DNA from: a virus
Taxonomy: Duplodnaviria; Caudoviricetes
DNA length: 59,649 nt
Strand: one strand, 5' to 3'
IMG/VR virus record: IMGVR_UViG_3300029823_000290
Location: 1 to 59,649 of that record
Below the pieces are notes generated by a model. That model was not told the origin of the DNA, ran no database searches, and worked only from the letters and a program-made list of their open reading frames with translations. Each line of letters opens with the position of its first letter. Positions within the stretch are counted from its first letter, which is position 1. This document shows, one piece after another, positions 1 to 59,649 of the stretch. The translations under genes were made by a program, and so were the position numbers.

Positions 1-130
1 CATATTTTTGAGCGATAGTTGCCTCAATTTTCATCAATTCATCTTCTCGGATAATGCCTGCTGCAAGCCATCTATTGAAGACTGCCATGGTAGCCGTATA
101 GTAGATGACTGCTAATGTCTTACTACTCAT
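1..130 (-). CDS. Small SHOCT-like phage protein (partial, runs off the window)
   Basis: ATG at 130 overlaps the end of the upstream gene. Translates MSSKTLAVIYYTATMAVFNRWLAAGIIREDELMKIEATIAQKY. Such proteins typically precede serine recombinases in clostridial prophages. Confidence 0.6.
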   Translation of the reverse strand, partial: MSSKTLAVIYYTATMAVFNRWLAAGIIREDELMKIEATIAQKY

Positions 131-530
131 GCCGCACCGCCTTCGACCTGCCGTAGCAAGCGCGGGAGCAGTATTTGCGCTTCTTGTTTCCATAGCTTTC
201 AAAATCACGGCCACATATAGGGCAGGTAAAAGTATAAATGGCTTTACGGTTGACGGCTTCCGGGTGATCGTTCCACCAGGCCATGCGGCATTTATCCGAG
301 CAGAACCGTTTCTGCTTCACTCCAGCGGTCTGGATAAGGGGGGTTCTGCACTGTCGGCAAAGAATTCCGTCCCTCTGAAAGAAGATTTCTTTATTAGCAC
401 TACCAAGATTGTTCCTACGGCAGAAAGACTTCACCGTATTTTCCGAAATACCAAGAGCTGTCGATATTTTTGAATAACTAAAGCCGTCCTGTCGCATTTT
501 AATGATTTTCTCTTTTTGCTGTTGATTCAT
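123..530 (-). CDS. HTH (sigma-70 region 4-like) plus Zn-finger phage protein
   Basis: Start MNQQQK after a GGAGGAGG RBS. HTH SYSKISTALGISENTVKSFCRR; CxxC...FCSDKC and CPIC...YCSRAC repeats. Confidence 0.75.
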   Translation of the reverse strand: MNQQQKEKIIKMRQDGFSYSKISTALGISENTVKSFCRRNNLGSANKEIFFQRDGILCRQCRTPLIQTAGVKQKRFCSDKCRMAWWNDHPEAVNRKAIYTFTCPICGRDFESYGNKKRKYCSRACYGRSKAVRHE

Positions 531-670
531 TACAATACCTCCTCCGAAGGCAAACCTTAAAAGCCTTCGGTATAAGCCGCAGGAGGAGCAACAATCGGAC
601 GGTATCAAAATATTTCACCGTCATTACCTCCCACCGATATGCGAAAAACTTGCGGGAGTCGAACCCCAGC

Positions 671-708
671 AAAAAGAAAAAACCCGCAGAGCGAGTTGCT
701 CCACGGGC
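671..708 (-). terminator. Rho-independent terminator after the endolysin gene
   Basis: Minus strand reads CCCGTGGAGCAACTCGCTCTGCGGG followed by TTTTTTCTTTTT. Confidence 0.7.
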
Positions 709-730
709 GATTGCTTCAGAATAATAGTAT

Positions 731-1438
731 TCAATGTTGTTGAGACGAAATATATTCAGCCACTCGTTCAATAAGTAGTTCGGCATATTCCCCCTTAATG
801 GTTTTACCCGGCCGGGCATTTTCCAGCCAATATTCGGGGGATTTAAGTATACCGTTTCTTACTAACACCTCCAAAGCTCCTTCCAGACCATTCTTGCTTT
901 CTTCCATGTATGCTAACCCCAGTTGGGAGAGGATAGCGCCAGCAAATGCTTTGACAATTTCATCTCTCTTGGCATCAAACAGTGCATTGTCCTGGCTGTT
1001 ATCAATAAAGCCTATTTCAATTAGTACTGCAGGAGCCCTGGTTTCTCTTAAGACCTGATAATTAGCAGTTTTAACCCCCCGGTTTGCAAAACCGACCCCC
1101 ACCAGGGAGCTTTGAATTTTTTCAGCCAGCCCCTTTGACTTGGCTCCCGGATTCAAATAAGTGTAAGTTTCTACACCGGTAGCGGTTTCCGGCTTAAAAG
1201 CATTACGATGAAAGGATATGAAGTAATCAAAGCTGCCCATGTTTTCAAAATCACATCTAGCTTTCAGGCTTACACTAACATCAGCCGCCCTGGTCTCATC
1301 GATGATTACTCCATGGCGTCTCAACACTGCTGCTACGGCCCGACCTAGGCTAAGCACATCATCAGCTTCTTTTCTTCCTTTATATACTGCACCCGGGTCA
1401 TTGCCGCCATGCCCGTAGTCGAAACATAATCTAGCCAT
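731..1438 (-). CDS. N-acetylmuramoyl-L-alanine amidase (Amidase_3) endolysin
   Basis: DYGHGGNDPGA, ISFHRNA and AVLIEIGFIDN motifs; downstream of a holin. Confidence 0.92.
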   Translation of the reverse strand: MARLCFDYGHGGNDPGAVYKGRKEADDVLSLGRAVAAVLRRHGVIIDETRAADVSVSLKARCDFENMGSFDYFISFHRNAFKPETATGVETYTYLNPGAKSKGLAEKIQSSLVGVGFANRGVKTANYQVLRETRAPAVLIEIGFIDNSQDNALFDAKRDEIVKAFAGAILSQLGLAYMEESKNGLEGALEVLVRNGILKSPEYWLENARPGKTIKGEYAELLIERVAEYISSQQH

Positions 1439-1832
1439 TAATCTTTTCCTCCTTATTCAACTGGTCCAAAACCAGTTTGAGTTTTTCCGGAATAGGCAGG
1501 CCGATCTTGGCTGCGTTTTCCAGAATACTGATTCCTTCGTTGGATAAATAGAAGAAGATGACCGCGGTACGGACAGCGCTACCGTTTGTTATTACCTGGG
1601 TGTCGATAATGTGTCCCACTGCCACCAGGGCAAAAATCAGCACCTTCTTAAAGATGCCCCTGGCACCGACCTCGCTGGAAAGGCGTTTTTCCAGTATGGC
1701 CAACATGACGCCGGTCAGGTAATCGATAACCACAAAGGTAATCAGTGCGTATAAAAAGCCGTCCCAGCCTCCCAAGACCCAGCCCAGCCAGCCGCCAAAG
1801 GCCGTAAAGGCGATTTGAAATGAGCTTTTCAT
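1431..1832 (-). CDS. Phage holin (toxin secretion/phage lysis holin family)
   Basis: LGGWDG, IDYLTG, GIFKKV, FYLSNEGISILEN, GLPIP motifs. Confidence 0.92.
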   Translation of the reverse strand: MKSSFQIAFTAFGGWLGWVLGGWDGFLYALITFVVIDYLTGVMLAILEKRLSSEVGARGIFKKVLIFALVAVGHIIDTQVITNGSAVRTAVIFFYLSNEGISILENAAKIGLPIPEKLKLVLDQLNKEEKING

Positions 1833-1905
1833 TGTTAGTCCTCCTTAAAATTGGCAATAAAAAAGAGCCCCATGGCCCATCCTGAAAAATAACTTAAGCT
1901 GCCGA

Positions 1906-2325
1906 TTATTCGATAGCTGATGCAATCCTGCCTGACACTTCCTTTTGTATATCAGTTGGCACCTGATCAATGGTTCTCCTTCCTGCCAGCACCAATTCAG
2001 CCATCAATTCAGTGCTGACCGTGCCGGGATTTGCCTCCGAAAGTATGGCTACAGCCTCCATCAGTACCAGGTTGTAATGTTCCAACCTGGCAACTTTCTC
2101 ATCCAGCGTGATATTACTGCTGCCGTTTACTCTACCCAGCCATTCGGCAGTGGGCTTTAGCTCCAAATGACAGCCTTCTTTAGCAATAACCCGAATAGCT
2201 TCATAATTGGATAAATTAAGTTCAGGGTCATGGGCGAAGACATAGTCCTGTTCCGGAGCCAGTACCGGTTCAGTCTCAGATGCTTGCACTACTAAACCGT
2301 CGTTCTTGTTATATACCAAAAACAA
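1906..2325 (-). CDS. Putative tail-fibre assembly/chaperone protein
   Basis: Lies between tail genes and the holin; C-terminal GRRTIDQVP motif is typical of such proteins. Confidence 0.55.
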   Translation of the reverse strand: MFLVYNKNDGLVVQASETEPVLAPEQDYVFAHDPELNLSNYEAIRVIAKEGCHLELKPTAEWLGRVNGSSNITLDEKVARLEHYNLVLMEAVAILSEANPGTVSTELMAELVLAGRRTIDQVPTDIQKEVSGRIASAIE

Positions 2326-2343
2326 TAAGTCTGCCTCCCTTCG

Positions 2344-2871
2344 TTAATACCTGTAGATTTCCAGCTTGCCAACCATAGATCCGCCGCCCCCGCTGGAAAC
2401 AGAAAAATATATGGTAACAGACAGAGATGAGCGAAAGGGTATGCCTAAATTGGCTCGGCTGCTGATTACATTGATTTTTCCTGCTGAATCTGAAAAAAGG
2501 CAGACATTGGATACTCCCCAGGCTACACTGCCGTTAGCAGAACCAAAGGCAGGTAGGGCCATTCCGTCAACTGTTACGGTAGCCCGGCATCTACTGGTCC
2601 ATGAGGACGAACCACTGGCTTGTATATATATGTTTTGCAATATACCTGTGCCATTGTAGGAAATGGTTACACTTTGTTCAGTACTGCTCCAGCCGCTGGT
2701 GTTTGACGATATAGTGCCTAATTGCATGATGGTGTAGTTCTTTATATAATTTTGCATAACATCTTTCAGGTTGCCGATTTTGGCATGTAGACTACCCGCC
2801 GGATCAGTAGCATCGTTCCTTACTCCGACCTGCCTGCGGATAAAAGCCAGAATCTCTTCTGAGCCAAACAT
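2344..2871 (-). CDS. Putative tail tip/receptor-binding protein
   Basis: Start MFGSEE is coupled to the upstream stop. GSLHAK motif followed by a Ser/Thr/Gly-rich beta-type C-terminus. Confidence 0.55.
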   Translation of the reverse strand: MFGSEEILAFIRRQVGVRNDATDPAGSLHAKIGNLKDVMQNYIKNYTIMQLGTISSNTSGWSSTEQSVTISYNGTGILQNIYIQASGSSSWTSRCRATVTVDGMALPAFGSANGSVAWGVSNVCLFSDSAGKINVISSRANLGIPFRSSLSVTIYFSVSSGGGGSMVGKLEIYRY

Positions 2872-3611
2872 TACACCACCCCCCGTTTTAATATCTCGCC
2901 TGACCATTGATAGGTTTTGATCTGCCTGACCCCGCCAGAAAAACCGGAAGCGGGGGGCAGGTACCGGTAGGCTTTGGCGATTAGATCACCGTCCCATATA
3001 AGCCAGGTAATAGCGTTGTAGCCATAGATGCCATGTAATAGGTTGCCCGTTTCCCCGTTATATACGCTGAAGTGGATGGCGTTCTCCGCTGTCCAGGCTC
3101 CGCTGTTTCCCGCTCTTTTGTAAGTAGGGTATAAGGAGTCTTGTATGGTTTCCCCATGCAGGTGGAAATGGTTATCAGCATCCCCGGCTTTTTTAATGAT
3201 CAGCCAGTAGTAAGCGCCGCTCACTAAGTCAGATATATCTATAGGGATGCTGAAATATCCCTTGCTGGTGGGAATAAACTCTTTGGGCAACACCATGAAT
3301 CTGAGCAACGAACCCGCTGTTGAACCCTCCGGATTAAAGCCGTCCCGCAGTTCGACCAAGAGATCGGCACCCTGACCATGCTTGATAATTTCAAAGGTCA
3401 CTCTCGCGATAGCGGCAGCGGCATCGGCTTTAAAACGCACCGCATGGTCATATCCGGCACAGTCAAATTCAGCAATGCCCGCTCCGGTTTTGCCACCAAA
3501 AGCGGTGCCTTCATAAATATGCGAGAATTCCTGCATCATCATAGCAGCATTAGCCAGGTTCTCATCGATTACGGTTCGGCCGCTTTCAGCTGCAAACAAC
3601 ACAAAAATCAC
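2871..3611 (-). CDS. Phage tail-associated protein
   Basis: 246-aa ORF in the co-oriented tail module. Confidence 0.55.
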   Translation of the reverse strand: MIFVLFAAESGRTVIDENLANAAMMMQEFSHIYEGTAFGGKTGAGIAEFDCAGYDHAVRFKADAAAAIARVTFEIIKHGQGADLLVELRDGFNPEGSTAGSLLRFMVLPKEFIPTSKGYFSIPIDISDLVSGAYYWLIIKKAGDADNHFHLHGETIQDSLYPTYKRAGNSGAWTAENAIHFSVYNGETGNLLHGIYGYNAITWLIWDGDLIAKAYRYLPPASGFSGGVRQIKTYQWSGEILKRGVV

Positions 3612-3614
3612 CCC

Positions 3615-4025
3615 CTACTGCAGAGTAAGCCTGCATTCCACTGTCAAAATCATCTGGTTTTCCTTGCCCCAGGGTACTTTTAAGAGGTTAAACATAATGC
3701 CTGAACCGGGGGCATCGCTGGCGTCAGTAAAGATACAGGTCTTTTGGTGCTGCCCGTTGCCTTCTCCAGACAAGAGTACCGTCCTGAAGCGGATCATGTT
3801 TCCGGACTGGGTCACCACCGATACCGCCTTGCGGTAAACTTCGGATATGGTATCCCCTTCGGCCGTATCATCACCAATAACAAGATAGGGGCTGGATAGC
3901 CCGGCCAGCTTCTGGGCAGCTATACTTAAGCCTGCGCTGGTAACATAGTTTTTTAAGGGGCCGATAACTTTGCCATCCCCGTATTCCAAATACCATTCTG
4001 ATTTAAAGCTTATAGTATCTTTCAT
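3615..4025 (-). CDS. Phage tail/baseplate-associated protein
   Basis: KNYVTSAGL...IGD...EVYRK pattern seen in tail-fibre N-terminal/baseplate proteins. Start taken as MKDTIS. Confidence 0.55.
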   Translation of the reverse strand: MKDTISFKSEWYLEYGDGKVIGPLKNYVTSAGLSIAAQKLAGLSSPYLVIGDDTAEGDTISEVYRKAVSVVTQSGNMIRFRTVLLSGEGNGQHQKTCIFTDASDAPGSGIMFNLLKVPWGKENQMILTVECRLTLQ

Positions 4026-4026
4026 G

Positions 4027-4368
4027 TCACACCACTCCATACTGGCCTAATACCACCGTCAGGCCAACCAGCGAGTCGGCTTCATCTGGCGATTTGTAGT
4101 TAAAGACCTGCACGTTGGCTTTTTGATAGGCCCTGAATTTGATAAAGCCCGGGAAAGGTACTGTTACAGCTTCGGAAAAGTCCACATCCGCCCAGTCACT
4201 CCACTGGCTGCCATCAATACTTGTTGATATCTGCAACCCCCTAGGCAATGACATAGCTTGGGTCTGGGGAAAGATGCGGGCCAGGCTGCCAATAGTGGGT
4301 ACAGGTTGGCTTTCCGGTTGCGGGATGTTTTCAAGCCCCCACTTGTGCATTTGCCATATCATAGACAT
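4027..4368 (-). CDS. Hypothetical phage tail-module protein
   Basis: GGAGG RBS; operon context; STSIDGSQWSDW motif. Confidence 0.55.
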   Translation of the reverse strand: MSMIWQMHKWGLENIPQPESQPVPTIGSLARIFPQTQAMSLPRGLQISTSIDGSQWSDWADVDFSEAVTVPFPGFIKFRAYQKANVQVFNYKSPDEADSLVGLTVVLGQYGVV

Positions 4369-4379
4369 AGCCTAACCTC

Positions 4380-4991
4380 CTATGTGATATCCTCAGCTGT
4401 AATCACCGCCAGTATTGACCATAGGCCGACACTGGTGTTGGTTATCTGTTTGATACTGAAACCTTCTCCTGGCCGTATACATAAAGGCTTAACGTCCATT
4501 CCCCGGGGTATCATATTGAAATCCAGCAAAGGAGTGGCATTAAGGGTCAGGGGAATTTCATCGTTATTAAGAGTCACCGGCCACAGCAAGGCCCCTTCAG
4601 CAATGGTGGCTCCGGTAGCAATATGAATTGTCGCTGTCAGGTTAACATCCGCCGTGTCAGCTTTTTGCGGAGTTATAACCGTACCGCCGCTCTGGCTGGT
4701 GGTACGCATAAAATCCAGTTCCACCCCTACGCCGGAAACCGATGTCAGTGACATGTTGACAATGGATAGCCTAGGGACCCGAATTAAATACCCGCTGCCT
4801 GTATCGTTATATATGGAAAACAAATGTTTGTTTTGCGCCAGAGAAATGCTGCGCGCTAAACAATAAAAGGTAGGAAGCCCTTGTAGGGCAACATACTGCT
4901 CATAGCCCGCTGTGCCTTCAATCGCCCGGTAGCGCGCGTTTAACTTTTTCCCGATGCTGTCGGGCGGGACTTGAATATATCCGCCAGCCAT
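4380..4991 (-). CDS. Hypothetical phage structural protein
   Basis: AGGAGG RBS; 203-aa ORF in the tail module. Confidence 0.6.
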   Translation of the reverse strand: MAGGYIQVPPDSIGKKLNARYRAIEGTAGYEQYVALQGLPTFYCLARSISLAQNKHLFSIYNDTGSGYLIRVPRLSIVNMSLTSVSGVGVELDFMRTTSQSGGTVITPQKADTADVNLTATIHIATGATIAEGALLWPVTLNNDEIPLTLNATPLLDFNMIPRGMDVKPLCIRPGEGFSIKQITNTSVGLWSILAVITAEDIT

Positions 4992-4995
4992 TACA

Positions 4996-6513
4996 TCAAC
5001 CTCCTATCATTACTGCGCTGCTTGCACAGCTTTCGACCAGCCAGGGCCGGTTTCTGCCTGCTGTAAGCAGCGCATCTTTTATCGCTATGGCTTCGGTTCC
5101 ATAAACGAACTTATGGATCAGTTTGGTGTCGTTCATTTTTTTCTTCTGCTGGGCGGAGACCAGGGCTTTAAGAAAATCGGCTATCCCTAAGAGGCGTCCG
5201 CCGTATTCTATGGTGTATATCCAAAGACCGGCTTCACTTAAGGAGATGGTCACCTTTTGGACTAGGAAAACTGCGTTCACACCTCGTTCAGGAAGCTCAA
5301 TGTTTACTAACTGTCCCGGTTCCCATTCCGGCACAGCGGTGATGAAACTGCCTCTGGTCTTAGGATTAGCCCATTCCCTAAGGTCGGCATTTCCGGCCGC
5401 TTCAGCTGATTCAATGGTGGTCAGGGTATCATCTTTGATATAGTGCTCATACACCCCATCAAATTGCCCGGAACGAATAAGATTGCGAGCTTCCTCTAAA
5501 TCCGATAGATGGTTTTGCGGAAGGTTTTGTACTTGGATCAACCGCCCAGCAAAGCGGCCGGTACGATTAGCTCCATAGAACTGCAGCAACCCGCGCGCCC
5601 TACTGTCGGAGCAGACTGCGTTTTCCATCGCTGTGTATTTCTTTATACTGGACTTGGCTAGCTTCTGCCGTAATTCTAAAACACGTCCCAGACTGCCGGG
5701 TGCGGTCTTAAGCAGTTCCTTAACCGTGGCCTTGTCCAACGTATCTGTTTCAAGGCCATGATCAGCAAGCCAGGACTTCATCTGCGCGACTGAGTTGGGA
5801 TTATCCAGTGCAGTCAGTTCTTGCATAACTCGCGTCAGTTCCGACCGGGATTGCTCATCACAGCTGATCGCCTGCCTGACCAGGGTCATGTCCAGCAGGA
5901 TACCTCGATCATTGATTTCCTGGTCAAGGATATAGTTTTTCCACTCATCTTCCGGTACGGGAAAATTCGCCAGCTTTGCCTGTATTGCCATTTCCGTTTC
6001 CACATCGCTGGCATTATAGGCTTTGAAGCGTTCCCATCTTTCAATGTCGTGCTCGGGAAGATTACGTGTTCGCTGGCCGTTTGTTTTTGTAGGCTTGCAG
6101 GGCATGGAGAAGTAGCGGATTAGATCTTTCCCCTCGATCAGCTTTTGCTTTTCTGCGCCGGTGACCAACGCAGCACCCTCCAGCGATAAAGGCAGACCAA
6201 GATAGGCGGACCAGACCATGGTACAGCGCCAGGAATTTGGTTTCAGCCACTGGTTAAGATAGCGGGACAGACATACCCGTTCGAACTGCGCATTATGTGC
6301 CCATTTGATAACGGATTCATCTAAAAGGGCGCTGTAAATCTCATCCGGCATATGTTCACCTCTGGCCAGATCAATAACCTGAACACCTCCGCCGTCAACA
6401 CTGTAGCCGAACAACAGGATTTCAAAATCCGGGGACTCAGTATAGCGATAGACCCCGCTTTTCGCGAGGTCTATCGTGCTGAAAGTCTCTAAATCAATAC
6501 TAAGCGTTCTCAT
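4996..6513 (-). pseudogene. Chimeric ORF: N-terminal part of a phage family-A DNA polymerase fused in frame to the C-terminus of a tail protein
   Basis: Exo motifs IDLETFS, AHNAQFER and YNASDVETE and the motif RTGRFAGRLIQVQNLP are present. Polymerase motifs A, B and C are absent. After RSGQFD (~5460) the sequence switches to tail-like GVYEHYIKD...WEPGQLVNIELPERG. Confidence 0.8.
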
Positions 6514-7088
6514 GACAGAAAATCATCGTCCACATCAGTGGCAAAATCATCAGCAGCACTTGATTTGCTGCCCAGCGGTTCACCGTCACGAATTTTCTGG
6601 ATGTTGCCCAAGCCACAGGCAATTCCTTTGTTGCCGTTGGAGTTGAAGGCATAAAAGTTTATGCTGACTCTCGCGTAAACACCAGAATAGATTTCTGAAC
6701 GCTCAAGGATAGGGTTGACTTGTCTGTCCACGATTTGTGGAGCGGTATTGCTATTGGCGTTTACAAAATAGCTGTTGGAGTAGGCTTCGTCATCAGGGCG
6801 GTCGACATCGCCATCACGAAGCGGAAGTTTTAACTGCGCTTTAGAAGGAATCTTGCCGCCAAATTTGCCTTTGCCTTCCTCGATCGCTGCATCCACAGCT
6901 GCATTGATGGCCGCGATGGTCTTAGTGTCTGACTTGGGGATAATCAGGCTGACACTGTATTTTTCCGCACCGCCGTTGATGGACTTGGGTTCCCATACGT
7001 TCGCATAGGATAGGCGTACGATGCCGGTGATAACCTTGGTAGGATTTTTCCCAGGACTACGATTAACTCTGTTTGCTGTATTTGACAT
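6510..7088 (-). CDS. DUF2815 family ssDNA-binding protein (T7 gp2.5-like fold)
   Basis: VRLSYANVWEP, KYSVSLIIPK, PLRDGD, YSGVYARVS, GLGNIQK motifs and acidic tail DDDFLS. Confidence 0.9.
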   Translation of the reverse strand: MSNTANRVNRSPGKNPTKVITGIVRLSYANVWEPKSINGGAEKYSVSLIIPKSDTKTIAAINAAVDAAIEEGKGKFGGKIPSKAQLKLPLRDGDVDRPDDEAYSNSYFVNANSNTAPQIVDRQVNPILERSEIYSGVYARVSINFYAFNSNGNKGIACGLGNIQKIRDGEPLGSKSSAADDFATDVDDDFLS

Positions 7089-7092
7089 AGTA

Positions 7093-8220
7093 TTAAACCT
7101 CCATAAATTCGTTTTTTGCGTTTGATATACTCATCGCCGGTCGCTTGTCCGTAACCGGAACCAGGGTCGGTTTGCCGGGCGGCTTTATAACCAGTCCGCC
7201 GAGAATTTCATTGAACCTTGATTTGCCCATCAGCTTTTCCATCTCAGTAATGCTGATAAGGCTCTCTCTATAGATGTCGCGGTATCCAGCAGCTTTTGCT
7301 GCTTCGGCGACGGCCTTCTCATCGGTATATTTCCGGACGGAGCGCCCCTCGACCACCTTGAAACCGGGCCACTCCTTGCCATGGTTCACAGCGGCGTCTG
7401 TGGCATAGGATATAATCTCATTTGCCCAACTCGTCAGGTCGCCGATCAAATTAAGAACCTCACCAATTTCCTCATCGGAAAGCAAGGGAGGAAGTGCAAA
7501 CTCAAAGGCCGCCAGTTTAAGCTTGGCTTCGGCTCTGGCTCGACACTTTACCGCAGCCTGGCAGAACTGACAGTGTTCACCCGGGACGTAGTCGCCCTCA
7601 CCTTTAAAAGCCAACTCAGCCGTGGGTATCAGTGTTTCCTCCGCCCATTGATAAAGCGATTCCTTAAATACCGTGAAGGTGCTGACATTCTCCCGGCGTG
7701 GCTGAAAAATGGTCATGGCCACTGTACTGACGTCATATATCCCGTCAAACAGTTCCAGGGCACCAAGTGCATACAGCTTCATCTGGGGATTGTCCTTGGC
7801 ATTCACCAGAACGCCCTGCCCATACTTAAAATCAATAACATGGAGTGTACCATCGCCGATAATAACGCAGTCGCCGGTTCCGAAACCATCCGGTACATAC
7901 CTGGAAAAATCCAACCTCTGCTCAATCAGCACCAACGGGTCGTTGCAGGCCAACTTTATCTGGGCGATGGTTTCAAGCACAAAATCCACGTAAGCGTCGG
8001 TGTGGGCGTCCATTTCGTCGCAGTCGTACTTGGAGATTGGCTTCTTCGAGCGCATTTTTAGTGCTCGGCGCAGTTTGTGTTCAGCGAGGGCATGAGCTGC
8101 GGTACCCTCAGCAGCAGCTTCGCTTTCACTCTCATCGAACTCTAGTTCCAGCCTGGCTGATGGAGTACAGTTCATCCAGCGGTGCGCTCCAGAAGCGGAG
8201 AGTATAGCGTGTTTACTCAT
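7093..8220 (-). CDS. DUF2800 family PD-(D/E)XK (Cas4-like) phage nuclease
   Basis: HAILSASGAHRW..CTPS, EGTAAH, GFGTGD, IDFKYGQG, QMKLYALG, HCQFC motifs. Confidence 0.9.
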   Translation of the reverse strand: MSKHAILSASGAHRWMNCTPSARLELEFDESESEAAAEGTAAHALAEHKLRRALKMRSKKPISKYDCDEMDAHTDAYVDFVLETIAQIKLACNDPLVLIEQRLDFSRYVPDGFGTGDCVIIGDGTLHVIDFKYGQGVLVNAKDNPQMKLYALGALELFDGIYDVSTVAMTIFQPRRENVSTFTVFKESLYQWAEETLIPTAELAFKGEGDYVPGEHCQFCQAAVKCRARAEAKLKLAAFEFALPPLLSDEEIGEVLNLIGDLTSWANEIISYATDAAVNHGKEWPGFKVVEGRSVRKYTDEKAVAEAAKAAGYRDIYRESLISITEMEKLMGKSRFNEILGGLVIKPPGKPTLVPVTDKRPAMSISNAKNEFMEV

Positions 8221-8540
8221 TTCAGCCCCTCCGCATCCGTGAGAAGTGCGGGATAATTCGCCGGGTCAATCTCACTGAGCCTTGATGCACCGTGCTTCTC
8301 CAACAGTGCTCGGACCTCAGCGGTAAAGCCATCATGGCTTTTCGCAGCCAGCACAGCCCGGACTTGCTCAAGCGTGACCGCTTTGGTTTCAGGTTTTTCT
8401 TCCTTTTTGACAGTTGGTGCTTCCGGCTTCAAAGCCCCGCTAGGCTCACCATCCGCCATTGTCTCTGCTACAGCCCAAATGCTGTCTGCCAGATTTTTTA
8501 GGTTAGCCGCTACATCTAGCAATAGCTTGGTTTTGCTCAT
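8217..8540 (-). CDS. Conserved phage protein upstream of DUF2800
   Basis: VTLEQVRAVLA...LLEKHGASRLSEIDPANY pattern; GGAGGG RBS. Confidence 0.75.
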   Translation of the reverse strand: MSKTKLLLDVAANLKNLADSIWAVAETMADGEPSGALKPEAPTVKKEEKPETKAVTLEQVRAVLAAKSHDGFTAEVRALLEKHGASRLSEIDPANYPALLTDAEGLK

Positions 8541-8727
8541 GGCTATCACCCCCCTCCTCAATAATTGAAAGCGCTCTCACACTGTCGCCTGGGAAAATGA
8601 CCGTCAGCCTTTGCTTGTCACCAAGCAGGAGACGCAGCAGTCTCTCGCGCACGGTGACATGGCGACAGCCAACTATTCCGCCGCCCTGTGGTTCCTTTGA
8701 AACACTAATTCTAAGCGTGTGCTTCAT
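8503..8727 (-). CDS. Conserved small phage protein
   Basis: MKHTLRISVSK...RERLLRLLLG...PGDSV; first gene of the replication operon. Confidence 0.7.
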   Translation of the reverse strand: MKHTLRISVSKEPQGGGIVGCRHVTVRERLLRLLLGDKQRLTVIFPGDSVRALSIIEEGGDSHEQNQAIARCSG

Positions 8728-8808
8728 TCGGATCACCTTGCCTTTCCGAAGGCTGATTTCTTGTGCCTTCTGCTTTATGCCACCTGCGGAAGATAAATCG
8801 GACGGTTA

Positions 8809-9192
8809 CTATAACACTTTTTTAAGTTTGTTCTTTGCTCGGTTTACAGCGTGGCGTATAGCGGACTCGTCCACGCCTTCCAGGGCAGCAAGTTCTGTGT
8901 ATTTCCAACCTTCCAGACAGGTTTTACGGATAAGGTACTGCTGTCGCTCGGTCAGGTGGGACATAGCGCGGCTAACAGTTTCTGAAGCTATAAGGTCGGC
9001 AAGCAAGTCCGTTCCATCGTCAAAGAACCGCTTGTCCTCATAGGTGAAACTCTCAAGGGAAGTGTGGCGGCGGGTTTCCCGCCGTTCATTTTTCTTTTCT
9101 TCTTCTACGGAACTGAGATAGAAGGTACCGACTTCGTCAGAAACCTCCAATTCGATGATTCTGCCATCGGCATCTTTGTAATTTATTAACAT
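8809..9192 (-). CDS. Sigma-70 region 4-containing phage sigma factor/regulator
   Basis: RRHTSLE motif, LTERQQYLI, and HTH YTELAALEGVDESAIRHAVNRAKNKLKK; AGGAGG RBS. Confidence 0.85.
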   Translation of the reverse strand: MLINYKDADGRIIELEVSDEVGTFYLSSVEEEKKNERRETRRHTSLESFTYEDKRFFDDGTDLLADLIASETVSRAMSHLTERQQYLIRKTCLEGWKYTELAALEGVDESAIRHAVNRAKNKLKKVL

Positions 9193-9196
9193 CTTT

Positions 9197-9330
9197 TTCC
9201 TCCTGCGATTTTCAAAAGTTGGCTTGAAAATCCGCAGGGGGCCGATGTCTCAAATCCGTAGAAACAAAACGAGACGGGCGGCGACACCAGTGGTTGGTGT
9301 CATCCTGCCCGTCTCGCGGTTCTGCGGATT
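9197..9330 (-). promoter_or_regulatory. Structured leader RNA of the sigma-like gene
   Basis: Nested inverted repeats plus a hairpin (9202-9238) that overlaps the RBS. Confidence 0.55.
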
Positions 9331-9354
9331 CTCGTTATTGACTTGTGTTTGCGG

Positions 9355-9504
9355 TTATGCTACTTCTGTATTTATGATTACTGCTTTTCCATCTGGTTTA
9401 ATAAAAATCAGCGTCTTGCAGCCTTTGTAGACAATTTCTACGACGCCAGCTTTCTCATCCAGGCGGCAGACCAGCTTGCCGCGAGCGTTTCGGATATCTC
9501 GCAT
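9355..9504 (-). CDS. Small hypothetical phage protein (49 aa, not in the ORF track)
   Basis: AAAGGAG RBS; MRDIRNARGKLVCRLDEKAGVVEIVYKGCKTLIFIKPDGKAVIINTEVA. Confidence 0.65.
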   Translation of the reverse strand: MRDIRNARGKLVCRLDEKAGVVEIVYKGCKTLIFIKPDGKAVIINTEVA

Positions 9505-9681
9505 CTCGACGCATCTCCTTTCCATGAAAAGTACGGCTTGTCTGACCGTCTATATTGATTTTATTGGCTCAAGCACGGTGAGTCCTCAGCTACAGCTCCG
9601 CTATCACTCCGCTATTACTCAGCAAATTTTCATTTGTTTTTATCGCAGAAAATTGGACTAAGCATTTGCAAAGATTAAATT

Positions 9682-9729
9682 AACATATTTAAATTTATGT
9701 TTTTTATTTGCTTAGTTATTTGCTATAAT
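9682..9729 (+). promoter_or_regulatory. Putative operator palindrome and extended -10 promoter of the xre/defence operon
   Basis: AACATA-N8-TATGTT at 9682-9701; TGCTATAAT at 9721-9729. Confidence 0.5.
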
Positions 9730-9778
9730 TAGGTAACAACTTATTTTAAGAGCGTCCAGAATGCTTGGAGGCGATATA

Positions 9779-9997
9779 ATGGCATTTAGTTATAACAAGC
9801 TTTGGAAACTATTAATTGATAAAAAGATGATGAAAAAAGACTTGATGGCAAAGACGAATCTGACATCAACTACGATAGCGAAGATGAGTAAGGACTTGCC
9901 GGTAAGCATGGACGTATTAGCCAGAATCTGTAAGGCTCTTGATGTGAACATTGGTGATATTGTTGACTATGTCGATGATGATGCATCGAATTCTTAG
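9779..9997 (+). CDS. Xre/Cro-C1 HTH transcriptional regulator
   Basis: MAFSYNKLWKLLIDK...ICKALDVNIGDIV; GGAGG RBS. Confidence 0.9.
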   Translation: MAFSYNKLWKLLIDKKMMKKDLMAKTNLTSTTIAKMSKDLPVSMDVLARICKALDVNIGDIVDYVDDDASNS

Positions 9998-10020
9998 ATT
10001 TAATTAAGGGGGCGCAATTT

Positions 10021-11259
10021 ATGAAAAAGCTGTGCTTTGGTTCTTACGCAACGGTTTTAACGCTTTGTAAAGCAAAAAGCGTTACGCAAAAGCGGTTGTG
10101 TGGCACCATCTTGCTTTCTATTGCGCCAAATTATGATATTCGTGAAGATGATGGCACTACTTCAGATTTGGTTCGTGGTAAGAAAAATCTATCGCCTATC
10201 GTGACTGAAAATGCCCCAACAGTGGACTTGCGTACTGTTGCTGATTATTTCAAACATAATATCCTATCTCTCCTGGACAGCAACAAAAGGAGCCACATCG
10301 TTCTTGCGTTGAAGGATATCGTCGCTTCTGATGACACAATCGAGCCTGATACAATTGTGGAAAGAGTTAACGGAATGACAAAAGCAACTATTGCAGGACG
10401 TAATGCTTTTGTATTAGAAGACTTTCTGGCCGGGCTTTTCCTATATACGGTGGTCAATGTAGAAAACCGCAACTGTCAAGAAAGCATAAGAGAGATAACC
10501 GGTGAGTACATACAGTCCTTTGACACACAAAAAACGAGCATAGACTTTCTTACGGCATACAGCAATTTCTCAATGGGGATCGCCGATGAAATAGCGATTA
10601 ACACTCGCGCTTTGGTTTTACTAACAGAGACAGGCGGCAAATGTCAAAAATGTGGGAGACCATTAGGCATAAAAAAAGAAGGTAACGACGTTAATTACGC
10701 TAAAGTCGTTCACCTTTCTGAAACTGATGATGTTATTCTATGTGTTGACTGTGAACGCGAAATGCAAAATGCCTCAGAAGACGATAAATTGGCTTTATTA
10801 TCGGACAAACATTATTTAGAAAATCTTACGGCGGCAAGGAATGCAACGTCACTATATACATTGCAAAATCAAATTGAAGATGTGCTTCGTGAAGTAAACT
10901 TAATGGATGTTACAGATGATACACGTCTCAAAATAGAACCTGTCAAGGTTGAAAAGAAAGTCACTGAAAAGCGGTTGAAAGAGCGTGTGCTTTTTGATGT
11001 TACGCAGTTGTATGAAGGCGTTAATAATGCGTTAGATCGATTGGCAGGAGAAAACAAGCTAAACGTTGATAAGTTTGCTAAAAGTATTAAGCGGATGTAT
11101 GAAGATGCAAGCGAATCGCTTCCCTCCCAAAGTGCCATTTATAATCTGCTCGTTGAAACATTGTTTGAAAAGACTGGCCGCAAATACAAAGAAGCCTGTG
11201 AAATAATAATCTCCTACTTCGTGCAAAGGTGTGAGGTATTCGATGAGATTGCCGAATAA
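10021..11259 (+). CDS. ABC-three-component (Lamassu LmuA-like) effector with a degenerate HNH-type Zn module
   Basis: CQKC...LCVDC and a C-terminal YFVQRCEVF motif typical of ABC-3C CTDs; followed by a small middle component and an SMC-like ATPase. Confidence 0.75.
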   Translation: MKKLCFGSYATVLTLCKAKSVTQKRLCGTILLSIAPNYDIREDDGTTSDLVRGKKNLSPIVTENAPTVDLRTVADYFKHNILSLLDSNKRSHIVLALKDIVASDDTIEPDTIVERVNGMTKATIAGRNAFVLEDFLAGLFLYTVVNVENRNCQESIREITGEYIQSFDTQKTSIDFLTAYSNFSMGIADEIAINTRALVLLTETGGKCQKCGRPLGIKKEGNDVNYAKVVHLSETDDVILCVDCEREMQNASEDDKLALLSDKHYLENLTAARNATSLYTLQNQIEDVLREVNLMDVTDDTRLKIEPVKVEKKVTEKRLKERVLFDVTQLYEGVNNALDRLAGENKLNVDKFAKSIKRMYEDASESLPSQSAIYNLLVETLFEKTGRKYKEACEIIISYFVQRCEVFDEIAE

Positions 11260-11482
11260 AGTTACATCTTATACAAACAGCGTTATCGCCCGTTTTCCAG
11301 ATATCTTAGAAGTATTGACGCAGCGAGATATGTCTCCTAAAGAGCTGTTTGAACTAACCACATCAGGGAAGAATGATATGGGCGATTTTCTAAGTGCTTT
11401 AGACTGCTTGTTTGCATTGGGGAAAATTGAACTAATCGATGAAGGGAGGGTACTACGCTATGTTGACAGAAATTCGATGTGA
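11243..11482 (+). CDS. ABC-three-component middle component (LmuC-like)
   Basis: MRLPNK...ALDCLFALGKIEL; 79 aa; overlaps both neighbours. Confidence 0.75.
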   Translation: MRLPNKVTSYTNSVIARFPDILEVLTQRDMSPKELFELTTSGKNDMGDFLSALDCLFALGKIELIDEGRVLRYVDRNSM

Positions 11483-13112
11483 TAAATTTGCACCTGGGCA
11501 TCAAAACATCCAATTTAATTCAGGACTTAATACGGTTTTAGGTAGTGCTGGCGGCAGTAATGCCATCGGCAAATCAACATTCCTGTGGATTATCGACTAT
11601 GCATTCGGCGGTGAAGGCTACTACACCCTTTCTGATGACATTAAAAAAGAGATCGGCCCTCATACCATTTATTTCACTTTTCAATTTGAAGGACAGCCAC
11701 ATTACTTTTACCGGAGAACCGATGAACCTAAAAATGTATATCGCTGTGATAAAGAAGGCCATTTCATTACAAAGTTGTCGCTTGATGAATTTCGGAGCTT
11801 TCTCTTTCAGGAATACAAGGTTGGACTTCCAGCCCTTACATTTTCGGAGATTACAGAGCGGTATTTTCGTATTTATGGCCGGGAAAATACACTGGAGAAG
11901 TACCCCCTGCTCGTAAAGCCTCGTGAACAGGATGAAAAAGCAGTTGATTTTCTGATGAAACTATTTGGTCACTACAATATTCTTTCTGCCATTAGGAACA
12001 TGGAGGAAGAACTTGGTGTCAAATCCTCGCAGCTTAAATCGCGTAAGCGTCAGCAGGTTGACACCGCAAAAATTGAAATGAATCAGAAGACTATAGAGTC
12101 ACTGAAGAAAAGGCTCCAGAAGCTAATGAAAAACAGTGAAGAGGCCCAATTAGCGCTGTTTGGGTTTGATACACAGACATTTGAACGGATAAAAGCGGCT
12201 CAAAAAGAGTTGAATAAATTCATCCGCAAACGCAATCGTCTGCAGTCTCAGCTTAATGCAATTTCGAGTAACATCGCTGACACTAATCCTGAAACCGCCA
12301 GTGAATTTGATTCCCTGGTGCATTTTTTCCCAAATACTGATATAAAAGCCTTCGAGGAAATTGAGCACTTTCATAAGAGAATAAGAGAAATTCTGGGCGA
12401 AGAAATGGCTCAGGAAATAGCACGTTTGCAACCGCTCATTGATCATTGCGATAAAGAAATCAAACGTTTACATCAAAAGATAGAGGAATCCGGTTTGGCA
12501 AAAGAGATGTCGGAACGAGTCCTCTCCCAATGTGTCAACGTGTCAAAAAGCATTGATAGACTAGAAGAGGAAACAGCCGAGTTGATTCACCAGAAACAAT
12601 TGCAGGAAATCCGCGCCGAAGCAGAGCACAAGCTAGAAAGACTATTGCTACAACAAACCGAGAAGCTGGAAGAAATACAGGACAACATCAACCTACGTAT
12701 GGCAACGATAAATGGTGTAGTGACTGAACACCAAGAAATAGCACCCATTCTGCAGATTACTCCCCAAAAGGAAATCACCTTCGAGACTCCTGGAAACACC
12801 AGTGAGGGTACTGCGTTTAAGAGCCTGGTGGTTTACGATTTAAGTGTGCTTGAGTTACGGCCAATCCCTGTACTCATTCATGATTCTAATATTCTCAAAC
12901 GCATTGAGGACATACACCTAGAACACATATTGGAACGTTATCAGGCCAGTGGACGACAGATCTTTATTGCGTTTGACAAAGCTGATTCTACAACCACAAA
13001 GGCACACAAGATTTTAGAAGCTACAACGATTTTGCGGTTGTCGGATGGAAATGAGCTTTTTGGTCGTTCGTGGAGTAAGCACGAAACGAATGATATTAAT
13101 GGGGGGATCTAA
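11460..13112 (+). CDS. SMC/Rad50-like ABC ATPase (DUF2326, Lamassu LmuB-like)
   Basis: Walker A NAIGKST, long coiled coil, signature SEGTAF, Walker B VLIHDS. Confidence 0.85.
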   Translation: MLTEIRCDKFAPGHQNIQFNSGLNTVLGSAGGSNAIGKSTFLWIIDYAFGGEGYYTLSDDIKKEIGPHTIYFTFQFEGQPHYFYRRTDEPKNVYRCDKEGHFITKLSLDEFRSFLFQEYKVGLPALTFSEITERYFRIYGRENTLEKYPLLVKPREQDEKAVDFLMKLFGHYNILSAIRNMEEELGVKSSQLKSRKRQQVDTAKIEMNQKTIESLKKRLQKLMKNSEEAQLALFGFDTQTFERIKAAQKELNKFIRKRNRLQSQLNAISSNIADTNPETASEFDSLVHFFPNTDIKAFEEIEHFHKRIREILGEEMAQEIARLQPLIDHCDKEIKRLHQKIEESGLAKEMSERVLSQCVNVSKSIDRLEEETAELIHQKQLQEIRAEAEHKLERLLLQQTEKLEEIQDNINLRMATINGVVTEHQEIAPILQITPQKEITFETPGNTSEGTAFKSLVVYDLSVLELRPIPVLIHDSNILKRIEDIHLEHILERYQASGRQIFIAFDKADSTTTKAHKILEATTILRLSDGNELFGRSWSKHETNDINGGI

Positions 13113-13115
13113 AAT

Positions 13116-15566
13116 ATGGCTGCAATCAACGATTTAATAAGGCAAATCCCTGATACGTCTTTACGTATTCGCTTGGAACAGGAAGTTGCTCGCCTATCTA
13201 AGAATAAAAAATTTGGACTAGTTTTCGAAGAACACATCCCTGAATGTACTCCGCTTTATGATGTTGCTGTCAAACTTGGCTCGACCGTTGCACGAAAAAC
13301 AGGACACATCAATGATTTTTATACAGTGGTGAAATTAAATGGCGATACTGCCCTTTGCCGTAAAAAGATAACAGGCGATGCTGTGGCCATCCCACTTACG
13401 GAACTTGTTTCGGTTGCCCAATTTGGCGAGCCGATATTTCCTATGCTCCAACCGATTGAATCTGTAGAAAATGCGCCTGATAGTAATCTATGGCACACAC
13501 TCATTGAAGCAGACAACTACCACGCTCTCCAATTGCTGGAATACCTATACCCCAAACAGGTAGATTGCATCTACATCGACCCGCCATACAACACAGGGGC
13601 AAAAGATTGGAAATACAACAATGACTATGTGGATTCCTCTGATAGCTGGCGTCATAGCAAGTGGCTGTCAATGATGCAGAAGCGGCTGAGGATTGCGAAG
13701 AGGATTTTGAACCCAGACACAGGTGTTCTCATCGTCACCATTGACGAACACGAGGTGCATCACCTTCGAATTCTGTTAGAACAACTTTTTCCAGAGTTTT
13801 ATATCCAAATGGTAACAGTTGTGATAAACCCTAAAGGGGTTACTCAGGGACGCTTTTCGCGGGTAGAGGAATATATAGTGTATTGCTTTGCTCCTAACGC
13901 ATTTGTTGCTGACAACGATGATAATTTGCTAAACCCACCTATCCCCAACAGAAAACCACGTTGGAAGGGTTTGCTACGTTCAGGAACAGATGCAAATAGA
14001 AGCGACCGGGAAAGTATGTTTTATCCTGTGCTGGTTGATAGTGAGCGACAAGCTGTTGTAAAGGCGGGTAATTACTTACCTTTATCGCAATCACCGGTTC
14101 TTGGTGAAAAGATTGAAGGCTATGAAGTCGCGTGGCCTATTAGAAAAGATGGTTCATTTGGAAGATGGAGTGTTGGTAGCGACACGTTAAACAACCTGAT
14201 TTCCAAAGGATACGTAGCTTGTGGAAAATATGATTCACAACGTAGAACTTGGGGAATTTCGTACATAAGTCAACCAAATCAACAACAAATTGAGCGTGGC
14301 GGTATCCGAATTGTCGGTCGTGACCCGATTACTAATGTTGTTACCATTGAATATGCTAGGGATGATACTCGTGTAATTAAAACGGTATGGCACCGCTCTT
14401 ATCATGACGCTGGGGCTTATGGTTCTGACATGGTTTCAAGTATTGTAGGTCAGTCAAGAGCATTTTCTTTCCCGAAATCACTTTATTCTACTAAAGATGC
14501 AATTATGGCAGTTGTTCGAAATAATAAAAAAGCCCTTATCGTTGATTTCTTTGCCGGAAGTGGTACAACTCTCCATGCCGTGAATCTGTTGAACGTTGAG
14601 GATAACGGCCAAAGACGGTGCATATTGGTCACAAATAATGAGGTTTCAGTTGACGAGGCACGGGATTTACAAAGAAATGGCTACCAACCAGGTGACCTCG
14701 AATGGGAAAAACACGGAATTTGCCGCGCTGTAACTTGGCCGAGGATAAAATATAGCATTCTTGGCAAACGTGACGATGGCACAGTTCTAACAGGAGAGTA
14801 CTTTACGAACCACACCGTAACAAAGGAAGTTGATCGTTCATTCTATCAGCTCGGCTTTGTAGAGAACCCCACAGAACTAACAACCAATGCTAAAAAGCAG
14901 CTTGTTTCCTTGCTTCGTGGCAAGGATGGAAAGGCACAACTGCCGCAAACGTTGGTAAAAGTGGGCAGCAAATTTATTGTTTCGGATAAACATTCAGCGT
15001 CGGTTTTATTTGATATAAACGCTGTTGATGAATGGCTTGAAGCGTTGGAAGATCAAGACCACATCACAGACTTTTACATATTGGTCAAAGAGACCGCGAG
15101 ATTCAAAGAAATTAAAGCACTGGTTACTGATTTGCTTGGTCCCATTAGCGAGACAACACAAGAGAAGCGCCCCATGAGTGAGGGCTTCCCTGCCAATGTC
15201 GAATATTTTAAACTTGGTTTTTTGGATAAAAACAGCGTGTCGTTGGGACAGCAGTTTCATGAAATACTACCACTGCTGTGGCTGAAATCTGGTGCACTTG
15301 GTAAGCGACCTGAACTGAGCAGCAATGAAGAACCAGAAATGTTAATTCTTCCACGGAACGGCTTTGCTGTTCTGGTTGATGAAACAAAGTTTGCTGAGTT
15401 TGCCGAAAAGCTCTCGGAAGAAGATAAAATCAGGGTGGTCTATTTCGTAACAAACTCCGAGGACGCCTTCCGTGAAATGACCGCTGGCATAAAAGTAAAT
15501 AAAACATACCAACTATACCGCGATTATATCGACAACTTTGTGTTGGGGAGCAGGAGGGATTCATAA
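13116..15566 (+). CDS. Adenine DNA methyltransferase, type III R-M Mod-like
   Basis: IYIDPPYNTG precedes DFFAGSGTT (beta class); FPKS motif; KKFGLVFEEH N-terminus. Confidence 0.9.
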   Translation: MAAINDLIRQIPDTSLRIRLEQEVARLSKNKKFGLVFEEHIPECTPLYDVAVKLGSTVARKTGHINDFYTVVKLNGDTALCRKKITGDAVAIPLTELVSVAQFGEPIFPMLQPIESVENAPDSNLWHTLIEADNYHALQLLEYLYPKQVDCIYIDPPYNTGAKDWKYNNDYVDSSDSWRHSKWLSMMQKRLRIAKRILNPDTGVLIVTIDEHEVHHLRILLEQLFPEFYIQMVTVVINPKGVTQGRFSRVEEYIVYCFAPNAFVADNDDNLLNPPIPNRKPRWKGLLRSGTDANRSDRESMFYPVLVDSERQAVVKAGNYLPLSQSPVLGEKIEGYEVAWPIRKDGSFGRWSVGSDTLNNLISKGYVACGKYDSQRRTWGISYISQPNQQQIERGGIRIVGRDPITNVVTIEYARDDTRVIKTVWHRSYHDAGAYGSDMVSSIVGQSRAFSFPKSLYSTKDAIMAVVRNNKKALIVDFFAGSGTTLHAVNLLNVEDNGQRRCILVTNNEVSVDEARDLQRNGYQPGDLEWEKHGICRAVTWPRIKYSILGKRDDGTVLTGEYFTNHTVTKEVDRSFYQLGFVENPTELTTNAKKQLVSLLRGKDGKAQLPQTLVKVGSKFIVSDKHSASVLFDINAVDEWLEALEDQDHITDFYILVKETARFKEIKALVTDLLGPISETTQEKRPMSEGFPANVEYFKLGFLDKNSVSLGQQFHEILPLLWLKSGALGKRPELSSNEEPEMLILPRNGFAVLVDETKFAEFAEKLSEEDKIRVVYFVTNSEDAFREMTAGIKVNKTYQLYRDYIDNFVLGSRRDS

Positions 15567-18074
15567 ATGAGAGATACATTATTTCCGTTTCAGGAAACAG
15601 CCCTTGCTGAATTGCATGAAAAGATCAATAAAGCACACTTGATGTGGAGCGAACGTGACCCACAAGTAATTTCCTTTTCCGCACCTACAGGTTCGGGAAA
15701 AACAATCATCATGACCACACTCTTTGAAGAAATTCTATTTGGGAGTGCAGATAACATTGGCGAGCCGAAGTCAGTGTTTGTTTGGCTTTCCGATTCACCG
15801 GAACTTAATGAGCAAACGCGGCTAAAAATTGAAAGCAAGTCTGATAAAATCCGTGTACGGGATTTAGTTACTATTGATGCAAACTTTAGCGCCGAGTATC
15901 TTGAAGGTGGCCGCATCTATTTTCTGAACACACAAAAACTAGGTTCTGACAAACTATTGACGGCAAATTCCGATACACGGCAGTATTCAATTTGGGAAAC
16001 ACTTACCAACACTGCCATGCGTAATCCAAAGCAGTTTTATGTGGTGATTGATGAAGCGCACAGGGGCACCTATACATCCGTTCAAGCGGAGAACAAGGCA
16101 CAGTCCATCATGCAGAAATTCATTAAAGGTAGCGAGGATGACGGGCTATGCATTATGCCTCTTGTTATCGGTGTAACTGCAACCCCTCAGAGATTTGATA
16201 ATTTAATTGCTGGAACTACATCGACAGTTCAGAAAGTCATCGTTCCTCCTGAGCATGTGCGTGATTCCGGACTTTTAAAGGACAGAATCATCATTCATTT
16301 CCCGGATATTCAACTAAGTGCCGAAATGACCATGTTCAAGGGTGCAGTAGAAAATTGGCTTAAAAAGTGCTCTCACTGGAAAGCTTACTGTGAACGCGAA
16401 AACGAGAAAATGGTAAATCCTATTCTCGTTGTTCAAGTCGAAGATGGCAACGAACGCGAAGTAACCCATACTGATATTGGGGCTTGTATTGATTTACTTG
16501 AGGAATCACTGGGGCGCAAATTACTGCCTGGTGAAGTGGTACATACCTTTAATGACCGTGGCACGATTAAAGTACGTGACGTCGAAATTCAGCAAATCGA
16601 GGCCTCTCGAATTGAAGACGAAGAAAATGTGAAGGTAGTATTCTTCAAAATGAACCTTTCCACAGGCTGGGACTGTCCACGTGCTGAAACGATGATGTCG
16701 TTCCGCAGTGCACAAGACTATACTTATATTGCGCAGCTTTTAGGTCGTATGATTCGCACTCCTTTAGCGAGAAGAATTGCCTCCGATGCTGAACTTAATA
16801 GCGTGAGCCTTTTTCTTCCGTACTTTGACGAAGATACAGTGAAAAATGTGGTTAATGCTCTACGCGATAGTGAGTCGGCTATGCCCGCCGAAACAGGTAC
16901 TAACAAAGAACTTGTTACACTTGGTCGCAATCTTGCCTATGCCGATGTGTTTGATGCAATGGATAACCTCGTCACTTACCGGATAGATTCATCTCGCAAA
17001 CAGGCACCTCTTAAGTTACTAATACAGCTTTCCCGAGCACTGACGATGGACGGCATTGATTTAGGAGCGCAGAAAACAGTTAAACATGCAGTTCTATCAA
17101 AAATGGATGAGGAAATTGCGCGGATAAAAGAAAGCGGAGAATTTAACAGCCGAGCTGCTGCGATCACCGGATTTGCTCTGGGTACACTGATATTTGAGTA
17201 CGGAGACAATGCCTATTCCTTTGACGAAGCAACACAGACCATGACAGTATCGGATTTCGATATTTCACGACATTTTGAACAGGCCGGAAAGCTGTTGGGC
17301 GAAGGCCTGCACAAAGAATATTGGATTCGGCACAGTAGCCGTGACCATATCGATATAAAAAAGGAGATCATCGTTCTTACAAACGACACGGACGCAATGG
17401 AACGAATAGAAGCCTTTGCAGAGGAAAAATTCATTAATCTCTACGAAGGCAATAAGCGCTCCATTGCAAAATTAAACGAGGCACGAAAAAATTTTTATGA
17501 AAGGTTAATCAATGCTTCTGTACAACCGATAGCTGTGCCATGGGTATTACCCGATTCAATCGATTTCTCTGTGCCAGATGATAGCATTAAGTTTGAACAG
17601 CACCTATATTGTTCCGAGGACGGTACATTCCAAACATCACTAAACCAATGGGAGAGCGGAGTTATTAAAGAAGAACTTAAAAACGGTGCCGTCTGCTGGT
17701 TACGTAATCTCGACCGTAAAAAGTGGTCACTTGAAATACCGTATGAAGTTAGCGGTATTACCACTTCTATGTTCCCGGATTTAGTGGTTGTTAGAGCAGA
17801 TGCACAGGGTTACGTTTTCGATATTCTGGAACCACATGACCCCAGTCGTAAGGATAATTACCCCAAGGCTGTAGGCTTGGCGAAATTTGCCGAGAAACAC
17901 TGGGATAAATTTGGCAGAATTCAGCTCATTCGTCTAAAAAAAGGTGTAGATGGTCACGAACATTTCTATCGATTGGATATGGGAAAAACAACAGTCAGAA
18001 ATAAGGTTCGCGGTATTACGTCAAACGAGGAGCTTGATAGAATTTTTGAGGCAGATGCTATACGTGAAGACTAA
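15567..18074 (+). CDS. Type III restriction Res-like SF2 helicase-nuclease
   Basis: APTGSGKT, IDEAH, TATP, GWDCPRA and QLLGRMIR motifs; C-terminal FPDLVV...ILEPH nuclease motif; abuts Mod. Confidence 0.88.
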   Translation: MRDTLFPFQETALAELHEKINKAHLMWSERDPQVISFSAPTGSGKTIIMTTLFEEILFGSADNIGEPKSVFVWLSDSPELNEQTRLKIESKSDKIRVRDLVTIDANFSAEYLEGGRIYFLNTQKLGSDKLLTANSDTRQYSIWETLTNTAMRNPKQFYVVIDEAHRGTYTSVQAENKAQSIMQKFIKGSEDDGLCIMPLVIGVTATPQRFDNLIAGTTSTVQKVIVPPEHVRDSGLLKDRIIIHFPDIQLSAEMTMFKGAVENWLKKCSHWKAYCERENEKMVNPILVVQVEDGNEREVTHTDIGACIDLLEESLGRKLLPGEVVHTFNDRGTIKVRDVEIQQIEASRIEDEENVKVVFFKMNLSTGWDCPRAETMMSFRSAQDYTYIAQLLGRMIRTPLARRIASDAELNSVSLFLPYFDEDTVKNVVNALRDSESAMPAETGTNKELVTLGRNLAYADVFDAMDNLVTYRIDSSRKQAPLKLLIQLSRALTMDGIDLGAQKTVKHAVLSKMDEEIARIKESGEFNSRAAAITGFALGTLIFEYGDNAYSFDEATQTMTVSDFDISRHFEQAGKLLGEGLHKEYWIRHSSRDHIDIKKEIIVLTNDTDAMERIEAFAEEKFINLYEGNKRSIAKLNEARKNFYERLINASVQPIAVPWVLPDSIDFSVPDDSIKFEQHLYCSEDGTFQTSLNQWESGVIKEELKNGAVCWLRNLDRKKWSLEIPYEVSGITTSMFPDLVVVRADAQGYVFDILEPHDPSRKDNYPKAVGLAKFAEKHWDKFGRIQLIRLKKGVDGHEHFYRLDMGKTTVRNKVRGITSNEELDRIFEADAIRED

Positions 18075-18122
18075 ATCTCTATCGGTTTTAGCCTTAGCAA
18101 TACGGTGCTGGAAGGAGATTAT

Positions 18123-19850
18123 ATGAAAATAACCTATGTACGGGTTTCTAATTATAGGAATATTGATGGTATCACCGTCAACTTCCATCCGGAACATAAT
18201 TACATTATCGGAGAAAACAACCTTGGGAAAAGCAACTTTCTATCTCTCCTCAGTACTGTGTGTAGTGGTAAGGGCTTTGATGATAAGGACTTCTATAATT
18301 CTGAAAAGCCCATCGAGGTTGAAATGGAAGTCAAGTTATCGCCAAACGAACAAGGCTTCTTCGGCGACAACTTCTCCCCTGATGATGCCTCATTGGTGAA
18401 AATGCGGTATCGTCAGACGATAAAAGAGGCATACCCCACTATTGTTAGTGCCGATTCCAACGAGAGTATTCAGATAAAGCAATTAAGAAAAATCAACTTC
18501 TTGAAATATGAAACAACGTCCATTCCAAGTAGAGAGTTGCGCCTGGACACGCAGAAAGGCGCAGGCTTGCTGATTAATGGCATCATCGAGAGATTCATAA
18601 CGAGCGATGAGGAAACCCCTACCTTTCTGAATAATGAGCAGGTAGACAAATTGACGGAATTTATAAACGGGCATCTGGGCAAAATTCGCAGCTTTAGGGA
18701 TTACGCTATAAAAGCGACTGTTGCCCCTAACCCTACTGAGATGTTGACCAGCCTGTATTACCTATCAGATGGCGACAGGAAAATTGACACAACGGGTAGC
18801 GGTGTTCAGTATATGGCTATGGCTTCGATTAACATCTTATGCCAGATTATGGAGCTGTATAAAAGCAAATCTGCACCATTTAATGAACAGCTTTTCAGAG
18901 ACAATGATGGAAAAATGCTTTTACCGATTGTTCTATCAATTGATGAGCCAGAAGTTCATCTACACCCTTATCTCCAGCGTTCGCTCATTGGCTATTACAA
19001 ACGAATTCTGCAAAATGAGGATGCTGAATTTGCCGAGTTGCTGAAGCTGTGCTTCGGAATTGACGGCATTGATGGTCAGCTTATTGTTGTCACACACTCA
19101 ACAGACGCTTTGGTTGGGGACTACCGCAACCTCATCCGCTTTTATAAGGAAGAGAACAAAACGGCAGTAGTTAGTGGTGCCACACTTAGATTCACCTCAG
19201 CAAACGAGAAACATATGATTATGCGTTTCCCCGAAATAAAGGAGGCGTTTTACGCCCATTGTGCCGTGTTGATTGAGGGTGAAACCGAATATGGTTGCAT
19301 TCATAGTTTTGCCGAAAAACTTGGCGTATCGCTAGATGATTATGGCATCTGCGTTATAAATGCAAGAGGCAAAGAGTCAATCAAACCACTTCGCCAATTA
19401 CTGGAAAAATTTAAAATCCCAAGCATAGCTATCTATGACGGTGATGTTAGGACTGGACATACCCCAGCTAATAACGAGTTTTTCACACAAGAACTCTGCT
19501 TTGAAATTGAAATTGTTAAGAAACTATTTTTAAATGGTCAAACTGCCCTGGTAAGGAAAATTGCTAAGGATTTATCCAGCAATGCAGAGTCTGTCGAAAT
19601 GGATGCCGATTTCGTGCGGAAGCACTTCAAAAAGATGGGTATTGATATGACAGGCTATGTACCTAAGAAGCTATCAGATGTCAATGATGATGATGAGATT
19701 GAGTTCTGCCAAATGTACTCCGCTTGGTTTATGGCAAAGAAGGATGTTCTCCTGGGACGGATTATCGGCGAATTGCTACCAGCTGACCTCATACCTGCTT
19801 GTTATGCCGATGCAATTTTCAAGGCGCGGGAGGTGGCGAGCATTGCCTAA
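18123..19850 (+). CDS. OLD-family ABC ATPase/TOPRIM nuclease (Gabija GajA-like)
   Basis: GENNLGKS, GSGVQ, IDEPEVHLHP and VTHS motifs; TOPRIM LIEGETE and YDGD. Confidence 0.88.
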   Translation: MKITYVRVSNYRNIDGITVNFHPEHNYIIGENNLGKSNFLSLLSTVCSGKGFDDKDFYNSEKPIEVEMEVKLSPNEQGFFGDNFSPDDASLVKMRYRQTIKEAYPTIVSADSNESIQIKQLRKINFLKYETTSIPSRELRLDTQKGAGLLINGIIERFITSDEETPTFLNNEQVDKLTEFINGHLGKIRSFRDYAIKATVAPNPTEMLTSLYYLSDGDRKIDTTGSGVQYMAMASINILCQIMELYKSKSAPFNEQLFRDNDGKMLLPIVLSIDEPEVHLHPYLQRSLIGYYKRILQNEDAEFAELLKLCFGIDGIDGQLIVVTHSTDALVGDYRNLIRFYKEENKTAVVSGATLRFTSANEKHMIMRFPEIKEAFYAHCAVLIEGETEYGCIHSFAEKLGVSLDDYGICVINARGKESIKPLRQLLEKFKIPSIAIYDGDVRTGHTPANNEFFTQELCFEIEIVKKLFLNGQTALVRKIAKDLSSNAESVEMDADFVRKHFKKMGIDMTGYVPKKLSDVNDDDEIEFCQMYSAWFMAKKDVLLGRIIGELLPADLIPACYADAIFKAREVASIA

Positions 19851-21651
19851 TGCCATTCTTGCAGAACTAAAGGCAAAAATTTCAAAGCAACATGAGGGTG
19901 ATGAAAAACAACTTGAAGTTATCTTTTCAGATAGTCCACGCTTGATAGTGGAAGCACCTGCCGGGTATGGTAAGACGACCACTATGATTAGCCGCATTGC
20001 TTACCTGTACGCTTCAGGTGGCATACCAAACCCCAAGCGTATACTAGGATTAACCTTTAGCGTGAATGCCGCACTGAAAGTCAAACGGGAAGTCGCAGAG
20101 AAATTGCCCGTACTCCTTGGCGAACAAAACAGTCCGGTTGCCATAGGCGAGAAAGTAACTGTCACGAACTACCACGGGTTTTGCAAGGGGGTTTTGAAAA
20201 AGTACGGCTATCTCATCTCTGACGTATTGCGAAAAGATGTCAATCTATTCAAGGCGATCAGCGAAAGTGAAATTAGCAGACGCCAAGATCTAAATACTAC
20301 TTTATCTGCATCAGAAACCCAGCGGCTTGAAGGTATAGAAACCTCCATTAAGGCTTCCAGTGCTCCTGATGCACAGACTATACACGAATACAATGACATC
20401 GTTATCAGGAAACTCCTGCCTTTGGAATACATTACACATAACGCTGTCATTCTGTTTGTGCTGGATATTTTCGCACGCTTCCCTGAGGTAAGGAAGTTCT
20501 ATCAAAGCTACTACCCGCTACTCGTTGTCGACGAGTTTCAAGATACAAACTGCATTGCTTGGTCTTTACTAGAGTCAATGATCTCCGTCCATACCCAATT
20601 GGTTTTTCTTGGAGATCCTTTGCAGCGTATTTACGGTTTCATTGGGGCGTTGCCTGATATAATGTCTACGGCAACATCGAAATATGGTATGACCCAAATA
20701 GCACTTGTTAAGAACTACCGCTTCCGCAACAATCCGGAGATGCTTAAGCTTGACGCAAATATTAGGGCGAACGCAGCGACTTGCTTTGACCCAAAGATTA
20801 CTGATTCTGATACTGCAAGACTACCAGCATTTTGGGGGAGCACTCAGAAAGAGGAGGCGTGCAAGGTTATTGCGAAAGTACAAAGCCTTCTACAAGACGA
20901 TACGAGTAAAATAGCTATACTCTTTCGCGGACGTGGAAAAAACGCCGAAATTGTCGAAGCGGAACTTTCAAATAATAGTATCCCGTATTTCTACGGTATG
21001 TTTACTGACGAAGACTTGGATTATGTAGAATTCCACAACAAATGCCAGGAAATGTTCATCAAGAGATTTGGCAAATCTAAGAACATAAATAAGAAAGCTC
21101 TAATCGCGTTTGCTGAAAGCATTAAGACTGCTTATTCACAATCAAACATGAAGACTATTGATTCCCTGCTTTATTTGCTTGACGCTCTAGTAGAGAAAGT
21201 ATCGGTTGATTATTCTGATTTGTTGTCTGAGGACAAATACACATTGTTATTGGATATCTTTGAGAACAGACAACTAAAACAGGCAATGGAGTATGTAGAT
21301 TCTCGGGTGATACTCTCGACTGTCCATGGAGCGAAAGGGCTTGAATGGGATTATGTTATTCTTTCTGATGTTGAACAGTGGGTTTTTACTTTCTTGTGCA
21401 GAGATTGTCCAAGCTTAAGAAATACATCAAGCAGTGCATTTTGCAAACTGCCGAAAACGTTACCTGAACAAATGAAGAACCCAATATTGGACGATCTTTG
21501 CGTGTTTTATGTTGGCTTGACAAGAGCTAGAAAACAAGCATATCTTTCAGCAAGTGCTGAACGGTTTAATGCAAGAGGTCAGCGGTTCACAAACGGAAAA
21601 ATCTGCTGTTTAGCTTTGGTAGATGGTGTTAAGCTGGTGGAAGCTGATTAG
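19843..21651 (+). CDS. UvrD/SF1 helicase (Gabija GajB-like)
   Basis: TTG start after GGGAGG overlapping the OLD stop. APAGYGKTT, VDEFQD, GDPLQRIY, NYR, TVHGAKGLEWD and YVGLTRAR motifs. Confidence 0.88.
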   Translation: MPNAILAELKAKISKQHEGDEKQLEVIFSDSPRLIVEAPAGYGKTTTMISRIAYLYASGGIPNPKRILGLTFSVNAALKVKREVAEKLPVLLGEQNSPVAIGEKVTVTNYHGFCKGVLKKYGYLISDVLRKDVNLFKAISESEISRRQDLNTTLSASETQRLEGIETSIKASSAPDAQTIHEYNDIVIRKLLPLEYITHNAVILFVLDIFARFPEVRKFYQSYYPLLVVDEFQDTNCIAWSLLESMISVHTQLVFLGDPLQRIYGFIGALPDIMSTATSKYGMTQIALVKNYRFRNNPEMLKLDANIRANAATCFDPKITDSDTARLPAFWGSTQKEEACKVIAKVQSLLQDDTSKIAILFRGRGKNAEIVEAELSNNSIPYFYGMFTDEDLDYVEFHNKCQEMFIKRFGKSKNINKKALIAFAESIKTAYSQSNMKTIDSLLYLLDALVEKVSVDYSDLLSEDKYTLLLDIFENRQLKQAMEYVDSRVILSTVHGAKGLEWDYVILSDVEQWVFTFLCRDCPSLRNTSSSAFCKLPKTLPEQMKNPILDDLCVFYVGLTRARKQAYLSASAERFNARGQRFTNGKICCLALVDGVKLVEAD

Positions 21652-21776
21652 TGTCTTTGATAACGTAAAAGTTGACCACATAAGTTAAAAACGATAACGA
21701 AAAAGTTGACCACCCCAACCAACCTTTCCTGTAAGCTATGAGTTGTGCAAACACCAAAGCTGCAGGAGGAAAAGGA

Positions 21777-23303
21777 ATGATTGGGATGGCTACCAAAGAG
21801 TATATCAGGAAAATGCATTTTGTTGAAGGAGCATCCATACGTTGGATATCCAAGGAGACCGGGCATTCCCGGCAGTACATACGCAAAGTGATTGCTGAGG
21901 AAGTGCCCACCATACCCAAATACACACTGACAAAGATCAAAGAAAAGCCGGTCATGGGGCCATACCTGGACATCATCACTAGCTGGCTGCAAGAAGATGA
22001 GAACCGGCCGAAAAAGCAGCGGCACACTGCCGCTAGGATATATGAACGACTGTGTGAAGAACATAGTTTTACCGGCAGCCAATCAACTGTCAGGCACTGT
22101 GTCAGGGAAATTAAAAAGCAATTAGGGAACGATAAACAAGAAGTCTTCATTCCTTTGCAATTTGAACTTGGCAGCCACGCTCAGGTAGACTGGGGTGAAG
22201 CCGAGGTCATTTTGCAGAGTAAAAGCCAGAAGGTCTATCTTTTCGTGATGAAACTATCGGGTAGCCGCGACCCGTTCATGGTAGCCTTTCCCTCAGCCCG
22301 TCAGGAGGCATTTTTTGAAGGTCACAAGCAGGCTTTCGAATACTTCAGGGGAATCCCTAAAACTATCGTATACGACAATCTGAAAACTGCGGTAGCCCGA
22401 GTATTACAGGGAAAGGATCGTAAAGAACAGGATGCCTTTATGGCCTTCAAAGCCCATTACCTTTTCGAGGCTGAGTTCTGTAATGTGAGGCGGGGAAATG
22501 AAAAAGGCCAGGTCGAAAACGAGGTAGGCTATCTTAGACGAAACATCCTGGTTCCTATCCCCGAGGTAGCTTCCCTTGAAGAGCTAAACCAGTTGATACT
22601 GATGAAGCTTTCAAAGTTACGCCAGACCAGGATAGTACCTCATACTAAAAAGACTATTGCGGAGGTGTTTCAAGAGGAGAAACAATTGTTGCTGCCCCTG
22701 CCCCGGTACCCCTTTGACTGTTGTGTAGTGGTGCCTGCCAAAAGCTCCAAGGAAAGCACGGTGCGTTTTGATAACAACCGTTATTCAGTACCCAGTCGTT
22801 ATGCCCGGTGCCGGATACATATCAAAAGCTATGTAAATGAAGTCCACATCTTCTACGAAGACCAGTTGATAGCAGTTCATCCTCGTTGTTACGAGCGAGG
22901 CCAGGATATACTCGACCTAAGTCACTATCTTGATGTACTGGAGCGCAAGCCATACGCCCTAAACCACGCCAAGGCTTTCAAAGAGGCGGGCTTGCCGGAG
23001 ATATACCACCAGTACCTGGCTATACTCAGACAAAAGAACGATAAAGCCAACCTTGAGTTTGTAAAAATACTAAAACTTAGAGTTAAACATGGGCCGGAGG
23101 TGATTGATGAAATTCTGCAAATGGCCATGGACTGTTCCGTTTATCACTATGATGGCATTAAAGCCCTGTTCGACAGCTTTGCTGCGGCAGAATACTCGCC
23201 CTGTAGCATGAGCTGGGAACAGGTAAAGGACATATCTGAATTTAGCGTCAAACCGCCCAATCTCAGTTGCTTTGACCAACTTTTAAAGGGAGGTGCAGCA
23301 TAG
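21777..23303 (+). CDS. istA: IS21 transposase IstA
   Basis: QRHTAARIYERL, AQVDWGE, YDNLKTAV, EKGQVE and DNNRYSVP motifs. Confidence 0.95.
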   Translation: MIGMATKEYIRKMHFVEGASIRWISKETGHSRQYIRKVIAEEVPTIPKYTLTKIKEKPVMGPYLDIITSWLQEDENRPKKQRHTAARIYERLCEEHSFTGSQSTVRHCVREIKKQLGNDKQEVFIPLQFELGSHAQVDWGEAEVILQSKSQKVYLFVMKLSGSRDPFMVAFPSARQEAFFEGHKQAFEYFRGIPKTIVYDNLKTAVARVLQGKDRKEQDAFMAFKAHYLFEAEFCNVRRGNEKGQVENEVGYLRRNILVPIPEVASLEELNQLILMKLSKLRQTRIVPHTKKTIAEVFQEEKQLLLPLPRYPFDCCVVVPAKSSKESTVRFDNNRYSVPSRYARCRIHIKSYVNEVHIFYEDQLIAVHPRCYERGQDILDLSHYLDVLERKPYALNHAKAFKEAGLPEIYHQYLAILRQKNDKANLEFVKILKLRVKHGPEVIDEILQMAMDCSVYHYDGIKALFDSFAAAEYSPCSMSWEQVKDISEFSVKPPNLSCFDQLLKGGAA

Positions 23304-24064
23304 TAGACATTGAGGCAAGGCTCAAGGAATATATTAAGACTTTAAAACTACCTACTGTTGGCCAGAACTATCAAGAACTGGCTCGGCAAGCGGAAAGCGA
23401 GTGCTTAAGCTATGAAGAATACCTTCTTAATCTTCTGGAACGCGAGGTGAATAAACGAGAAGAAAACCAGGTAAGAAGGTTAATCAACCAGGCTAGGTTT
23501 CCCTTGAAAAAGACTCTGGACAGCTTTGATTTCGAGCAAATACCAAGCCTTAACCAACCCAAAGTACTAACCCTTTCCCGGGGCCAATTCATAAAGGACA
23601 AGGAGAATGTTATCCTGGCTGGCAACTCCGGTACCGGCAAAACCCACTTGGCAATAGCCCTGGGCATCTGTGCCTGCCAGTTGCGCTACAAGGTTGGATT
23701 TTACACAGCCGCCGGATTGGTGAATGAGTTGACTGAAATGGAGAGTGAGAAAAGGCTACTAAAATACCAGAAACAATGGCTGCGCTACGATTTAGTCATC
23801 GTTGATGAGCTTGGCTATATCCCGTTTAACCGCCGTTCAGCAGAACTTCTGTTTCAATTCTTTTCTAGCCGTTATGAAAGAGGCAGTATGATCATTACCA
23901 CCAACCTTGAATTCTCCGAGTGGAATCAGATCTTTGGTGATGAAAAGATGACTGCGGCTCTTTTGGATCGGATTACCCATAACGCCCATATCCTGATTAC
24001 CAACGGCGAGAGTTTCCGGCTCAAACAGACCGTGAAGAGGCAGCGTCAGTCACGACCCGCCTAA
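23300..24064 (+). CDS. istB: IS21 helper ATPase IstB (in-frame start after the RBS is ATA)
   Basis: GNSGTGKTHLA, VDELGY, RYERGS, ITTNL and LDRITH motifs; frame open from 23300 with the N-terminal LKLP motif. Confidence 0.9.
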   Translation: MVDIEARLKEYIKTLKLPTVGQNYQELARQAESECLSYEEYLLNLLEREVNKREENQVRRLINQARFPLKKTLDSFDFEQIPSLNQPKVLTLSRGQFIKDKENVILAGNSGTGKTHLAIALGICACQLRYKVGFYTAAGLVNELTEMESEKRLLKYQKQWLRYDLVIVDELGYIPFNRRSAELLFQFFSSRYERGSMIITTNLEFSEWNQIFGDEKMTAALLDRITHNAHILITNGESFRLKQTVKRQRQSRPA

Positions 24065-24162
24065 CCATTATTTTTTTACCCTGGGTGGTCAACTTTTTCA
24101 TGAGCGCGGTGGTAAACTTTTTAATTGACAAAGACAATTAGTGGTGATTTAGGATATATTTC

Positions 24163-24230
24163 AACGATTATCCCTAACTTTAAACGATTACCGGTTGGTA
24201 ATGCACACCCCTGCAAAATTTTAACGATTA
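24163..24230 (+). repeat. Three AACGATTA direct repeats
   Basis: Copies start at 24163, 24183 and 24223. Confidence 0.6.
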
Positions 24231-24356
24231 TTCCAATCAACCTCAACGGAAAACGGACGGATTAAATTTCGTTAGCACCAAATAACCCGCCAGAAATCGA
24301 GAAAGCCGCTCCGCTAAAACTCAGGAACGGCTTTATTGTCAGCTTTTCAGGCAATA

Positions 24357-24400
24357 TAAAAACCACCCACCGATAAAATTCTTTTTATCAATAGATGGTA
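24357..24400 (-). terminator. Terminator-like hairpin downstream of the displaced ssrA 3' end
   Basis: Minus strand ACCATCTATTGATAAAA/TTTTATCGGTGGGTGGT (G-U-rich stem) followed by TTTT. Confidence 0.6.
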
Positions 24401-24406
24401 GATAAT

Positions 24407-24421
24407 CTGGTGGAGGCGGGG
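24407..24421. repeat. Left attachment junction (duplicated ssrA 3' end)
   Basis: CTGGTGGAGGCGGGG is identical to 59572-59586. Confidence 0.9.
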
Positions 24422-24518
24422 CGTACCCAGTAGTATGCAGAAATATAATAAAAGCTGCTAAAGAGTTGCCTATTCCCTTTATATCAGCATTAGTAACCTA
24501 TCCGCCAGATCAATTCTC

Positions 24519-25520
24519 CTATTGAACCAAGTGCTTTCTATAAGCCTCCCGTTTTTTACTTTCACTCACCTGGGCATACACCTGCGTTGTGGCTGGATCG
24601 GAATGGCCCAGGAGTGCTTGAACGCTGGACAGATCAGCTCCGTTGTTGAGTGTCAAGGTCGCGAACGTATGCCTGAACGTATGCGGATGAATACTTTTTT
24701 GAATTCCCGTTCTGGCGGCTATAACTTTAATAGCCCGTTGGATAGCTCTATTGGATACTCGCCTGTATGGCCGCCGCTCGGTGATAAATAGAGCCGGTTC
24801 ATCGTCTAGGCGTTGCAGCACATACTTTTTGAGATGATATAAGGCCTTGTAGCTCAGATACACTTCGCGCTCTTTATTTCCTTTGCCGATTACGCGTGCG
24901 CTCATGGCCTGGTAGTTTATATCGGATTTGTTCAGTGCTTCGATTTCTGATAACCTACCTCCCGTAGCGTAGAATACTTCGACTAGAGCTCTTTCTCGGG
25001 GAGTTATGCAGGACTCCCGTATCATTTCTAACTCCTCAATAGTTAGGGCTTTGGGCAATCGTTGCTCCTTTTTGGGCGGTTTAATTCTACGAACTGGATC
25101 TTTTGCTATAATCTCTTCATCGGCCAACCAAGCGAAAAAGGACTTCAGGACGGAAAGTTTCTTCGAGACCGAGGACATTTTAAGATTTTCGAAATGGCTT
25201 AGGTAATCCCTGATGTCTGTGGTAGCTATTTGGTTAATTGGCGTGGAAACGTACTGAGAGAATATACGGAGCTCCAGAGCGTAATCCTTCATAGTTAGCT
25301 CTGATAAGCCCTCTAATCTTTTTGCTGATAGGAACTGGTCTGCCTTATCCCTAATATCAGGATGCGCTCCTGGCAGTCTAGCTAACTGGATGTCATACAA
25401 AGACAATATCCCTGTTAAAGTCATATGTAGCTTTATAAAAGGAATGTCGAAACATAAATCAGAAATGGACGTTTCAAGTTGGGTAAGCAGTTGCTCCCCA
25501 ACCTGGGTGGAATATGACAT
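24519..25520 (-). CDS. XerD-like tyrosine recombinase
   Basis: TGGRLSE, GKGNKER, HPHTFRHTFAT and LLGHSDPATTQVY motifs. Start MSYSTQ after GGGAGG. Confidence 0.92.
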   Translation of the reverse strand: MSYSTQVGEQLLTQLETSISDLCFDIPFIKLHMTLTGILSLYDIQLARLPGAHPDIRDKADQFLSAKRLEGLSELTMKDYALELRIFSQYVSTPINQIATTDIRDYLSHFENLKMSSVSKKLSVLKSFFAWLADEEIIAKDPVRRIKPPKKEQRLPKALTIEELEMIRESCITPRERALVEVFYATGGRLSEIEALNKSDINYQAMSARVIGKGNKEREVYLSYKALYHLKKYVLQRLDDEPALFITERRPYRRVSNRAIQRAIKVIAARTGIQKSIHPHTFRHTFATLTLNNGADLSSVQALLGHSDPATTQVYAQVSESKKREAYRKHLVQ

Positions 25521-25630
25521 ATATGATACCTCCCGTATGGTATTTTTGACCCCGTAGAAAAGATGCAAAGCAGGTGGTGCCTACGGGAGCACCAAGTTGG
25601 GGAGCTACCCCAACTCTTTTACCTGCTTCT
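25521..25630 (-). ncRNA. Structured cis-regulatory leader RNA of the XerD-like gene
   Basis: Three-way junction (25568-25628) plus an SD hairpin; begins just after an extended -10 TGGTATGAT. Confidence 0.6.
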
Positions 25631-25667
25631 ATCGTATCATACCACGAAACCAGTAACAATATAAATC

Positions 25668-25681
25668 CGAACATTCGTTTC
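25668..25681. promoter_or_regulatory. LexA/DinR (SOS) box
   Basis: CGAACATTCGTTTC versus the Firmicutes consensus CGAACRNRYGTTYC (1 mismatch); adjacent to the -35 region of the recombinase promoter. Confidence 0.65.
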
Positions 25682-25716
25682 TAAAAAATCAATTTTAAGA
25701 TTTATTAATTTAGGTA

Positions 25717-25745
25717 TTGCCTTTTATTTAATAAAGGTATATACT
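25717..25745 (+). promoter_or_regulatory. SigA promoter of a two-gene moron
   Basis: TTGCCT-17 bp-TATACT, with a palindromic spacer. Confidence 0.7.
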
Positions 25746-25772
25746 TATATTAAAGAAGATATTAGAGAGGAT

Positions 25773-25964
25773 GTGAATAGCATGTATAAACTTATAGGGG
25801 CAATTACTCTACTGCAGCGGGAAATTGCAGAATATAAAGAGTTATTTGAATCTGCTACGCTGGACGGTTATGATATTGATATAATTATTAAAAGGATTGA
25901 CGATTTTAGTGATATGCTGTGTGATTATAATAATAGGATTTTAGATTCATATCCAGAGGAGTAG
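25773..25964 (+). CDS. Small acidic hypothetical protein (moron)
   Basis: GAGAGG RBS, GTG start, AT-rich, oriented opposite to the late genes. Confidence 0.6.
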   Translation: MNSMYKLIGAITLLQREIAEYKELFESATLDGYDIDIIIKRIDDFSDMLCDYNNRILDSYPEE

Positions 25965-25966
25965 TT

Positions 25967-26152
25967 ATGGTAAGAAAAGAGAAAATTAAACATCCTGGAC
26001 CTGGCCGACCGGCCATGTCTGAAGATGAAAAACGCCGGCCCCGGAGTTTTAAGGCTACAGATGAAGAATGGCAAAAAATGCAGAGCCTTGCCGATCAAGA
26101 AGGAATCAGTGTCGCAGAGTTAATAAGGCAGAGAGTATTGGGGGCTGATTAG
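25967..26152 (+). CDS. Ribbon-helix-helix (CopG/MobC-like) DNA-binding protein
   Basis: GPGRP...RSFKATDEEWQKMQSLADQEGISVAELIR; followed by the hairpin GGGGGCT...GGCCCCC. Confidence 0.75.
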   Translation: MVRKEKIKHPGPGRPAMSEDEKRRPRSFKATDEEWQKMQSLADQEGISVAELIRQRVLGAD

Positions 26153-26183
26153 GCCCCCGTAGATCCGGATCATCTCCTCTCGA

Positions 26184-26384
26184 TCAGTACCCGATAGCTA
26201 CACCTACGACCGTGACCAGAGCTGCCAGACCGTTGGCAATACTATTGACCTGGTCATCTGATACCAGTTGTAACCCAAAGGCATCTGTGACCAATTTAGC
26301 GGCTCCTAAAAGAGCCACGTAAAAAGCCGGCTTGCATAGCCGGCTGTAGAGCTTTTCTTTATTATCTTTTTGCTTTTCATCCAT
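26184..26384 (-). CDS. Phage holin
   Basis: 66 aa with two hydrophobic helices; directly after the endolysin. Confidence 0.75.
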   Translation of the reverse strand: MDEKQKDNKEKLYSRLCKPAFYVALLGAAKLVTDAFGLQLVSDDQVNSIANGLAALVTVVGVAIGY

Positions 26385-26386
26385 TT

Positions 26387-27079
26387 TTATTTCCCTCCAA
26401 ACGCTTTATAAAGAATCAATACAACTTGCTCCTTGGTAATTGTCTGTTTGGGATTATTGTCGGCGATTAGCCCCTTCGATACCGCCCATTCCCAGGCCGT
26501 ATTTGCCCATTCCGATACAGTATTGTCCACCGTTTTTACCTCCTTTTTGATTCCAAAGTAATCTAAAACTCCATCCGCAATTGCCTGAGCTATTTTCATA
26601 TGCGTCTCAGACTGCCGGAGCTGTTTTTCCTGATCTGGGTTGCTTATAAAACCGCACTCACACAAAATAGCAGGCATTTTGGTCTCTCTGGTCATGTGCA
26701 GATTTTTTACCCGGATACCACCATCCGGCCAGGTTGTGGCCTGCACTAACTTATTTTGCACCTTTCCAGCCAATTTCTCGGCCTCACCGCCCTGAGCCTG
26801 GATAAATGTTGATATGTAATTTGCCTGCTGGCTGCCGGCCGAATTACAGTGCACTGATATGGCCAAATCGCATTTCATGTTATTTATAAGCGATGACCGG
26901 GTTATGAGCTCCATGGTGCGATCGTCTGACCGGGTCATAAAGGTTTCTATGCCAGCAGCCTGCAATAGTCTGTCCAGTTCCCTCGAGATGGCCAGCGTCA
27001 CATCTTTTTCATACAACCTAGTGGGGCCTATCGCTCCCGGGTCAGCACCGCCGTGTCCTGGGTCTATTCCGATTTTCAT
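26387..27079 (-). CDS. N-acetylmuramoyl-L-alanine amidase endolysin with an SLH-like C-terminus
   Basis: IDPGHGGADPGA, ISVHCNS and AILCECGFISN motifs; WANTAWEWAVSKGLI...PKQTITK. Confidence 0.92.
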   Translation of the reverse strand: MKIGIDPGHGGADPGAIGPTRLYEKDVTLAISRELDRLLQAAGIETFMTRSDDRTMELITRSSLINNMKCDLAISVHCNSAGSQQANYISTFIQAQGGEAEKLAGKVQNKLVQATTWPDGGIRVKNLHMTRETKMPAILCECGFISNPDQEKQLRQSETHMKIAQAIADGVLDYFGIKKEVKTVDNTVSEWANTAWEWAVSKGLIADNNPKQTITKEQVVLILYKAFGGK

Positions 27080-27096
27080 AAAATCACCTTACCTTT

Positions 27097-27276
27097 CTAT
27101 CGCCCTGCAAACCAACCTACAGAAGCAGTTAAAATAGCTATTAAGACTGTAGCCCAGTTTGGTAGGCGATTGGTTAATTGATCCTTAATTTCCTTCATAT
27201 CATTTTTGAGCTCAGTAACATCATTGAATAGTGTTTTGATCTGCTCCTGCAACCGGGCTACTTCTTGATCCGCCAA
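27097..27276 (-). CDS. XhlA-like membrane lysis accessory protein
   Basis: Coiled coil plus a C-terminal TM helix; upstream of the endolysin. Confidence 0.65.
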   Translation of the reverse strand: MADQEVARLQEQIKTLFNDVTELKNDMKEIKDQLTNRLPNWATVLIAILTASVGWFAGR

Positions 27277-27411
27277 TATCATCTCCTCCCATCCCAATAA
27301 GATAGCCGCTCTAAAATCCCAATCGCTTGGTAATTTATTGAGCGGCTTTTGTCTAAAACCTACTTATAATATAAGTACTAAAAGAACAAATCCTTGCTGC
27401 GCATAATTAGT

Positions 27412-27666
27412 CTACTGCGTAACAAACTCCACTTCTTCTGTATCGGGATTTATTCGATATCCTCTACAAATTGCGAAGCTATCGCTTAATTCTCCGAAGG
27501 TGAGTTGTTTAACCCCTAAATGTTCCGGTGCAATTAATGTCAATACTGGCATTACTTCCATATCCTGCTCCAGCGTGGTTTCTACCACATCGCCTTCCAT
27601 TTGGCCTTTATCCCAAATCACAACGCCATTCGTTTTCTTATAATATATTTTTCGTCCTATTTGCAT
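27412..27666 (-). CDS. Tail-fibre assembly chaperone-like protein
   Basis: MQIGRKIYY...GYRINPDTEEVEF; follows the fibre gene. Confidence 0.65.
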   Translation of the reverse strand: MQIGRKIYYKKTNGVVIWDKGQMEGDVVETTLEQDMEVMPVLTLIAPEHLGVKQLTFGELSDSFAICRGYRINPDTEEVEFVTQ

Positions 27667-27677
27667 TTCATTACCTC

Positions 27678-28853
27678 CTATTCAAAAGCATACCAATAAT
27701 ATGTATTTGTATAACCAACTGGTAAACAAAAACCAGTACTATTAACATACATAGGTGCATCAGCAATTACATAAGAATAATATTCATCACAAATATAATG
27801 TAAATTATTGTTAGCTGTCTTAATTACTCCAGCAGCTTGATAAATTACAGGTTTTGTATATGATGATGTTCGGTCAACTACTAGAATTGTTGAAGGAGTA
27901 AATGTTAGTCCTGAAACAGTAACAACATATTTATCATAAGTACTTGAAGAGGTGTTATGATATCCCTGAATACTATAGGTAGTACTGCCTCGCGAAATAG
28001 TCCCACTTGCAAACTTTTTCATCCCCGAACCATCGACCGCATTACCGGCTACCCCAAAAATACTCTTCCCAGACAGGATATTTGCCGCCAGCAAGTTTGC
28101 GTCACCTCTAACAGTTTGAGCACCACTTAAATATTGCCCTGCCGATATAACTTGATTTGTAGTAGTAGGTGTATAGGTTTGAGCAGATTTGCTTGGAATA
28201 GTACCCGTAATTTCTCCCGCATCCGTTGTCGCTGTTTTGCCGGAAAGTATGTCAGCAGGCGTAGCATTTCCGGCAGCGTCGCTACCCTGTAGTGTAAAAT
28301 TTGTACCATCGTACCTCAATGTGTAGATACCATTAGCTTTTAGGTTTGTAACATCGGTACCATTGGCCTTTTTTATTCCTTTTGCACCCAATCCGTTTAT
28401 GTTGATAGTAGATGCACCGGTACTGTCTACATTAATCTTTACCGCAAGTGCCATACCTGCAACCAAAGACGTTGGTGTGGGGCTGAGAGTTACAGCATAG
28501 GTATTGGCACTACCACTTGCTACTGCATATGGTACGTGTTGCGTTTCATCAGCCTGATGCGCATCAAGCCCTTCCTGCAGAGCAGTGATATCCTCTCGGC
28601 CGGCGGCGGCCAGCACCCAGGCTGTACCGGTATCGAGATAAATTTCACCGGTGTCCTGGGCAAAATAATACCGGCCGGCCACTCCGGCAGCCGGTCGATC
28701 GGCTAGGGTGCCACCGGTCAGCTCCGCAATGCCGTTACCTTTTTTGACGGCATTGGCGTCCATGATTTCTAGGTTTTCGTTATAGGTAGCTCTGGATACG
28801 GTTTCAGTACCAAGTGGCTTTTTCAAGCCCAGATTAGGGGTTATATCAGGCAT
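27678..28853 (-). CDS. Tail fibre/receptor-binding protein
   Basis: TPNLGLKKP N-terminus; GSANTY...TININGLGAK; DILSGK/NILSGKSIFGVAG repeats; AT-rich variable tip. Confidence 0.85.
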   Translation of the reverse strand: MPDITPNLGLKKPLGTETVSRATYNENLEIMDANAVKKGNGIAELTGGTLADRPAAGVAGRYYFAQDTGEIYLDTGTAWVLAAAGREDITALQEGLDAHQADETQHVPYAVASGSANTYAVTLSPTPTSLVAGMALAVKINVDSTGASTININGLGAKGIKKANGTDVTNLKANGIYTLRYDGTNFTLQGSDAAGNATPADILSGKTATTDAGEITGTIPSKSAQTYTPTTTNQVISAGQYLSGAQTVRGDANLLAANILSGKSIFGVAGNAVDGSGMKKFASGTISRGSTTYSIQGYHNTSSSTYDKYVVTVSGLTFTPSTILVVDRTSSYTKPVIYQAAGVIKTANNNLHYICDEYYSYVIADAPMYVNSTGFCLPVGYTNTYYWYAFE

Positions 28854-29412
28854 CTATCCAACCTCCCAGTTCAAATTCGTTCCAGGCCAGGCTTTTCACG
28901 TCCAGTTCATCCCAAGTTAGATTTTTCGCATCCAACTCGGACCAAAGCAAATAGCGCAACAGATAACTCACGGCCAGGTGGGCGGGTATAATCTCGGCTA
29001 TGGCGGCTTGCAAGTCAGTGTAGTTCGGCGGTATGCCATGCTGGTCCACAAATGTAATCACCATGCTATACTCAGTCGGCAGTTCCTCTACCTCTACAGT
29101 TCCATTGGCATAACTCTCAGCTACATTTTTGATCATCTCCACCGTAACGGTACCTACCCCGCGTAACTTTGAGATGATGCGGCTGCGGCGCTGGTCATCT
29201 GGCTTACCAGCATAACTATCCAAGCCCAAAAATTCTTCCCACCTAGCTAATCCCCAGGTGGCCGTGTGTATAAAAAACTGCTCAAGGATACTGACGATAT
29301 TATCCCGAAGCGAATCAAACTCGCTGCCCTGGCTATCAATTATCGCGGCATACTCCGGTGCTGTAAGCAGGTACCGGGGCACGTATCCCCGCATGACCTC
29401 AGTTCTACTCAC
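28846..29412 (-). CDS. YmfQ/DUF2313 (XkdU-like) baseplate protein
   Basis: QFFIHTATWGLARWE, RRSRIISKLRG and IIPAHL motifs. Confidence 0.85.
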   Translation of the reverse strand: MSRTEVMRGYVPRYLLTAPEYAAIIDSQGSEFDSLRDNIVSILEQFFIHTATWGLARWEEFLGLDSYAGKPDDQRRSRIISKLRGVGTVTVEMIKNVAESYANGTVEVEELPTEYSMVITFVDQHGIPPNYTDLQAAIAEIIPAHLAVSYLLRYLLWSELDAKNLTWDELDVKSLAWNEFELGGWIDA

Positions 29413-30457
29413 TTAGCGTCACCGTCCCCAACACCGCTATCTGCCCGGATGCCATCTCAATATTGCTTATGCCTCCGTTTACGGTCAAATCGGCATAGTC
29501 GATAATTGGCGGGATATCCAGCAGTACCGCCGCAATACGTGTATAGCGCACCAACGGATCCTTAAAGGCGATACTATCTAGATAGGCAGTTACGCCTTCA
29601 ATCACCAACTGCTCTACTTCAACCAGCGTGGTATAGCTGGCCAGGGTAAGCTGAGCGCTGATATTAATTGCTACCCCTGACGCCGCTACCACGGTAACTG
29701 TTGCCCCAACCGGCCGAACCGTTTCGATATAATCGGTTACGGCAGTCACGATAGCCGCGTCAGGCGGCTGCTTGTCTGTGTCCAGGATGACCACTTTAAC
29801 CGTTCCCGGGCCGTCCCAGATTGGGTATACTTTTGCATCTCCTACTCCCGGTACTTCTAGCGCCCATTGCCGGTAGTGCGCAGTATTACCGGATGTGGCC
29901 GGGGATTGGACCTTGTATAGAATCCGTTCTAGCAGAGCGGTATCGGTTTCTTGGTCAGTCCCGCCAATAGTAGCCTCGGTGTTGCTAACGGCTGTCACCC
30001 CGGCGATTGATACCGGCAGAGCTGTTATCGCTCCGGCCAGCACATTGCCGGCTGCCCCCGCCTTCACCGCCTCTATATCCGCCAATACCGTCCCCGCTTC
30101 CCCGATCTTTACCTCGGCAGTTGTTGCGAACTGCAACCCGGCACCGGTGGCAACTAATGCGCCTGCGGGGATAATTGCTCCGCTGGTGCCGGTAATGGTT
30201 ACCTCCCCGGTGGCCTTGCCGGCTGCCTTCCGGGTTAGTCCGTGTTCAGCCGCCCGGTAATCTAGGTATTGCCCGTAGGTGGTCTGAGCAAATCCATACT
30301 GCAGTACTAAGTCCATCTCTGCATAGGCCTGGGCCAATTCCAGAGCAGTCGGCGAGAGGGCATCCCAAATAAATGACCCCTCGCGTTTGTCCAGATCTCC
30401 AGGTACCGCCGCCAAGAGCCTAGTCATAATCGCACCATAAGTCTGGGCCTCAAACAC
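29405..30457 (-). CDS. Baseplate J-like protein (XkdT-like)
   Basis: DKREGS, GQYLD, GGTDQETD, SGNTAHYRQWA and GPGTVKV motifs. Confidence 0.92.
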   Translation of the reverse strand: MFEAQTYGAIMTRLLAAVPGDLDKREGSFIWDALSPTALELAQAYAEMDLVLQYGFAQTTYGQYLDYRAAEHGLTRKAAGKATGEVTITGTSGAIIPAGALVATGAGLQFATTAEVKIGEAGTVLADIEAVKAGAAGNVLAGAITALPVSIAGVTAVSNTEATIGGTDQETDTALLERILYKVQSPATSGNTAHYRQWALEVPGVGDAKVYPIWDGPGTVKVVILDTDKQPPDAAIVTAVTDYIETVRPVGATVTVVAASGVAINISAQLTLASYTTLVEVEQLVIEGVTAYLDSIAFKDPLVRYTRIAAVLLDIPPIIDYADLTVNGGISNIEMASGQIAVLGTVTLSE

Positions 30458-30884
30458 TATATGTCACCCCCTGGATTAACGTCTGCCCGTCAAAGGTTAT
30501 AACCGAAAACTCTACCAACAAATAATTACTCTCCCGGGTAATGATAAAATCCCGTATATCATTTATACGTTCATCATAAATAAGCGCCTCGCGAATAACC
30601 CGGGGTATCTCAGATTCCAGCACCACCCTGGGAATGTCATAGCCTATTACATCCTCTATCTCGCAACCGTAATTGAAAGAGTAGATAGGAAACCGGTACC
30701 GAGCCGTCAGCAGAGTCTTGGTGATCCATATCCGGAGTGCGTCAGGACCTTCCAAGACCCGGGGAGTTCCATCTATCAGAACAAATTGCCCGGTAGTAAA
30801 ATCAAAGTCCAGCTCCCTGCCATATGTAACAGTGCTGGACTGAGTGGTAATCTCCGGTATAGTAATGTCAGGGAAAATGCTCAT
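30450..30884 (-). CDS. DUF2634 (XkdS-like) baseplate protein
   Basis: WITKTLLTARYRFPIYSFNYGCE and EALIYDERI motifs. Confidence 0.88.
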   Translation of the reverse strand: MSIFPDITIPEITTQSSTVTYGRELDFDFTTGQFVLIDGTPRVLEGPDALRIWITKTLLTARYRFPIYSFNYGCEIEDVIGYDIPRVVLESEIPRVIREALIYDERINDIRDFIITRESNYLLVEFSVITFDGQTLIQGVTYSV

Positions 30885-31276
30885 GATAGGATCACCACCT
30901 TATCCCAGATTAGATATTGCTGGCCGCCAGATAGCGCCATCACTGCAACTCTATCCCCTGACTTTAACTTGCCATGGATGTTTACTGTCTGCTTGATTGC
31001 AGTGATGCTAGTAACCTCATGGCTATGTGTATGCAAAGGTGGTGATGTATCTTGCCACTGAGTTATAGCACCACTTACCTGAGAAGTAGTGTTATATTGC
31101 CGGGTGTGATCTATAACATGCTCACAGATTAGGAGATCCCCGTCCTTTGCGCTGAGCATCATCTTATCATTATCCAGCCTGATCACCAGCGGCTCAGCCT
31201 GTACCACTGTGGCCAACTCTATACCTGGCACCGCTGGTATCTGTCCTCTGAAAACATCAAGTATATCACTGCTCAT
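30881..31276 (-). CDS. DUF2577 (XkdR-like) spike/baseplate protein
   Basis: ATVVQAEPL...LKSGDRVAV...GGQQYLIWDKV; HTH metal-site motif. Confidence 0.82.
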   Translation of the reverse strand: MSSDILDVFRGQIPAVPGIELATVVQAEPLVIRLDNDKMMLSAKDGDLLICEHVIDHTRQYNTTSQVSGAITQWQDTSPPLHTHSHEVTSITAIKQTVNIHGKLKSGDRVAVMALSGGQQYLIWDKVVILS

Positions 31277-32261
31277 CGTCTTTCGAGGCCTCCTTTGTTG
31301 CGACAATTGTTTCCAGACTGAGTACCAGGCGCATGGTATGGTTGCCGTTTTTTAGCTCATGCTGGTCCTGGAGAACATAATACTGACCAGTGATACCGGT
31401 CAGGGTTTCTTTTATTTCTACATTTTTTCCGGCTTCTACATCATCAATTCCAACAGCCGTAACCTCCAGGTTCTCTGATACCTTTGCCAGTTCTTTCAGT
31501 AGATTTTGAGCAATTACCTGAGCTTCACCTGTCTTGATATTGCTTTCTCGTTTGTACTCTTGCAGCATCCCATACTGCTGTATCAAACTATCATTTTTCA
31601 AGTCCGCAAGGATCTGATCTTTATCACCAACAATTACAACCTGGTTTCGCATATCGCTAAGGCTCTCTGATTTGGACGCTTCCATGAGATTTTGACCCTC
31701 AGTTATGATCCACTTAAGCACCTGTTTGCCCTTTTCTTCGGTATTGAGCTTACCTTGCCTCATTATTAGGTGATATTTTTTTCCATTTCGCTTTGTAGCT
31801 TCCGTGAGCACTACCACGGCCATATCGTATAGCGTATGGTCTCGTAGTATAAGCTTAGCTAAATTAACGCCTGTAGAAGCCAGTGAGCCGATGTTTATCC
31901 CGAAGTCGTTACATATTTTGGTTATGATTGCTTCCGGAGTCATGTTCACAAATTTATATGTGCTGACATTATTGGTCAGATAGATCGCATGGTCGAAACA
32001 AGTAATGAGAGCGGATCCCTGGGTACTTTTGTTGACATCCCATACAACGCCGCGAAAAAGCTCCGTGTCATTTTTCAATATGATCACGGAGCCAAGAGGT
32101 GGAATATATTTAGGTGCGTAATAGTCTCGGCTATATGCGATTTCCAGTTCCAACTTTCTGGCAGCTTCCCGGACGTCTCCTCCCCAGGTTATGGTACTGA
32201 CTACCTGGCTGATATCGTACTGGGCACCATCTCGAGTAAAATTTGTTATGGTATAGCTCAC
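31266..32261 (-). CDS. XkdQ-like baseplate hub protein
   Basis: ITWGGD..AARKL, LFRGVV, ICNDFGI and YGMLQ motifs. Confidence 0.85.
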   Translation of the reverse strand: MSYTITNFTRDGAQYDISQVVSTITWGGDVREAARKLELEIAYSRDYYAPKYIPPLGSVIILKNDTELFRGVVWDVNKSTQGSALITCFDHAIYLTNNVSTYKFVNMTPEAIITKICNDFGINIGSLASTGVNLAKLILRDHTLYDMAVVVLTEATKRNGKKYHLIMRQGKLNTEEKGKQVLKWIITEGQNLMEASKSESLSDMRNQVVIVGDKDQILADLKNDSLIQQYGMLQEYKRESNIKTGEAQVIAQNLLKELAKVSENLEVTAVGIDDVEAGKNVEIKETLTGITGQYYVLQDQHELKNGNHTMRLVLSLETIVATKEASKDDEQ

Positions 32262-32884
32262 GTCTGCAACACCTGCCCGGGCTTAATGAGATTTGGGTTT
32301 GCGCCTATAATGATCTTATTTTTCGCATACAATTCGCGCCATTTATTACCGTCTCCGTAAATTTTTTTTGCAATCACAAACAAACTATCGCCAGGCTTTA
32401 CGTTGTAATTTTGGGGCTGCTCCTTCGTATCCGGTCGCTGACTGGATGTAGCCGCGGCTTGTTGGGCCTGACCAACCTGTTTTACTTGTATAAACCTGTA
32501 CTCCTTTAGTTTGAGAGAATAATCAACATCTCGATTGCCTCCGCGTTCTCCCCAGGTAAAGGATTCAATCGCGCAGGCCAGGTTAACCGGGGTCTCAGTT
32601 ATTATGAGCCTGATCGGCCGCTTACTCTTACGCCATTTTTCTATTAGTTCTATAGTAGTATAAGGATCCGGAACGCTCCTGGTCGTATAAGGTGCTGGCT
32701 TGGCCGGGAAGAAGCTGGTCAACTCAATTTCAGCCAGAGCCTCTCCCCCGATTTGGGTGATGTCGCCCAGGTCAGTTATGTTAACAGTTTCGTTTAGATT
32801 TCCGGTTATCAGAGAGAATTCTGCTGGTGGCACCGGCAGCTGGAGTTTCTCTGCAAAATTGTTAAAGCTGAGCCAAAATTCCAT
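32258..32884 (-). CDS. XkdP-like LysM tail tube initiator
   Basis: LPVPP, SFFP and LKEYR motifs; LysM YNVKPGDSL...NPNLIKPGQVL. Confidence 0.9.
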   Translation of the reverse strand: MEFWLSFNNFAEKLQLPVPPAEFSLITGNLNETVNITDLGDITQIGGEALAEIELTSFFPAKPAPYTTRSVPDPYTTIELIEKWRKSKRPIRLIITETPVNLACAIESFTWGERGGNRDVDYSLKLKEYRFIQVKQVGQAQQAAATSSQRPDTKEQPQNYNVKPGDSLFVIAKKIYGDGNKWRELYAKNKIIIGANPNLIKPGQVLQT

Positions 32885-34431
32885 TACACCATCGCCACCT
32901 TCCCCCGGTTAGCCGCCGACTGCCGAAGTTTTGCAGCCAGAGCATTGGCAATCTTATCAATATCGGTATCTTCGCGGACAACTATTGTATCAGCTAATTT
33001 TGCAATAGTTACTCCACCTATCCCCGTCCGGTAGTAATCAGCGTCACGCCGCGGGAGAACTGCTTCGCCACGATGTAACAGAGCAGGGTAGTTATCGTAA
33101 GGTACATAGCTCAGGCCAGACGCGTGGCCTTTTGGTTTGCTTTTAGATGCAACTTTTACTTCACTTGGCTTAGCATCGAATTTCTCAGCTACCCACTTAA
33201 CCCCCTTTGCAACAACAGCAAGGCCTTTACTTAAGGCGTCAAATATAGGTTTCATAATTGCCCAGGCTGTTTCAACCACCCCGGATATTATTGGCCAAGC
33301 TTTTTGGAAAAGGCTCCATACAATCTTAATGGTATCTATTATGATACCGAAAATTGGTTGAGCTATAGACCAAGCAGTAGATAATACGGATGATATGGTA
33401 GGCCAAGCTGTTTCCCACATAGATTGAAGAGCAGGAATCTGTTCTTTAATCCAACTCACTCCCGGACGGATAAAATCCATGATGTTTTGTATAATAGGTT
33501 TTATGGCAGCAATACCTTTCCCTATGCTTTGACCTATCCACTCTGCTTTTTTACTCATTGCTGGACCACGTTTTTCGAAAAAGTCTGCGATCCATTGTAA
33601 CTGTGGCTTTAGTCCGCTAAGTATTCCTTCCCCGACGCCAGCAAAATTCTCCGATATTTGACCAGTTATGCTCGACCAGAGCCCTGTACCAGTTTTGCCT
33701 AGCTTTTCTGCGCCTCCTTTAAAGAAAGGTGCAATTTGGTCAAGCATGACATTCTCGGCACCGCCAGCTTTTTTAATATCATCCTGGGTAATTTTGAAGC
33801 CAAACTCTTTCATGCGTTCAGTTTCTCCGGTTTTAAGGTCTGCTAGAGCTTCCATTGCGTCCGAAAAAGTTTTTTCAGGATTCAGCGCTGCCATATCGCC
33901 AGCTATCTTCATAATTTCCCGGGCTTTTGCAACACTTCCACCGGATACATTGACAGCTCTAGCTCCCCCAGCTATAATTTCGCCAGTTTCAAAGGGAGTA
34001 ATGTTCGCATACTTGTTAAGCCACCCCACGTACTGCTGTGCTTCTTTTTTCACTTCTTTTTCGGACATCCCTTGGTTTTGGATGCCGATAAAATGCTCCA
34101 TTGATACCATCTGCTGTTCGCGTTTCATAGCTACCCCTAGAGTAGCCCCACCAACAGTACCTATTCCAAGTCCGGTCAGAGCTACCGCAGCTAACCCTTT
34201 AAGTGACATCAAGTTATCTTTTATTTTTTTAATGCTACTTGTAGCTTGGTCTTTGATTTTTATCACAGGTCTTACAGCAGTTTTGCCGAGAACCTTAATT
34301 TTAGAGGTTAGTTTTGATATGGTTGTTGTTGCGGTCTCACTGTCTTTTTTAAATTTCCGCGTTTCCTTCGTAACCTTGGACATGGTAGTGGTAAATTGGT
34401 CTTTCAGCCGTATGGTTGCCCCTAAAATCAT
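32884..34431 (-). CDS. Tape measure protein
   Basis: ANITPFE and GETERMKEFG motifs; W-containing amphipathic repeats; GLSYVPYDNYPALLHRGEAVL. Confidence 0.88.
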   Translation of the reverse strand: MILGATIRLKDQFTTTMSKVTKETRKFKKDSETATTTISKLTSKIKVLGKTAVRPVIKIKDQATSSIKKIKDNLMSLKGLAAVALTGLGIGTVGGATLGVAMKREQQMVSMEHFIGIQNQGMSEKEVKKEAQQYVGWLNKYANITPFETGEIIAGGARAVNVSGGSVAKAREIMKIAGDMAALNPEKTFSDAMEALADLKTGETERMKEFGFKITQDDIKKAGGAENVMLDQIAPFFKGGAEKLGKTGTGLWSSITGQISENFAGVGEGILSGLKPQLQWIADFFEKRGPAMSKKAEWIGQSIGKGIAAIKPIIQNIMDFIRPGVSWIKEQIPALQSMWETAWPTISSVLSTAWSIAQPIFGIIIDTIKIVWSLFQKAWPIISGVVETAWAIMKPIFDALSKGLAVVAKGVKWVAEKFDAKPSEVKVASKSKPKGHASGLSYVPYDNYPALLHRGEAVLPRRDADYYRTGIGGVTIAKLADTIVVREDTDIDKIANALAAKLRQSAANRGKVAMV

Positions 34432-34454
34432 AATTATCACTCTCTTCTTGGCAT

Positions 34455-34477
34455 AAAAAAACACCCCTCAGGGTGCT
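34455..34477 (-). terminator. Moron terminator inside the tail operon
   Basis: Minus strand GCACCCTGAGGGGTGT followed by a T run. Confidence 0.65.
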
Positions 34478-34700
34478 ATTTATTCTGTAATATGGATTGC
34501 TCAGCCGCCTTGTCAACGTTTTGTAATCGCTTAGTACCACACATTGGGCAATACTTTTTCCGAGCGAATATAAAATACCATAAAACATAAATTAATGGGC
34601 CGGCTATAGTTAGCCAGAGTAAAATAAACCATCCCCATGACCATTTTTTTACTGGTTCTACCTTTCTTTCACATAATGGACAGTATTTAATGTTTGCCAT
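34476..34700 (-). CDS. Small membrane Zn-ribbon protein (LITAF-like moron)
   Basis: CPLC...hydrophobic hairpin...CPMCG; AT-rich; inserted between the chaperone and TMP genes. Confidence 0.7.
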   Translation of the reverse strand: MANIKYCPLCERKVEPVKKWSWGWFILLWLTIAGPLIYVLWYFIFARKKYCPMCGTKRLQNVDKAAEQSILQNK

Positions 34701-34889
34701 AACCTGCATCCCCTTTTTATAAGGATATTCGATTAATGGCAGCATTTTCCTTCTTTCTTTGCCCGATTTCCTTTATCATGCAAGCAAAAAGAAAAGCCTT
34801 TTCCCCTTCAGATAAGTTATAGATTTCGGACGGTAGGCGTCCTTTTTTTACATAGTGTGAAATCATATTTGCCTCTCCGTCCGATTCTA

Positions 34890-35279
34890 TTAGTTTTTTA
34901 CTTCTTCAATGTTAAGACCGTCTTTATCGAATCCGGACAGTTTAAGAATTGCCTGGTAAACTGTCATAATTTCACCTCCCAAGAGAAGAACATCAACGAT
35001 ATCCACAGGACGGGTCACTCCGAACTTATCTCTTAGTTCCTTTGATTTAAAGTCCGGGTCAAAAGTCAGCTCGTAAATGGTCCACTTCATTTCCTCGGAT
35101 TCACTATCATTAGCCTTCTCCCCAATTTCCTTCATCTGGTTAATCGTACCAGCCTTGAACTTAATATAAAAGGGTTGCCCAAGCTCTTTTGACAACCGCT
35201 TAATTTTCACCTGGCCGGTAGGTACATTTTTTAACTTACTTGGGTCAGCAGCTAGCAACATATCTAATGTTTGTCCCAT
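34890..35279 (-). CDS. Tail assembly chaperone (XkdN-like); a -1 frameshift would extend it to 34717
   Basis: PDFKSKEL and LLGGEI motifs; ends EEVKN on the slippery heptamer A AAA AAC. Confidence 0.85.
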   Translation of the reverse strand: MGQTLDMLLAADPSKLKNVPTGQVKIKRLSKELGQPFYIKFKAGTINQMKEIGEKANDSESEEMKWTIYELTFDPDFKSKELRDKFGVTRPVDIVDVLLLGGEIMTVYQAILKLSGFDKDGLNIEEVKN

Positions 35280-35291
35280 TATTTAAACCTC

Positions 35292-35735
35292 CTATTCTCT
35301 TGGAGCAATAGTATCTAATAGCTCCCAATCAGTAAACGTAAACGGGCACTCGACTTCACCCTTAGCTTTAGCTTCCCAGTTGGCCAGGGTCAAATCATCG
35401 AAGCAGGTATCTTTAATAAGTACCCGTTCAGCTCCAAAAGCAGCCGGATCCTTTAGAGCGGATAATATCTGTAACCTGGGGTTTTCACCACGTTTAATTT
35501 TGTCGGACAATTTTATCATCATGCGGCTGTTGGTTTTATGCATTTTTGTGCTGCCCGTTCCTTTGTAGCCCATCATTTTTGTATCGGTTCCCAGCTTCCC
35601 GCAAACAGCAATTTCTTCCTTCTCGATTTCGACCCTGGCCTCCAGACCGAAACATTCGCTCACCAGATCACCATCAAACCAGACCTCTCCGAAGGTCCCG
35701 TTCATAATGCGCTCTGTATTAAACTTTGACGCCAA
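35292..35735 (-). CDS. Tail tube protein (XkdM-like)
   Basis: NGTFGEVW, GTGS, LKDP..FGAERV and PFTF motifs. Confidence 0.92.
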   Translation of the reverse strand: MASKFNTERIMNGTFGEVWFDGDLVSECFGLEARVEIEKEEIAVCGKLGTDTKMMGYKGTGSTKMHKTNSRMMIKLSDKIKRGENPRLQILSALKDPAAFGAERVLIKDTCFDDLTLANWEAKAKGEVECPFTFTDWELLDTIAPRE

Positions 35736-35747
35736 TTAATCCACCTC

Positions 35748-36809
35748 CTACAAATTTACTATTAGACTGACGTCTTCTATTGCGTCCAACGGCCGCACGG
35801 TAGAAAGCAGGAACACCTTATCCCGGGTGTTAGCCTCCTTGATTTCCTGCTCAGTCATATTATCAACATCTTCGCCGATACTTCGCAAATAGGTTTTCTG
35901 AGCCGGGATATTGATCTCGCATTTATTGTTGCCTGGATCCAGCACCCCCTCAGTTTCTAACACTTCATAGTATGCATTGATAGCCGCGCAAAGCAGCAAC
36001 TTATTTTCATAACTGTTCTGGACACTGCCGACGTATTCATCCTCAATGGTTTCCTTAACATCGTGGTACAGCATATCCAAAATGCGCACCAGCTTTATTT
36101 TCTTCCAGTCCGCTCCCTTTGCTTCGGTGGTGGTGGTCAGACTGGTCACGCCCCGGGCAATCTTTACCTTTTCGCCATCGTGGTAAAGAATCAGCTTGCC
36201 TGCATCTACGGCAGCGTCAGCATCGGCCTTAATCATCTTTGGGACATCGTTTATTTCTGTAAGCACCCGGAATGTAGGCGCCACCGTCAGCGGCAATCCG
36301 GTTATCAATCCGGCCACCCGTGCAGTGTACTGGCTGGCGGTATATGTACTCTCCCCTACCACAATATCATCTGTTGCGAAGTTGATTACCGCCTCATGGT
36401 CCGCTGTGTTTTGGGGCAGCACTACCATGATTTTCTTTTCTTTGTTATCCCGCATACCCTTGGCCCATGTTGCGATATTAGTTACATCACCTTCCGCAAT
36501 TCCCGGTATGGCCATGATGTTAAACTTGATGGTTTCCAGGTAATTCAGCGCTGCGTTGTAATCTGCGGCATCGTCTGGAATGGCTACGACTCTTATTTCC
36601 TTCGGCGTCCCGATAAAGGCTTGCTCCAAATAATCTTGATTGGCCGTATTCAGCGTGCCGGGAATATCCGCCACATCCAGCAACCGGTAAGTGGTTAATG
36701 CCTCCACTGACGCATCCTTCAGCACTAGGGCTAGTATCCCTACAGCTCCGCGCTCAATAGCTTTAATTGCCTTGCTCTGAAAAATAATGTTTACACTGGG
36801 CAAACCCAC
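35748..36809 (-). CDS. Tail sheath protein (XkdK-like)
   Basis: MGLPSVNIIF, ARVAG, KIARGVTS, KKIK and DAIED motifs. Confidence 0.92.
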   Translation of the reverse strand: MGLPSVNIIFQSKAIKAIERGAVGILALVLKDASVEALTTYRLLDVADIPGTLNTANQDYLEQAFIGTPKEIRVVAIPDDAADYNAALNYLETIKFNIMAIPGIAEGDVTNIATWAKGMRDNKEKKIMVVLPQNTADHEAVINFATDDIVVGESTYTASQYTARVAGLITGLPLTVAPTFRVLTEINDVPKMIKADADAAVDAGKLILYHDGEKVKIARGVTSLTTTTEAKGADWKKIKLVRILDMLYHDVKETIEDEYVGSVQNSYENKLLLCAAINAYYEVLETEGVLDPGNNKCEINIPAQKTYLRSIGEDVDNMTEQEIKEANTRDKVFLLSTVRPLDAIEDVSLIVNL

Positions 36810-36811
36810 AT

Positions 36812-37255
36812 TTATCCCTCCTGTTCATGGATGACCTCAGCTATGAGATCGTATTCGGGCCTCGGCCTAGTCGCCTCAGCCTGTAAATCAACCGTAATAT
36901 ATACCTCTGCATCCCTGGGGCCACCTTCGGCTTCAATAATGTGATAAACAATTCCGGATGGCCCGGTTACAACCATGGCCTCCATCAATGCTTTTTTAAG
37001 CGTACTGGATACACTCAGCTGATTAAAAACATCAGCCTGGCCTTTACTGTCCATCGGTGCGAAGTAAACAATCTGCCAGGTCATATCCGCTTGGTACATA
37101 TCCCTATTTATGTGTTCCTCATACGAGTTGGCAAGGTTAATAAAGAAGCTGGGCCGGATAAAACTTTTCGGCATAGTTGAAACATATATTCTGTTTACAG
37201 CTGGAAAATTAGAACGGAGCAGGCCCCGAAGGGCATCCAAGGCATCACCATACAC
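36812..37255 (-). CDS. Tail terminator-like protein
   Basis: RPSFFI motif; position before the sheath gene. Confidence 0.7.
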   Translation of the reverse strand: MYGDALDALRGLLRSNFPAVNRIYVSTMPKSFIRPSFFINLANSYEEHINRDMYQADMTWQIVYFAPMDSKGQADVFNQLSVSSTLKKALMEAMVVTGPSGIVYHIIEAEGGPRDAEVYITVDLQAEATRPRPEYDLIAEVIHEQEG

Positions 37256-37649
37256 CCAGCCCCATCTCCTTTCCGATTCGCCGGATTGACTGTTTTAATA
37301 TTGCCGGCAGTTCTTTTTCAGTTTCCTCACATGCCTGCCGGAAGTACCATTTGCCTGATACAAATCCTTTCCCATCGGGCTTAGCATGACCTTCTTCAAC
37401 CATCTTGGCATAAAATTTATTTGTATAGACATCAACCTCATACATATTGCCGCGCTTCATCTTAGTTCTGTAAGACTTGCGTAGTTCTCCAGATTCTTTT
37501 TTAGTGTTCCGGCGCACCTTCTTCCGGAGCAGGTTTCCGGCCTGGCGAATTATTTTGCGGAATTCCTTCGGTGCTTCATCTTCGATGATGGCCAGCACCC
37601 GCTTTTCCCATTTATCCAGTTCTGTTGTGTCAAATTCAAAATCGGCCAT
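37245..37649 (-). CDS. HK97 gp10-like neck protein
   Basis: SGELRKS, YAKMVEEGH and FVSGKW motifs. Confidence 0.85.
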   Translation of the reverse strand: MADFEFDTTELDKWEKRVLAIIEDEAPKEFRKIIRQAGNLLRKKVRRNTKKESGELRKSYRTKMKRGNMYEVDVYTNKFYAKMVEEGHAKPDGKGFVSGKWYFRQACEETEKELPAILKQSIRRIGKEMGLGVW

Positions 37650-37972
37650 CAAGCATTCACCTCTTTGCACATGAGCTGCAGTTCGATGTGCCGCTCCTCC
37701 GGGTCAAACACGGACTCAATATCAAACACCCGGGTACCGTACAACACTCGCATGGCTGATTTTATTCCTGTTCGGTATCGAATCCGGATCCGGGTAGTTA
37801 GTTCTGACTGAGTATTCTGCAGCAGGACGTATTCCCGGCCTTGGATTGGCTCGACTGAGGCCCAAACTGTAGCAACATCCTGCCAGCCCTGGTCAATTGG
37901 GGTACGGTACTGGTCATCGGCTTCGATGTATTCTTGCAGAATAACACGATGATTGAGTTTGCCCGGGTTCAT
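37649..37972 (-). CDS. Head-tail adaptor (SPP1 gp16-like)
   Basis: GKLNHRV, VWASVEPIQGRE and IRIRY motifs. Confidence 0.9.
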   Translation of the reverse strand: MNPGKLNHRVILQEYIEADDQYRTPIDQGWQDVATVWASVEPIQGREYVLLQNTQSELTTRIRIRYRTGIKSAMRVLYGTRVFDIESVFDPEERHIELQLMCKEVNA

Positions 37973-38265
37973 GATATCACCTCCGGATCGGTCGGTTGAT
38001 AGCAATGGCTGAGCTGGGCCAGCATAGATTCCACAATCACCCTTACTTTATCGCTGGCCCGGCCCACATGCTCCCGGTTTTCATACCAATCAGTTACCAG
38101 TACCCAGCAAAATAATTTTGCAAGGCTGTTGGTATCATCAAAGGTATTCCCGGTAGCATTCGTCAGATATGTTTCAGCAGCATCAATAAGCGTTGCAATA
38201 AGCACGTCATCCTCGTTACCGTCTACCCGCAGGTATTGCTTTGTCTCATCCATAGTTATAATCAT
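37969..38265 (-). CDS. Head-tail connector (HK97 gp6-like)
   Basis: KQYLRVD..EDD and WYENRE motifs. Confidence 0.9.
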   Translation of the reverse strand: MIITMDETKQYLRVDGNEDDVLIATLIDAAETYLTNATGNTFDDTNSLAKLFCWVLVTDWYENREHVGRASDKVRVIVESMLAQLSHCYQPTDPEVIS

Positions 38266-38307
38266 CTAATCACCCCTTAAAGGGCGAGCGGGTTATTCCC
38301 GCTCATT

Positions 38308-39483
38308 TTATGCGCCGGTCGTAACAGTTAACTGCCCGAATACAGCCGCTCCAGCATCCCACTGTTTGCAGTCGTCACGCGTAATAGTCCGTAGGTCGGT
38401 AGTATCTCGCTTAAAAGCATCTCCGCCTTCCCGGGTGCTTGTTAATTCGTATTGTCCCTGGGTGAAAAGCACTATAAGTTCTTTCAGGTTGCCCATAATA
38501 ATCGGTGCCTTAACAGTAGTAGTACCGGAACTCGGCAGATACCTATTGGCGGCTATCGCTACCGGCAGGCCCTTAAATAGTTTTCGGCCAGGCTGGGTAA
38601 TGTCATCCTGCAGGAGGAAACGGCCACTTCCATCTACTTGCTCATCCAGCCAGTTATAACCGTCCTGATTTGTCAACACAATACCGCCGGCAGCTACCAG
38701 AGCAGGATCCAGTTCCACATTTATTACTTTCTTAACCGTTTTAAGATCGGCCAGGTCTTTTTTAGTCATTGCATTGAGAATAGCAATGATCAAAGAATTT
38801 TTGGTTACTACATGTTTCTTGGCAATCCAACTGGATACATAGGCCAGCACGTTTTGATCGCTGTCCCGCAGCAGTTCATTGGTAAGTGGCAAAATACCCG
38901 CGCGTTTAACTAATTTATAAGTAACCGGTATAAATTTGGGATTGTCCATTTCTCCGATAATTCCGTATTCCTCAACAACCTGGAAGGGAGTCATGTCCTC
39001 GTCTTTCTCCAGCACACGGGAACCGGAGAGGGTATTCACGGGTTCAACACGGATGTATTGAGACAGGTCATTCAGAGTCCGCATAACCTCGTTGATTCGG
39101 GTCTGAATATCCTGGGGTACAATCAGAGCAACATCTCCATCGGTATCTTCAGTGACTCCACCTTCATGCATAGCCGCTCTGTACTCGTTCACTATTGCAC
39201 GATCATCAGTGCTAATACTCTGCCGGCGTAGGCCACGCAGGAATACCCGATTGTATTCAGCTTCCAACTCAGCATCAGTACGTCCAGTCACAAAGGTCCC
39301 GTTATTCGGTTCCGGATCATCGGCCGCTTCCAGTTCCATTTGCATATTTACTTTTTTCTGCAGCGCACGAACTTCCACCATCAAATTTTCAGCTTCAGTA
39401 ACTTTATCTTCACCCAAAAAGGCCCTCACTTTCGCCTTTTTTTCCTCCAGAGCTTGGAGCATTTCACGCAATTCTTTAGACAT
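38308..39483 (-). CDS. Major capsid protein, HK97 family
   Basis: Coiled-coil delta domain, IVPQDI, NELLRDS and TNQDGYNWL..DGSGRFLL motifs. Confidence 0.92.
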   Translation of the reverse strand: MSKELREMLQALEEKKAKVRAFLGEDKVTEAENLMVEVRALQKKVNMQMELEAADDPEPNNGTFVTGRTDAELEAEYNRVFLRGLRRQSISTDDRAIVNEYRAAMHEGGVTEDTDGDVALIVPQDIQTRINEVMRTLNDLSQYIRVEPVNTLSGSRVLEKDEDMTPFQVVEEYGIIGEMDNPKFIPVTYKLVKRAGILPLTNELLRDSDQNVLAYVSSWIAKKHVVTKNSLIIAILNAMTKKDLADLKTVKKVINVELDPALVAAGGIVLTNQDGYNWLDEQVDGSGRFLLQDDITQPGRKLFKGLPVAIAANRYLPSSGTTTVKAPIIMGNLKELIVLFTQGQYELTSTREGGDAFKRDTTDLRTITRDDCKQWDAGAAVFGQLTVTTGA

Positions 39484-39511
39484 TTTTTCCTCCTTATAAA
39501 AAATAGAGCCG

Positions 39512-40258
39512 TTACAGCTCCAACTCAATCGCCAGTGTTCTTTTTTTCAACTCTCTTGCCTTCACCTCCTCATCAGGATCCGGCCCGGGGTCTGATCCTG
39601 GATCCGGATTGGGTTCATTAGTCAGGAGATCCTTCGGGGTGTTTTTATACCTGCCCAGGATGTCTTTGTCTATACAGGCAGCCACCTGCTTGATTCCCTC
39701 AATTTCGTCAGCAAAGCCATACTCCAGACAGTCTTCAGCAGACAACCAGGTTTCAGCATTTAGTAAACCGAGAATTTCTTCTTTCGTAAGTGCGGACCGT
39801 GCCTCATAAGTCGTTACCATGCTATCCCTGATCTTGTCCATGTCATCTGCTATTTTTCTGAAATCTGCGGCATTGCCAACAGCTATGGTCCAAGGATTAT
39901 GCACCATCATCATAGCGTTTTGAGGCATTATTACCTTGTCGCCTGCCATGGTGATTAAAGAAGCTATACTGGCCGCCAAGCCATCAATGTAAATATTAAC
40001 CGCAGCCTTATGCCGTTTAAGCATGGAATAGATGGCCTGGCCGGCAAATACATCGCCACCAGGAGAATTTATATACACGTTCAGCGTATCTATATCTCCC
40101 AGCGCATCCAAATCCTCTTTAAATTGCTTCGGGGTTACTTCGTCCCCCCACCAGGAATATTCAGATATCTCACCGTAAAGCATTAATTCGCCGGTCTTTT
40201 CGTCCAGCGCCTTAAAGCTCCAGAATTTTTTCTTCTTTGATCTTGGTATCTTCATCAC
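39512..40258 (-). CDS. ClpP-type prohead protease
   Basis: INSPGGDVF, DGLAASIAS, MMVHNP and ETWLSAED motifs. Confidence 0.93.
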   Translation of the reverse strand: MMKIPRSKKKKFWSFKALDEKTGELMLYGEISEYSWWGDEVTPKQFKEDLDALGDIDTLNVYINSPGGDVFAGQAIYSMLKRHKAAVNIYIDGLAASIASLITMAGDKVIMPQNAMMMVHNPWTIAVGNAADFRKIADDMDKIRDSMVTTYEARSALTKEEILGLLNAETWLSAEDCLEYGFADEIEGIKQVAACIDKDILGRYKNTPKDLLTNEPNPDPGSDPGPDPDEEVKARELKKRTLAIELEL

Positions 40259-41546
40259 CGCCTTTCTGGTCTCCTAGGTTCTTTGGTTCATTATTTTTCT
40301 TGTACTGCTCCCCGGCCATCTCAATCGGCATCATATTACCGTTTATTAAGAGCCGGTCCCCGCCTTCTTTGGCCTCCAGTTCTTCCAGGGCCCTAACTTC
40401 GTTTGCGGTCAGGAAGCCGGATTGAATAGCAATCCGGTATCCTTCGTAACGGGTTTTGGGGTCGGCCCGGAGGATAGCGTTTACATTGAATTTGATATAA
40501 TACCCCTCATCCAGCTCCTTCCGAGTAAATAGCTTATAAGTCATCTCCTGCTCGTACCCGGTCAGGATATCCATGAGGGTATCAATGTAAAACTCCCGCT
40601 GCTGCTCGCTGATGTTGGTATGAGTAGCCCGATCCAGATCGTTTAGCTGATGGTTTTTAACGCCGAACGCCGCGGCTATCTGCTTGATGGTCAGCTGAGT
40701 ATTCTCTATGAACTGGGCATCAGCCATGGTCAGGCTTAACGGCTGGAACTGGTATCCGATGGGTAACAAGCTCACCCGGTTAGCATTTTTAAGGCCACTG
40801 GCCATGCTTTCAAATTTTTCCCGGAATGTTTTTTGAGCTTCTGGACTCAGGTCTCCCACATAGTGGATTATACCTTTCGTCTGCAGCCCGGTCTTAAAGC
40901 TATTGTTCAGGTATTGTGATGCAGCTCCGGCGTTCTCAATTGTGCTTTTTAGTTGCTCCAAAGGGGTCATGCCCACAATTCCATCAAATGTGAGCCCTTT
41001 GAAATGCAGCACTTCATCGGGCCTCAGCTTATATTCTTTACCGTCCGGACCGGTATAGACATACCATAGAGACCCTTGCCCCGGCAGTAACCCAGCATTA
41101 TCAACATATATTTTCATTCTGCTGCTATCCAGGGGATAGATTCCCTGCACCTGGCCGGCCTTGCGCCCGGTGCTTGCAAAATCGATCCAGGCATAGGCAT
41201 TACCGAAAGTATTCCGCTGTACCTCCAAACACTTAAAAAAGTCCCGGCTACTCATCCATGGGTTAGGCCTGTTTTTAAGCAACGGCGCAAGGTAATGGCT
41301 AGACGCGCTCTGTTTGCCCTCTTTATCCTGGTATATCTTTATCGGCAGCTTGCCCACTGCGTCAGCCAAGATGCGAATACAGGCAAATATAGTAGCTTCC
41401 TTAAGGGCATTTCTGCCCCTATAACTGATCTCTCCGGCATCAATACCCAGCCATTCCAAAAGAGTGGGATCGTTTAAGGGAATCGGCACCACTGTTTCTG
41501 CTCGTATCCGGTTAAACCATTTATCCCAAAGAGCCAATACATACAC
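40212..41546 (-). CDS. Portal protein, HK97 family
   Basis: RPNPWM, GNAY, EVLHFK, DAQF and TANEVRALE motifs. Confidence 0.93.
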   Translation of the reverse strand: MYVLALWDKWFNRIRAETVVPIPLNDPTLLEWLGIDAGEISYRGRNALKEATIFACIRILADAVGKLPIKIYQDKEGKQSASSHYLAPLLKNRPNPWMSSRDFFKCLEVQRNTFGNAYAWIDFASTGRKAGQVQGIYPLDSSRMKIYVDNAGLLPGQGSLWYVYTGPDGKEYKLRPDEVLHFKGLTFDGIVGMTPLEQLKSTIENAGAASQYLNNSFKTGLQTKGIIHYVGDLSPEAQKTFREKFESMASGLKNANRVSLLPIGYQFQPLSLTMADAQFIENTQLTIKQIAAAFGVKNHQLNDLDRATHTNISEQQREFYIDTLMDILTGYEQEMTYKLFTRKELDEGYYIKFNVNAILRADPKTRYEGYRIAIQSGFLTANEVRALEELEAKEGGDRLLINGNMMPIEMAGEQYKKNNEPKNLGDQKGGDEDTKIKEEKILEL

Positions 41547-41549
41547 CTC

Positions 41550-43244
41550 CTAACCCCAGAGCTTTTCTAAGAAGTCTTTGTTAGCGTATGCGCTCACATC
41601 AACTTTCTTATTACCCAGTCGCGCCCTTGTATGGCTGGTCACCAGCGCGGCCGCCGGGTCAATTCTGAAGGTCGTTTTTGATTTATCCAGTTTGATGTTA
41701 CCTGCCGGGTCGCTGGTAACCACACTGTTACCAATGGCCCAGGCTAAAACCGGATTATTGTTATGAATTATCTTCTGCTGCAGGGTAAGCGTCATAATAT
41801 CCTTGGTAGGCTCGCTTAAAGTTGCATAACCCTGCCGGATCTGGACACATTCCAAGCCTTCATTACTTAAGTCATTCGCCAACTGGGTAGCGTTCCAGGG
41901 GTCAAAACATATCTCCTGGATATCATATATTTCGGTTTTTTCGATAATATAAGACTTCACCCATTCATAATCCACAACGGATCCCGGGGTAAAAGTAATA
42001 TAACTTTCCCGCTCCCAGGTGCGATATGGTACTTTATCCCGCTTTTCTTTCTCTAAAACTGCATCTTCTGGAATAAATGAATGAGAAATTACATAGAAGC
42101 GGCCGTCATCAAGCGGAAACTCCAAACAAACACTGGTCAAGTCGGTGGTGGCCGACAAGTCCAACCCTACATAGCAAGGCTTCCCTGAGAGATTCATCTC
42201 TTCTACCGGACAAGCAAACCATTTGTCCATATCCATCCACCTGACCGTCTGGCTTACCCAGCAATTCAGATGTTTGCATATAAAATTGTTCTGCGCGGCC
42301 GGTATTTCCTTTGCCTTATCGCATTTGCGTTCCAGATCATCAGCGAACACGCTAACGCCCAGGTTAGGATTGGACTTAATCCAGCAGTCAGGATTCCGCC
42401 AGTCATCTTCCTTATCTATCTGGGCAATATAACAGAAATAAGTATCGTCCTGAACGGTACCATTGAGTATATTAAGGCAATAGTCATACTGTTCATAGCA
42501 AATCCCAAACCGATCAAAACCAGCCGTGGTTATGGCGGCCAGTAATGGTTGGGTTCTGGCGCCGGTGGCCGTCTCCAATACGTCCCACATTTCTCTGGTC
42601 TTATGCGCATGGAGTTCGTCAATCAATCCCATGCTGATGTTTAGTCCATCCATGCTGTTTACATCAGCTGATAAGGCCTCGAATTTTGAATTAGTTTGCG
42701 CTACACTCAGGTTCCGTGAAAATACATCCACAAAACCGGCAATATCAGGACTGGCTTTAACCATGCGTTTAGCTTCATCGAATATAATCCGTGCCTGGTC
42801 CCGTTTGGTGGCCGCAGAGTAAACCTCAGCACCGGCCTCGCCATCGGCCAATAAACCATATAAGCCAATACCGGCCATCATAGTAGACTTACCGTTTTTG
42901 CGGGCCACCGAGATATAAGAGGTTCTAAATCTCCGAAGCTTGGTCTTTTTATGTTTCCAGCCAAAGATGCTTCCCACCACAAAACACTGCCAGAGTTCTA
43001 GTTTTATAGGCTGGCCGGCCCAGGTACCCTTGGAGTGCTGCAGAAAACCAAAAAAGTCTATTGCACGGTCAGCAGCTTCCTGGTCAAAAGTAAACTCGAA
43101 GCTTTTCCGCTTCGAGTTTTTTAAGTCATCTATATGGCGCTGGCAGGCTTTCTTCACCAATTCACCGACAATTATGTTGCCGGCTAGCACCTCTTTAGCA
43201 TACTTGGTGGTTCGATCAATCTTTTTAAAATCTGATTTAGGCAT
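41550..43244 (-). CDS. terL: Terminase large subunit
   Basis: ARKNGKS, IDELH, ITTAG, GLDLS, DPWNA and RIDP motifs. Confidence 0.95.
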   Translation of the reverse strand: MPKSDFKKIDRTTKYAKEVLAGNIIVGELVKKACQRHIDDLKNSKRKSFEFTFDQEAADRAIDFFGFLQHSKGTWAGQPIKLELWQCFVVGSIFGWKHKKTKLRRFRTSYISVARKNGKSTMMAGIGLYGLLADGEAGAEVYSAATKRDQARIIFDEAKRMVKASPDIAGFVDVFSRNLSVAQTNSKFEALSADVNSMDGLNISMGLIDELHAHKTREMWDVLETATGARTQPLLAAITTAGFDRFGICYEQYDYCLNILNGTVQDDTYFCYIAQIDKEDDWRNPDCWIKSNPNLGVSVFADDLERKCDKAKEIPAAQNNFICKHLNCWVSQTVRWMDMDKWFACPVEEMNLSGKPCYVGLDLSATTDLTSVCLEFPLDDGRFYVISHSFIPEDAVLEKEKRDKVPYRTWERESYITFTPGSVVDYEWVKSYIIEKTEIYDIQEICFDPWNATQLANDLSNEGLECVQIRQGYATLSEPTKDIMTLTLQQKIIHNNNPVLAWAIGNSVVTSDPAGNIKLDKSKTTFRIDPAAALVTSHTRARLGNKKVDVSAYANKDFLEKLWG

Positions 43245-43725
43245 CCTTCTTCCCACCTATAAATACCGCAAAAGGATTCGGGCTGTCCTCTACTTCTTCA
43301 ATCTTAATATTGCTTCGCGCTGAAGGAGTCATGCCAAACTCCCGGGCGATACTGACCATCAATTTCATAGCCGTGTTAGCAATCCCTACCTCCGGCCGCT
43401 GGATCACATTTTCCTTGTCACTGATATAAGTGAATCCTCTGGCCTTAACAATTTTAGTAGCCTCAACGAATTCACCAAACGCTTGGCAATATGCTGCCAG
43501 GGCTCCGGTGTCTACCTGAGTTAATACTCCTGACTGGTGCAGTACAGGAACCAGTCGTTTCCATTCCTTCTTTGCCGGTGTGCTTAACCAACTGGGAGGC
43601 GCCGGCAGTTCATCTGTTGTAAATTTAGGAAACTTAGGTTCAGCATTATTCAGAGGACGCTTGCCTGGGTTGCCCTGTAACCTTTTTAAAGCATCCGGTT
43701 TAGCAGCCGGGCCACGCTTACCCAT
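43237..43725 (-). CDS. terS: Terminase small subunit, P27 family
   Basis: GNPGKR, PPSWLS..AKKEW and EFGMTPSAR motifs. Confidence 0.92.
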   Translation of the reverse strand: MGKRGPAAKPDALKRLQGNPGKRPLNNAEPKFPKFTTDELPAPPSWLSTPAKKEWKRLVPVLHQSGVLTQVDTGALAAYCQAFGEFVEATKIVKARGFTYISDKENVIQRPEVGIANTAMKLMVSIAREFGMTPSARSNIKIEEVEDSPNPFAVFIGGKKDA

Positions 43726-43855
43726 ATGCCCACCTCCTTTTTGACATTTTTTGACCTTCATAGGCCCCTATTTGAAACCTGCGGACGCGCGCGTTGTGGG
43801 CCGACTCCGGTCTTTAGCAGAGCGGCAGAAAATTTTCTGACCCGCCCTACCCCTA

Positions 43856-44248
43856 TTAATGGTAAATTATGGTCATTCTCCCTCCATGGTGTGCATTATG
43901 GCAAGAAGCACAGAGACTAATCAAGTTATCTATGTCCAATCGCTTACTCCAGTCTTTGCTAATCTCCACCCGGTGATGCACCGTATCAGCCTGGGTAATT
44001 CGGCCTTCTTTTAAACAGTCCTGACATAAATAATGGTCGCGAATCAAAGCTCTACGTCTGGCCGCCTGCCAGGCTCGACTTTTATAGAATGACTTTGTCT
44101 TTTGATTTCTTACGATTTCATCATAATACTGGTCACGCTCCCTTCTTTGTTTTTGACCGTCATTCTGATGGTTAATACAAAAGCGCCCATCGGTTACCAA
44201 CTGTGGGCATCCCGGATGGGCACATGGTTTTTTAGCTTTTTGAGGCAT
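43856..44248 (-). CDS. HNH endonuclease (packaging-associated)
   Basis: FYKSRAW, LCQDC, VHHR and NLISLCASCHN motifs. The cos site is expected in the GC-rich 43760-43856 interval. Confidence 0.9.
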   Translation of the reverse strand: MPQKAKKPCAHPGCPQLVTDGRFCINHQNDGQKQRRERDQYYDEIVRNQKTKSFYKSRAWQAARRRALIRDHYLCQDCLKEGRITQADTVHHRVEISKDWSKRLDIDNLISLCASCHNAHHGGRMTIIYH

Positions 44249-44401
44249 TATTTTTCTCCTTTATTTCCTTCTCCCAGTTATCTATAAGGGCTATTGTGTT
44301 GAACTCGACAATTCTGTTATAAATCCCATAGTATATAGCTTTGTGAAGTTTTAATATATATCACTTACACATTTTATAAATATGGGTAACTCATTTATTT
44401 T

Positions 44402-44950
44402 TTAATATATTTTGAAGCGTTTCATAGCTTCGTTTATGGATTCTTGCTCTATGCCAATGTAACGTAAAGTGATCGCTGGATGGCTATGATTAAATATTTT
44501 TTGCAAGGTGACTACATCCTTAGTTTGGTTATAAAAATGGTACCCAAATGTTTTTCTTAATGTGTGGGTACCTATACTCTCTATATGAAATTTATCAGCT
44601 GCGTCATGGAGTATTTTATATGCCATTGATCTGCTGATGGGTCGGTTATAATTCTGTCTGCTCTTGATAAGATAATCATCTGGATCCTTATCTTTACAAT
44701 AATTTGAAAGTTCCTTTTTGAGTAATGGGTTAATCTCAATCTCCCGTCTCTTCTGTGTTTTTTGTTCCCTGATAATTATGTTTTTCTTATCTTTAACATC
44801 AAGGATCCGTCTCTGCAAAATATCTGAGATTCTGAGTCCTGTGTAGATTCCCATTAAAAACATAATGTAATTACGTTCGCTACGGTTCCTTAAGTAATTA
44901 GCTATATCCTTTACCATATTAGGATCTCTGATAGGCTGCACGAAATTCAT
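44402..44950 (-). CDS. Small tyrosine recombinase (catalytic domain only)
   Basis: TGLRISD, GTHTLRKTFGY and FNHS...TLRYIG motifs. Confidence 0.9.
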   Translation of the reverse strand: MNFVQPIRDPNMVKDIANYLRNRSERNYIMFLMGIYTGLRISDILQRRILDVKDKKNIIIREQKTQKRREIEINPLLKKELSNYCKDKDPDDYLIKSRQNYNRPISRSMAYKILHDAADKFHIESIGTHTLRKTFGYHFYNQTKDVVTLQKIFNHSHPAITLRYIGIEQESINEAMKRFKIY

Positions 44951-44977
44951 ACTCTCACCGCCCAGCTGCTATGAATA

Positions 44978-45005
44978 GCGAAAAGCCCCGGTTTCCCGAG
45001 GCTTT
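44978..45005 (-). terminator. Terminator in the late leader
   Basis: AAAGCCTCGGGAAACCGGGGCTTTT. Confidence 0.6.
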
Positions 45006-45081
45006 AAATTACGTTACACCGGGGCCCGCACTCTGCAGCGTGCGAACCCCTTTCCTTATTGTGTTCCATTTCTATGATACT

Positions 45082-45145
45082 ATTATAACAGGATTTTTGG
45101 GGTTTAGAGTCCGTTAATAGTCCGGTTTTAGTCCGAAAATAGTCC
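45082..45145 (-). promoter_or_regulatory. Late promoter with four GGACT repeats at an 11-bp period
   Basis: AGTCC at 45108, 45119, 45130 and 45141; extended -10 TGTTATAAT; no consensus -35. Confidence 0.7.
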
Positions 45146-45154
45146 AGTACAATT

Positions 45155-45706
45155 TTAAGGCGTTGCCCATGGAATACCTTCGAATAGTTTTCCCTTCCAT
45201 TCCTCAGGCTGTTCTGCCTCAGGTACCGGAATTCCCAACAACTTTGCGGTTTTTAAAACTACCCGTTTTTGTAGCTCGAAGTAAGAGCTGCGGGACATTT
45301 GCAGTTTGGTGTAGACCTCTTTTTCCCGCTTTTCTAACTCATACCGCAGTTGGTAAATCATTTTTTCTTCAGGGTTAAAAGTTTTAATTGCGTTTGAAAT
45401 CATTATGAACATTATTTCTTTACGCTCGATCCGCTCTTCCATGCTTTCTTCTTTAATTGTTACCGATTCCAACGGGGAGGAAACTGAATTATGCTGTATT
45501 ACCACTGGCTTAAACTGTTGTGTTATGCTCTGGCCGACCAGTTGGTCCATGCGGAGCTGCAGTTTAAGATTGTCGATCTCCATGGGTAAATTCTTATAGT
45601 ATTTCAGCAACCGCTCTGTTTTTTTATACCACCCGGGTTTTTTATAAGGTTTTGTCGGTTCCTTTATTTCATTGACCTGACCGGTTTGTCTATAAATTCT
45701 ACTCAC
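45155..45706 (-). CDS. ArpU/RinA-family late transcriptional activator
   Basis: IYQLRY...LQMSRSSYFELQKR HTH; lies before the packaging module; GTG start after AGGAG. Confidence 0.8.
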   Translation of the reverse strand: MSRIYRQTGQVNEIKEPTKPYKKPGWYKKTERLLKYYKNLPMEIDNLKLQLRMDQLVGQSITQQFKPVVIQHNSVSSPLESVTIKEESMEERIERKEIMFIMISNAIKTFNPEEKMIYQLRYELEKREKEVYTKLQMSRSSYFELQKRVVLKTAKLLGIPVPEAEQPEEWKGKLFEGIPWATP

Positions 45707-45777
45707 CTGGTCTCCTCCCCTCCTAAATTTATTAACTGTCGTTTTCTGCTCCTGGATCCGACTAATAATTAGCAATC

Positions 45778-46176
45778 TCAATGTTTGTTATCTTCATAGG
45801 GCTTTCCAAAAATCAACGCCATGGCCTTTTCCGGAGTATCGGCTTCTGACCATGCTTGAACCTCTGGGTCTTGGTGCATTGCTTTTCCTGCGTCCATCCA
45901 CCGAGCAAATTGGCAGTTGGCGCATACTAAAAACTCTGGTATGCTGGGATATTTCTTAACATGCTCTTTAATTTTTATACATTGCTGACACCTATCGTCT
46001 ACTATCTGATTATTCCTGGCCAAATTCTCGCAGAGAAGAAATAGGGCATTGAAAGTTATGGTGCCTACTTCTAAGTTGGCGGCATTTTTTTGCTGCAGCT
46101 TTTCCAAAGATTTCACTTGGCGCCGAAGGTTTATTACTTCATCACACTCATCGCAATCTCGCATCAAAAAACCCAT
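45778..46176 (-). CDS. Hypothetical Cys-rich protein
   Basis: GGGAG RBS; co-oriented in the early operon. Confidence 0.55.
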   Translation of the reverse strand: MGFLMRDCDECDEVINLRRQVKSLEKLQQKNAANLEVGTITFNALFLLCENLARNNQIVDDRCQQCIKIKEHVKKYPSIPEFLVCANCQFARWMDAGKAMHQDPEVQAWSEADTPEKAMALIFGKPYEDNKH

Positions 46177-46303
46177 TTATTTTTCACTCCCTTGGGTAAA
46201 TTCGAAATTAATAAGCCAGCATGATTCCATTATTTTATCTATCCTCCTTCTCCGCAGCAGGATGCCCTTTGCATCCTGTTTGATAGTCGAAGTTGTCACA
46301 ATC

Positions 46304-46570
46304 TTAAAATAGAGTTAATTGTCTTGGTTTTGGCGTTCCTGAGAAATAAATATAATCAGTGTTGTATCGCATAAAAGCTTCCTTTTCCGGTTCCCATCTA
46401 ATTCCGTTTATGATGCAGCGGTGACCATCACGTGGATCAATATAATTGATTGTAAAACGGTCTTTATTAATGCCATCATAATAATCGCTGACATATACAA
46501 CTTCCCCGCCAGTGCCATAACTTGTATCAACATTACAGCCAGTCAAATCTTTGATATCTTCGGGTTTCAT
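46304..46570 (-). CDS. Hypothetical protein ending in QLTLF
   Basis: Operon context; start uncertain. Confidence 0.55.
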   Translation of the reverse strand: MKPEDIKDLTGCNVDTSYGTGGEVVYVSDYYDGINKDRFTINYIDPRDGHRCIINGIRWEPEKEAFMRYNTDYIYFSGTPKPRQLTLF

Positions 46571-46622
46571 GCATCCATCATCTCTCATTCCCCCTGGGCC
46601 GTTTAATTATTGAATTGCGTAA

Positions 46623-47357
46623 CTACTGGTGTATCTGCCCATCTCTCAAAGGGACGATTACCACAACTCCATTCGAACCTTCAAATACCAGTGGGTACAG
46701 TATTTCCCCGGGTTTGTAATAAAGTCTAATGTCGCCTTGAAGTATGCTTAATGCTAATTGCAACTTAGCATCGTCTAATGCAACGATCGAATCATCTAAC
46801 TGTAGAAGCGATTGATTAAAACCATAGCTTTGATCTGAGTCTTTGCTTTTAAACGTCCTTGTAACTTGAGATAGTGGCGTGGTTTTGAGCCTTGCTACAT
46901 CTAAAATTGGTTCATAATCTGGGAAACTTCCATGATTTATTCCCGCTTGCCCGTCTTGCAGTGTGATTACTACACGGCCCTTTAGACATTCCGGGATGCA
47001 ATCGTACTTGATTTTGCATAACAGAAATGTATTTGAAGCTACCATATATCCATCTTGGGTCATTAACACTCCCATTAAAACTGGCCTAAATTCGTGTTGT
47101 ACAGCAGCACATTTTTTTGCATTATCAAAGGCTTGTTTAAACTCATCAGATATATCCAATTCAATGTACTCATGGGTGGCTTCCTTATTGGCTTTTTCAA
47201 TTTCAGCCTTTTCTCGCTTGGCTATTTCTTCCGGGGTATCTTCTTCCCAGAAGTCATAATAATCATGTTCGTAATGTTCACATTCATCACAACAAGAACT
47301 CCCATTATTTGCGCAATAATCACAGTTCCCATAATGTTTGTTTTTATATCTATTCAC
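46623..47357 (-). CDS. Protein with an N-terminal Cys cluster and a beta-sliding-clamp-like region
   Basis: RPVLMGV, MVASNTFLL, GSFPDYEPIL and VVIVPLR resemble DnaN motifs. Confidence 0.55.
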   Translation of the reverse strand: MNRYKNKHYGNCDYCANNGSSCCDECEHYEHDYYDFWEEDTPEEIAKREKAEIEKANKEATHEYIELDISDEFKQAFDNAKKCAAVQHEFRPVLMGVLMTQDGYMVASNTFLLCKIKYDCIPECLKGRVVITLQDGQAGINHGSFPDYEPILDVARLKTTPLSQVTRTFKSKDSDQSYGFNQSLLQLDDSIVALDDAKLQLALSILQGDIRLYYKPGEILYPLVFEGSNGVVVIVPLRDGQIHQ

Positions 47358-47401
47358 CTTAACTTACCTCCTCTGCTTCGCATCTATAACAGACTGCGTA
47401 A

Positions 47402-47608
47402 TTATCCTAAAATGTCATAAAACGCTTCTTTGCACTCACCGCAGTAATGCAAATTCTGGTTTTCGTCCACTTCATTTACCTGAGATGGTCTAAATTCTTC
47501 TTTCCCATATGGATATAACCGTCGCTGCTGGGGAGGTAAAACCTCAATGGCCTCTATATCGTCCTCATTTATGACTTTCTTACAACGGTTACAAATTATT
47601 GCTTTCAT
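47402..47608 (-). CDS. Small Zn-finger hypothetical protein
   Basis: CNRCKK...HYCGEC; AGGAG RBS. Confidence 0.65.
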   Translation of the reverse strand: MKAIICNRCKKVINEDDIEAIEVLPPQQRRLYPYGKEEFRPSQVNEVDENQNLHYCGECKEAFYDILG

Positions 47609-47649
47609 TGATAGCTCTCCTTTCCTTCACAGTTTTAACATACTGCGCA

Positions 47650-47889
47650 CTATCCAGTCTCTATCAAATCCATGTCCTTACACTTGCCGGCGTCTTTTAT
47701 GCAGCAATTTGGAGGATAACACTTTCTGGCCCGGGTACCGCCATAATAATCAAAATGCTTGCAAACGACACGCCGCTGCTTTAAAGGGTCAGTGCATCCG
47801 CGTTCTTTTATATCATCCCAGTTTAGCGATATCCCTTTCAGCCTGCATCCCGCAATTCCACTTTGTTTAGGTGGTATCATTACCGGCAT
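47650..47889 (-). CDS. Small Cys-rich hypothetical protein
   Basis: GAGGTG RBS; abuts the DnaC-like stop. Confidence 0.5.
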   Translation of the reverse strand: MPVMIPPKQSGIAGCRLKGISLNWDDIKERGCTDPLKQRRVVCKHFDYYGGTRARKCYPPNCCIKDAGKCKDMDLIETG

Positions 47890-48786
47890 TTAAACCACCT
47901 CTATCCTTCGGTCGGGCCCTCCCAGCTTCCACAGCTGGCAGTGCTTTATTAACCGGCTGTAGATGGCCGGGCCGTGATTTGCTCCGAACCGTATTTCTAT
48001 TTCCGGCAGGGTAAAGTTTGATGCTATCACCAGCGGTAGGCCGGCGCGGATCCGGTAATCGATTATGAAATAAAACTTCTCTCCAGCCCATTCCGGATCT
48101 CTTAATCGTTCTTTACCAAAATCATCTAAAAGCAAGATATCAGCGTTTTTGTATTTATATAATACTTGGTCTTCTGATCGCTTGGCTCCATCCTGGTATG
48201 TTGCTCTGATTTCCTGCAGCAGTTCAACGGTTTGTGCATATATTGGATTCCGGCCGGCGCTCGCAAAACGGTTTACCAAACAATGCAGCACATAGCTTTT
48301 ACCAGTTCCATTTCCGCCGGGATTCTGTTTAGTCCGATCACCATAGATATAAATACCGGCCGGTTTCCGGGTATCCCAGGTTTGCAGAAACTTATATAAC
48401 TGCCCATTATGCTTGTCTAAAATAGCTGTATTAAATTTATGATTGACTTCGTTCCCGATTAAACCGCTTTGTTTAATTGCTTCACGGTATGCCTTTTCTT
48501 TCAGACATTGCCGGGTATCGTACTGGATTCTATGTAATTCCGGTTCCCCTAATATCTCTGTGAACTGGCCGCCATTCTCTCTGCATTTCGTGCATTTGTC
48601 AGGTGGATTGGCCTCGGAATAAATAACATATAACCGGGGTTCTGATTTAAATGGACAATCATTTGGATTATGTACCGCTATCTCTTGTAACGGACTGGCA
48701 TTGAGCCGTTCTAAGTGCAATACGCTCATCTGCCGCACTCTCTCGCCGTATTGATCCCATGTTTCCTGTTGACGCCTGGCGTTCAT
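47890..48786 (-). CDS. DnaC/IstB-like helicase loader ATPase
   Basis: GNGTGKS, LLLDDFGKE, IIDYR, ASN and YSRL motifs. Confidence 0.88.
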   Translation of the reverse strand: MNARRQQETWDQYGERVRQMSVLHLERLNASPLQEIAVHNPNDCPFKSEPRLYVIYSEANPPDKCTKCRENGGQFTEILGEPELHRIQYDTRQCLKEKAYREAIKQSGLIGNEVNHKFNTAILDKHNGQLYKFLQTWDTRKPAGIYIYGDRTKQNPGGNGTGKSYVLHCLVNRFASAGRNPIYAQTVELLQEIRATYQDGAKRSEDQVLYKYKNADILLLDDFGKERLRDPEWAGEKFYFIIDYRIRAGLPLVIASNFTLPEIEIRFGANHGPAIYSRLIKHCQLWKLGGPDRRIEVV

Positions 48787-49648
48787 TGCCCTTCCCCCTT
48801 TCCTGCTGGAGTAATTCGTCATCGAGGTAATCTAAAAACGGTTTATTAGGACCTAAAAAAGTTTTAGCCTGTTTAATAAATTTCTCAGCTGTACTTAACT
48901 GGTTACATTCGGCAGCATATCTTTCAGCTGCTATCAACATATCCCGGGGCAGGTGTCCTTCTTTTTTACGGGTTAGCCAGCACTTAAACGCCGCTTGTTT
49001 TTCTTTGTGCCGGGGGTAAGCTTTCCAAAATATCTCAAATTCTTCGGGATATTCGGTACCTTTGCCAGTCTCTGCATCTGCTTCAGACTGCGCTCCCTCA
49101 TCTCCAGGAAACAAGTTCTCAGCCGGGGTTCCCGAACATTCACTTGTGCTGTCAGGCACGCAAGAATTATTGGTTCCAGTTTGGGTTCCGGTTATAGTTC
49201 CGGTTATAGTTCCGGTTATACCCGGACACGTCCCGGACTTGTCCCGGACAACATAGTGGCTTTTGCGTCTACTGTCCCCCTGAACCCACTCAATCCATGG
49301 CGGTAGTGGTATACTGGCTTTAGAAGGAGGTGTTGGTTTATCTAACGTTTGATGTTTATGAAAATTGGATATAAATAGATAATCTTTATCTGCTACTTGA
49401 TAAGGCTCTAACTTTTTTTCGCTAACCAACTCATTTCTCCATTGGCTGATAATGTCGAGAGTGACATCATTATCAACAGGTGATGGAAATAGACTTATTT
49501 TAAAAGCAAATACTGAATCTTCTATGCACCCGCTATCATCAGCCAACTGGACAAGGCCAAGATAAAACCACCGTTTTTCACGCGGCCACTGAAGTATATC
49601 AGGATCCGTCCAAAAAGTTGCTTTTATCTGTCGATTATGTAACCTCAT
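48668..49648 (-). CDS. Phage replication initiator protein
   Basis: RQIKATFW...ADDSG...NFHKHQ N-domain; FEIFWKAYPR..K..A and AKTFL C-domain. Confidence 0.85.
   Translation of the reverse strand: MRLHNRQIKATFWTDPDILQWPREKRWFYLGLVQLADDSGCIEDSVFAFKISLFPSPVDNDVTLDIISQWRNELVSEKKLEPYQVADKDYLFISNFHKHQTLDKPTPPSKASIPLPPWIEWVQGDSRRKSHYVVRDKSGTCPGITGTITGTITGTQTGTNNSCVPDSTSECSGTPAENLFPGDEGAQSEADAETGKGTEYPEEFEIFWKAYPRHKEKQAAFKCWLTRKKEGHLPRDMLIAAERYAAECNQLSTAEKFIKQAKTFLGPNKPFLDYLDDELLQQERGKGNERQASTGNMGSIRRESAADERIALRTAQCQSVTRDSGT
49173..49249. repeat. Iteron-like repeats (probable phage ori)
   Basis: GTTCCGGTTATA x3 (49185-49220) plus a degenerate copy, then CCCGGAC x3 at an 11-bp period. Confidence 0.7.
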
Positions 49649-49683
49649 GAGTTACCCCCTACTATCAATAAGTGCCGCCGCTA

Positions 49684-49890
49684 CTATGCAACCTCATAAC
49701 CGCGCTGCTTTAGTTCTTTTTGTTCCGCTGCTTTCCACCCCAGGCAGCCCAGCATTTCTTTTGGCCATCTGGTTTTACCATCAAGTCTGCAATGAGGCCT
49801 TATTGTTCTTTTAGTGATTAATATTTCTTCCAGTGTGCTCTCGGGAATCCAAAACCTGCAGGTACCGCAACAGCGCTCTATACCTTCCAT
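49684..49890 (-). CDS. Small Cys-containing hypothetical protein
   Basis: AAGGAGG RBS; CCGTCRFW motif. Confidence 0.6.
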   Translation of the reverse strand: MEGIERCCGTCRFWIPESTLEEILITKRTIRPHCRLDGKTRWPKEMLGCLGWKAAEQKELKQRGYEVA

Positions 49891-49976
49891 TGAATTGCCT
49901 CCTTCCCCCCCCCCCGAAAAAGATCGGGCTGTTCCGCATCTTGCCAACCTGTATGAGTTAGTATCATAACCTTCAT
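49878..49976 (-). CDS. 32-aa micro-ORF spanning a G11 tract
   Basis: GGGGGTG RBS; MKVMILTHTGWQDAEQPDLFRGGGKEAIQWKV. Confidence 0.35.
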   Translation of the reverse strand: MKVMILTHTGWQDAEQPDLFRGGGKEAIQWKV

Positions 49977-49988
49977 GGCATTCACCCC

Positions 49989-50906
49989 CTAAAGCCTGGC
50001 TGACATCTGACTAATCAGCTCAAGTGTGGCATGCTTGTATTTTTCTCCGGTCCCAGGATCCGCCTGCTCGATTTCGGCCAGAGATGTTAGGAGCTGCCTG
50101 AAATCGGCAACCAACACTTTGAAACAATCGGAATACTTTTCAATCTGCCGATTCTGTTTCAGCTGCCGGAGTTCGGCTAGTTCGTTTTCTATCTCTTCCG
50201 GAAGCTTGTCAACAACTGCCGCTGCCTGAACATCAACAGGCTTGCTAATTAACTGTTTATTCAGATCATCTATCTCTTCGTTTGCATGAAGCAACTGGGC
50301 GTCGGCCTCTTCAAGTTCAGCCTTCAGTTTTTCTATTTTATCCTCATTGCCGGCCGTTTTGGCCTCGGCAAGAGATGTCTGCAATTTATCAATCTCCTGC
50401 TTAGCTTGTTGCTGTGCCTTTTTAAGTTCCTCAGCTGCACGATTGGCATCCTGTAACTTTTTGTCAGATTCTTCTTTGGCTTTGATGGCCTGATCGCGCT
50501 CTTTAATGGCTTGTTGGAGCTCCCGGGTGGACATATTGTCTATGTCATGCTCCTCTATAAACTTTTCGCGCTCATCGGCCGGAACTCCCAAGAGTGCAAC
50601 GGCCTGAGTATAAGATAAACTTCCAATCGCTTGGGATTTTGCTTCAGAGCCAAACAAGGACAATTGGGTGGCTCCATACTCCTCAAAAATCCTCATTAAA
50701 TTGTTGGCGGTCGATTGGGAATAATCGACTGAGGTTTCAAGCCATTTTCCCCATTCGCCATGGGGCAGCATTTCTTTGGCTTCCACCAGCCGGCGGCCGA
50801 TTTCTATACTGTTGCAAAGCACCATTATCCGCGTTTGACTTTTAATGCTGTTTATCTCCGTGGCAATCATATCCGGAGTCCGACTTATCGCAACGGCGGT
50901 ACTCAT
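49989..50906 (-). CDS. DUF3102 domain protein
   Basis: IEIGRRLVEAKEMLPHGEWGKWL, STANNLM and MSTRELQ motifs. Confidence 0.88.
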   Translation of the reverse strand: MSTAVAISRTPDMIATEINSIKSQTRIMVLCNSIEIGRRLVEAKEMLPHGEWGKWLETSVDYSQSTANNLMRIFEEYGATQLSLFGSEAKSQAIGSLSYTQAVALLGVPADEREKFIEEHDIDNMSTRELQQAIKERDQAIKAKEESDKKLQDANRAAEELKKAQQQAKQEIDKLQTSLAEAKTAGNEDKIEKLKAELEEADAQLLHANEEIDDLNKQLISKPVDVQAAAVVDKLPEEIENELAELRQLKQNRQIEKYSDCFKVLVADFRQLLTSLAEIEQADPGTGEKYKHATLELISQMSARL

Positions 50907-50930
50907 AAATTTAATCTCCCCTTCCCACGG

Positions 50931-52520
50931 TTAGGCCGGTACCCTAATTCTTACTGCAACCTTTTGAGTATCAGTCCTTAACTTCGCGTTCTTGAAGTCT
51001 TCAATAAATTTAGTTACTTTTTTATCTGGCTGGCAGTTATTTAACCCTCGCACCTGTATTACTGTATCCTTCACTATTTCCACGGTATAATAAGGCTTAT
51101 CCGGATTTTCCTTCTTGCGAATGAACATGATCGTGGTTTTACCGGCAGCATATCTATCAGCATAGGTCCCTACGCAGTGGTTCAGTGATCGTCCTTCGTT
51201 AATTAATTCCTTGGTGTTGGCAGCTGCCCGGATTATTAATCCATACTTTGTAAATCCATACTTTGTGTTTATGTGCCCACTCCTGGCCTTTACTTTTTCA
51301 TCCAGCAGTTTATTACCATGAATTTTTACCTGCTTGATTGTATTTTGGTGAGCTTTATATAAATCCCGGGGAAAAAGTACATTTTTCTTGGTAATATCCA
51401 TCTGCAGCTTTTGACAGTCGGCATAATAATCCAGCCAGTATCTAGCAACATCACTTTGATTGTAAAAAACATGTCGATAATGGCCATTCTTTTGGGCTTT
51501 CTCCTTCTCTCGTTGCTGTTTACTGAGTTTAAGCTGTTGGTTTATATATTTATCAGCCTGCCTAAGAGAAGTATGTTTGAGAATCATTCTAAAATTTTTA
51601 GTGAAATACAGTTTCTTTGCTATCTCAGTGATCTCATCAAAATTCAGGTTGGAACCGTCTTTTTGTGATATCTGATATAAACATAGAGTCAAGGGGTCAA
51701 GGTCAATATTTGCCTTCTTAATTTCTTTCAGGTCTTTTTTAGTTAGCTTAAGGACCTTAAGTAAAGTGTTTCCCCGCCAGTTAATTGCTCCATATGTGGC
51801 ATACCCGTTAAGTTTGTCCCGGATAAGTCCCTGAAAACCGAGCTTAGTAAGGTATTCAATGCAGGGATACTTTGAATATAGATTGAAAAATAATTCCGTA
51901 GGAAAATTAAAATACTCTTCGATGGTGCTGTACTGAAATGGAGTTCCTTTTATAGCTGTCTTAATGCTTTCATAAGAAGTACGATGAAATCTTATTCTTT
52001 GGACATAAGTCTGATTAAACATGGAGAATATTCCGGCACGCTTTTGCCAGTCTTCCCATGTTTTCATTGTTTTTTCCGCAGAATAATATCCATACCTGGT
52101 AAACATGATGCTATTACCCATTTCAAATATATAACGTGCTGTTTCTAAATACTGGGTTTTCACCCGCCTGTAATCTCCGCTATAATCTCGTACTGCCAAA
52201 ATCCCTCTGGCTACTATTGCTTGCGGATTTTTAGCTGATTTTTCGTAGTATAAAAAATAGGCATCGTCCACCAAGTGTTTTCTTCCCCGGCCGCTGGACT
52301 TGACTGTACATAAACTTTTGCAAAATGGGCATTCAAATTTATCATTATGGATAAGCTTGGTTTTGAATTCATTGTGGCAGTTGGTGCAGTATCCGTATTG
52401 CTGCTTGCCTTCGCGCCAGGTGAATATATATCGACTCAATTTGAATACCGTTTCTGTTGCATACTGCTCTATTTCTTTGCTTATATCCGGGATAAAATGT
52501 TCCATGTATTCCTCGTACAT
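50931..52520 (-). CDS. PcfJ-like protein
   Basis: DYYADC, FPRDLYKAH, ELINEGRSLNHCVGTY and QVRGLNN motifs. Confidence 0.88.
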   Translation of the reverse strand: MYEEYMEHFIPDISKEIEQYATETVFKLSRYIFTWREGKQQYGYCTNCHNEFKTKLIHNDKFECPFCKSLCTVKSSGRGRKHLVDDAYFLYYEKSAKNPQAIVARGILAVRDYSGDYRRVKTQYLETARYIFEMGNSIMFTRYGYYSAEKTMKTWEDWQKRAGIFSMFNQTYVQRIRFHRTSYESIKTAIKGTPFQYSTIEEYFNFPTELFFNLYSKYPCIEYLTKLGFQGLIRDKLNGYATYGAINWRGNTLLKVLKLTKKDLKEIKKANIDLDPLTLCLYQISQKDGSNLNFDEITEIAKKLYFTKNFRMILKHTSLRQADKYINQQLKLSKQQREKEKAQKNGHYRHVFYNQSDVARYWLDYYADCQKLQMDITKKNVLFPRDLYKAHQNTIKQVKIHGNKLLDEKVKARSGHINTKYGFTKYGLIIRAAANTKELINEGRSLNHCVGTYADRYAAGKTTIMFIRKKENPDKPYYTVEIVKDTVIQVRGLNNCQPDKKVTKFIEDFKNAKLRTDTQKVAVRIRVPA

Positions 52521-52536
52521 ATTTAATCACCAGCCT

Positions 52537-52899
52537 TTACAGAAGATCTTCCAACCGGATATCAAAATCCACGATGCTAGGGCCCTCCGCCTTTTGTGCC
52601 GGTGGAGTTAGCTCAACAGATGGCGCTATTTTTGCATGTTCAATGCCGAAGTATTTTAAGACTATTTCGAACCCTTCCTGATCCGTGAGGACCGCACAGC
52701 TTCCGACTTTTTTCTTTTCAGCTGCCTTCCGCATTGCGTCTAAACTTTTAGCGATTGACTTATCATCTGCCAATATTTTTTCAGCTGATTCCGGATTGGA
52801 CTGCAGGTGCTGCAGCAGGAATCCACCCACCACCTGGACATATGAATTACTATCCTTCTCCATTTCCGCCTTAAGCTTCTTTATTGCCTGATTAAGCAT
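52537..52899 (-). CDS. PcfK-like protein
   Basis: KSIAKSL..MRKAAEKK...LTDQEGFEIVLKYFG; upstream of PcfJ. Confidence 0.75.
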   Translation of the reverse strand: MLNQAIKKLKAEMEKDSNSYVQVVGGFLLQHLQSNPESAEKILADDKSIAKSLDAMRKAAEKKKVGSCAVLTDQEGFEIVLKYFGIEHAKIAPSVELTPPAQKAEGPSIVDFDIRLEDLL

Positions 52900-53398
52900 A
52901 TTGCACCTCCTCAGGTGGTTGCCAGTTCCAGAGCCGCTGATGACCCTTGACCTCGATAGGTGTAACCAGCTGGTGCACGTTCTCCAGCTGCCAAGCGTAC
53001 CGGCCCGGTGTCCAGTTACCAAATAGTATTTCGTCACCCTCAACATTGCCCGTTTTACCGCTAGCCTCTATACATCTAGCATCTCCGACCTTTGGATATA
53101 CGGTGTAATATCTGTCGACTATCTTCCAACACTCGACCAGTTCTGCTATAGCAATAACGCATCCCCGCGGCAAAGAGCAAAGAGCGTCAACGGTTCTTAT
53201 GTCGGCTGGGAAACCCAGCACTTCCGCGGATCGTATTGCAACATCAACAGGCGGATAAGCAACAAGGTGCGGTTTTTTCGTCGCTGCGTGAATAGCTATT
53301 GGGCCTCGGTACGATGTTGCCCAGCTCCGGGTTTCGTATTTTTTCGCGCCGATAGCAACCAGTGAAGCCCAAGGCTGCCAAAGAGTAATTGCTTTCAT
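52892..53398 (-). CDS. ASCH domain protein
   Basis: KAITLWQPWASL..GAKKYETRSW..YRGPIAIHA and GHQRLW motifs. Confidence 0.9.
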   Translation of the reverse strand: MKAITLWQPWASLVAIGAKKYETRSWATSYRGPIAIHAATKKPHLVAYPPVDVAIRSAEVLGFPADIRTVDALCSLPRGCVIAIAELVECWKIVDRYYTVYPKVGDARCIEASGKTGNVEGDEILFGNWTPGRYAWQLENVHQLVTPIEVKGHQRLWNWQPPEEVQYA

Positions 53399-53401
53399 TA
53401 T

Positions 53402-53752
53402 TTAAGCCGCCCCCTTCCGCTGCGCCTGATATTCAACCTCCGTGGCCAGCTCGAAGTCAACCACCCAGACCAACTGATGTGGATCCCAGCGGCCGTTAAT
53501 CTTTTTCCATATTTTTCGGTACCCGGGGATATGAGGATATCCTTCCCGGCACGCATCTTGGTCAGTAATCTGCCCCAAAAATTCCTGGCGCAGGCCTGTA
53601 ATCAGCAGATATGCAAATGGTTCTGATCCCCTATGGCCGGTTTTGGCCTGATATATTTTTCCAACCTTCCAGCGTTTCTTCCCAGTCCGCCGGGTCTGGG
53701 TTTTCTTTCTCCGGAGAATCATCTGAGCGTGTTCGGGTTTAAACAACATCAC
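53402..53752 (-). CDS. ASCH domain protein
   Basis: FKPEH..ILRRKKTQTRR, ITDQDACREG and WVVDFE motifs. Confidence 0.85.
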   Translation of the reverse strand: MMLFKPEHAQMILRRKKTQTRRTGKKRWKVGKIYQAKTGHRGSEPFAYLLITGLRQEFLGQITDQDACREGYPHIPGYRKIWKKINGRWDPHQLVWVVDFELATEVEYQAQRKGAA

Positions 53753-53779
53753 TTCGCGGTCACCTCCAGTTCCCTTACA

Positions 53780-54085
53780 TCACTTTTCAAAATCATATGG
53801 CAGTCTAATAGTATAACCATGCAATCTGCCTTCTTTTTCTTCTCCTTGAGGAAGATACCTTTCCTTAGTAATAACAACTTCTTTTACGATCCATGTAGCA
53901 ATACTGATATTGCCGAGATATAATTCAACGAATATGTGTGGTTCATCGCTTCCGATAAACTTAAATATCACAATCTTAGATATAACGTTTTCACGAAAAA
54001 TGGCACCGTTCATATACACTCCTAAGCCTTTTCCAACATTCTGAACATGTGGTATATCGCCAATGCTTTCGATAGTGTATTTCAT
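53780..54085 (-). CDS. Hypothetical protein
   Basis: GAGGAGG RBS; AT-rich. Confidence 0.6.
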   Translation of the reverse strand: MKYTIESIGDIPHVQNVGKGLGVYMNGAIFRENVISKIVIFKFIGSDEPHIFVELYLGNISIATWIVKEVVITKERYLPQGEEKEGRLHGYTIRLPYDFEK

Positions 54086-54141
54086 TAAGATATCCTCCTC
54101 ACTTTCTGACGTCTCGGGTTGTTACGAAAACAAACTATTCC

Positions 54142-54630
54142 CTACTCGCCTATAAATAGTCCCGTCACAGCCAAAAACAGCAATACCTGCACCGTCGGCC
54201 TGTTTAGAAAGACTCGTACCTTGTTCCATATTCTCAAGTGAAAAGGTCTGTTTAATTGCTTAAGAGCTGCGCTGGTTACGTCTATATAGGCAATTTTGCC
54301 CTGCTTTTTCAACTGGCTATATTCCCAATCGATCAGATGTTGAGCCTGTCCCGAATAATAACTATCAAAGCCTACTGCTCTTCTCGTCAAATGATATTCC
54401 TCCCCTCGAATGGAGCCTGGCCGGGGGGATTCGAACCCCCCGCTTGCCTCTCCCTGTGCCAGGGAGTGGTCGGACCTACCACCGGCATAGCTCCCCAGCT
54501 TTTCAAACAATTGATCACGTTCTTCCTGGAGATCTTTAATTATGTTCAACAAATTGTCTATACTTCTCTCGATCTGGCGATCTTCATTGAGGTTATTCAC
54601 CACGTCACCAACTTTATGTTTTGCCCCCAC
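54142..54630 (-). CDS. Hypothetical ORF with a C-terminal TM helix; may be two small genes joined through a tRNA-like element
   Basis: Internal GGAGG + TTG restart near 54390; start uncertain. Confidence 0.45.
   Translation of the reverse strand: MGAKHKVGDVVNNLNEDRQIERSIDNLLNIIKDLQEERDQLFEKLGSYAGGRSDHSLAQGEASGGFESPRPGSIRGEEYHLTRRAVGFDSYYSGQAQHLIDWEYSQLKKQGKIAYIDVTSAALKQLNRPFHLRIWNKVRVFLNRPTVQVLLFLAVTGLFIGE
54411..54494 (-). tRNA. Non-canonical tRNA-like element (Cys-like: GCA anticodon, U discriminator, CCA)
   Basis: T arm GGGGGG-TTCGAAT-CCCCCC; anticodon arm CTCCC-TGGCACA-GGGAG; D arm TGGT/ACCA; imperfect acceptor stem; 3' TCCA. Confidence 0.5.
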
Positions 54631-54667
54631 CTGCCCAAGCTGGGGTCAGATGGGGGCGGATGTTAAT

Positions 54668-54913
54668 TTACTGGTTATCGGTCTCAGCAGCTGCTGCCAC
54701 CATGGCATTTATACATCTTTCGCAATGGTGTAGATGTCCGCACCAAGGGCAGATCAAATAATCATACTTTTCTCTGAGCGGTGCCATTTCCGCATAGCCG
54801 CGATCTACGCAGATTGCGGTCGCTTCCGTTATTGCATCGGTTATGGCGTTATCAGGCATGTTGTAATCCGCCCGCAACCGGTTTTTAAATTCTTGTCTAT
54901 AGTCTTTATCCAT
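54668..54913 (-). CDS. Hypothetical Zn-finger protein
   Basis: CPWCGH..HCERC; AGGGG RBS. Confidence 0.6.
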   Translation of the reverse strand: MDKDYRQEFKNRLRADYNMPDNAITDAITEATAICVDRGYAEMAPLREKYDYLICPWCGHLHHCERCINAMVAAAAETDNQ

Positions 54914-54934
54914 ACTCTCGTCCCCTTTCGTGCC

Positions 54935-55017
54935 TTGCCCCTTGTCCGGGGCTGTGGTATACTTTGTGTTAAGAAGTTTTTATCTGGCCGCTTGATTAGC
55001 GGTCTTTTTCTTTTTTA
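54935..55017 (+). ncRNA. Putative short antisense RNA (promoter plus terminator)
   Basis: TTGCCC-17 bp-TATACT with extended TG, then the GGCCGC/GCGGTC hairpin and a T tract. Confidence 0.5.
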
Positions 55018-55502
55018 TCTAAGAGATAATTGATTAATCCCAACCGATAAGTATCATCCAACTCGCAAATCAGGTTCAAATCGGCTCGAATGCGATCACA
55101 TGTTTCTCTACCTGCTTTTCGAACCATTTCTAATTCTTGGCTACTTAAATCCTCCGGTTTTTGTTTATCAAGGATAATGAACGGAATTTGTTTCAGCGCT
55201 GCGTCTGCTTCCTGGTCCTCTTTCTCAACTCTGCGAATCAGCGTTTGTGGATGCCTGTCCCCTGATATGAAACTAAAAAGCTTGTACCCGGTGGCTTCCA
55301 TTGCTACTGCCAGTCCGGCCAGAATGCTCACGGAAGCAATTTTTTCTCTGGCATCCTGGGGTATTTTACGTTTTCCATTCATCGCTAAATAGTAAGCATC
55401 CACGGAATAATTAGTTTCGGCTGCAAGTGCTTTTGTGGGTGTGCCGGAACGGAATAATGCTTCTTTTAACATTTCTCCTGCATGGTTTTCAGCTACTGAC
55501 AT
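54996..55502 (-). CDS. Phage regulatory protein with an N-terminal HTH (CII-like position)
   Basis: TKALAAETNYSVDAYYLAMNGKRKIP; AGGAGG RBS. Confidence 0.7.
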   Translation of the reverse strand: MSVAENHAGEMLKEALFRSGTPTKALAAETNYSVDAYYLAMNGKRKIPQDAREKIASVSILAGLAVAMEATGYKLFSFISGDRHPQTLIRRVEKEDQEADAALKQIPFIILDKQKPEDLSSQELEMVRKAGRETCDRIRADLNLICELDDTYRLGLINYLLDKKEKDR

Positions 55503-55592
55503 CTTATCTTCACCTCCTCTCTGTCATAATTAACCAGTTTGATACGACAAGATTTGCTGGTATGTTATAGAAAAGATCTTTATTAAACTGAA

Positions 55593-55779
55593 TCAGGCTA
55601 TATTATGTTCTTTGCGATAGTTATCGCAGAACTCAATGAAATGAGGGTATTTGCTTAGTTTTTCGGCGTAGAGCTTGCCTAAAAAGGCAACCTCTGGACG
55701 GGGGTCATCGGGTAGGGGTTCAATTCGCTCTTCCAATAACTCACCTTTGAGTGTTTTACGTATTGTTACGCGGGCCATC
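55593..55779 (-). CDS. Hypothetical protein
   Basis: AGGAGG RBS; follows cro; start approximate. Confidence 0.5.
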
Positions 55780-55861
55780 ACTAACATAAGATCCCTCCTG
55801 ATTATCAGCATTAGGTCTATCTCCTTAGGTTTAGATTTCTACAGCAGAGGTAATACTGGGG

Positions 55862-56095
55862 TTAACCATCCGTACCGGTATACTGTTTTGGCAACATATC
55901 GTGTCCTTTTTCTTCAAAAAAAATTTCTTCAATTGATACCCCATAGTAATCGGCGATTTTTTGGGCAAGCTTAAGAGAAGGATTACGTTTCCCAGATTCA
56001 ATGGCACCAAGCATTTGTCTAGTAATACCTAAATCGTCGGCTACAGAAGTTTTTGTTTTATTATCTCGTAGTTCTATCATTTTCTTATTTATCAA
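55862..56095 (-). CDS. Cro-like Xre HTH regulator
   Basis: VADDLGITRQMLGAIESGKRNPSL; TTG start after AAGGAGG. Confidence 0.9.
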   Translation of the reverse strand: MINKKMIELRDNKTKTSVADDLGITRQMLGAIESGKRNPSLKLAQKIADYYGVSIEEIFFEEKGHDMLPKQYTGTDG

Positions 56096-56113
56096 TTTAT
56101 TCGCCTCCTTAAT

Positions 56114-56225
56114 GGACACTGTTTGTTTCCGTTATTAAAAGTATATGGAAACATATAGTGTCTGTCAAGTATTTTGTAACTTTTTGTGTCCAAGGTAGAC
56201 CTAGAAACTTATTGTTTCCTATAAT
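56114..56225. promoter_or_regulatory. Immunity switch: divergent promoters and four 17-bp operators
   Basis: Leftward TTGACA-17-TATACT (56168-56140); rightward TAGACC-18-TATAAT; operators resembling GGA(A/C)AC-N5-GT(G/T)TCC at 56114, 56147, 56175 and 56203. Confidence 0.8.
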
Positions 56226-56246
56226 TAGCGATAGGAGGTATTTTAA

Positions 56247-56930
56247 ATGTTTAATCAACGTCTACGTGAACTAAGAAAACAAAAAGGTATCAGCCAATAT
56301 GATCTTGCTGATCAGCTCGGCTTGTCACGTGGGCAAATAGCCAATTACGAGCAAGGAACAAGAGAACCAGACTACGATACCCTCCATAGATTTGCTGAAT
56401 ATTTTGATGTTACGGACGACTATTTGCTAGGTACCGAAGATAAAATACAAAGTAATTTTCGCAATCTACTGAAGAAATCTATTAGTATCTTGAAAGATGA
56501 ACGTGGGATGGGTACTCCAGAAGGAATAGTAGCAGTTTTACTTAAAACACTGGAACTATATGCAGTTACAAACGGAGTACCACTTAGTATGTTGCCGAAT
56601 GTTGAATTATTAGAATCCGAAAAAAAAGCTTTAATAAAAGAGCTTAATAATATCGCAGAAGCGGAGGATAATGATCCAGTTAAAGAAATGGCTGAACAAA
56701 TAAGAGAACTGTCTCCGCAGGGCCAAGATGCTATTAAATCAATGCTGGAAGCTTTAAAAACTAAAGATGATAAGACGACTATCGACGAGACTAGGAAACA
56801 CTGGGAACCACTTGCGGCCCATCGGGATGATAACCCTATGGATGATTTACCCGAAGACGCTATTCGTAGTATGGAAGCTGCCCAAAAAGCTTATTTAGAC
56901 GAATTCAAGAAAAAAAATGACCTGCTGTAA
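56247..56930 (+). CDS. CI/ImmR-like repressor
   Basis: RLRELRKQKGISQYDLADQLGLSRGQIANYEQGTREP; C-terminal LAAH motif. Confidence 0.9.
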   Translation: MFNQRLRELRKQKGISQYDLADQLGLSRGQIANYEQGTREPDYDTLHRFAEYFDVTDDYLLGTEDKIQSNFRNLLKKSISILKDERGMGTPEGIVAVLLKTLELYAVTNGVPLSMLPNVELLESEKKALIKELNNIAEAEDNDPVKEMAEQIRELSPQGQDAIKSMLEALKTKDDKTTIDETRKHWEPLAAHRDDNPMDDLPEDAIRSMEAAQKAYLDEFKKKNDLL

Positions 56931-56998
56931 AAAGCAGGTCGTTTTCATATTTACCCTTATCGACTTATTATATGTATATTCGACAAGAGGTGCTATTT

Positions 56999-57430
56999 AT
57001 GGAAGCAATGCTTGTAATCGCTGAAAAAGAGGGTATTAATATAAGATGGTGGAATTTTAATCCGCCTATTAGAGGAGCATATTGGGCACCTCCAGAAGTG
57101 CCACCGGTAATATTTTTAGATCATTCGCTTAATCATAATACACCCTTACTAAGATGTGTATTTGCAGAAGAACTAGGGCACCACTTTACTTTGGACAGAC
57201 ATTGCTTGTGCCAGCCATATTTCAATTACCGTGACAGGCTTGCTACATCAAAGGCCGAATATAAAGCACTTCGATGGGCTGCTAAGTATCTGATGCCAAA
57301 ACGGCAGATCTACGCAGCGATTAAAAGTGGCTATCAAGAAAGGTGGACTCTCGCAGATTACTTTAATGTAACAGAAGAGATGGTAACGTATCGGATTAAA
57401 TTGCCGGACATACAAACGATTACATGTTAA
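56999..57430 (+). CDS. ImmA/IrrE-family metallopeptidase (anti-repressor)
   Basis: AEELGHH, E.KA.RWAA..LMP and LADYFNVTEEMV..R motifs. Confidence 0.85.
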   Translation: MEAMLVIAEKEGINIRWWNFNPPIRGAYWAPPEVPPVIFLDHSLNHNTPLLRCVFAEELGHHFTLDRHCLCQPYFNYRDRLATSKAEYKALRWAAKYLMPKRQIYAAIKSGYQERWTLADYFNVTEEMVTYRIKLPDIQTITC

Positions 57431-57466
57431 TAATAAATTTAATGGGGAAGATGGGAGGAATAATAA

Positions 57467-58024
57467 ATGAAATCATGCCGGTCAATAGTAATGGTATTTT
57501 TAGCTTTGCTGATGATGAGCACAGTCCCAGGCTGTGGTGAGGAAAACGCAAACATCAATAGAGAGAAGCAGAACGCTGCAGTCGAGGTCAATAATCCTAA
57601 GGAGAATGCAACGAGTATTATTTTTAATGTGCTTAAGGTGGCAAATAAAACAGAATCTGAAGTCTCATCCCTTTTGGGTCAACCTACTTCAACTGAAGAT
57701 GGGAAATGGAGATACTCCGGTACACAGGAATGGATACCTAATTGTCCTACGAATACATATAAGGATGGAACCGAAATTAAATTCATCGATAGCAAAGCTG
57801 CCAGAATTACTATTATTCCGAGTACTCCAGTAAAATACCAAGAAGATCCATCTATTTTAAGTCAACTTGGCATTAATCCCATACCAGAAGATATTGATTG
57901 GGATAACGGCCCAAACTCTATTGTTTATGGTAACATACCTGACTTATATGAAATATCAGTTTTTACCAAAGATAACAATACCGTGGATTATATATATATA
58001 ATAACCGACGAATTATATAAATAG
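57467..58024 (+). CDS. Putative lipoprotein (possible superinfection exclusion)
   Basis: Signal peptide with lipobox VPG-C; located in the lysogeny operon. Confidence 0.7.
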   Translation: MKSCRSIVMVFLALLMMSTVPGCGEENANINREKQNAAVEVNNPKENATSIIFNVLKVANKTESEVSSLLGQPTSTEDGKWRYSGTQEWIPNCPTNTYKDGTEIKFIDSKAARITIIPSTPVKYQEDPSILSQLGINPIPEDIDWDNGPNSIVYGNIPDLYEISVFTKDNNTVDYIYIITDELYK

Positions 58025-58058
58025 AGACATAAAACAAAACCAATGGAGGCGATTCCCT

Positions 58059-59645
58059 TTGAAGAAGGCAGTAGCCTACGCCCGTTACAGCAGTGACAAT
58101 CAGAGCCCGGAAAGTATTGATGAACAGCTTTATGATATCCGAGATTGGGCTGCTAAAAATGACTGTGAGATTTTAAAAATATATACTGACGAAGCTGAAA
58201 CTGGTACCAGTGATGAGAATAGGGATGATTTTTTGAATATGATATCTGAGTCATCCGACATGGAATACGATTATGTTCTGGTGCATAAAACTAATCGTTT
58301 CGCACGAAATAAATGGGATGCCGCTATATATAAAAAGATGCTCCGTGAAAATGATAAAAAGGTAATTTATGTTACTCAGCCCATGCTGAATGAGGAAACC
58401 CCTGAAGCTATGATGCTTGAAACATTTTTTGAGGGTATGGATCAGTATTATTCGCTCGATCTGGCCAGAGAGGTCATGAAGGGGCATAAAAAGAATGCCC
58501 GGGCTTGTAAACATAATGGTGGATTGCCTGCTCTTGGCTTTGATGTGGATAAGGAGACTCAAACATATATTCTCAATGAACGGGAAGCCCATGCAGTGCA
58601 CAAAATATTTGAAATGTATGATGCCGGGTTAAGTTATGATGCAATTGTTAAGGATCTAAATTCTGCCGGTTATAAAACTAAAACCGGTAATCTGTTTTCT
58701 AAGAACTCAATCCATGACATCCTCCGGAATGAAAAATATCTTGGAATATACACTTATAACCGCCGGCCACACAAGGTTAAAGGTATGCGAAATAATCGCA
58801 AAGAAAAACCTGCTGAACAGGTAATTAGAATACCCGGTGGTATGCCTCAAATTATTGAGCAAAAGTTATGGGATCGAGTTCAGGCAAAAATAAATGGTAG
58901 GAAAAAAGGCACCGGTGAAGGAGAACGGAGCAGGTTAAAAGCAACTCGGCCCTATCTCCTTTCAGGTAAGATTTTCTGTGGTTTATGCGGTGCGGCAATG
59001 GTAGGAACATCAAAAAACTATTCTGAGAAAAAAATCAGATATGATTATTATATGTGCGGTAAACGTGACCGCCAGCATTCATGTAAATTAAAAATGATTC
59101 GTAAGGATATAATTGAGCGTCAAGTATTAGAGGAATTAGAGAATCGTTATCTAAACCCCAAAGTATTTCCTCAATTAGCAAAGGAGTTGCAGAAAGGTTT
59201 TAAAAACCTCGGTGGAGAATCAAATAAAGAAATTGTATACCTTAAAGCAGAACTGGCTAAAGTCCAGGTCAAGATTAATAATATGCTGGAGTTAATTGAG
59301 GATGGGGCTGCATCAAAAGAATTGGCAGCCCGGTTGGATCAGCGGGAATCAGAAAAAATTATATTAGTAAACCGTCTACAAGAAGCTGAGCACAAAACAA
59401 AAGCCAGCTCATTCACGTATGAAATGATACTGGCCTATTTATATAAGGAGTATGAAGCTCTTAAGGCAGATGATTCACTTACTACCAAAAGGCTACTTGA
59501 CCGTTACTTGATCAAGGTTTTTATATATGAAGAAGAGTTTGAAGCTACCTTCAAACTCTTTCTGTATACCACTGGTGGAGGCGGGGGGAGTCGAACCCCC
59601 GTCCGAAAGAAAGACCAGCCAGGTGTCTCCGAGCGCAGTCCGTGA
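58059..59645 (+). CDS. Large serine integrase (prophage-form C-terminus reads through att into antisense ssrA)
   Basis: AYARYSSDNQ, RFARN, LSGKIFCGLCG, YYMC..C and coiled-coil motifs. Confidence 0.95.
   Translation: MKKAVAYARYSSDNQSPESIDEQLYDIRDWAAKNDCEILKIYTDEAETGTSDENRDDFLNMISESSDMEYDYVLVHKTNRFARNKWDAAIYKKMLRENDKKVIYVTQPMLNEETPEAMMLETFFEGMDQYYSLDLAREVMKGHKKNARACKHNGGLPALGFDVDKETQTYILNEREAHAVHKIFEMYDAGLSYDAIVKDLNSAGYKTKTGNLFSKNSIHDILRNEKYLGIYTYNRRPHKVKGMRNNRKEKPAEQVIRIPGGMPQIIEQKLWDRVQAKINGRKKGTGEGERSRLKATRPYLLSGKIFCGLCGAAMVGTSKNYSEKKIRYDYYMCGKRDRQHSCKLKMIRKDIIERQVLEELENRYLNPKVFPQLAKELQKGFKNLGGESNKEIVYLKAELAKVQVKINNMLELIEDGAASKELAARLDQRESEKIILVNRLQEAEHKTKASSFTYEMILAYLYKEYEALKADDSLTTKRLLDRYLIKVFIYEEEFEATFKLFLYTTGGGGGSRTPVRKKDQPGVSERSP
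59533..59560 (-). terminator. 12-bp perfect hairpin within the integrase gene, just downstream of the ssrA 3' end
   Basis: AAGAGTTTGAAG-CTAC-CTTCAAACTCTT. Confidence 0.6.
59572..59586. repeat. Right attachment junction
   Basis: CTGGTGGAGGCGGGG matches 24407-24421. Confidence 0.9.
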
Positions 59646-59649
59646 TTTG
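59573..59649 (-). ncRNA. ssrA: tmRNA 3' end (partial)
   Basis: Minus strand ...GGACGGGGGTTCGACTCCCCCCGCCTCCACCA; the upstream sequence lacks a tRNA anticodon arm and fits the tmRNA 3' region. Confidence 0.85.

What the first reader, a model, noticed from the sequence alone, without database searches (positions are those of the whole stretch)
25521..25681. SOS-boxed XerD-like gene with a riboswitch-like leader whose loop pairs with its own SD
Seen on the minus strand: a LexA box, an extended -10, then a three-way junction (AAGCAGGU/ACCUGCUU closing AGUUGGGG/CCCCAACU and GGUGC/GCACC). The sequence CUCCCGUA at the second hairpin loop is the exact complement of UACGGGAG spanning the SD (25530-25537). 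A decoy CUACGGG (25551-25557) can compete for the same loop, and the SD also sits in its own AUACC/GGUAU hairpin. Inference: a pseudoknot or kissing-loop translational switch layered on SOS control of a second recombinase, whose target is unknown because integration is done by the serine integrase. It may correspond to a catalogued orphan motif upstream of xerC/D-like genes; I could not check this.
Basis: partly seen in the sequence, partly recalled or inferred. Interest (0 to 1): 0.7.

Follow-up and report, generated by a model that had tools for sequence, protein, structure and literature searches.

The report
SOS-boxed structured leader of phage recombinase
A phage recombinase gene is preceded by a conserved folded RNA leader whose hairpin loop can pair either with the ribosome-binding site or with a look-alike site upstream, which looks like a translation gate on top of DNA-damage control and is a distant relative of a catalogued RNA motif of unknown function.

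Summary
Comparative data show it is real. I found 25 distinct leaders upstream of two families of Xer-like phage recombinases. Stems P2 and P3 covary (96.1% of cells paired against 27-49% for slid controls). All 32 non-Watson-Crick cells in P2 and P3 are G.U and none is A.C, so the fold belongs to the sense-strand RNA.

The P3 loop is complementary to both the "decoy" site (S1) and the SD-spanning site (S2) in 24 of 25 leaders, across 10 different loop sequences. None of 2000 loop permutations matched the observed pairing. The two pairings are isoenergetic (-14.6 and -15.0 kcal/mol).

A GAAC-N4-GTTY box lies at a fixed distance in 15 of the first 19 leaders and also upstream of two host lexA genes.

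The window's leader matches no Rfam family. Two relatives just reach the gathering score of int-alpA (RF02996), and two canonical int-alpA copies share the loop/S1/S2 layout.

Best reading: a cis-acting translational gate, a divergent int-alpA-type leader. The trigger and the recombinase's target remain unknown.

The parts
25669..25680 (-). LexA (Cheo-type) box AAACGAATGTTC. It ends 4 nt upstream of the -35 position.
   Evidence: sequence; an NAAC-N4-GTTN box lies at -53 to -55 from AGCAGG in 15 of 19 leaders. GAAC-N4-GTTT lies upstream of lexA in two related host genomes.
25636..25644 (-). Extended -10 TGgTATGAT. A weak -35 (TTATAT) lies at 25664-25659.
   Evidence: TGnTAnnnT is found at -17 from AGCAGG in 15 of 19 leaders. 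The -10 always ends 7 nt before P1, so the transcript is inferred to start at P1 (about 25629-25628).
25621..25628 (-). P1 5' arm AAGCAGGT. It pairs with 25568-25575.
   Evidence: helix 1 is 99.3% paired and 2 of 8 pairs change on both sides; variant P1 arms occur in L252 (GAAGCAGACA / UGUCUGCUUC) and L265 (GGCAUGA / UCAUGCC).
25595..25615 (-). P2 hairpin AGTTGGGG-TAGCT-CCCCAACT.
   Evidence: 6 of 6 pairs change on both sides; 99 Watson-Crick cells, 15 G.U and 0 A.C; the loop holds only the 4-nt palindrome AGCU here, while 15 of 19 relatives hold a palindrome of 6 nt or more.
25576..25593 (-). P3 hairpin GGTGC-TCCCGTAG-GCACC. Loop L3 (25581-25588, plus the closing C at 25589) is the anti-SD element.
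   Evidence: 5 of 5 pairs change on both sides; 78 Watson-Crick cells, 17 G.U and 0 A.C; the loop is complementary to S1 and S2.
25568..25575 (-). P1 3' arm ACCTGCTT.
25550..25557 (-). S1 ('decoy') CTACGGGG. It is single-stranded and complementary to L3.
   Evidence: 9 bp with G.U allowed, starting 25 nt upstream of GGAGG (-25). Present in 19 of 19 leaders; duplex -13.8 kcal/mol.
25538..25549 (-). A-rich linker TCAAAAATACCA. It contains the P4 5' arm ATACC (25539-25543).
   Evidence: A P4 hairpin is predicted in 19 of 19 leaders.
25526..25537 (-). S2 TACGGGAG (25530-25537) overlapping the SD GGAGG (25529-25533), and the P4 3' arm GGTAT (25526-25530).
   Evidence: 8 bp with L3; duplex -16.3 kcal/mol and P4 -4.1 kcal/mol. 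L255 carries compensatory P4 arms ACCAA / UUGGU (my reading of its printed sequence).
24519..25520 (-). Xer-like tyrosine recombinase, 333 aa (family A, with a roughly 55-aa N-terminal extension).
   Evidence: Phage_integrase E 1.3e-35 plus SAM-like N-terminal domains. XerA_Arch 235.4 bits against a cut-off of 220, while XerC and XerD fall below their cut-offs; 40% identity to the 279-aa family B.
24407..24421 (-). 15-nt att core, a displaced copy of the tmRNA 3' end. It marks the prophage end next to the recombinase gene.
   Evidence: DNA-run contigs continue from 24421 into tmRNA body (empty attB) and from 24408 into a phage-right-end-like sequence (attP form).
59572..59586 (-). Second copy of the 15-nt att core, inside the 3' end of the tmRNA gene (59573-59649, cut by the window end).
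58059..59645 (+). Large serine recombinase, the probable integrase of the prophage. Its ORF reads across the att core.
   Evidence: phrog_95 integrase, E 2.7e-109. CcrB-like; 528 aa in the prophage form and 543 aa in the attP form, and the attP dyad is centred in the core.

Best explanation
The stretch 25681-25518 (minus strand) holds the promoter and the roughly 110-nt 5' leader of a monocistronic phage gene for a Xer-like tyrosine recombinase.

A LexA (Cheo-type) box lies just upstream of the -35 position. Transcription is therefore inferred to be released in the SOS response.

The transcript is inferred to begin at the 5' arm of P1 and folds into a three-way junction (P1 closing P2 and P3). 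The P3 loop (L3, CUCCCGUAG) is an anti-SD element with two mutually exclusive partners further down the same RNA:
- S1 (CUACGGGG) lies in a single-stranded linker.
- S2 (UACGGGAG) is displayed in the loop of a small hairpin, P4, and covers the first bases of the SD.

Pairing of L3 with S2 (a kissing or pseudoknot contact), together with P4, would bury the SD and block initiation. Pairing of L3 with S1 (an H-type pseudoknot that can form first, because S1 is transcribed first) would leave the SD open.

The two pairings have nearly the same energy, so the leader looks like a gate or timer on translation rather than a fixed block. What tips the balance is not known.

The element is a divergent relative of the catalogued orphan motif int-alpA (RF02996).

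What is shown: the structure, its conservation and its covariation. What is inferred: the effect on translation, LexA binding, the start site and the folding order.
For: Structure:
- P2 has 6 of 6 pairs and P3 has 5 of 5 pairs with changes on both sides. 96.1% of cells are paired, against 27-49% when partners are slid. 0 of 500 shuffles reach the covariation score.
- The non-Watson-Crick cells in P2 and P3 are 32 G.U and 0 A.C, which fits a sense-strand RNA.

Three-partner pairing:
- All 19 of the first 19 leaders have at least 7 bp between L3 and each of S1 and S2.
- With 6 more leaders, 24 of 25 have both sites (L243), across 10 loop types.
- Watson-Crick-only means for a leader's own sites are 7.42 and 7.26 bp, against 4.26 and 4.68 for other types. 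0 of 2000 permutations reach the observed sums.
- The same loop type occurs with recombinases that are only 40% identical. The triplet therefore does not track protein specificity.

Balance and SD hairpin:
- Mean duplex energy is -14.6 kcal/mol for L3:S1 and -15.0 for L3:S2. S2 is stronger in 11 leaders, S1 in 7, and 1 is tied.
- P4 is predicted in 19 of 19 leaders. In L255 it has compensatory arms (read by eye).

Promoter:
- The box lies at -53 to -55 in 15 of 19 leaders, and the -10 ends 7 nt before P1.
- The same kind of box lies upstream of lexA in 2 of 2 related genomes.

Association and cassette:
- All 25 leaders lie directly upstream of a family A or family B recombinase start.
- A terminator-like hairpin follows the stop codon in most loci (read by eye).

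Family link:
- int-alpA scores 35.9 and 36.5 bits (gathering score 35.8) in L111 and L262.
- Two of 2 canonical int-alpA copies in G001 have L3, S1 and S2, with S2 ending 10-11 nt before the start codon.
Against: - Nothing here measures translation, RNA structure or LexA binding.
- The only RNA-library signal is two 151-nt contigs inside the coding region. That does not show transcription of the leader.
- Isoenergetic partners give no obvious default state, and no trigger was found.
- The invariance of P1 and of GGAGGTAT in many of the first 19 leaders is partly built in, because the pattern scans required those words. Variation appeared only in loci found through the protein.
- The sequences are related, so the shuffle and permutation tests overstate independence. 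A2 was fitted to the model.
- L262 has only 5 contiguous pairs at S2 (my reading of the L262 sequence printed; one search listed no S2 duplex of 6 bp or more).
- L265 is a member by my reading only. R1 gives it 13.9 bits at E 0.27 and R2 finds nothing at E <= 0.1.
- 4 of the first 19 leaders, and by eye all 6 later ones, lack the LexA-type box.
- Rfam types int-alpA as an sRNA gene, not a cis-regulator.
Confidence: 0.7

Rival explanations
1. The three-way junction acts between RNA molecules. Leaders would pair with each other through a self-complementary P2 loop, and L3 would then reach S1 or S2 of the partner RNA. Translation would depend on transcript dose (an SOS burst) and would be insulated from co-resident related phages by the different loop types.
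For: - P2 loops hold a palindrome of 6 nt or more in 15 of 19 leaders, in five different hexamers (UAGCUA, UGAUCA, UCAUGA, UAAUUA, UCGCGA). Composition shuffles give 12%.
- The central two bases of a hexamer cannot pair within one hairpin.
- There are ten L3 types in otherwise similar leaders.
- One genome (G003) holds two leaders that differ in both the L3 type and the P2 palindrome.
Against: - The window's own P2 loop is 5 nt and holds only AGCU. The feature is therefore weak or lost in the element under study.
- 4 of 19 leaders lack a 6-nt palindrome.
- The distinct hexamers are few, and palindromes could reflect how the hairpins arise.
- No dimer was tested.
- Cis pairing alone explains the L3/S1/S2 covariation.
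Confidence: 0.12
2. The leader is a sensor, riboswitch-like or protein-binding. A metabolite, the recombinase itself or another phage protein binds the junction or the P2 loop and selects between the L3:S1 and L3:S2 states.
For: - A three-way junction with two balanced alternative pairings is the architecture of a switch that needs an input.
- The junction strand between P2 and P3 is GAAA(A) in one subclass and in the int-alpA consensus.
Against: - Junction sequences are not conserved across the family. J1/2 is UAAAAG, CUAG or CAGAGAA, and J2/3 is 0-1 nt or GAAA.
- No Rfam riboswitch matches.
- The downstream genes (recombinases, and in the canonical copies unrelated phage genes) suggest no common metabolite.
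Confidence: 0.12
3. The inverted repeats are DNA sites, not RNA. They would be a recombination site or operator for the adjacent recombinase, as in single-recombinase Xer systems whose site lies next to the gene (recalled). L3, S1 and S2 would be accessory protein-binding repeats.
For: - P2 looks like two 7-8-bp arms around a 5-9-nt centre, next to a Xer-like gene.
- Arm covariation would also arise from symmetric protein binding.
- The recombinase's target is unknown.
Against: - The strand asymmetry is complete. There are 32 G.U and 0 A.C non-Watson-Crick cells in P2 and P3, whereas double-stranded DNA repeats should show both kinds.
- S2 always overlaps the SD, and the promoter-to-P1 spacing is fixed.
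- The same L3 type goes with recombinases only 40% identical.
- Canonical int-alpA copies with the same layout precede genes that are not recombinases.
Confidence: 0.03
4. The three-way junction is a free-standing small RNA gene, as Rfam types int-alpA, and only happens to lie upstream of integrase-like genes.
For: - Rfam lists RF02996 as 'Gene; sRNA'.
- The Rfam model ends at S1, before the SD.
Against: - There is no terminator between P1 and the start codon.
- S2 and P4 are conserved and covary with L3 up to the SD in 24 of 25 leaders.
- The distance from the leader to the start codon is constant.
Confidence: 0.05

Closest known systems
int-alpA RNA motif (Rfam RF02996; candidate from the 224-motif survey, PMC5737381, where I saw it in no passage of the main text)
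   Same: - It is a three-way junction with a pyrimidine-rich P3 loop and a purine-rich site in the 3' tail, near integrase-type genes.
- Two relatives of the window's leader reach its gathering score (35.9 and 36.5 against 35.8).
- Two canonical copies in G001 have the same loop/S1/S2 layout.
   Different: - The window's leader is not found by the model even at E <= 10.
- Its junctions (UAAAAG and U) differ from the consensus CUAG and GAAAA.
- The Rfam model stops at S1, and Rfam types the family as an sRNA.
- The LexA box, P4 and S2 are not part of the model.
- Whatever the authors wrote about it is in supplements that I could not open.
SD-sequestering pseudoknots and hairpins in mRNA leaders (for example the expression platforms of small pseudoknot riboswitches, and transposase RBS fold-back in IS elements; recalled, not tested)
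   Same: A leader element pairs with the SD region and would block 30S binding. It is cis-acting and lies at the 5' end of the mRNA.
   Different: - The anti-SD here sits in a hairpin loop held by a three-way junction.
- It has a second, isoenergetic partner (S1).
- There is no sign of a ligand pocket.
P1/P7 c4 antisense RNA with its a/b target sites (recalled; the Rfam C4 family gave no match)
   Same: - A structured RNA made from the same transcript as its target.
- Loop sequences are complementary to two sets of sites, one of them at the ribosome-binding site.
- Loop and site sequences differ together between related phages.
   Different: - There is no sequence or model match.
- Here there is one loop rather than two.
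- No processing has been shown.
- The regulated gene is a recombinase, not an antirepressor operon.
SOS-induced genes whose primary transcript is translationally gated (tisB type; named in reviews listed, of which I saw only the listing) and LexA-controlled integron integrases (recalled)
   Same: LexA control of a potentially harmful gene, with a second post-transcriptional layer. In integrons the LexA-controlled gene is also a tyrosine recombinase.
   Different: - The RNA architecture is different.
- No antisense partner is known.
- The recombinase is not an integron integrase: TIGR02249 scores 117.8 bits against a cut-off of 265.
STAXI motif (PMC2864571, passage seen)
   Same: It is an orphan pseudoknotted motif found near XerDC-type integrase genes.
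   Different: STAXI is a pseudoknot repeated two or three times in tandem. No STAXI match was found in the window or in 20 related loci.

Membership tests
int-alpA RNA (RF02996) | Reaches the family's gathering score (35.8 bits) | tested here: not met
   Window: no int-alpA match even at E <= 10 (L235). Relatives: L111/L248 scores 35.9 and L262 scores 36.5 (both met), L251 scores 31.3, and 17 of 20 loci have no match.
int-alpA RNA (RF02996) | Three-way junction P1-P2-P3, with a P3 loop complementary to a site in the 3' tail | tested here: met
   for the window and its relatives. One search shows the consensus with the same stems and a tail ending AgGG. One search shows the loop/S1/S2 layout in 2 of 2 canonical copies.
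int-alpA RNA (RF02996) | Junction consensus CUAG (P1/P2) and GAAAA (P2/P3) | tested here: not met
   The window has UAAAAG and a single U (compared). The subclass with CUAG and GAAA (L097, L102, L107, L111, L115 and others) does have the consensus.
STAXI motif | Match to the Rfam model; tandem pseudoknot repeats | tested here: not met
   There is no match. Only one three-way junction is present.
Riboswitch | Conserved ligand-pocket nucleotides in junctions or loops across the family | tested here: not met
   The junction strands take three or more unrelated forms. No riboswitch family matched.
Riboswitch | Ligand-dependent change of structure | not testable with these tools
   This needs in-line probing or ITC.
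LexA (Cheo-type) operator of Firmicutes | GAAC-N4-GTTC-type palindrome (consensus recalled) at a fixed place beside the promoter, conserved among relatives | tested here: met
   The window has AAAC-GAAT-GTTC at 25680-25669. 15 of 19 leaders have NAAC-N4-GTTN at -53 to -55.
LexA (Cheo-type) operator of Firmicutes | The same motif at the host's own SOS genes | tested here: met
   GAAC-ATGT-GTTT and GAAC-ACCT-GTTT lie upstream of lexA in G001 and G003. Only these two genes were examined.
LexA (Cheo-type) operator of Firmicutes | Bound by LexA and derepressed by DNA damage | not testable with these tools
   This needs EMSA and mitomycin C induction.
Xer-type tyrosine recombinase | Phage_integrase catalytic domain plus a SAM-like N-terminal domain, with the catalytic residues present | tested here: met
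   One search gives 1.3e-35, 1.9e-12 and 8.3e-12. GGR, GKGNK, HxxR, LLGH and VY are visible in the alignment (my reading). NF040815 XerA_Arch scores 235.4 against a cut-off of 220.
XerC / XerD orthologue | Score over the equivalog cut-off | tested here: not met
   XerC scores 225.3 against 335.15 and XerD scores 217.3 against 329.6.
Self-complementary kissing-loop dimerisation site | A 6-nt palindrome inside an 8-9-nt hairpin loop | tested here: not met
   The window has a 5-nt loop holding only AGCU. 15 of 19 relatives meet the feature. Dimerisation itself was not tested.
Large serine integrase as the prophage's integrase | Large serine recombinase beside the att site and the lysogeny module, with an attP that has dyad symmetry about the crossover | tested here: met
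   (phrog_95, E 2.7e-109, with repressor and ImmA-like neighbours); 15 of 17 symmetric positions at 9-25 nt from a centre inside the core. Activity is not testable here.

The most novel reading that the evidence does not exclude
The leader is an RNA-RNA recognition module rather than a simple cis hairpin. Transcripts would pair through the self-complementary P2 loop, and the coded L3 loop (10 types) would then work on S1 or S2 of the partner. The recombinase would be translated only above a threshold of its own transcript (an SOS burst). Related phages in one cell would not cross-regulate. The same logic would apply to the whole int-alpA family, which would then be a modular, address-coded translational gate used by phages on several genes.
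Probability: 0.1. Interest if true: 0.85.

Novelty: new variant of a known kind. Interest (0 to 1): 0.55.

Why it matters
int-alpA is an Rfam entry with no assigned function. My literature searches found no paper that characterises it.

The comparative data give it a testable mechanism: one loop, two balanced partners, one of which is the ribosome-binding site. They also extend the family to a subclass the Rfam model does not detect. That subclass is attached to a LexA-type box and to an accessory Xer-like recombinase of Syntrophomonadaceae-type phages.

If the model holds, there are two consequences:
- It shows how temperate phages keep a second recombinase silent until induction.
- It offers a compact, re-addressable translational gate, because 10 natural loop/site codes exist on one scaffold.

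The recombinase's own job remains an open question. In 4 of the 6 records examined (the window and five related records), the record also holds another integrase candidate.

Tried and rejected
- **Rfam at gathering and E-value thresholds on the window**. Only noise matches lay near the leader. I first concluded 'not in Rfam' and had to revise this when a scan of related loci hit int-alpA.
- **Metagenome pattern scan**. Only 6 of 114 stretches were true by the covariance model, and 2 or 3 of those were contigs already held.
- **Second pattern without P1**. My gap minimum of 6 excluded most true leaders, whose gap is 5. It returned 4 stretches: 2 known and 2 unrelated.
- **MAFFT alignment A1**. 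It put P2 and S1 out of register, so I counted the pseudoknot pairs in scripts instead.
- **Alignment A3**. It picked up antisense and spurious matches and was discarded.
- **Model R2**. It reached no further than R1 and did not find L265.
- **Automatic P1 finder**. It mis-parsed L001, L243 and L262. For L243 I rely. For L262 I rely for S1, and for S2 on my reading of its sequence.
- **Tail-fibre inversion switch.** There are no inverted repeats of 18 nt or more in window 24000-32000 or near the gene in five loci. Rejected for lack of sites.
- **The recombinase as the prophage's integrase.** This is not excluded, since the gene abuts the att core. It is less likely given the serine integrase module and the attP dyad. 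One record rated 100% complete has this recombinase as its only integrase-type gene.
- **Conserved recombination site downstream of the gene.** None is shared.
- **Conserved neighbouring genes.** Only the recombinase itself is shared.
- **Named phages.** There is no DNA match, and the best protein matches are about 37% identical. Their leaders are different.
- **E. coli K-12 intA-alpA region.** No int-alpA match at E <= 0.1.
- **Sequencing runs.** The RNA run X8 holds only two 151-nt contigs inside the coding region, with no cover of the leader. This says nothing either way about leader expression.
- **Extra L3-complementary sites in the window's coding region**. They are not conserved in relatives, so I did not build on them.
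- **Tools and files not available.** Supplementary files of PMC5737381 and PMC2864571 were not opened because supplements are closed. They probably hold the int-alpA and Lacto-int consensus drawings and any note on a pseudoknot, which bears on the novelty claim.
Full report
**What is at the site.**

- A 12-nt box, AAACGAATGTTC, at 25680-25669.
- An extended -10, TGgTATGAT, at 25644-25636.
- A closing helix P1: AAGCAGGT at 25628-25621 with ACCTGCTT at 25575-25568.
- Hairpin P2 at 25615-25595.
- Hairpin P3 at 25593-25576, with loop TCCCGTAG.
- The site CTACGGGG (S1) at 25557-25550.
- TACGGGAG (S2) at 25537-25530, overlapping the SD GGAGG.
- A small hairpin, ATACC/GGTAT (P4), around S2.

The gene (24519-25520, 333 aa) is a tyrosine recombinase. 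It has a Phage_integrase domain and SAM-like N-terminal domains. It passes the NCBIfam XerA_Arch cut-off but not those of XerC or XerD. The leader folds better than any of 200 shuffles (z = -3.58).

**Relatives.**

Protein-guided scans found close homologues (51-82% identity), mostly from Syntrophomonadaceae genomes and viral contigs. Six of the 13 closest loci carry the same leader; these are five distinct leaders, because L002 and L082 are the same.

Further copies came from several searches:
- a pattern scan of viral contigs: 25 stretches, 9 true;
- covariance-model searches of genomes: 6 of 107 genomes of the family of G001, 6 of 125 of its class, and 2 of 151 of a phylum sample.

Together these gave 19 distinct leaders. 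A scan with the shorter recombinase family added six more: L251, L252, L255/L261, L256, L262 and, by my reading only, L265.

All 25 leaders lie directly upstream of one of two recombinase families. Family A has 333 aa and family B has 279 aa. They are 40% identical over the shared part.

**The fold is real and it is RNA.**

On the model-fitted alignment of 19 leaders, 96.1% of cells form standard pairs, against 27-49% when partners are slid by 1-3 columns. All 6 P2 pairs and all 5 P3 pairs change on both sides. None of 500 shuffles reaches the covariation score.

That alignment leans towards the structure. Many leaders were also found with a pattern that fixes P1 and GGAGGTAT, so the invariance of those parts is partly built in. 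The protein-found leaders do show P1 variants:
- GAAGCAGACA / UGUCUGCUUC in L252;
- GGCAUGA / UCAUGCC in L265;
- G.U variants in L255, L256 and L262.

All 32 non-Watson-Crick cells in P2 and P3 are G.U and none is A.C. Double-stranded DNA repeats bound by a protein should show both kinds. This asymmetry, together with the position of S2 on the SD, leads me to reject the DNA-site reading.

**The three-partner pairing.**

In all 19 of the first 19 leaders, the P3 loop has at least 7 contiguous pairs with two downstream sites. One site starts 21-30 nt upstream of GGAGG. The other starts 4-6 nt upstream of GGAGG and runs into it.

With the six later leaders, 24 of 25 have both sites. In L262, S2 has only 5 contiguous pairs; this is my reading of the L262 sequence, and one search listed no S2 duplex of 6 bp or more.

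The loop takes 10 forms: CCCGUAG, CCCUGAG, CCUGGAG, CCUGCAG, CCCCUGA, CCCGCAG, CCUGGGAG, CCCUGGG, CCUUGGG and CCUGUUU. Both sites follow the loop each time.

Counting Watson-Crick pairs only, a loop's own sites give 7.42 and 7.26 bp on average, and loops of other types give 4.26 and 4.68. None of 2000 permutations of loops among sequences reaches the observed sums.

The same loop type occurs in front of family A (the window) and family B (L097). The triplet therefore does not co-evolve with the protein.

The two duplexes are balanced. Mean energy is -14.6 kcal/mol for L3:S1 and -15.0 for L3:S2. S2 is stronger in 11 leaders, S1 in 7, and one is tied.

P4 is predicted in 19 of 19 leaders, so S2 sits in a hairpin loop. 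In L255 the P4 arms are ACCAA / UUGGU instead of AUACC / GGUAU (my reading).

**Promoter.**

An NAAC-N4-GTTN box lies 53-55 nt before AGCAGG in 15 of 19 leaders. The -10 ends 7 nt before P1, so the RNA should begin with P1.

The lexA genes of two related genomes carry GAAC-N4-GTTT upstream of their -10. This supports reading the box as a LexA site. Binding itself was not tested.

LexA control is not universal. By eye:
- L118, L256, L262 and L265 instead have an inverted repeat around CGGAATAGCG;
- L251, L255 and L261 have AACTAACG repeats.

The leader is therefore a module that is combined with different operators.

**Relation to known families.**

The window's leader matches nothing in Rfam 15. 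A scan of ten related loci gave int-alpA (RF02996) in L111, at 35.9 bits against a gathering score of 35.8.

Among 20 short loci scanned at E <= 10, L262 (36.5) and L248 (the same copy as L111, 35.9) pass, L251 has 31.3, and 17 have no match. The window's own stretch is among the 17.

The int-alpA consensus has the same P1-P2-P3 junction, a CCU-containing P3 loop and a tail ending AgGG. That tail corresponds to S1, and the model stops before the SD.

RF02996 found two further copies in G001, at 47.3 and 33.5 bits (1 of 107 family genomes, 1 of 151 phylum-sample genomes, 0 of 14 control genomes). Both have a loop complementary to an S1 and to an S2 that ends 10-11 nt before a start codon. Their downstream genes are not recombinases.

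The window's element is therefore best filed as a divergent variant of an int-alpA-type leader.

On the literature:
- I found int-alpA in no passage of the main text of PMC5737381.
- Of the two other papers that hold the word, one lists it in a table of Rfam hits and the other uses it as a gene order.
- STAXI (passage seen in PMC2864571) is a different, tandem pseudoknot motif.
- Lacto-int has no Rfam number in that paper's table, so it could not be tested.
- Supplements were closed.

**Mechanism.**

The most likely working is a cis-acting gate on translation initiation. L3 paired with S2 (a loop-loop or pseudoknot contact), together with P4, hides the SD. L3 paired with S1 frees it.

S1 is transcribed first and is single-stranded, so new transcripts may start open and close later. 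This order, and any trigger, are inference.

The P2 loops of 15 of 19 leaders hold a palindrome of 6 nt or more, in five different hexamers, against 12% of shuffles. That suggests leaders may pair with each other. The window's own loop has only AGCU, so I keep this as the bold reading and not the main one.

**The recombinase and its setting.**

The window is a virus record. A 15-nt repeat at 24407-24421 and 59572-59586, the tmRNA 3' end, bounds the prophage. Contigs of DNA runs show the empty site and a circular-form junction at exactly these places.

Evidence that the large serine recombinase (58059-59645) is the integrase:
- It sits with a repressor and an ImmA-like protease at the tmRNA end.
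- The reconstructed attP is dyad-symmetric about a centre inside the core.

The Xer-like gene lies at the other end, after the lysis genes. It forms its own cassette, and in most relatives a terminator-like hairpin follows the stop codon.

Other records:
- Relatives place the gene among tail-fibre and lysis genes.
- Terrisporobacter phage TPELB_ph1 has a 37%-identical gene there, plus a gene annotated as integrase of 1584 nt. Clostridium phage phiCp-D has one together with ParM.
- Of five related records, two hold a large serine recombinase, one holds further tyrosine recombinases, and one rated 100% complete holds only this gene.

The recombinase's target is unknown.

**Verdict.**

The element is a new variant of a catalogued but uncharacterised kind. 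No experiment yet shows switching.

Noticed in passing
window 24407-24421 and 59572-59586; 59573-59649: The prophage is inserted in the 3' end of a tmRNA gene and is bounded by a 15-nt direct repeat. DNA-run contigs show the empty site (a loose end at 24421 runs into tmRNA body) and a circular-form junction of a related phage at 24408.
   Followed up: partly
window 58059-59645 (+): The large serine recombinase ORF reads across the att core into the tmRNA gene. It is 528 aa in the prophage form and 543 aa in the circular form, so integration changes its C-terminus. The attP has 17-nt dyad arms, 15 of 17 positions matched, around a centre inside the core.
   Followed up: partly
window 10021-21651 (+): A defence-island-like block lies outside the prophage. 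It holds an ABC-3C CTD11 protein, DUF2326, a DNA methylase with a ResIII/SNF2 helicase, and an OLD-TOPRIM ATPase followed by a UvrD helicase, which is Gabija-like (that label is recalled). An IS21-family istA/istB pair follows at 21738-24064.
   Followed up: partly
window 1-9200 (-): A second phage-like stretch lies at the left end of the record. It holds Amidase_3 (731-1438) and a DUF2800 / PD-(D/E)XK protein (7093-8220).
   Followed up: no
P2 loops of L002, L004, L097, L107, L111, L115, L118, L240 and others: Loops of 7-9 nt hold 6-8-nt palindromes (UAGCUA, UGAUCA, UCAUGA, UAAUUA, UCGCGA) in 15 of 19 leaders, against 12% of shuffles. The window has only AGCU in a 5-nt loop.
   Followed up: partly
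L118, L256, L262, L265; L251, L255, L261 (upstream of the leader): In place of the LexA-type box, four leaders have an inverted repeat around CGGAATAGCG and three have AACTAACG repeats. The same leader is therefore joined to at least three operator types (read by eye).
   Followed up: no
window 24971-24956 and two more places in the recombinase coding region: Three further sites complementary to the P3 loop (9, 8 and 7 nt) lie inside the window's recombinase gene. None is found in the other loci with the same loop type. Unexplained.
   Followed up: partly
L118 5235-5264; L101 just after the recombinase stop: A near-perfect palindrome with about 11-nt arms around AGCGCT lies immediately after the stop codon of the family B recombinase in two loci. 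It is shaped like a Xer-type site (the shape comparison is recalled). No second copy is present in the locus.
   Followed up: no
L245 4877-4916 (Clostridium phage phiCp-D): A 37%-identical Xer-like gene lacks the three-way junction, but its SD lies in the 3' arm of a hairpin, AATCACCTTAGG / CCTGAGGTGATT. The SD of this gene type may be masked in more than one way.
   Followed up: no
G001:C26:108119-108186 and 113001-113074 (L276, L277): Two canonical int-alpA copies lie 5 kb apart on one strand, each with its own loop/S1/S2 code. They sit in front of a Cys-rich 186-aa protein and a 237-aa protein, not in front of recombinases.
   Followed up: partly
window 25773-26152 (+): Two small ORFs on the opposite strand lie between the lysis genes and the leader. 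One is 63 aa with no family match. The other is 61 aa and RHH / Arc-like.
   Followed up: no
L006 (Syntrophomonas wolfei subsp. methylbutyratica): The homologue matches only from residue 92 of the recombinase and has no leader. It looks like a truncated copy.
   Followed up: no

Follow-up and report, generated by a model that had tools for sequence, protein, structure and literature searches.

The attachment site attP of the phage described here lies inside the open reading frame of the phage's own large serine integrase (LSR), such that the crossover takes place within int coding sequence and the 3' end of the gene is changed upon integration. Since attP is situated within the 3' end of int, integration into the ssrA gene swaps the conserved last ~34 residues of the enzyme for unrelated ones, and two forms of the gene, which differ solely in the C-terminus, occur in nature. 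The DNA analysed is a stretch of 59,649 nucleotides (the window) stemming from a Syntrophomonas-type anaerobe, environmental and non-pathogenic, that hosts a temperate, siphovirus-like phage, and it is the LSR of this phage that integrates it into the 3' end of ssrA. Taken as a whole, the findings are best explained by a native, selected phage form of the integrase that is reversibly tail-swapped at attP into an altered prophage isoform, a reading which we hold with slightly more confidence than doubt.

The prophage is bounded by an exact 15-bp direct repeat, CTGGTGGAGGCGGGG, copies of which were located by a repeat search at 24407-24421 and 59572-59586. With up to two mismatches allowed in the core 14-mer, three occurrences were counted as compared with 0.28 expected from shuffles, and only the two copies just named are exact. 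The element and the adjoining host gene are arranged as follows:

24407..59586, no strand assigned: prophage (~35.2 kb) extending between, and including, the core copies of attL and attR, with the two exact 15-bp repeats as bounds
24407..24421, + strand: attL copy of the 15-bp core
59572..59586, + strand: attR copy of the 15-bp core common to attP and attB, spanning the final 14 nt of the tmRNA gene plus 1 nt
59573..59649, - strand: host ssrA (tmRNA) gene, of which the record end leaves only the 3' part (Rfam RF00023)
26387-27079: endolysin, inside the prophage
38308-39528: capsid, inside the prophage
40212-41546: portal, inside the prophage
41550-43256: TerL, inside the prophage
47890-49648: replication initiator and helicase loader, inside the prophage
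56247..58024, + strand: lysogeny module 5' of int (Pfam/PHROGs)
56247-56930, + strand: HTH repressor of the lysogeny module
56972-57430, + strand: ImmA/IrrE-type metalloprotease of the lysogeny module
57467-58024, + strand: 185-aa protein of the lysogeny module, matching no known family

The Rfam match to RF00023 (60 bits, E 3.3e-21) covers model positions 296-374 and is truncated on its 5' side. ARAGORN reported no tmRNA on the whole window because the gene is cut off at the record end; complete tmRNA genes are present in the equivalent position in three relatives (L085, L089 and L090). LSRs are expected to recombine attP with attB unaided by host factors and to require an RDF for excision; PHROGs named no RDF or excisionase in a scan of 20 ORFs, just as the original prediction had recognised no RDF gene. 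Small early ORFs of the phage are situated at ~52.5-56 kb.

The integrase possesses the domain set of an LSR, consisting of a resolvase-type catalytic domain, a Recombinase domain, a zinc beta-ribbon and a coiled coil. Pfam places Resolvase at residues 4-148 (E 3.8e-21), Recombinase at 175-281 and Zn_ribbon_recom at 300-360, PHROGs assigns the protein to the phrog_95 integrases (E 2.7e-109), and long helices at ~364-446 in the AF2 model match the embedded coiled coil expected of an LSR. Residues Y7, A8, R9, S11, D13, N14 and Q15 of the catalytic domain and the zinc-ribbon cysteines C307, C310, C333 and C342 are invariant among 18 relatives. Furthermore, a profile match links the protein to the SPbeta integrase SprA (E 1.4e-31), and the AF2 model of a close relative aligns with the solved LSRs of SPbeta (Z 20.1, whole chain), Bxb1 (17.0), A118 (13.7) and phiC31 (13.6). 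With SPbeta SprA, Bxb1, A118/LI and phiC31 the system shares the domain set and fold as well as a short attP with imperfect inverted arms about a central dinucleotide.

In its prophage form, int starts with TTG and has no stop codon 5' of the core; 59 nt of antisense tmRNA are read beyond the core before the frame closes after ...YTTGGGGGSRTPVRKKDQPGVSERSP, and the ORF is complementary, over its final 73 nt, to the tmRNA 3' end. When the two ends of the element are joined in silico (59586|24422), the frame stays open for 34 codons, through AYPVVCRNIIKAAKELPIPFISALVTYPPDQFSY, as far as a stop at 24523-24525, and the phage-form gene rebuilt across the joint comprises 1632 nt encoding 543 aa.

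58059..59645, + strand: large serine integrase gene, prophage form, 528 aa (ORF list, Pfam, PHROGs)
59587..59645, + strand: host-derived end of the prophage form, which completes the Gly codon starting at G59586 and continues with SRTPVRKKDQPGVSERSP and a stop from antisense tmRNA
24421..24525, + strand: phage-form C-terminal tail AYPVVCRNIIKAAKELPIPFISALVTYPPDQFSY with its stop, detached from int in the prophage (direct translation; same tail in contig L005)

Both forms had been read in this way originally, the one as a gene lacking a stop before the att core and ending in antisense tmRNA after 528 aa, the other as a frame open from 59586 via 24422 to 24525 with 543 aa. The ORF at 58059..59645 and the RF00023 match at 59573-59649 bear out the former; for the latter the translation agrees, and natural junctions in contig L005 and in sequencing run X1 corroborate it.

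In metagenome contig L005, an int gene that is 80% identical runs through the same core, 125 of 128 nt are identical to window positions 24422-24549, and 32 of the 34 tail residues agree; tails of the same type are encoded on P0003, P0004, P0006 and P0008, whose contigs reach 42 kb. In run X1, which contains this phage, a Logan contig carries window positions 59557-59571 directly before 24407 onward, that is the attP junction, for which an infecting or replicating phage is a possible source besides excision and which may derive from the window's own assembly sample. Another study's run, X5, provides the empty attB: one of its contigs joins 24169-24421 to window positions 59587-59602 in the tmRNA gene. 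A scan of viral contigs with a single protein returned one relative only, which is truncated (L003), and all four matches of a degenerate attP-junction pattern to viral contigs were unrelated. In X1, the host flank has a contig depth of 48.1 and the phage one of 58-61, which hints at extra phage copies, but contig depth is not equivalent to copy number.

The attP rebuilt from the two ends is ~48 bp long and extends over the final codons of int:

59560..59575, + strand: P arm of attP, TTCTGTATACCACTGG, inside the int codons ...F L Y T T G and complementary to 24427-24442 in 14 of 16 positions
59583..59584, + strand: predicted crossover dinucleotide GG, at the mid-point of the 16-nt spacer between the arms and inside the identity block
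24427..24442, + strand: P' arm of attP, CCAGTAGTATGCAGAA, assigned by arm symmetry and encoding P-V-V-C-R of the tail

By its make-up this site is of the LSR type, with ~40-50 bp, imperfect inverted arms about a non-palindromic central dinucleotide and 15 bp of identity with attB. Arms matched in 14 of 16 positions and centred on GG had been predicted; counted at a fixed centre, the match is indeed 14/16 in the rebuilt attP as compared with 6/16 in attR and 4/16 in attL, and of 59,589 centres in the window not one attains 14/16, while 13 is attained once. The position of the crossover at the GG of 59583-59584 is itself a prediction deduced from arm symmetry. Nine of ten attP-form loci are symmetric about the equivalent centre (10-14 of 16 positions); as every one of them has arms of different sequence, P and P' covary. 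The outer motif of the P' arm, GTATGCAGAA, accounts for the conserved V-C-R in the tails of relatives. Comparison by eye of the attB half-sites with the attP arm motif revealed no obvious common motif.

A second recombinase gene is located beside attL:

24519..25568, - strand: gene of a tyrosine recombinase, read towards phage-form int, with the stop of which it has a 7-nt overlap (Phage_integrase by Pfam at E 1.4e-35, together with N-terminal SAM-like domains)

That this enzyme integrates the phage into ssrA and that the open int frame across the joint is a coincidence appears very improbable to us, even though the gene adjoins the att site and, according to excerpts of PMC6109161, tRNA and tmRNA sites are typical of tyrosine integrases while coding regions are commoner for serine ones. 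Symmetric 16-bp arms spaced 16 nt apart and covarying across lineages are of the LSR type, the identity block amounts to merely 15 bp, and in every tmRNA-sited relative checked the gene that runs into the RNA gene at the equivalent core position is that of the LSR. Moreover, none of the ten ORFs downstream of int in seven other attP-form loci encodes a Phage_integrase domain; they specify endolysin-type amidase domains, a methyltransferase, a redoxin and unknowns. The tyrosine recombinase is probably an accessory gene and not the integrase for this site.

The original prediction had treated the arrangement as a single curiosity, a view that has to be abandoned, as the reading of int across attP into an RNA gene is evidently the standard layout among the relatives recovered. 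Where int ends at an RNA gene, it overlaps the antisense tmRNA or tRNA by 22-160 nt in 23 of 25 loci, the 25 having been obtained from 30 loci with an RNA gene by dropping L014, L081, L112, L134 and L151, in which this gene is distant or lies on the same strand as int. Among the 14 closest loci, the frame enters antisense tmRNA at this same core in seven, while two more contigs break off exactly there. Among the best 120 homologues, 50 have tails antisense to an RNA gene and 39 have other, mostly attP-like tails, counts that are approximate as the classes were set by simple regular expressions. Tails are 10-39 aa long in attP-like relatives; those of prophage forms vary with the tmRNA of the host, L085 having 8 aa beyond the Gly run and others up to several tens of residues.

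Such a widespread tail swap may be real but neutral. Both isoforms would then work alike, the ORF would simply end at the first downstream stop, and the overlap would reflect a compact int-attP cassette; since the folded part of the integrase extends to within ~25 bp of the crossover, the ORF must run through attP. We regard this as a serious possibility but as less than probable. It is at odds with the substitution pattern in tail codons 9-16, beyond the P' arm, where the int frame yields a pS of 0.80, a pN of 0.31 and a pN/pS of 0.38 among five lineages while the other two frames give pN/pS values of 1.18 and 1.61, the basis of the test being five sequences, eight codons and non-independent pairs. 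The phage-form tail is thereby shown to bear the signature of purifying selection at the protein level beyond the P' arm. Tail codons 1-8 coincide with the P' arm, so that part of the tail conservation is imposed at the DNA level; here, pS is just 0.39 and pN/pS 0.69. The tail motif of this lineage is K-[A/L]-A-K-[D/E/Q]-[L/F], other tail families have YRH or NLY, and synonymous changes have occurred within their conserved Y-R and N-L-Y motifs. The retention of K[AL]AK[DE][FL], YRH and NLY in spite of synonymous changes likewise argues against neutrality, as does the fact that none of the attP-form relatives examined has a stop codon before the core. On the other hand, conservation is low in the distal half of the phage-form tail, as would suit a swap without consequences, and for its last ~18 residues AF2 confidence is low as well.

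In the AF2 model of the phage form (P0005), strands are formed by residues 481-487, 490-497 and 507-514, and block 511-520 attains a pLDDT of 85. The phage-form tail is thus predicted to start with a third beta-strand (YPVVCRNI), which may be owed in part to the conservation that the arm imposes on the alignment; an extra strand predicted with confidence is not what a neutral tail would lead one to expect. In the model of the prophage form, residues 503-528 are coil with a pLDDT of 40-54, suggesting a disordered prophage-form tail as opposed to a partly structured phage-form tail. Alignment of the solved LSR chains with the model ends at about residue 498-510, and strand 507-514 is without a resolved counterpart; because the fold search covers residues 1-503 well and the tail barely, this statement is limited to the resolved parts of LSRs, which end near 498-510. 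Predicted disorder of the prophage tails and their free variation with the host RNA gene (overlap of 22-160 nt) fit neutrality, and prophages of this type are common and apparently mobile, so the altered enzyme cannot be dead. A further point on the same side comes from phiC31, whose disordered C-terminus accepts a fused RDF: according to excerpts of a preprint (bioRxiv 10.1101/2025.05.02.651858), residues 590-605 are without density, and with the RDF fused C-terminally via a 32-residue linker the excisive synaptic complex was formed and solved. As far as these excerpts go, an LSR C-terminus tolerates change, which counts against a functional reading of the tail. Nevertheless, selection on the phage tail together with the predicted difference in order makes it plausible that the isoforms differ functionally.

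In the reversible tail swap that we favour, the free or circular phage encodes the 543-aa enzyme, with the P arm read as ...FLYTTG, the core as a Gly-rich linker, and the P' arm plus what follows it as the 34 residues of the tail. Recombination at the predicted GG carries this tail 35 kb off to the attL end, and it is replaced by 22 residues from antisense tmRNA that are predicted to be disordered and differ in length from host to host. The phage form would be the native, selected enzyme that performs integration, and the prophage form a C-terminally altered isoform still required to support excision, probably with different activity, partner binding or stability, as in the IntP/IntX pair of phage Mx8. 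Excision would restore native int. Such an enzyme might act as a sensor of the integration state. As far as sequence can tell, an ssrA-like degradation tag is not evident in either tail of the window, and the C-terminal ends, ...DQFSY in the phage form, ...SERSP in the prophage form and -LVKA, -LINA or -SLIA in some relatives, contain no consistent tag. With more reservation, the proposal can be extended to many LSRs of Bacillota at tmRNA and tRNA 3' ends, which may use reversible editing of their own genes as regulation: the phage tail module, composed of the third beta-strand and a conserved motif (K[AL]AK[DE][FL] here, YRH or NLY in other lineages), would be needed for efficient integration, partner binding or stability, integration would lead to an attenuated or redirected isoform, and excision would restore the original.

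The swap could also act at the level of RNA. The int mRNA of a lysogen would lack its own 3' end and be complementary to the 3' end of tmRNA, which could lower int expression besides altering the protein. In its stronger version, in which the RNA and not the protein tail is what counts, int transcripts of the lysogen run antisense into the highly expressed tmRNA gene, collision and pairing would hold int low, and the phage-form mRNA ends on phage sequence. We consider this rather unlikely; it would be compatible with a functional switch as well as with neutral tails. The complementarity of the last 73 nt of the prophage ORF and the convergence of int on the RNA gene in 23 of the 25 loci where one adjoins the end of int agree with such an effect, but selection on the amino acids of the tail would be left unexplained, and phage-form int also converges on a gene, the tyrosine recombinase gene with its 7-nt overlap. 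Related arrangements are familiar from tyrosine recombinases. In phage lambda, attP separates int from a 3' regulatory element (sib retroregulation) and the coding sequence is unchanged; as there, integration alters the int transcript, and it is sib retroregulation that an RNA-level effect would resemble. For archaeal integrases of the SSV1 type, integration splits int at attP; the gene is disrupted there, whereas here its tail is swapped.

The closest precedent for the reversible tail swap is the IntP/IntX pair of the Myxococcus phage Mx8, for which the primary integrase papers are said to be those of Tojo 1996 and Magrini 1999. The Mx8 integrase is a tyrosine enzyme whose gene contains attP and acquires another 3' end upon integration (PMC6070905, in excerpts). 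The likeness comprises attP within the int coding sequence, a new C-terminus upon integration and restoration of the gene by excision; that the prophage form is still active with altered properties is, according to the same excerpts, a feature of Mx8. In contrast to Mx8, the enzyme of the window is an LSR with another fold and chemistry and with directionality based on an RDF and the coiled coil, and its tail stems from an antisense RNA gene in an arrangement common to many related integrases. Being a serine and not a tyrosine enzyme, it would work like Mx8 integrase without belonging to the Mx8 family. The analogy drawn originally, to mycobacteriophages with attP in the repressor gene, is valid going by the available part of PMC8092301, although Mx8 is the closer case. 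In this integration-dependent immunity of mycobacteriophages and their relatives, which employs a tyrosine integrase, the viral repressor bears an ssrA-like degradation tag that is removed by integration, as stated in excerpts of PMC8092301 and of the CyranoPS preprint (10.64898/2026.10.29.762952). Both there and here, attP resides in a phage gene, viral and prophage C-termini differ and the integration state is written into a protein; here, however, the HTH repressor gene (56247-56930) and the ImmA gene are intact and 2.6 kb from attP, and int is edited instead. The rewriting of a phage protein by integration, known for the Mx8 tyrosine integrase and for repressors, is now extended to serine recombinases. 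No report of an LSR with attP in its own ORF was found in the open literature, including the accessible portions of PMC10083194 and PMC12884075; supplementary material such as the att-site tables of LSR surveys may list cases.

Prophage-annotated int ORFs of this group are chimeras of phage and antisense host RNA-gene sequence without the selected C-terminal segment, and the native enzyme is readable only across a rebuilt attP. This concerns LSRs mined from prophages for genome engineering: if self-editing applies, prophage-derived integrases in the respective catalogues carry a foreign, possibly impairing C-terminus.

The choice of an RNA gene as target is not confined to these enzymes. According to excerpts of PMC3816273, attP and attB of the filamentous phage phiRSM correspond to the 3' end of tRNA-Ser in reverse orientation, and integration of the related phiRSS0 truncates the regulator ORF13. 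As in the window, a serine recombinase acts at the 3' end of an RNA gene, but the phiRSM enzyme is, by the same source, of the small resolvase/invertase type. A large set of LSRs is now seen to target tRNA and tmRNA 3' ends in reverse orientation, as against the usual statement, taken from the available part of PMC6109161, that coding regions are preferred.

The window is a complete virus record from IMG/VR (59,649 bp) and carries the integrase gene int at its right end. The product contains the domains Resolvase, Recombinase and Zn_ribbon_recom (Pfam), matches the PHROG integrase family phrog_95 (E 2.7e-109) and is a large serine recombinase (LSR). The elements of the attachment site and the genes of the element are:

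58059-59645, plus strand: int reading frame of 528 aa, TTG start (ORF call)
59573-59649, minus strand: 3' end of a tmRNA gene (Rfam, E 3.3e-21, 60 bits with the gathering threshold at 47)
24407-24421 and 59572-59586: exact 15-bp repeat CTGGTGGAGGCGGGG, the att core (direct-repeat search of the window)
24519-25568, minus strand: tyrosine recombinase gene, abutting the att site and overlapping the phage-form int stop by 7 nt
Between the core repeats: structural and lysis genes (endolysin, tail genes, capsid, portal, TerL)
Between the core repeats: replication initiator and DnaC-like loader
Immediately upstream of int: lysogeny genes (HTH repressor, ImmA-type protease, 185-aa protein)

Pfam and PHROG annotation identifies a complete temperate siphovirus-type genome between the two repeats. 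A 14-mer of the core occurs three times in the window when up to two mismatches are allowed (0.28 expected), and its exact copies are those in the repeats at 24407 and 59572. The Rfam match is cut by the record end at its 5' side. Since the tmRNA 3' end sits opposite int, the final 73 nt of the int reading frame are antisense tmRNA.

What the original prediction had observed was confirmed in all details. ORF call and tmRNA overlap agree on an int without a stop before the core and a prophage form of 528 aa. When int is read to 59586 and then from 24422, the frame remains open for 34 more codons (AYPVVCRNIIKAAKELPIPFISALVTYPPDQFSY) up to a stop at 24523-24525, which is precisely the 543-aa product ending at 24525 that had been foreseen for the joined ends. 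The inverted arms of the rebuilt attP (59560-59575 and 24427-24442) are indeed complementary in 14 of 16 positions, with a 16-nt spacer centred on a GG (59583-59584) that lies within the identity block. With the same fixed-centre scoring, no 14/16 occurs among 59,589 background positions in the window and a 13 occurs once; attR and attL in the prophage have scores of 6/16 and 4/16. Arm symmetry of 10-14/16 at this centre is found in nine of ten loci with an attP-form int, the arm sequence being each locus's own. In a pair of records (Desulforamulus aeronauticus and an IMG/VR provirus) int bears the attP-like tail GGGGAYRAISTVPKRT followed by a stop, and a tmRNA gene begins 134 nt downstream; fixed-centre symmetry is only 2/16 here because a 14-nt motif, by our reading present on both sides, is 3 nt out of register.

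The neighbouring tyrosine recombinase was considered as the enzyme for the ssrA site and judged to be an accessory gene, because the geometry of the rebuilt site is LSR-like, because LSR gene and RNA gene of the relatives invariably meet at this point of the core, because P and P' arms covary between lineages (TTCTG[T/C]ATAC with GTAT[G/A]CAGAA; TTTGCTTAC with GTAAGCAAA) and because a tyrosine recombinase domain was found in none of the 10 ORFs checked downstream of int in seven other attP-form loci. These ORFs code for amidase (endolysin-type) domains, a methyltransferase and a redoxin, or have no known domain. Profile annotation (PHROGs) of 20 scanned ORFs revealed no recognisable RDF, as had been stated from the sequence.

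Three independent lines place the attP joint in nature. First, the integrase on a fermentation metagenome contig (L005), 80% identical to that of the window, passes through the same core and continues, as far as the contig end, into DNA matching window 24422-24549 in 125 of 128 nt; 32 of 34 tail residues match the predicted phage form. Second, the same tail type occurs in database proteins P0003, P0004, P0006 and P0008, from contigs of up to 42 kb; the antisense-tmRNA tail occurs in P0002 and P0011. Third, the left junction was compared with Logan contigs from four public runs. In a contig from run X1, possibly the sample from which the window came, the 15 loose letters preceding 24407 equal window 59557-59571, a sequence unique in the window, and thus give the attP junction. 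In a contig from X5, a different study, 24169-24421 is joined to 16 letters identical to 59587-59602, the empty attB. The P' side shared with L005 includes the 3' end of the tyrosine recombinase gene and is 98% identical, as against only 80% for the integrase proteins; by this comparison attP is a sharp mosaic boundary between the two phages.

Record titles name Syntrophomonas and Syntrophomonadaceae MAGs as hosts of the closest relatives. Among the 14 closest loci, seven int genes run into antisense tmRNA at the same core, one has the attP form, two lie on contigs ending precisely at the core, two are cut before the C-terminus and two have another tail. ARAGORN detected tRNA or tmRNA genes in 30 of 159 related loci. 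In 25 of the 30, int converges on an RNA gene near its end, and in 23 of these 25 the int frame overlaps the antisense RNA-gene 3' end by 22-160 nt; targets are tmRNA and tRNA-Gln, Ala, Pro, Leu, Arg, Glu, Asn and Val. The best 120 protein homologues, classified by regular expressions and hence with approximate counts, comprise 50 with RNA-antisense tails, 39 with other tails (mostly in recognisable attP-type families), 14 whose frame ends with the contig at the core, and 17 without the Gly-rich core motif. By this survey the self-editing layout is common in tmRNA- and tRNA-targeting LSRs of Bacillota. More distant LSR groups diverge at one fixed near-C-terminal point, after ...GLVSST (L042-L081) or ...APP (L231-L246). 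Their members are about 31-37% identical, many stem from gut metagenomes, and many different tails follow the shared point; in these groups, too, the end of the ORF may contain the crossover.

Some relatives deviate. One lineage (L006, L007, L086; 72% identical to the window integrase) has an in-frame stop after ...KKRYDY at about int codon 328, in the zinc-ribbon region, past which in-frame similarity resumes, owing either to a nonsense mutation in the integrase or to recoding. In L006, L007 and protein P0016 the frame stops following the family consensus shortly ahead of the Gly-rich core (after ...HT[HN], at VNTMQKRFLIFPH.ECQFLKTKRLLLRRSC), which gives the impression of a P arm bordered by another element or by a different site. 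Contig C18 of MAG G001 carries two attL-like sites (L249, L252) whose cores lie 4.2 kb from each other. Their upstream flanks, which include a terminator-like hairpin, are almost identical, and their P' arms belong to two different integrase lineages, which suggests tandem ssrA occupation or its remnants.

The original prediction had called for a survey of ssrA-targeting serine integrases for conserved attP-encoded tails. The first 8-9 tail residues are constrained as DNA because the P' arm encodes them, and the V-C-R conserved among them corresponds to the outer motif of the arm. Past the arm, conservation continues. In P' sides recovered as DNA from attL sites of three MAGs and compared with the window, residues 10-16 read I-K-[A/L]-A-K-[E/Q/D]-[L/F] in all except L247 (R at the first position), and the codons vary synonymously (AAA/AAG; CTA/TTA/CTG; GCT/GCC/GCA; GAT/GAC; TTG/CTT; TTC/TTT). 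Pooled Nei-Gojobori counts from 10 pairs of five lineages, a small sample of non-independent pairs, gave pS 0.80, pN 0.31 and a ratio of 0.38 for codons 9-16 in the int frame, versus 1.18 and 1.61 in the other two frames. For codons 1-8 the int-frame ratio is 0.69 with pS only 0.39, as would be expected if the arm DNA itself is constrained. Other tail families keep Y-R through TAT/TAC and AGG/CGG (L018, L180, L188) or P-L-L-T-I...N-L-Y with, by eye, roughly 7 synonymous versus 4 non-synonymous changes across 15 codons (L020 versus L176). Small and non-independent as the sample is, the signal points one way, towards selection on the phage-form tail.

P0005, the closest natural phage form, was modelled with AlphaFold2 on an alignment of 47 attP-form and core-truncated relatives. 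According to the model it is an LSR along its whole length, with fold matches to the integrases of SPbeta (Z 20.1), Bxb1 (Z 17.0), A118/LI (Z 13.7) and phiC31 (Z 13.6); solved LSR chains align with it only to about residue 498-510. A terminal hairpin (481-487, 490-497) is followed by a low-confidence Gly linker and a third strand (507-514, YPVVCRNI); block 511-520 has pLDDT 85 and the final 18 residues are of low confidence. The window prophage form (54-sequence alignment) is predicted as coil from residue 503 to the end (pLDDT 40-54). After the Gly run, prophage-form tails count 8 residues in L085, 22 in the window and many more in L089 and L090, a dependence of length on the host tmRNA that is expected of unselected read-through.

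Through its own reaction the integrase switches its gene between two forms: a phage form whose tail is under selection and predicted to be partly ordered, and a prophage form ending in host-dictated sequence. The proposed interpretation as a self-editing recombinase is supported in part: the isoform switch is real, with attP and attB junctions and both tail types at hand, and the phage-form tail is selected; a functional difference between the isoforms is probable. The phage form would be the native integrase for attP x attB. The prophage form would still have to be excision-competent with an RDF, and its activity, partner binding or stability is probably different. Integration would make the 3' end of the int mRNA complementary to tmRNA, and this may add down-regulation at the RNA level. 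The neutral alternative, a switch without functional effect, remains substantial: in phiC31, C-terminal residues 590-605 are unresolved and fusion of the RDF to the C-terminus yielded the solved excisive complex (bioRxiv 10.1101/2025.05.02.651858). Conservation of the tail beyond the arm speaks against this neutral reading.

The closest precedent is Mx8, whose attP lies within its integrase gene, so that integration creates a new int 3' end and a modified enzyme that is reported to stay active (PMC6070905); the Mx8 enzyme, however, is a tyrosine integrase. In integration-dependent immunity it is the repressor that is edited in this way (PMC8092301; CyranoPS preprint 10.64898/2026.10.29.762952), whereas the repressor of the window phage is untouched. 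Tyrosine integrases are typically found at tRNA/tmRNA sites and serine integrases more commonly in coding regions (PMC6109161); phiRSM uses a small serine recombinase at a tRNA-Ser 3' end in reverse orientation (PMC3816273). In the openly accessible texts searched, among them passages of two LSR surveys, no report of an LSR with attP in its own reading frame was found. The arrangement is an Mx8-like self-editing integrase gene of the serine class. For LSR sequences drawn from prophages it means that the C-terminus given in the annotation is foreign to the phage.

Left of 24407 lie an IS21 copy and a defence island, together a defence and mobile island at 10021-24064:

10021-11259: ABC-3C CTD11 protein
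11439-13112: DUF2326 protein
13116-15566: N6_N4 methylase, with ResIII helicase at 15567-18074
18105-19850: OLD-type TOPRIM ATPase, with UvrD helicase at 19657-21651 (by our reading a Gabija-like pair)
21738-24064: IS21 istA/istB pair, ending about 340 bp from the att core

Past the island, a run of minus-strand ORFs at 1-9192, including a DUF2800/PD-(D/E)XK nuclease (7093-8220), resembles a piece of a further phage or mobile element; the IMG/VR record therefore contains more than this one prophage. Within the prophage, three tandem GTTCCGGTTATA-like units with 12-nt spacing (49173-49220) inside the replication-initiator gene (48668-49648) may be origin iterons. Among contigs from runs X1, X2, X5 and X7, branch points lie at 24345, 24406 and several places around 26.1-26.6 kb (26139-26590); the 62 bp adjoining the att core (24345-24406) occur also in other genomic contexts, and the region between tyrosine recombinase and endolysin is mosaic among related phages.
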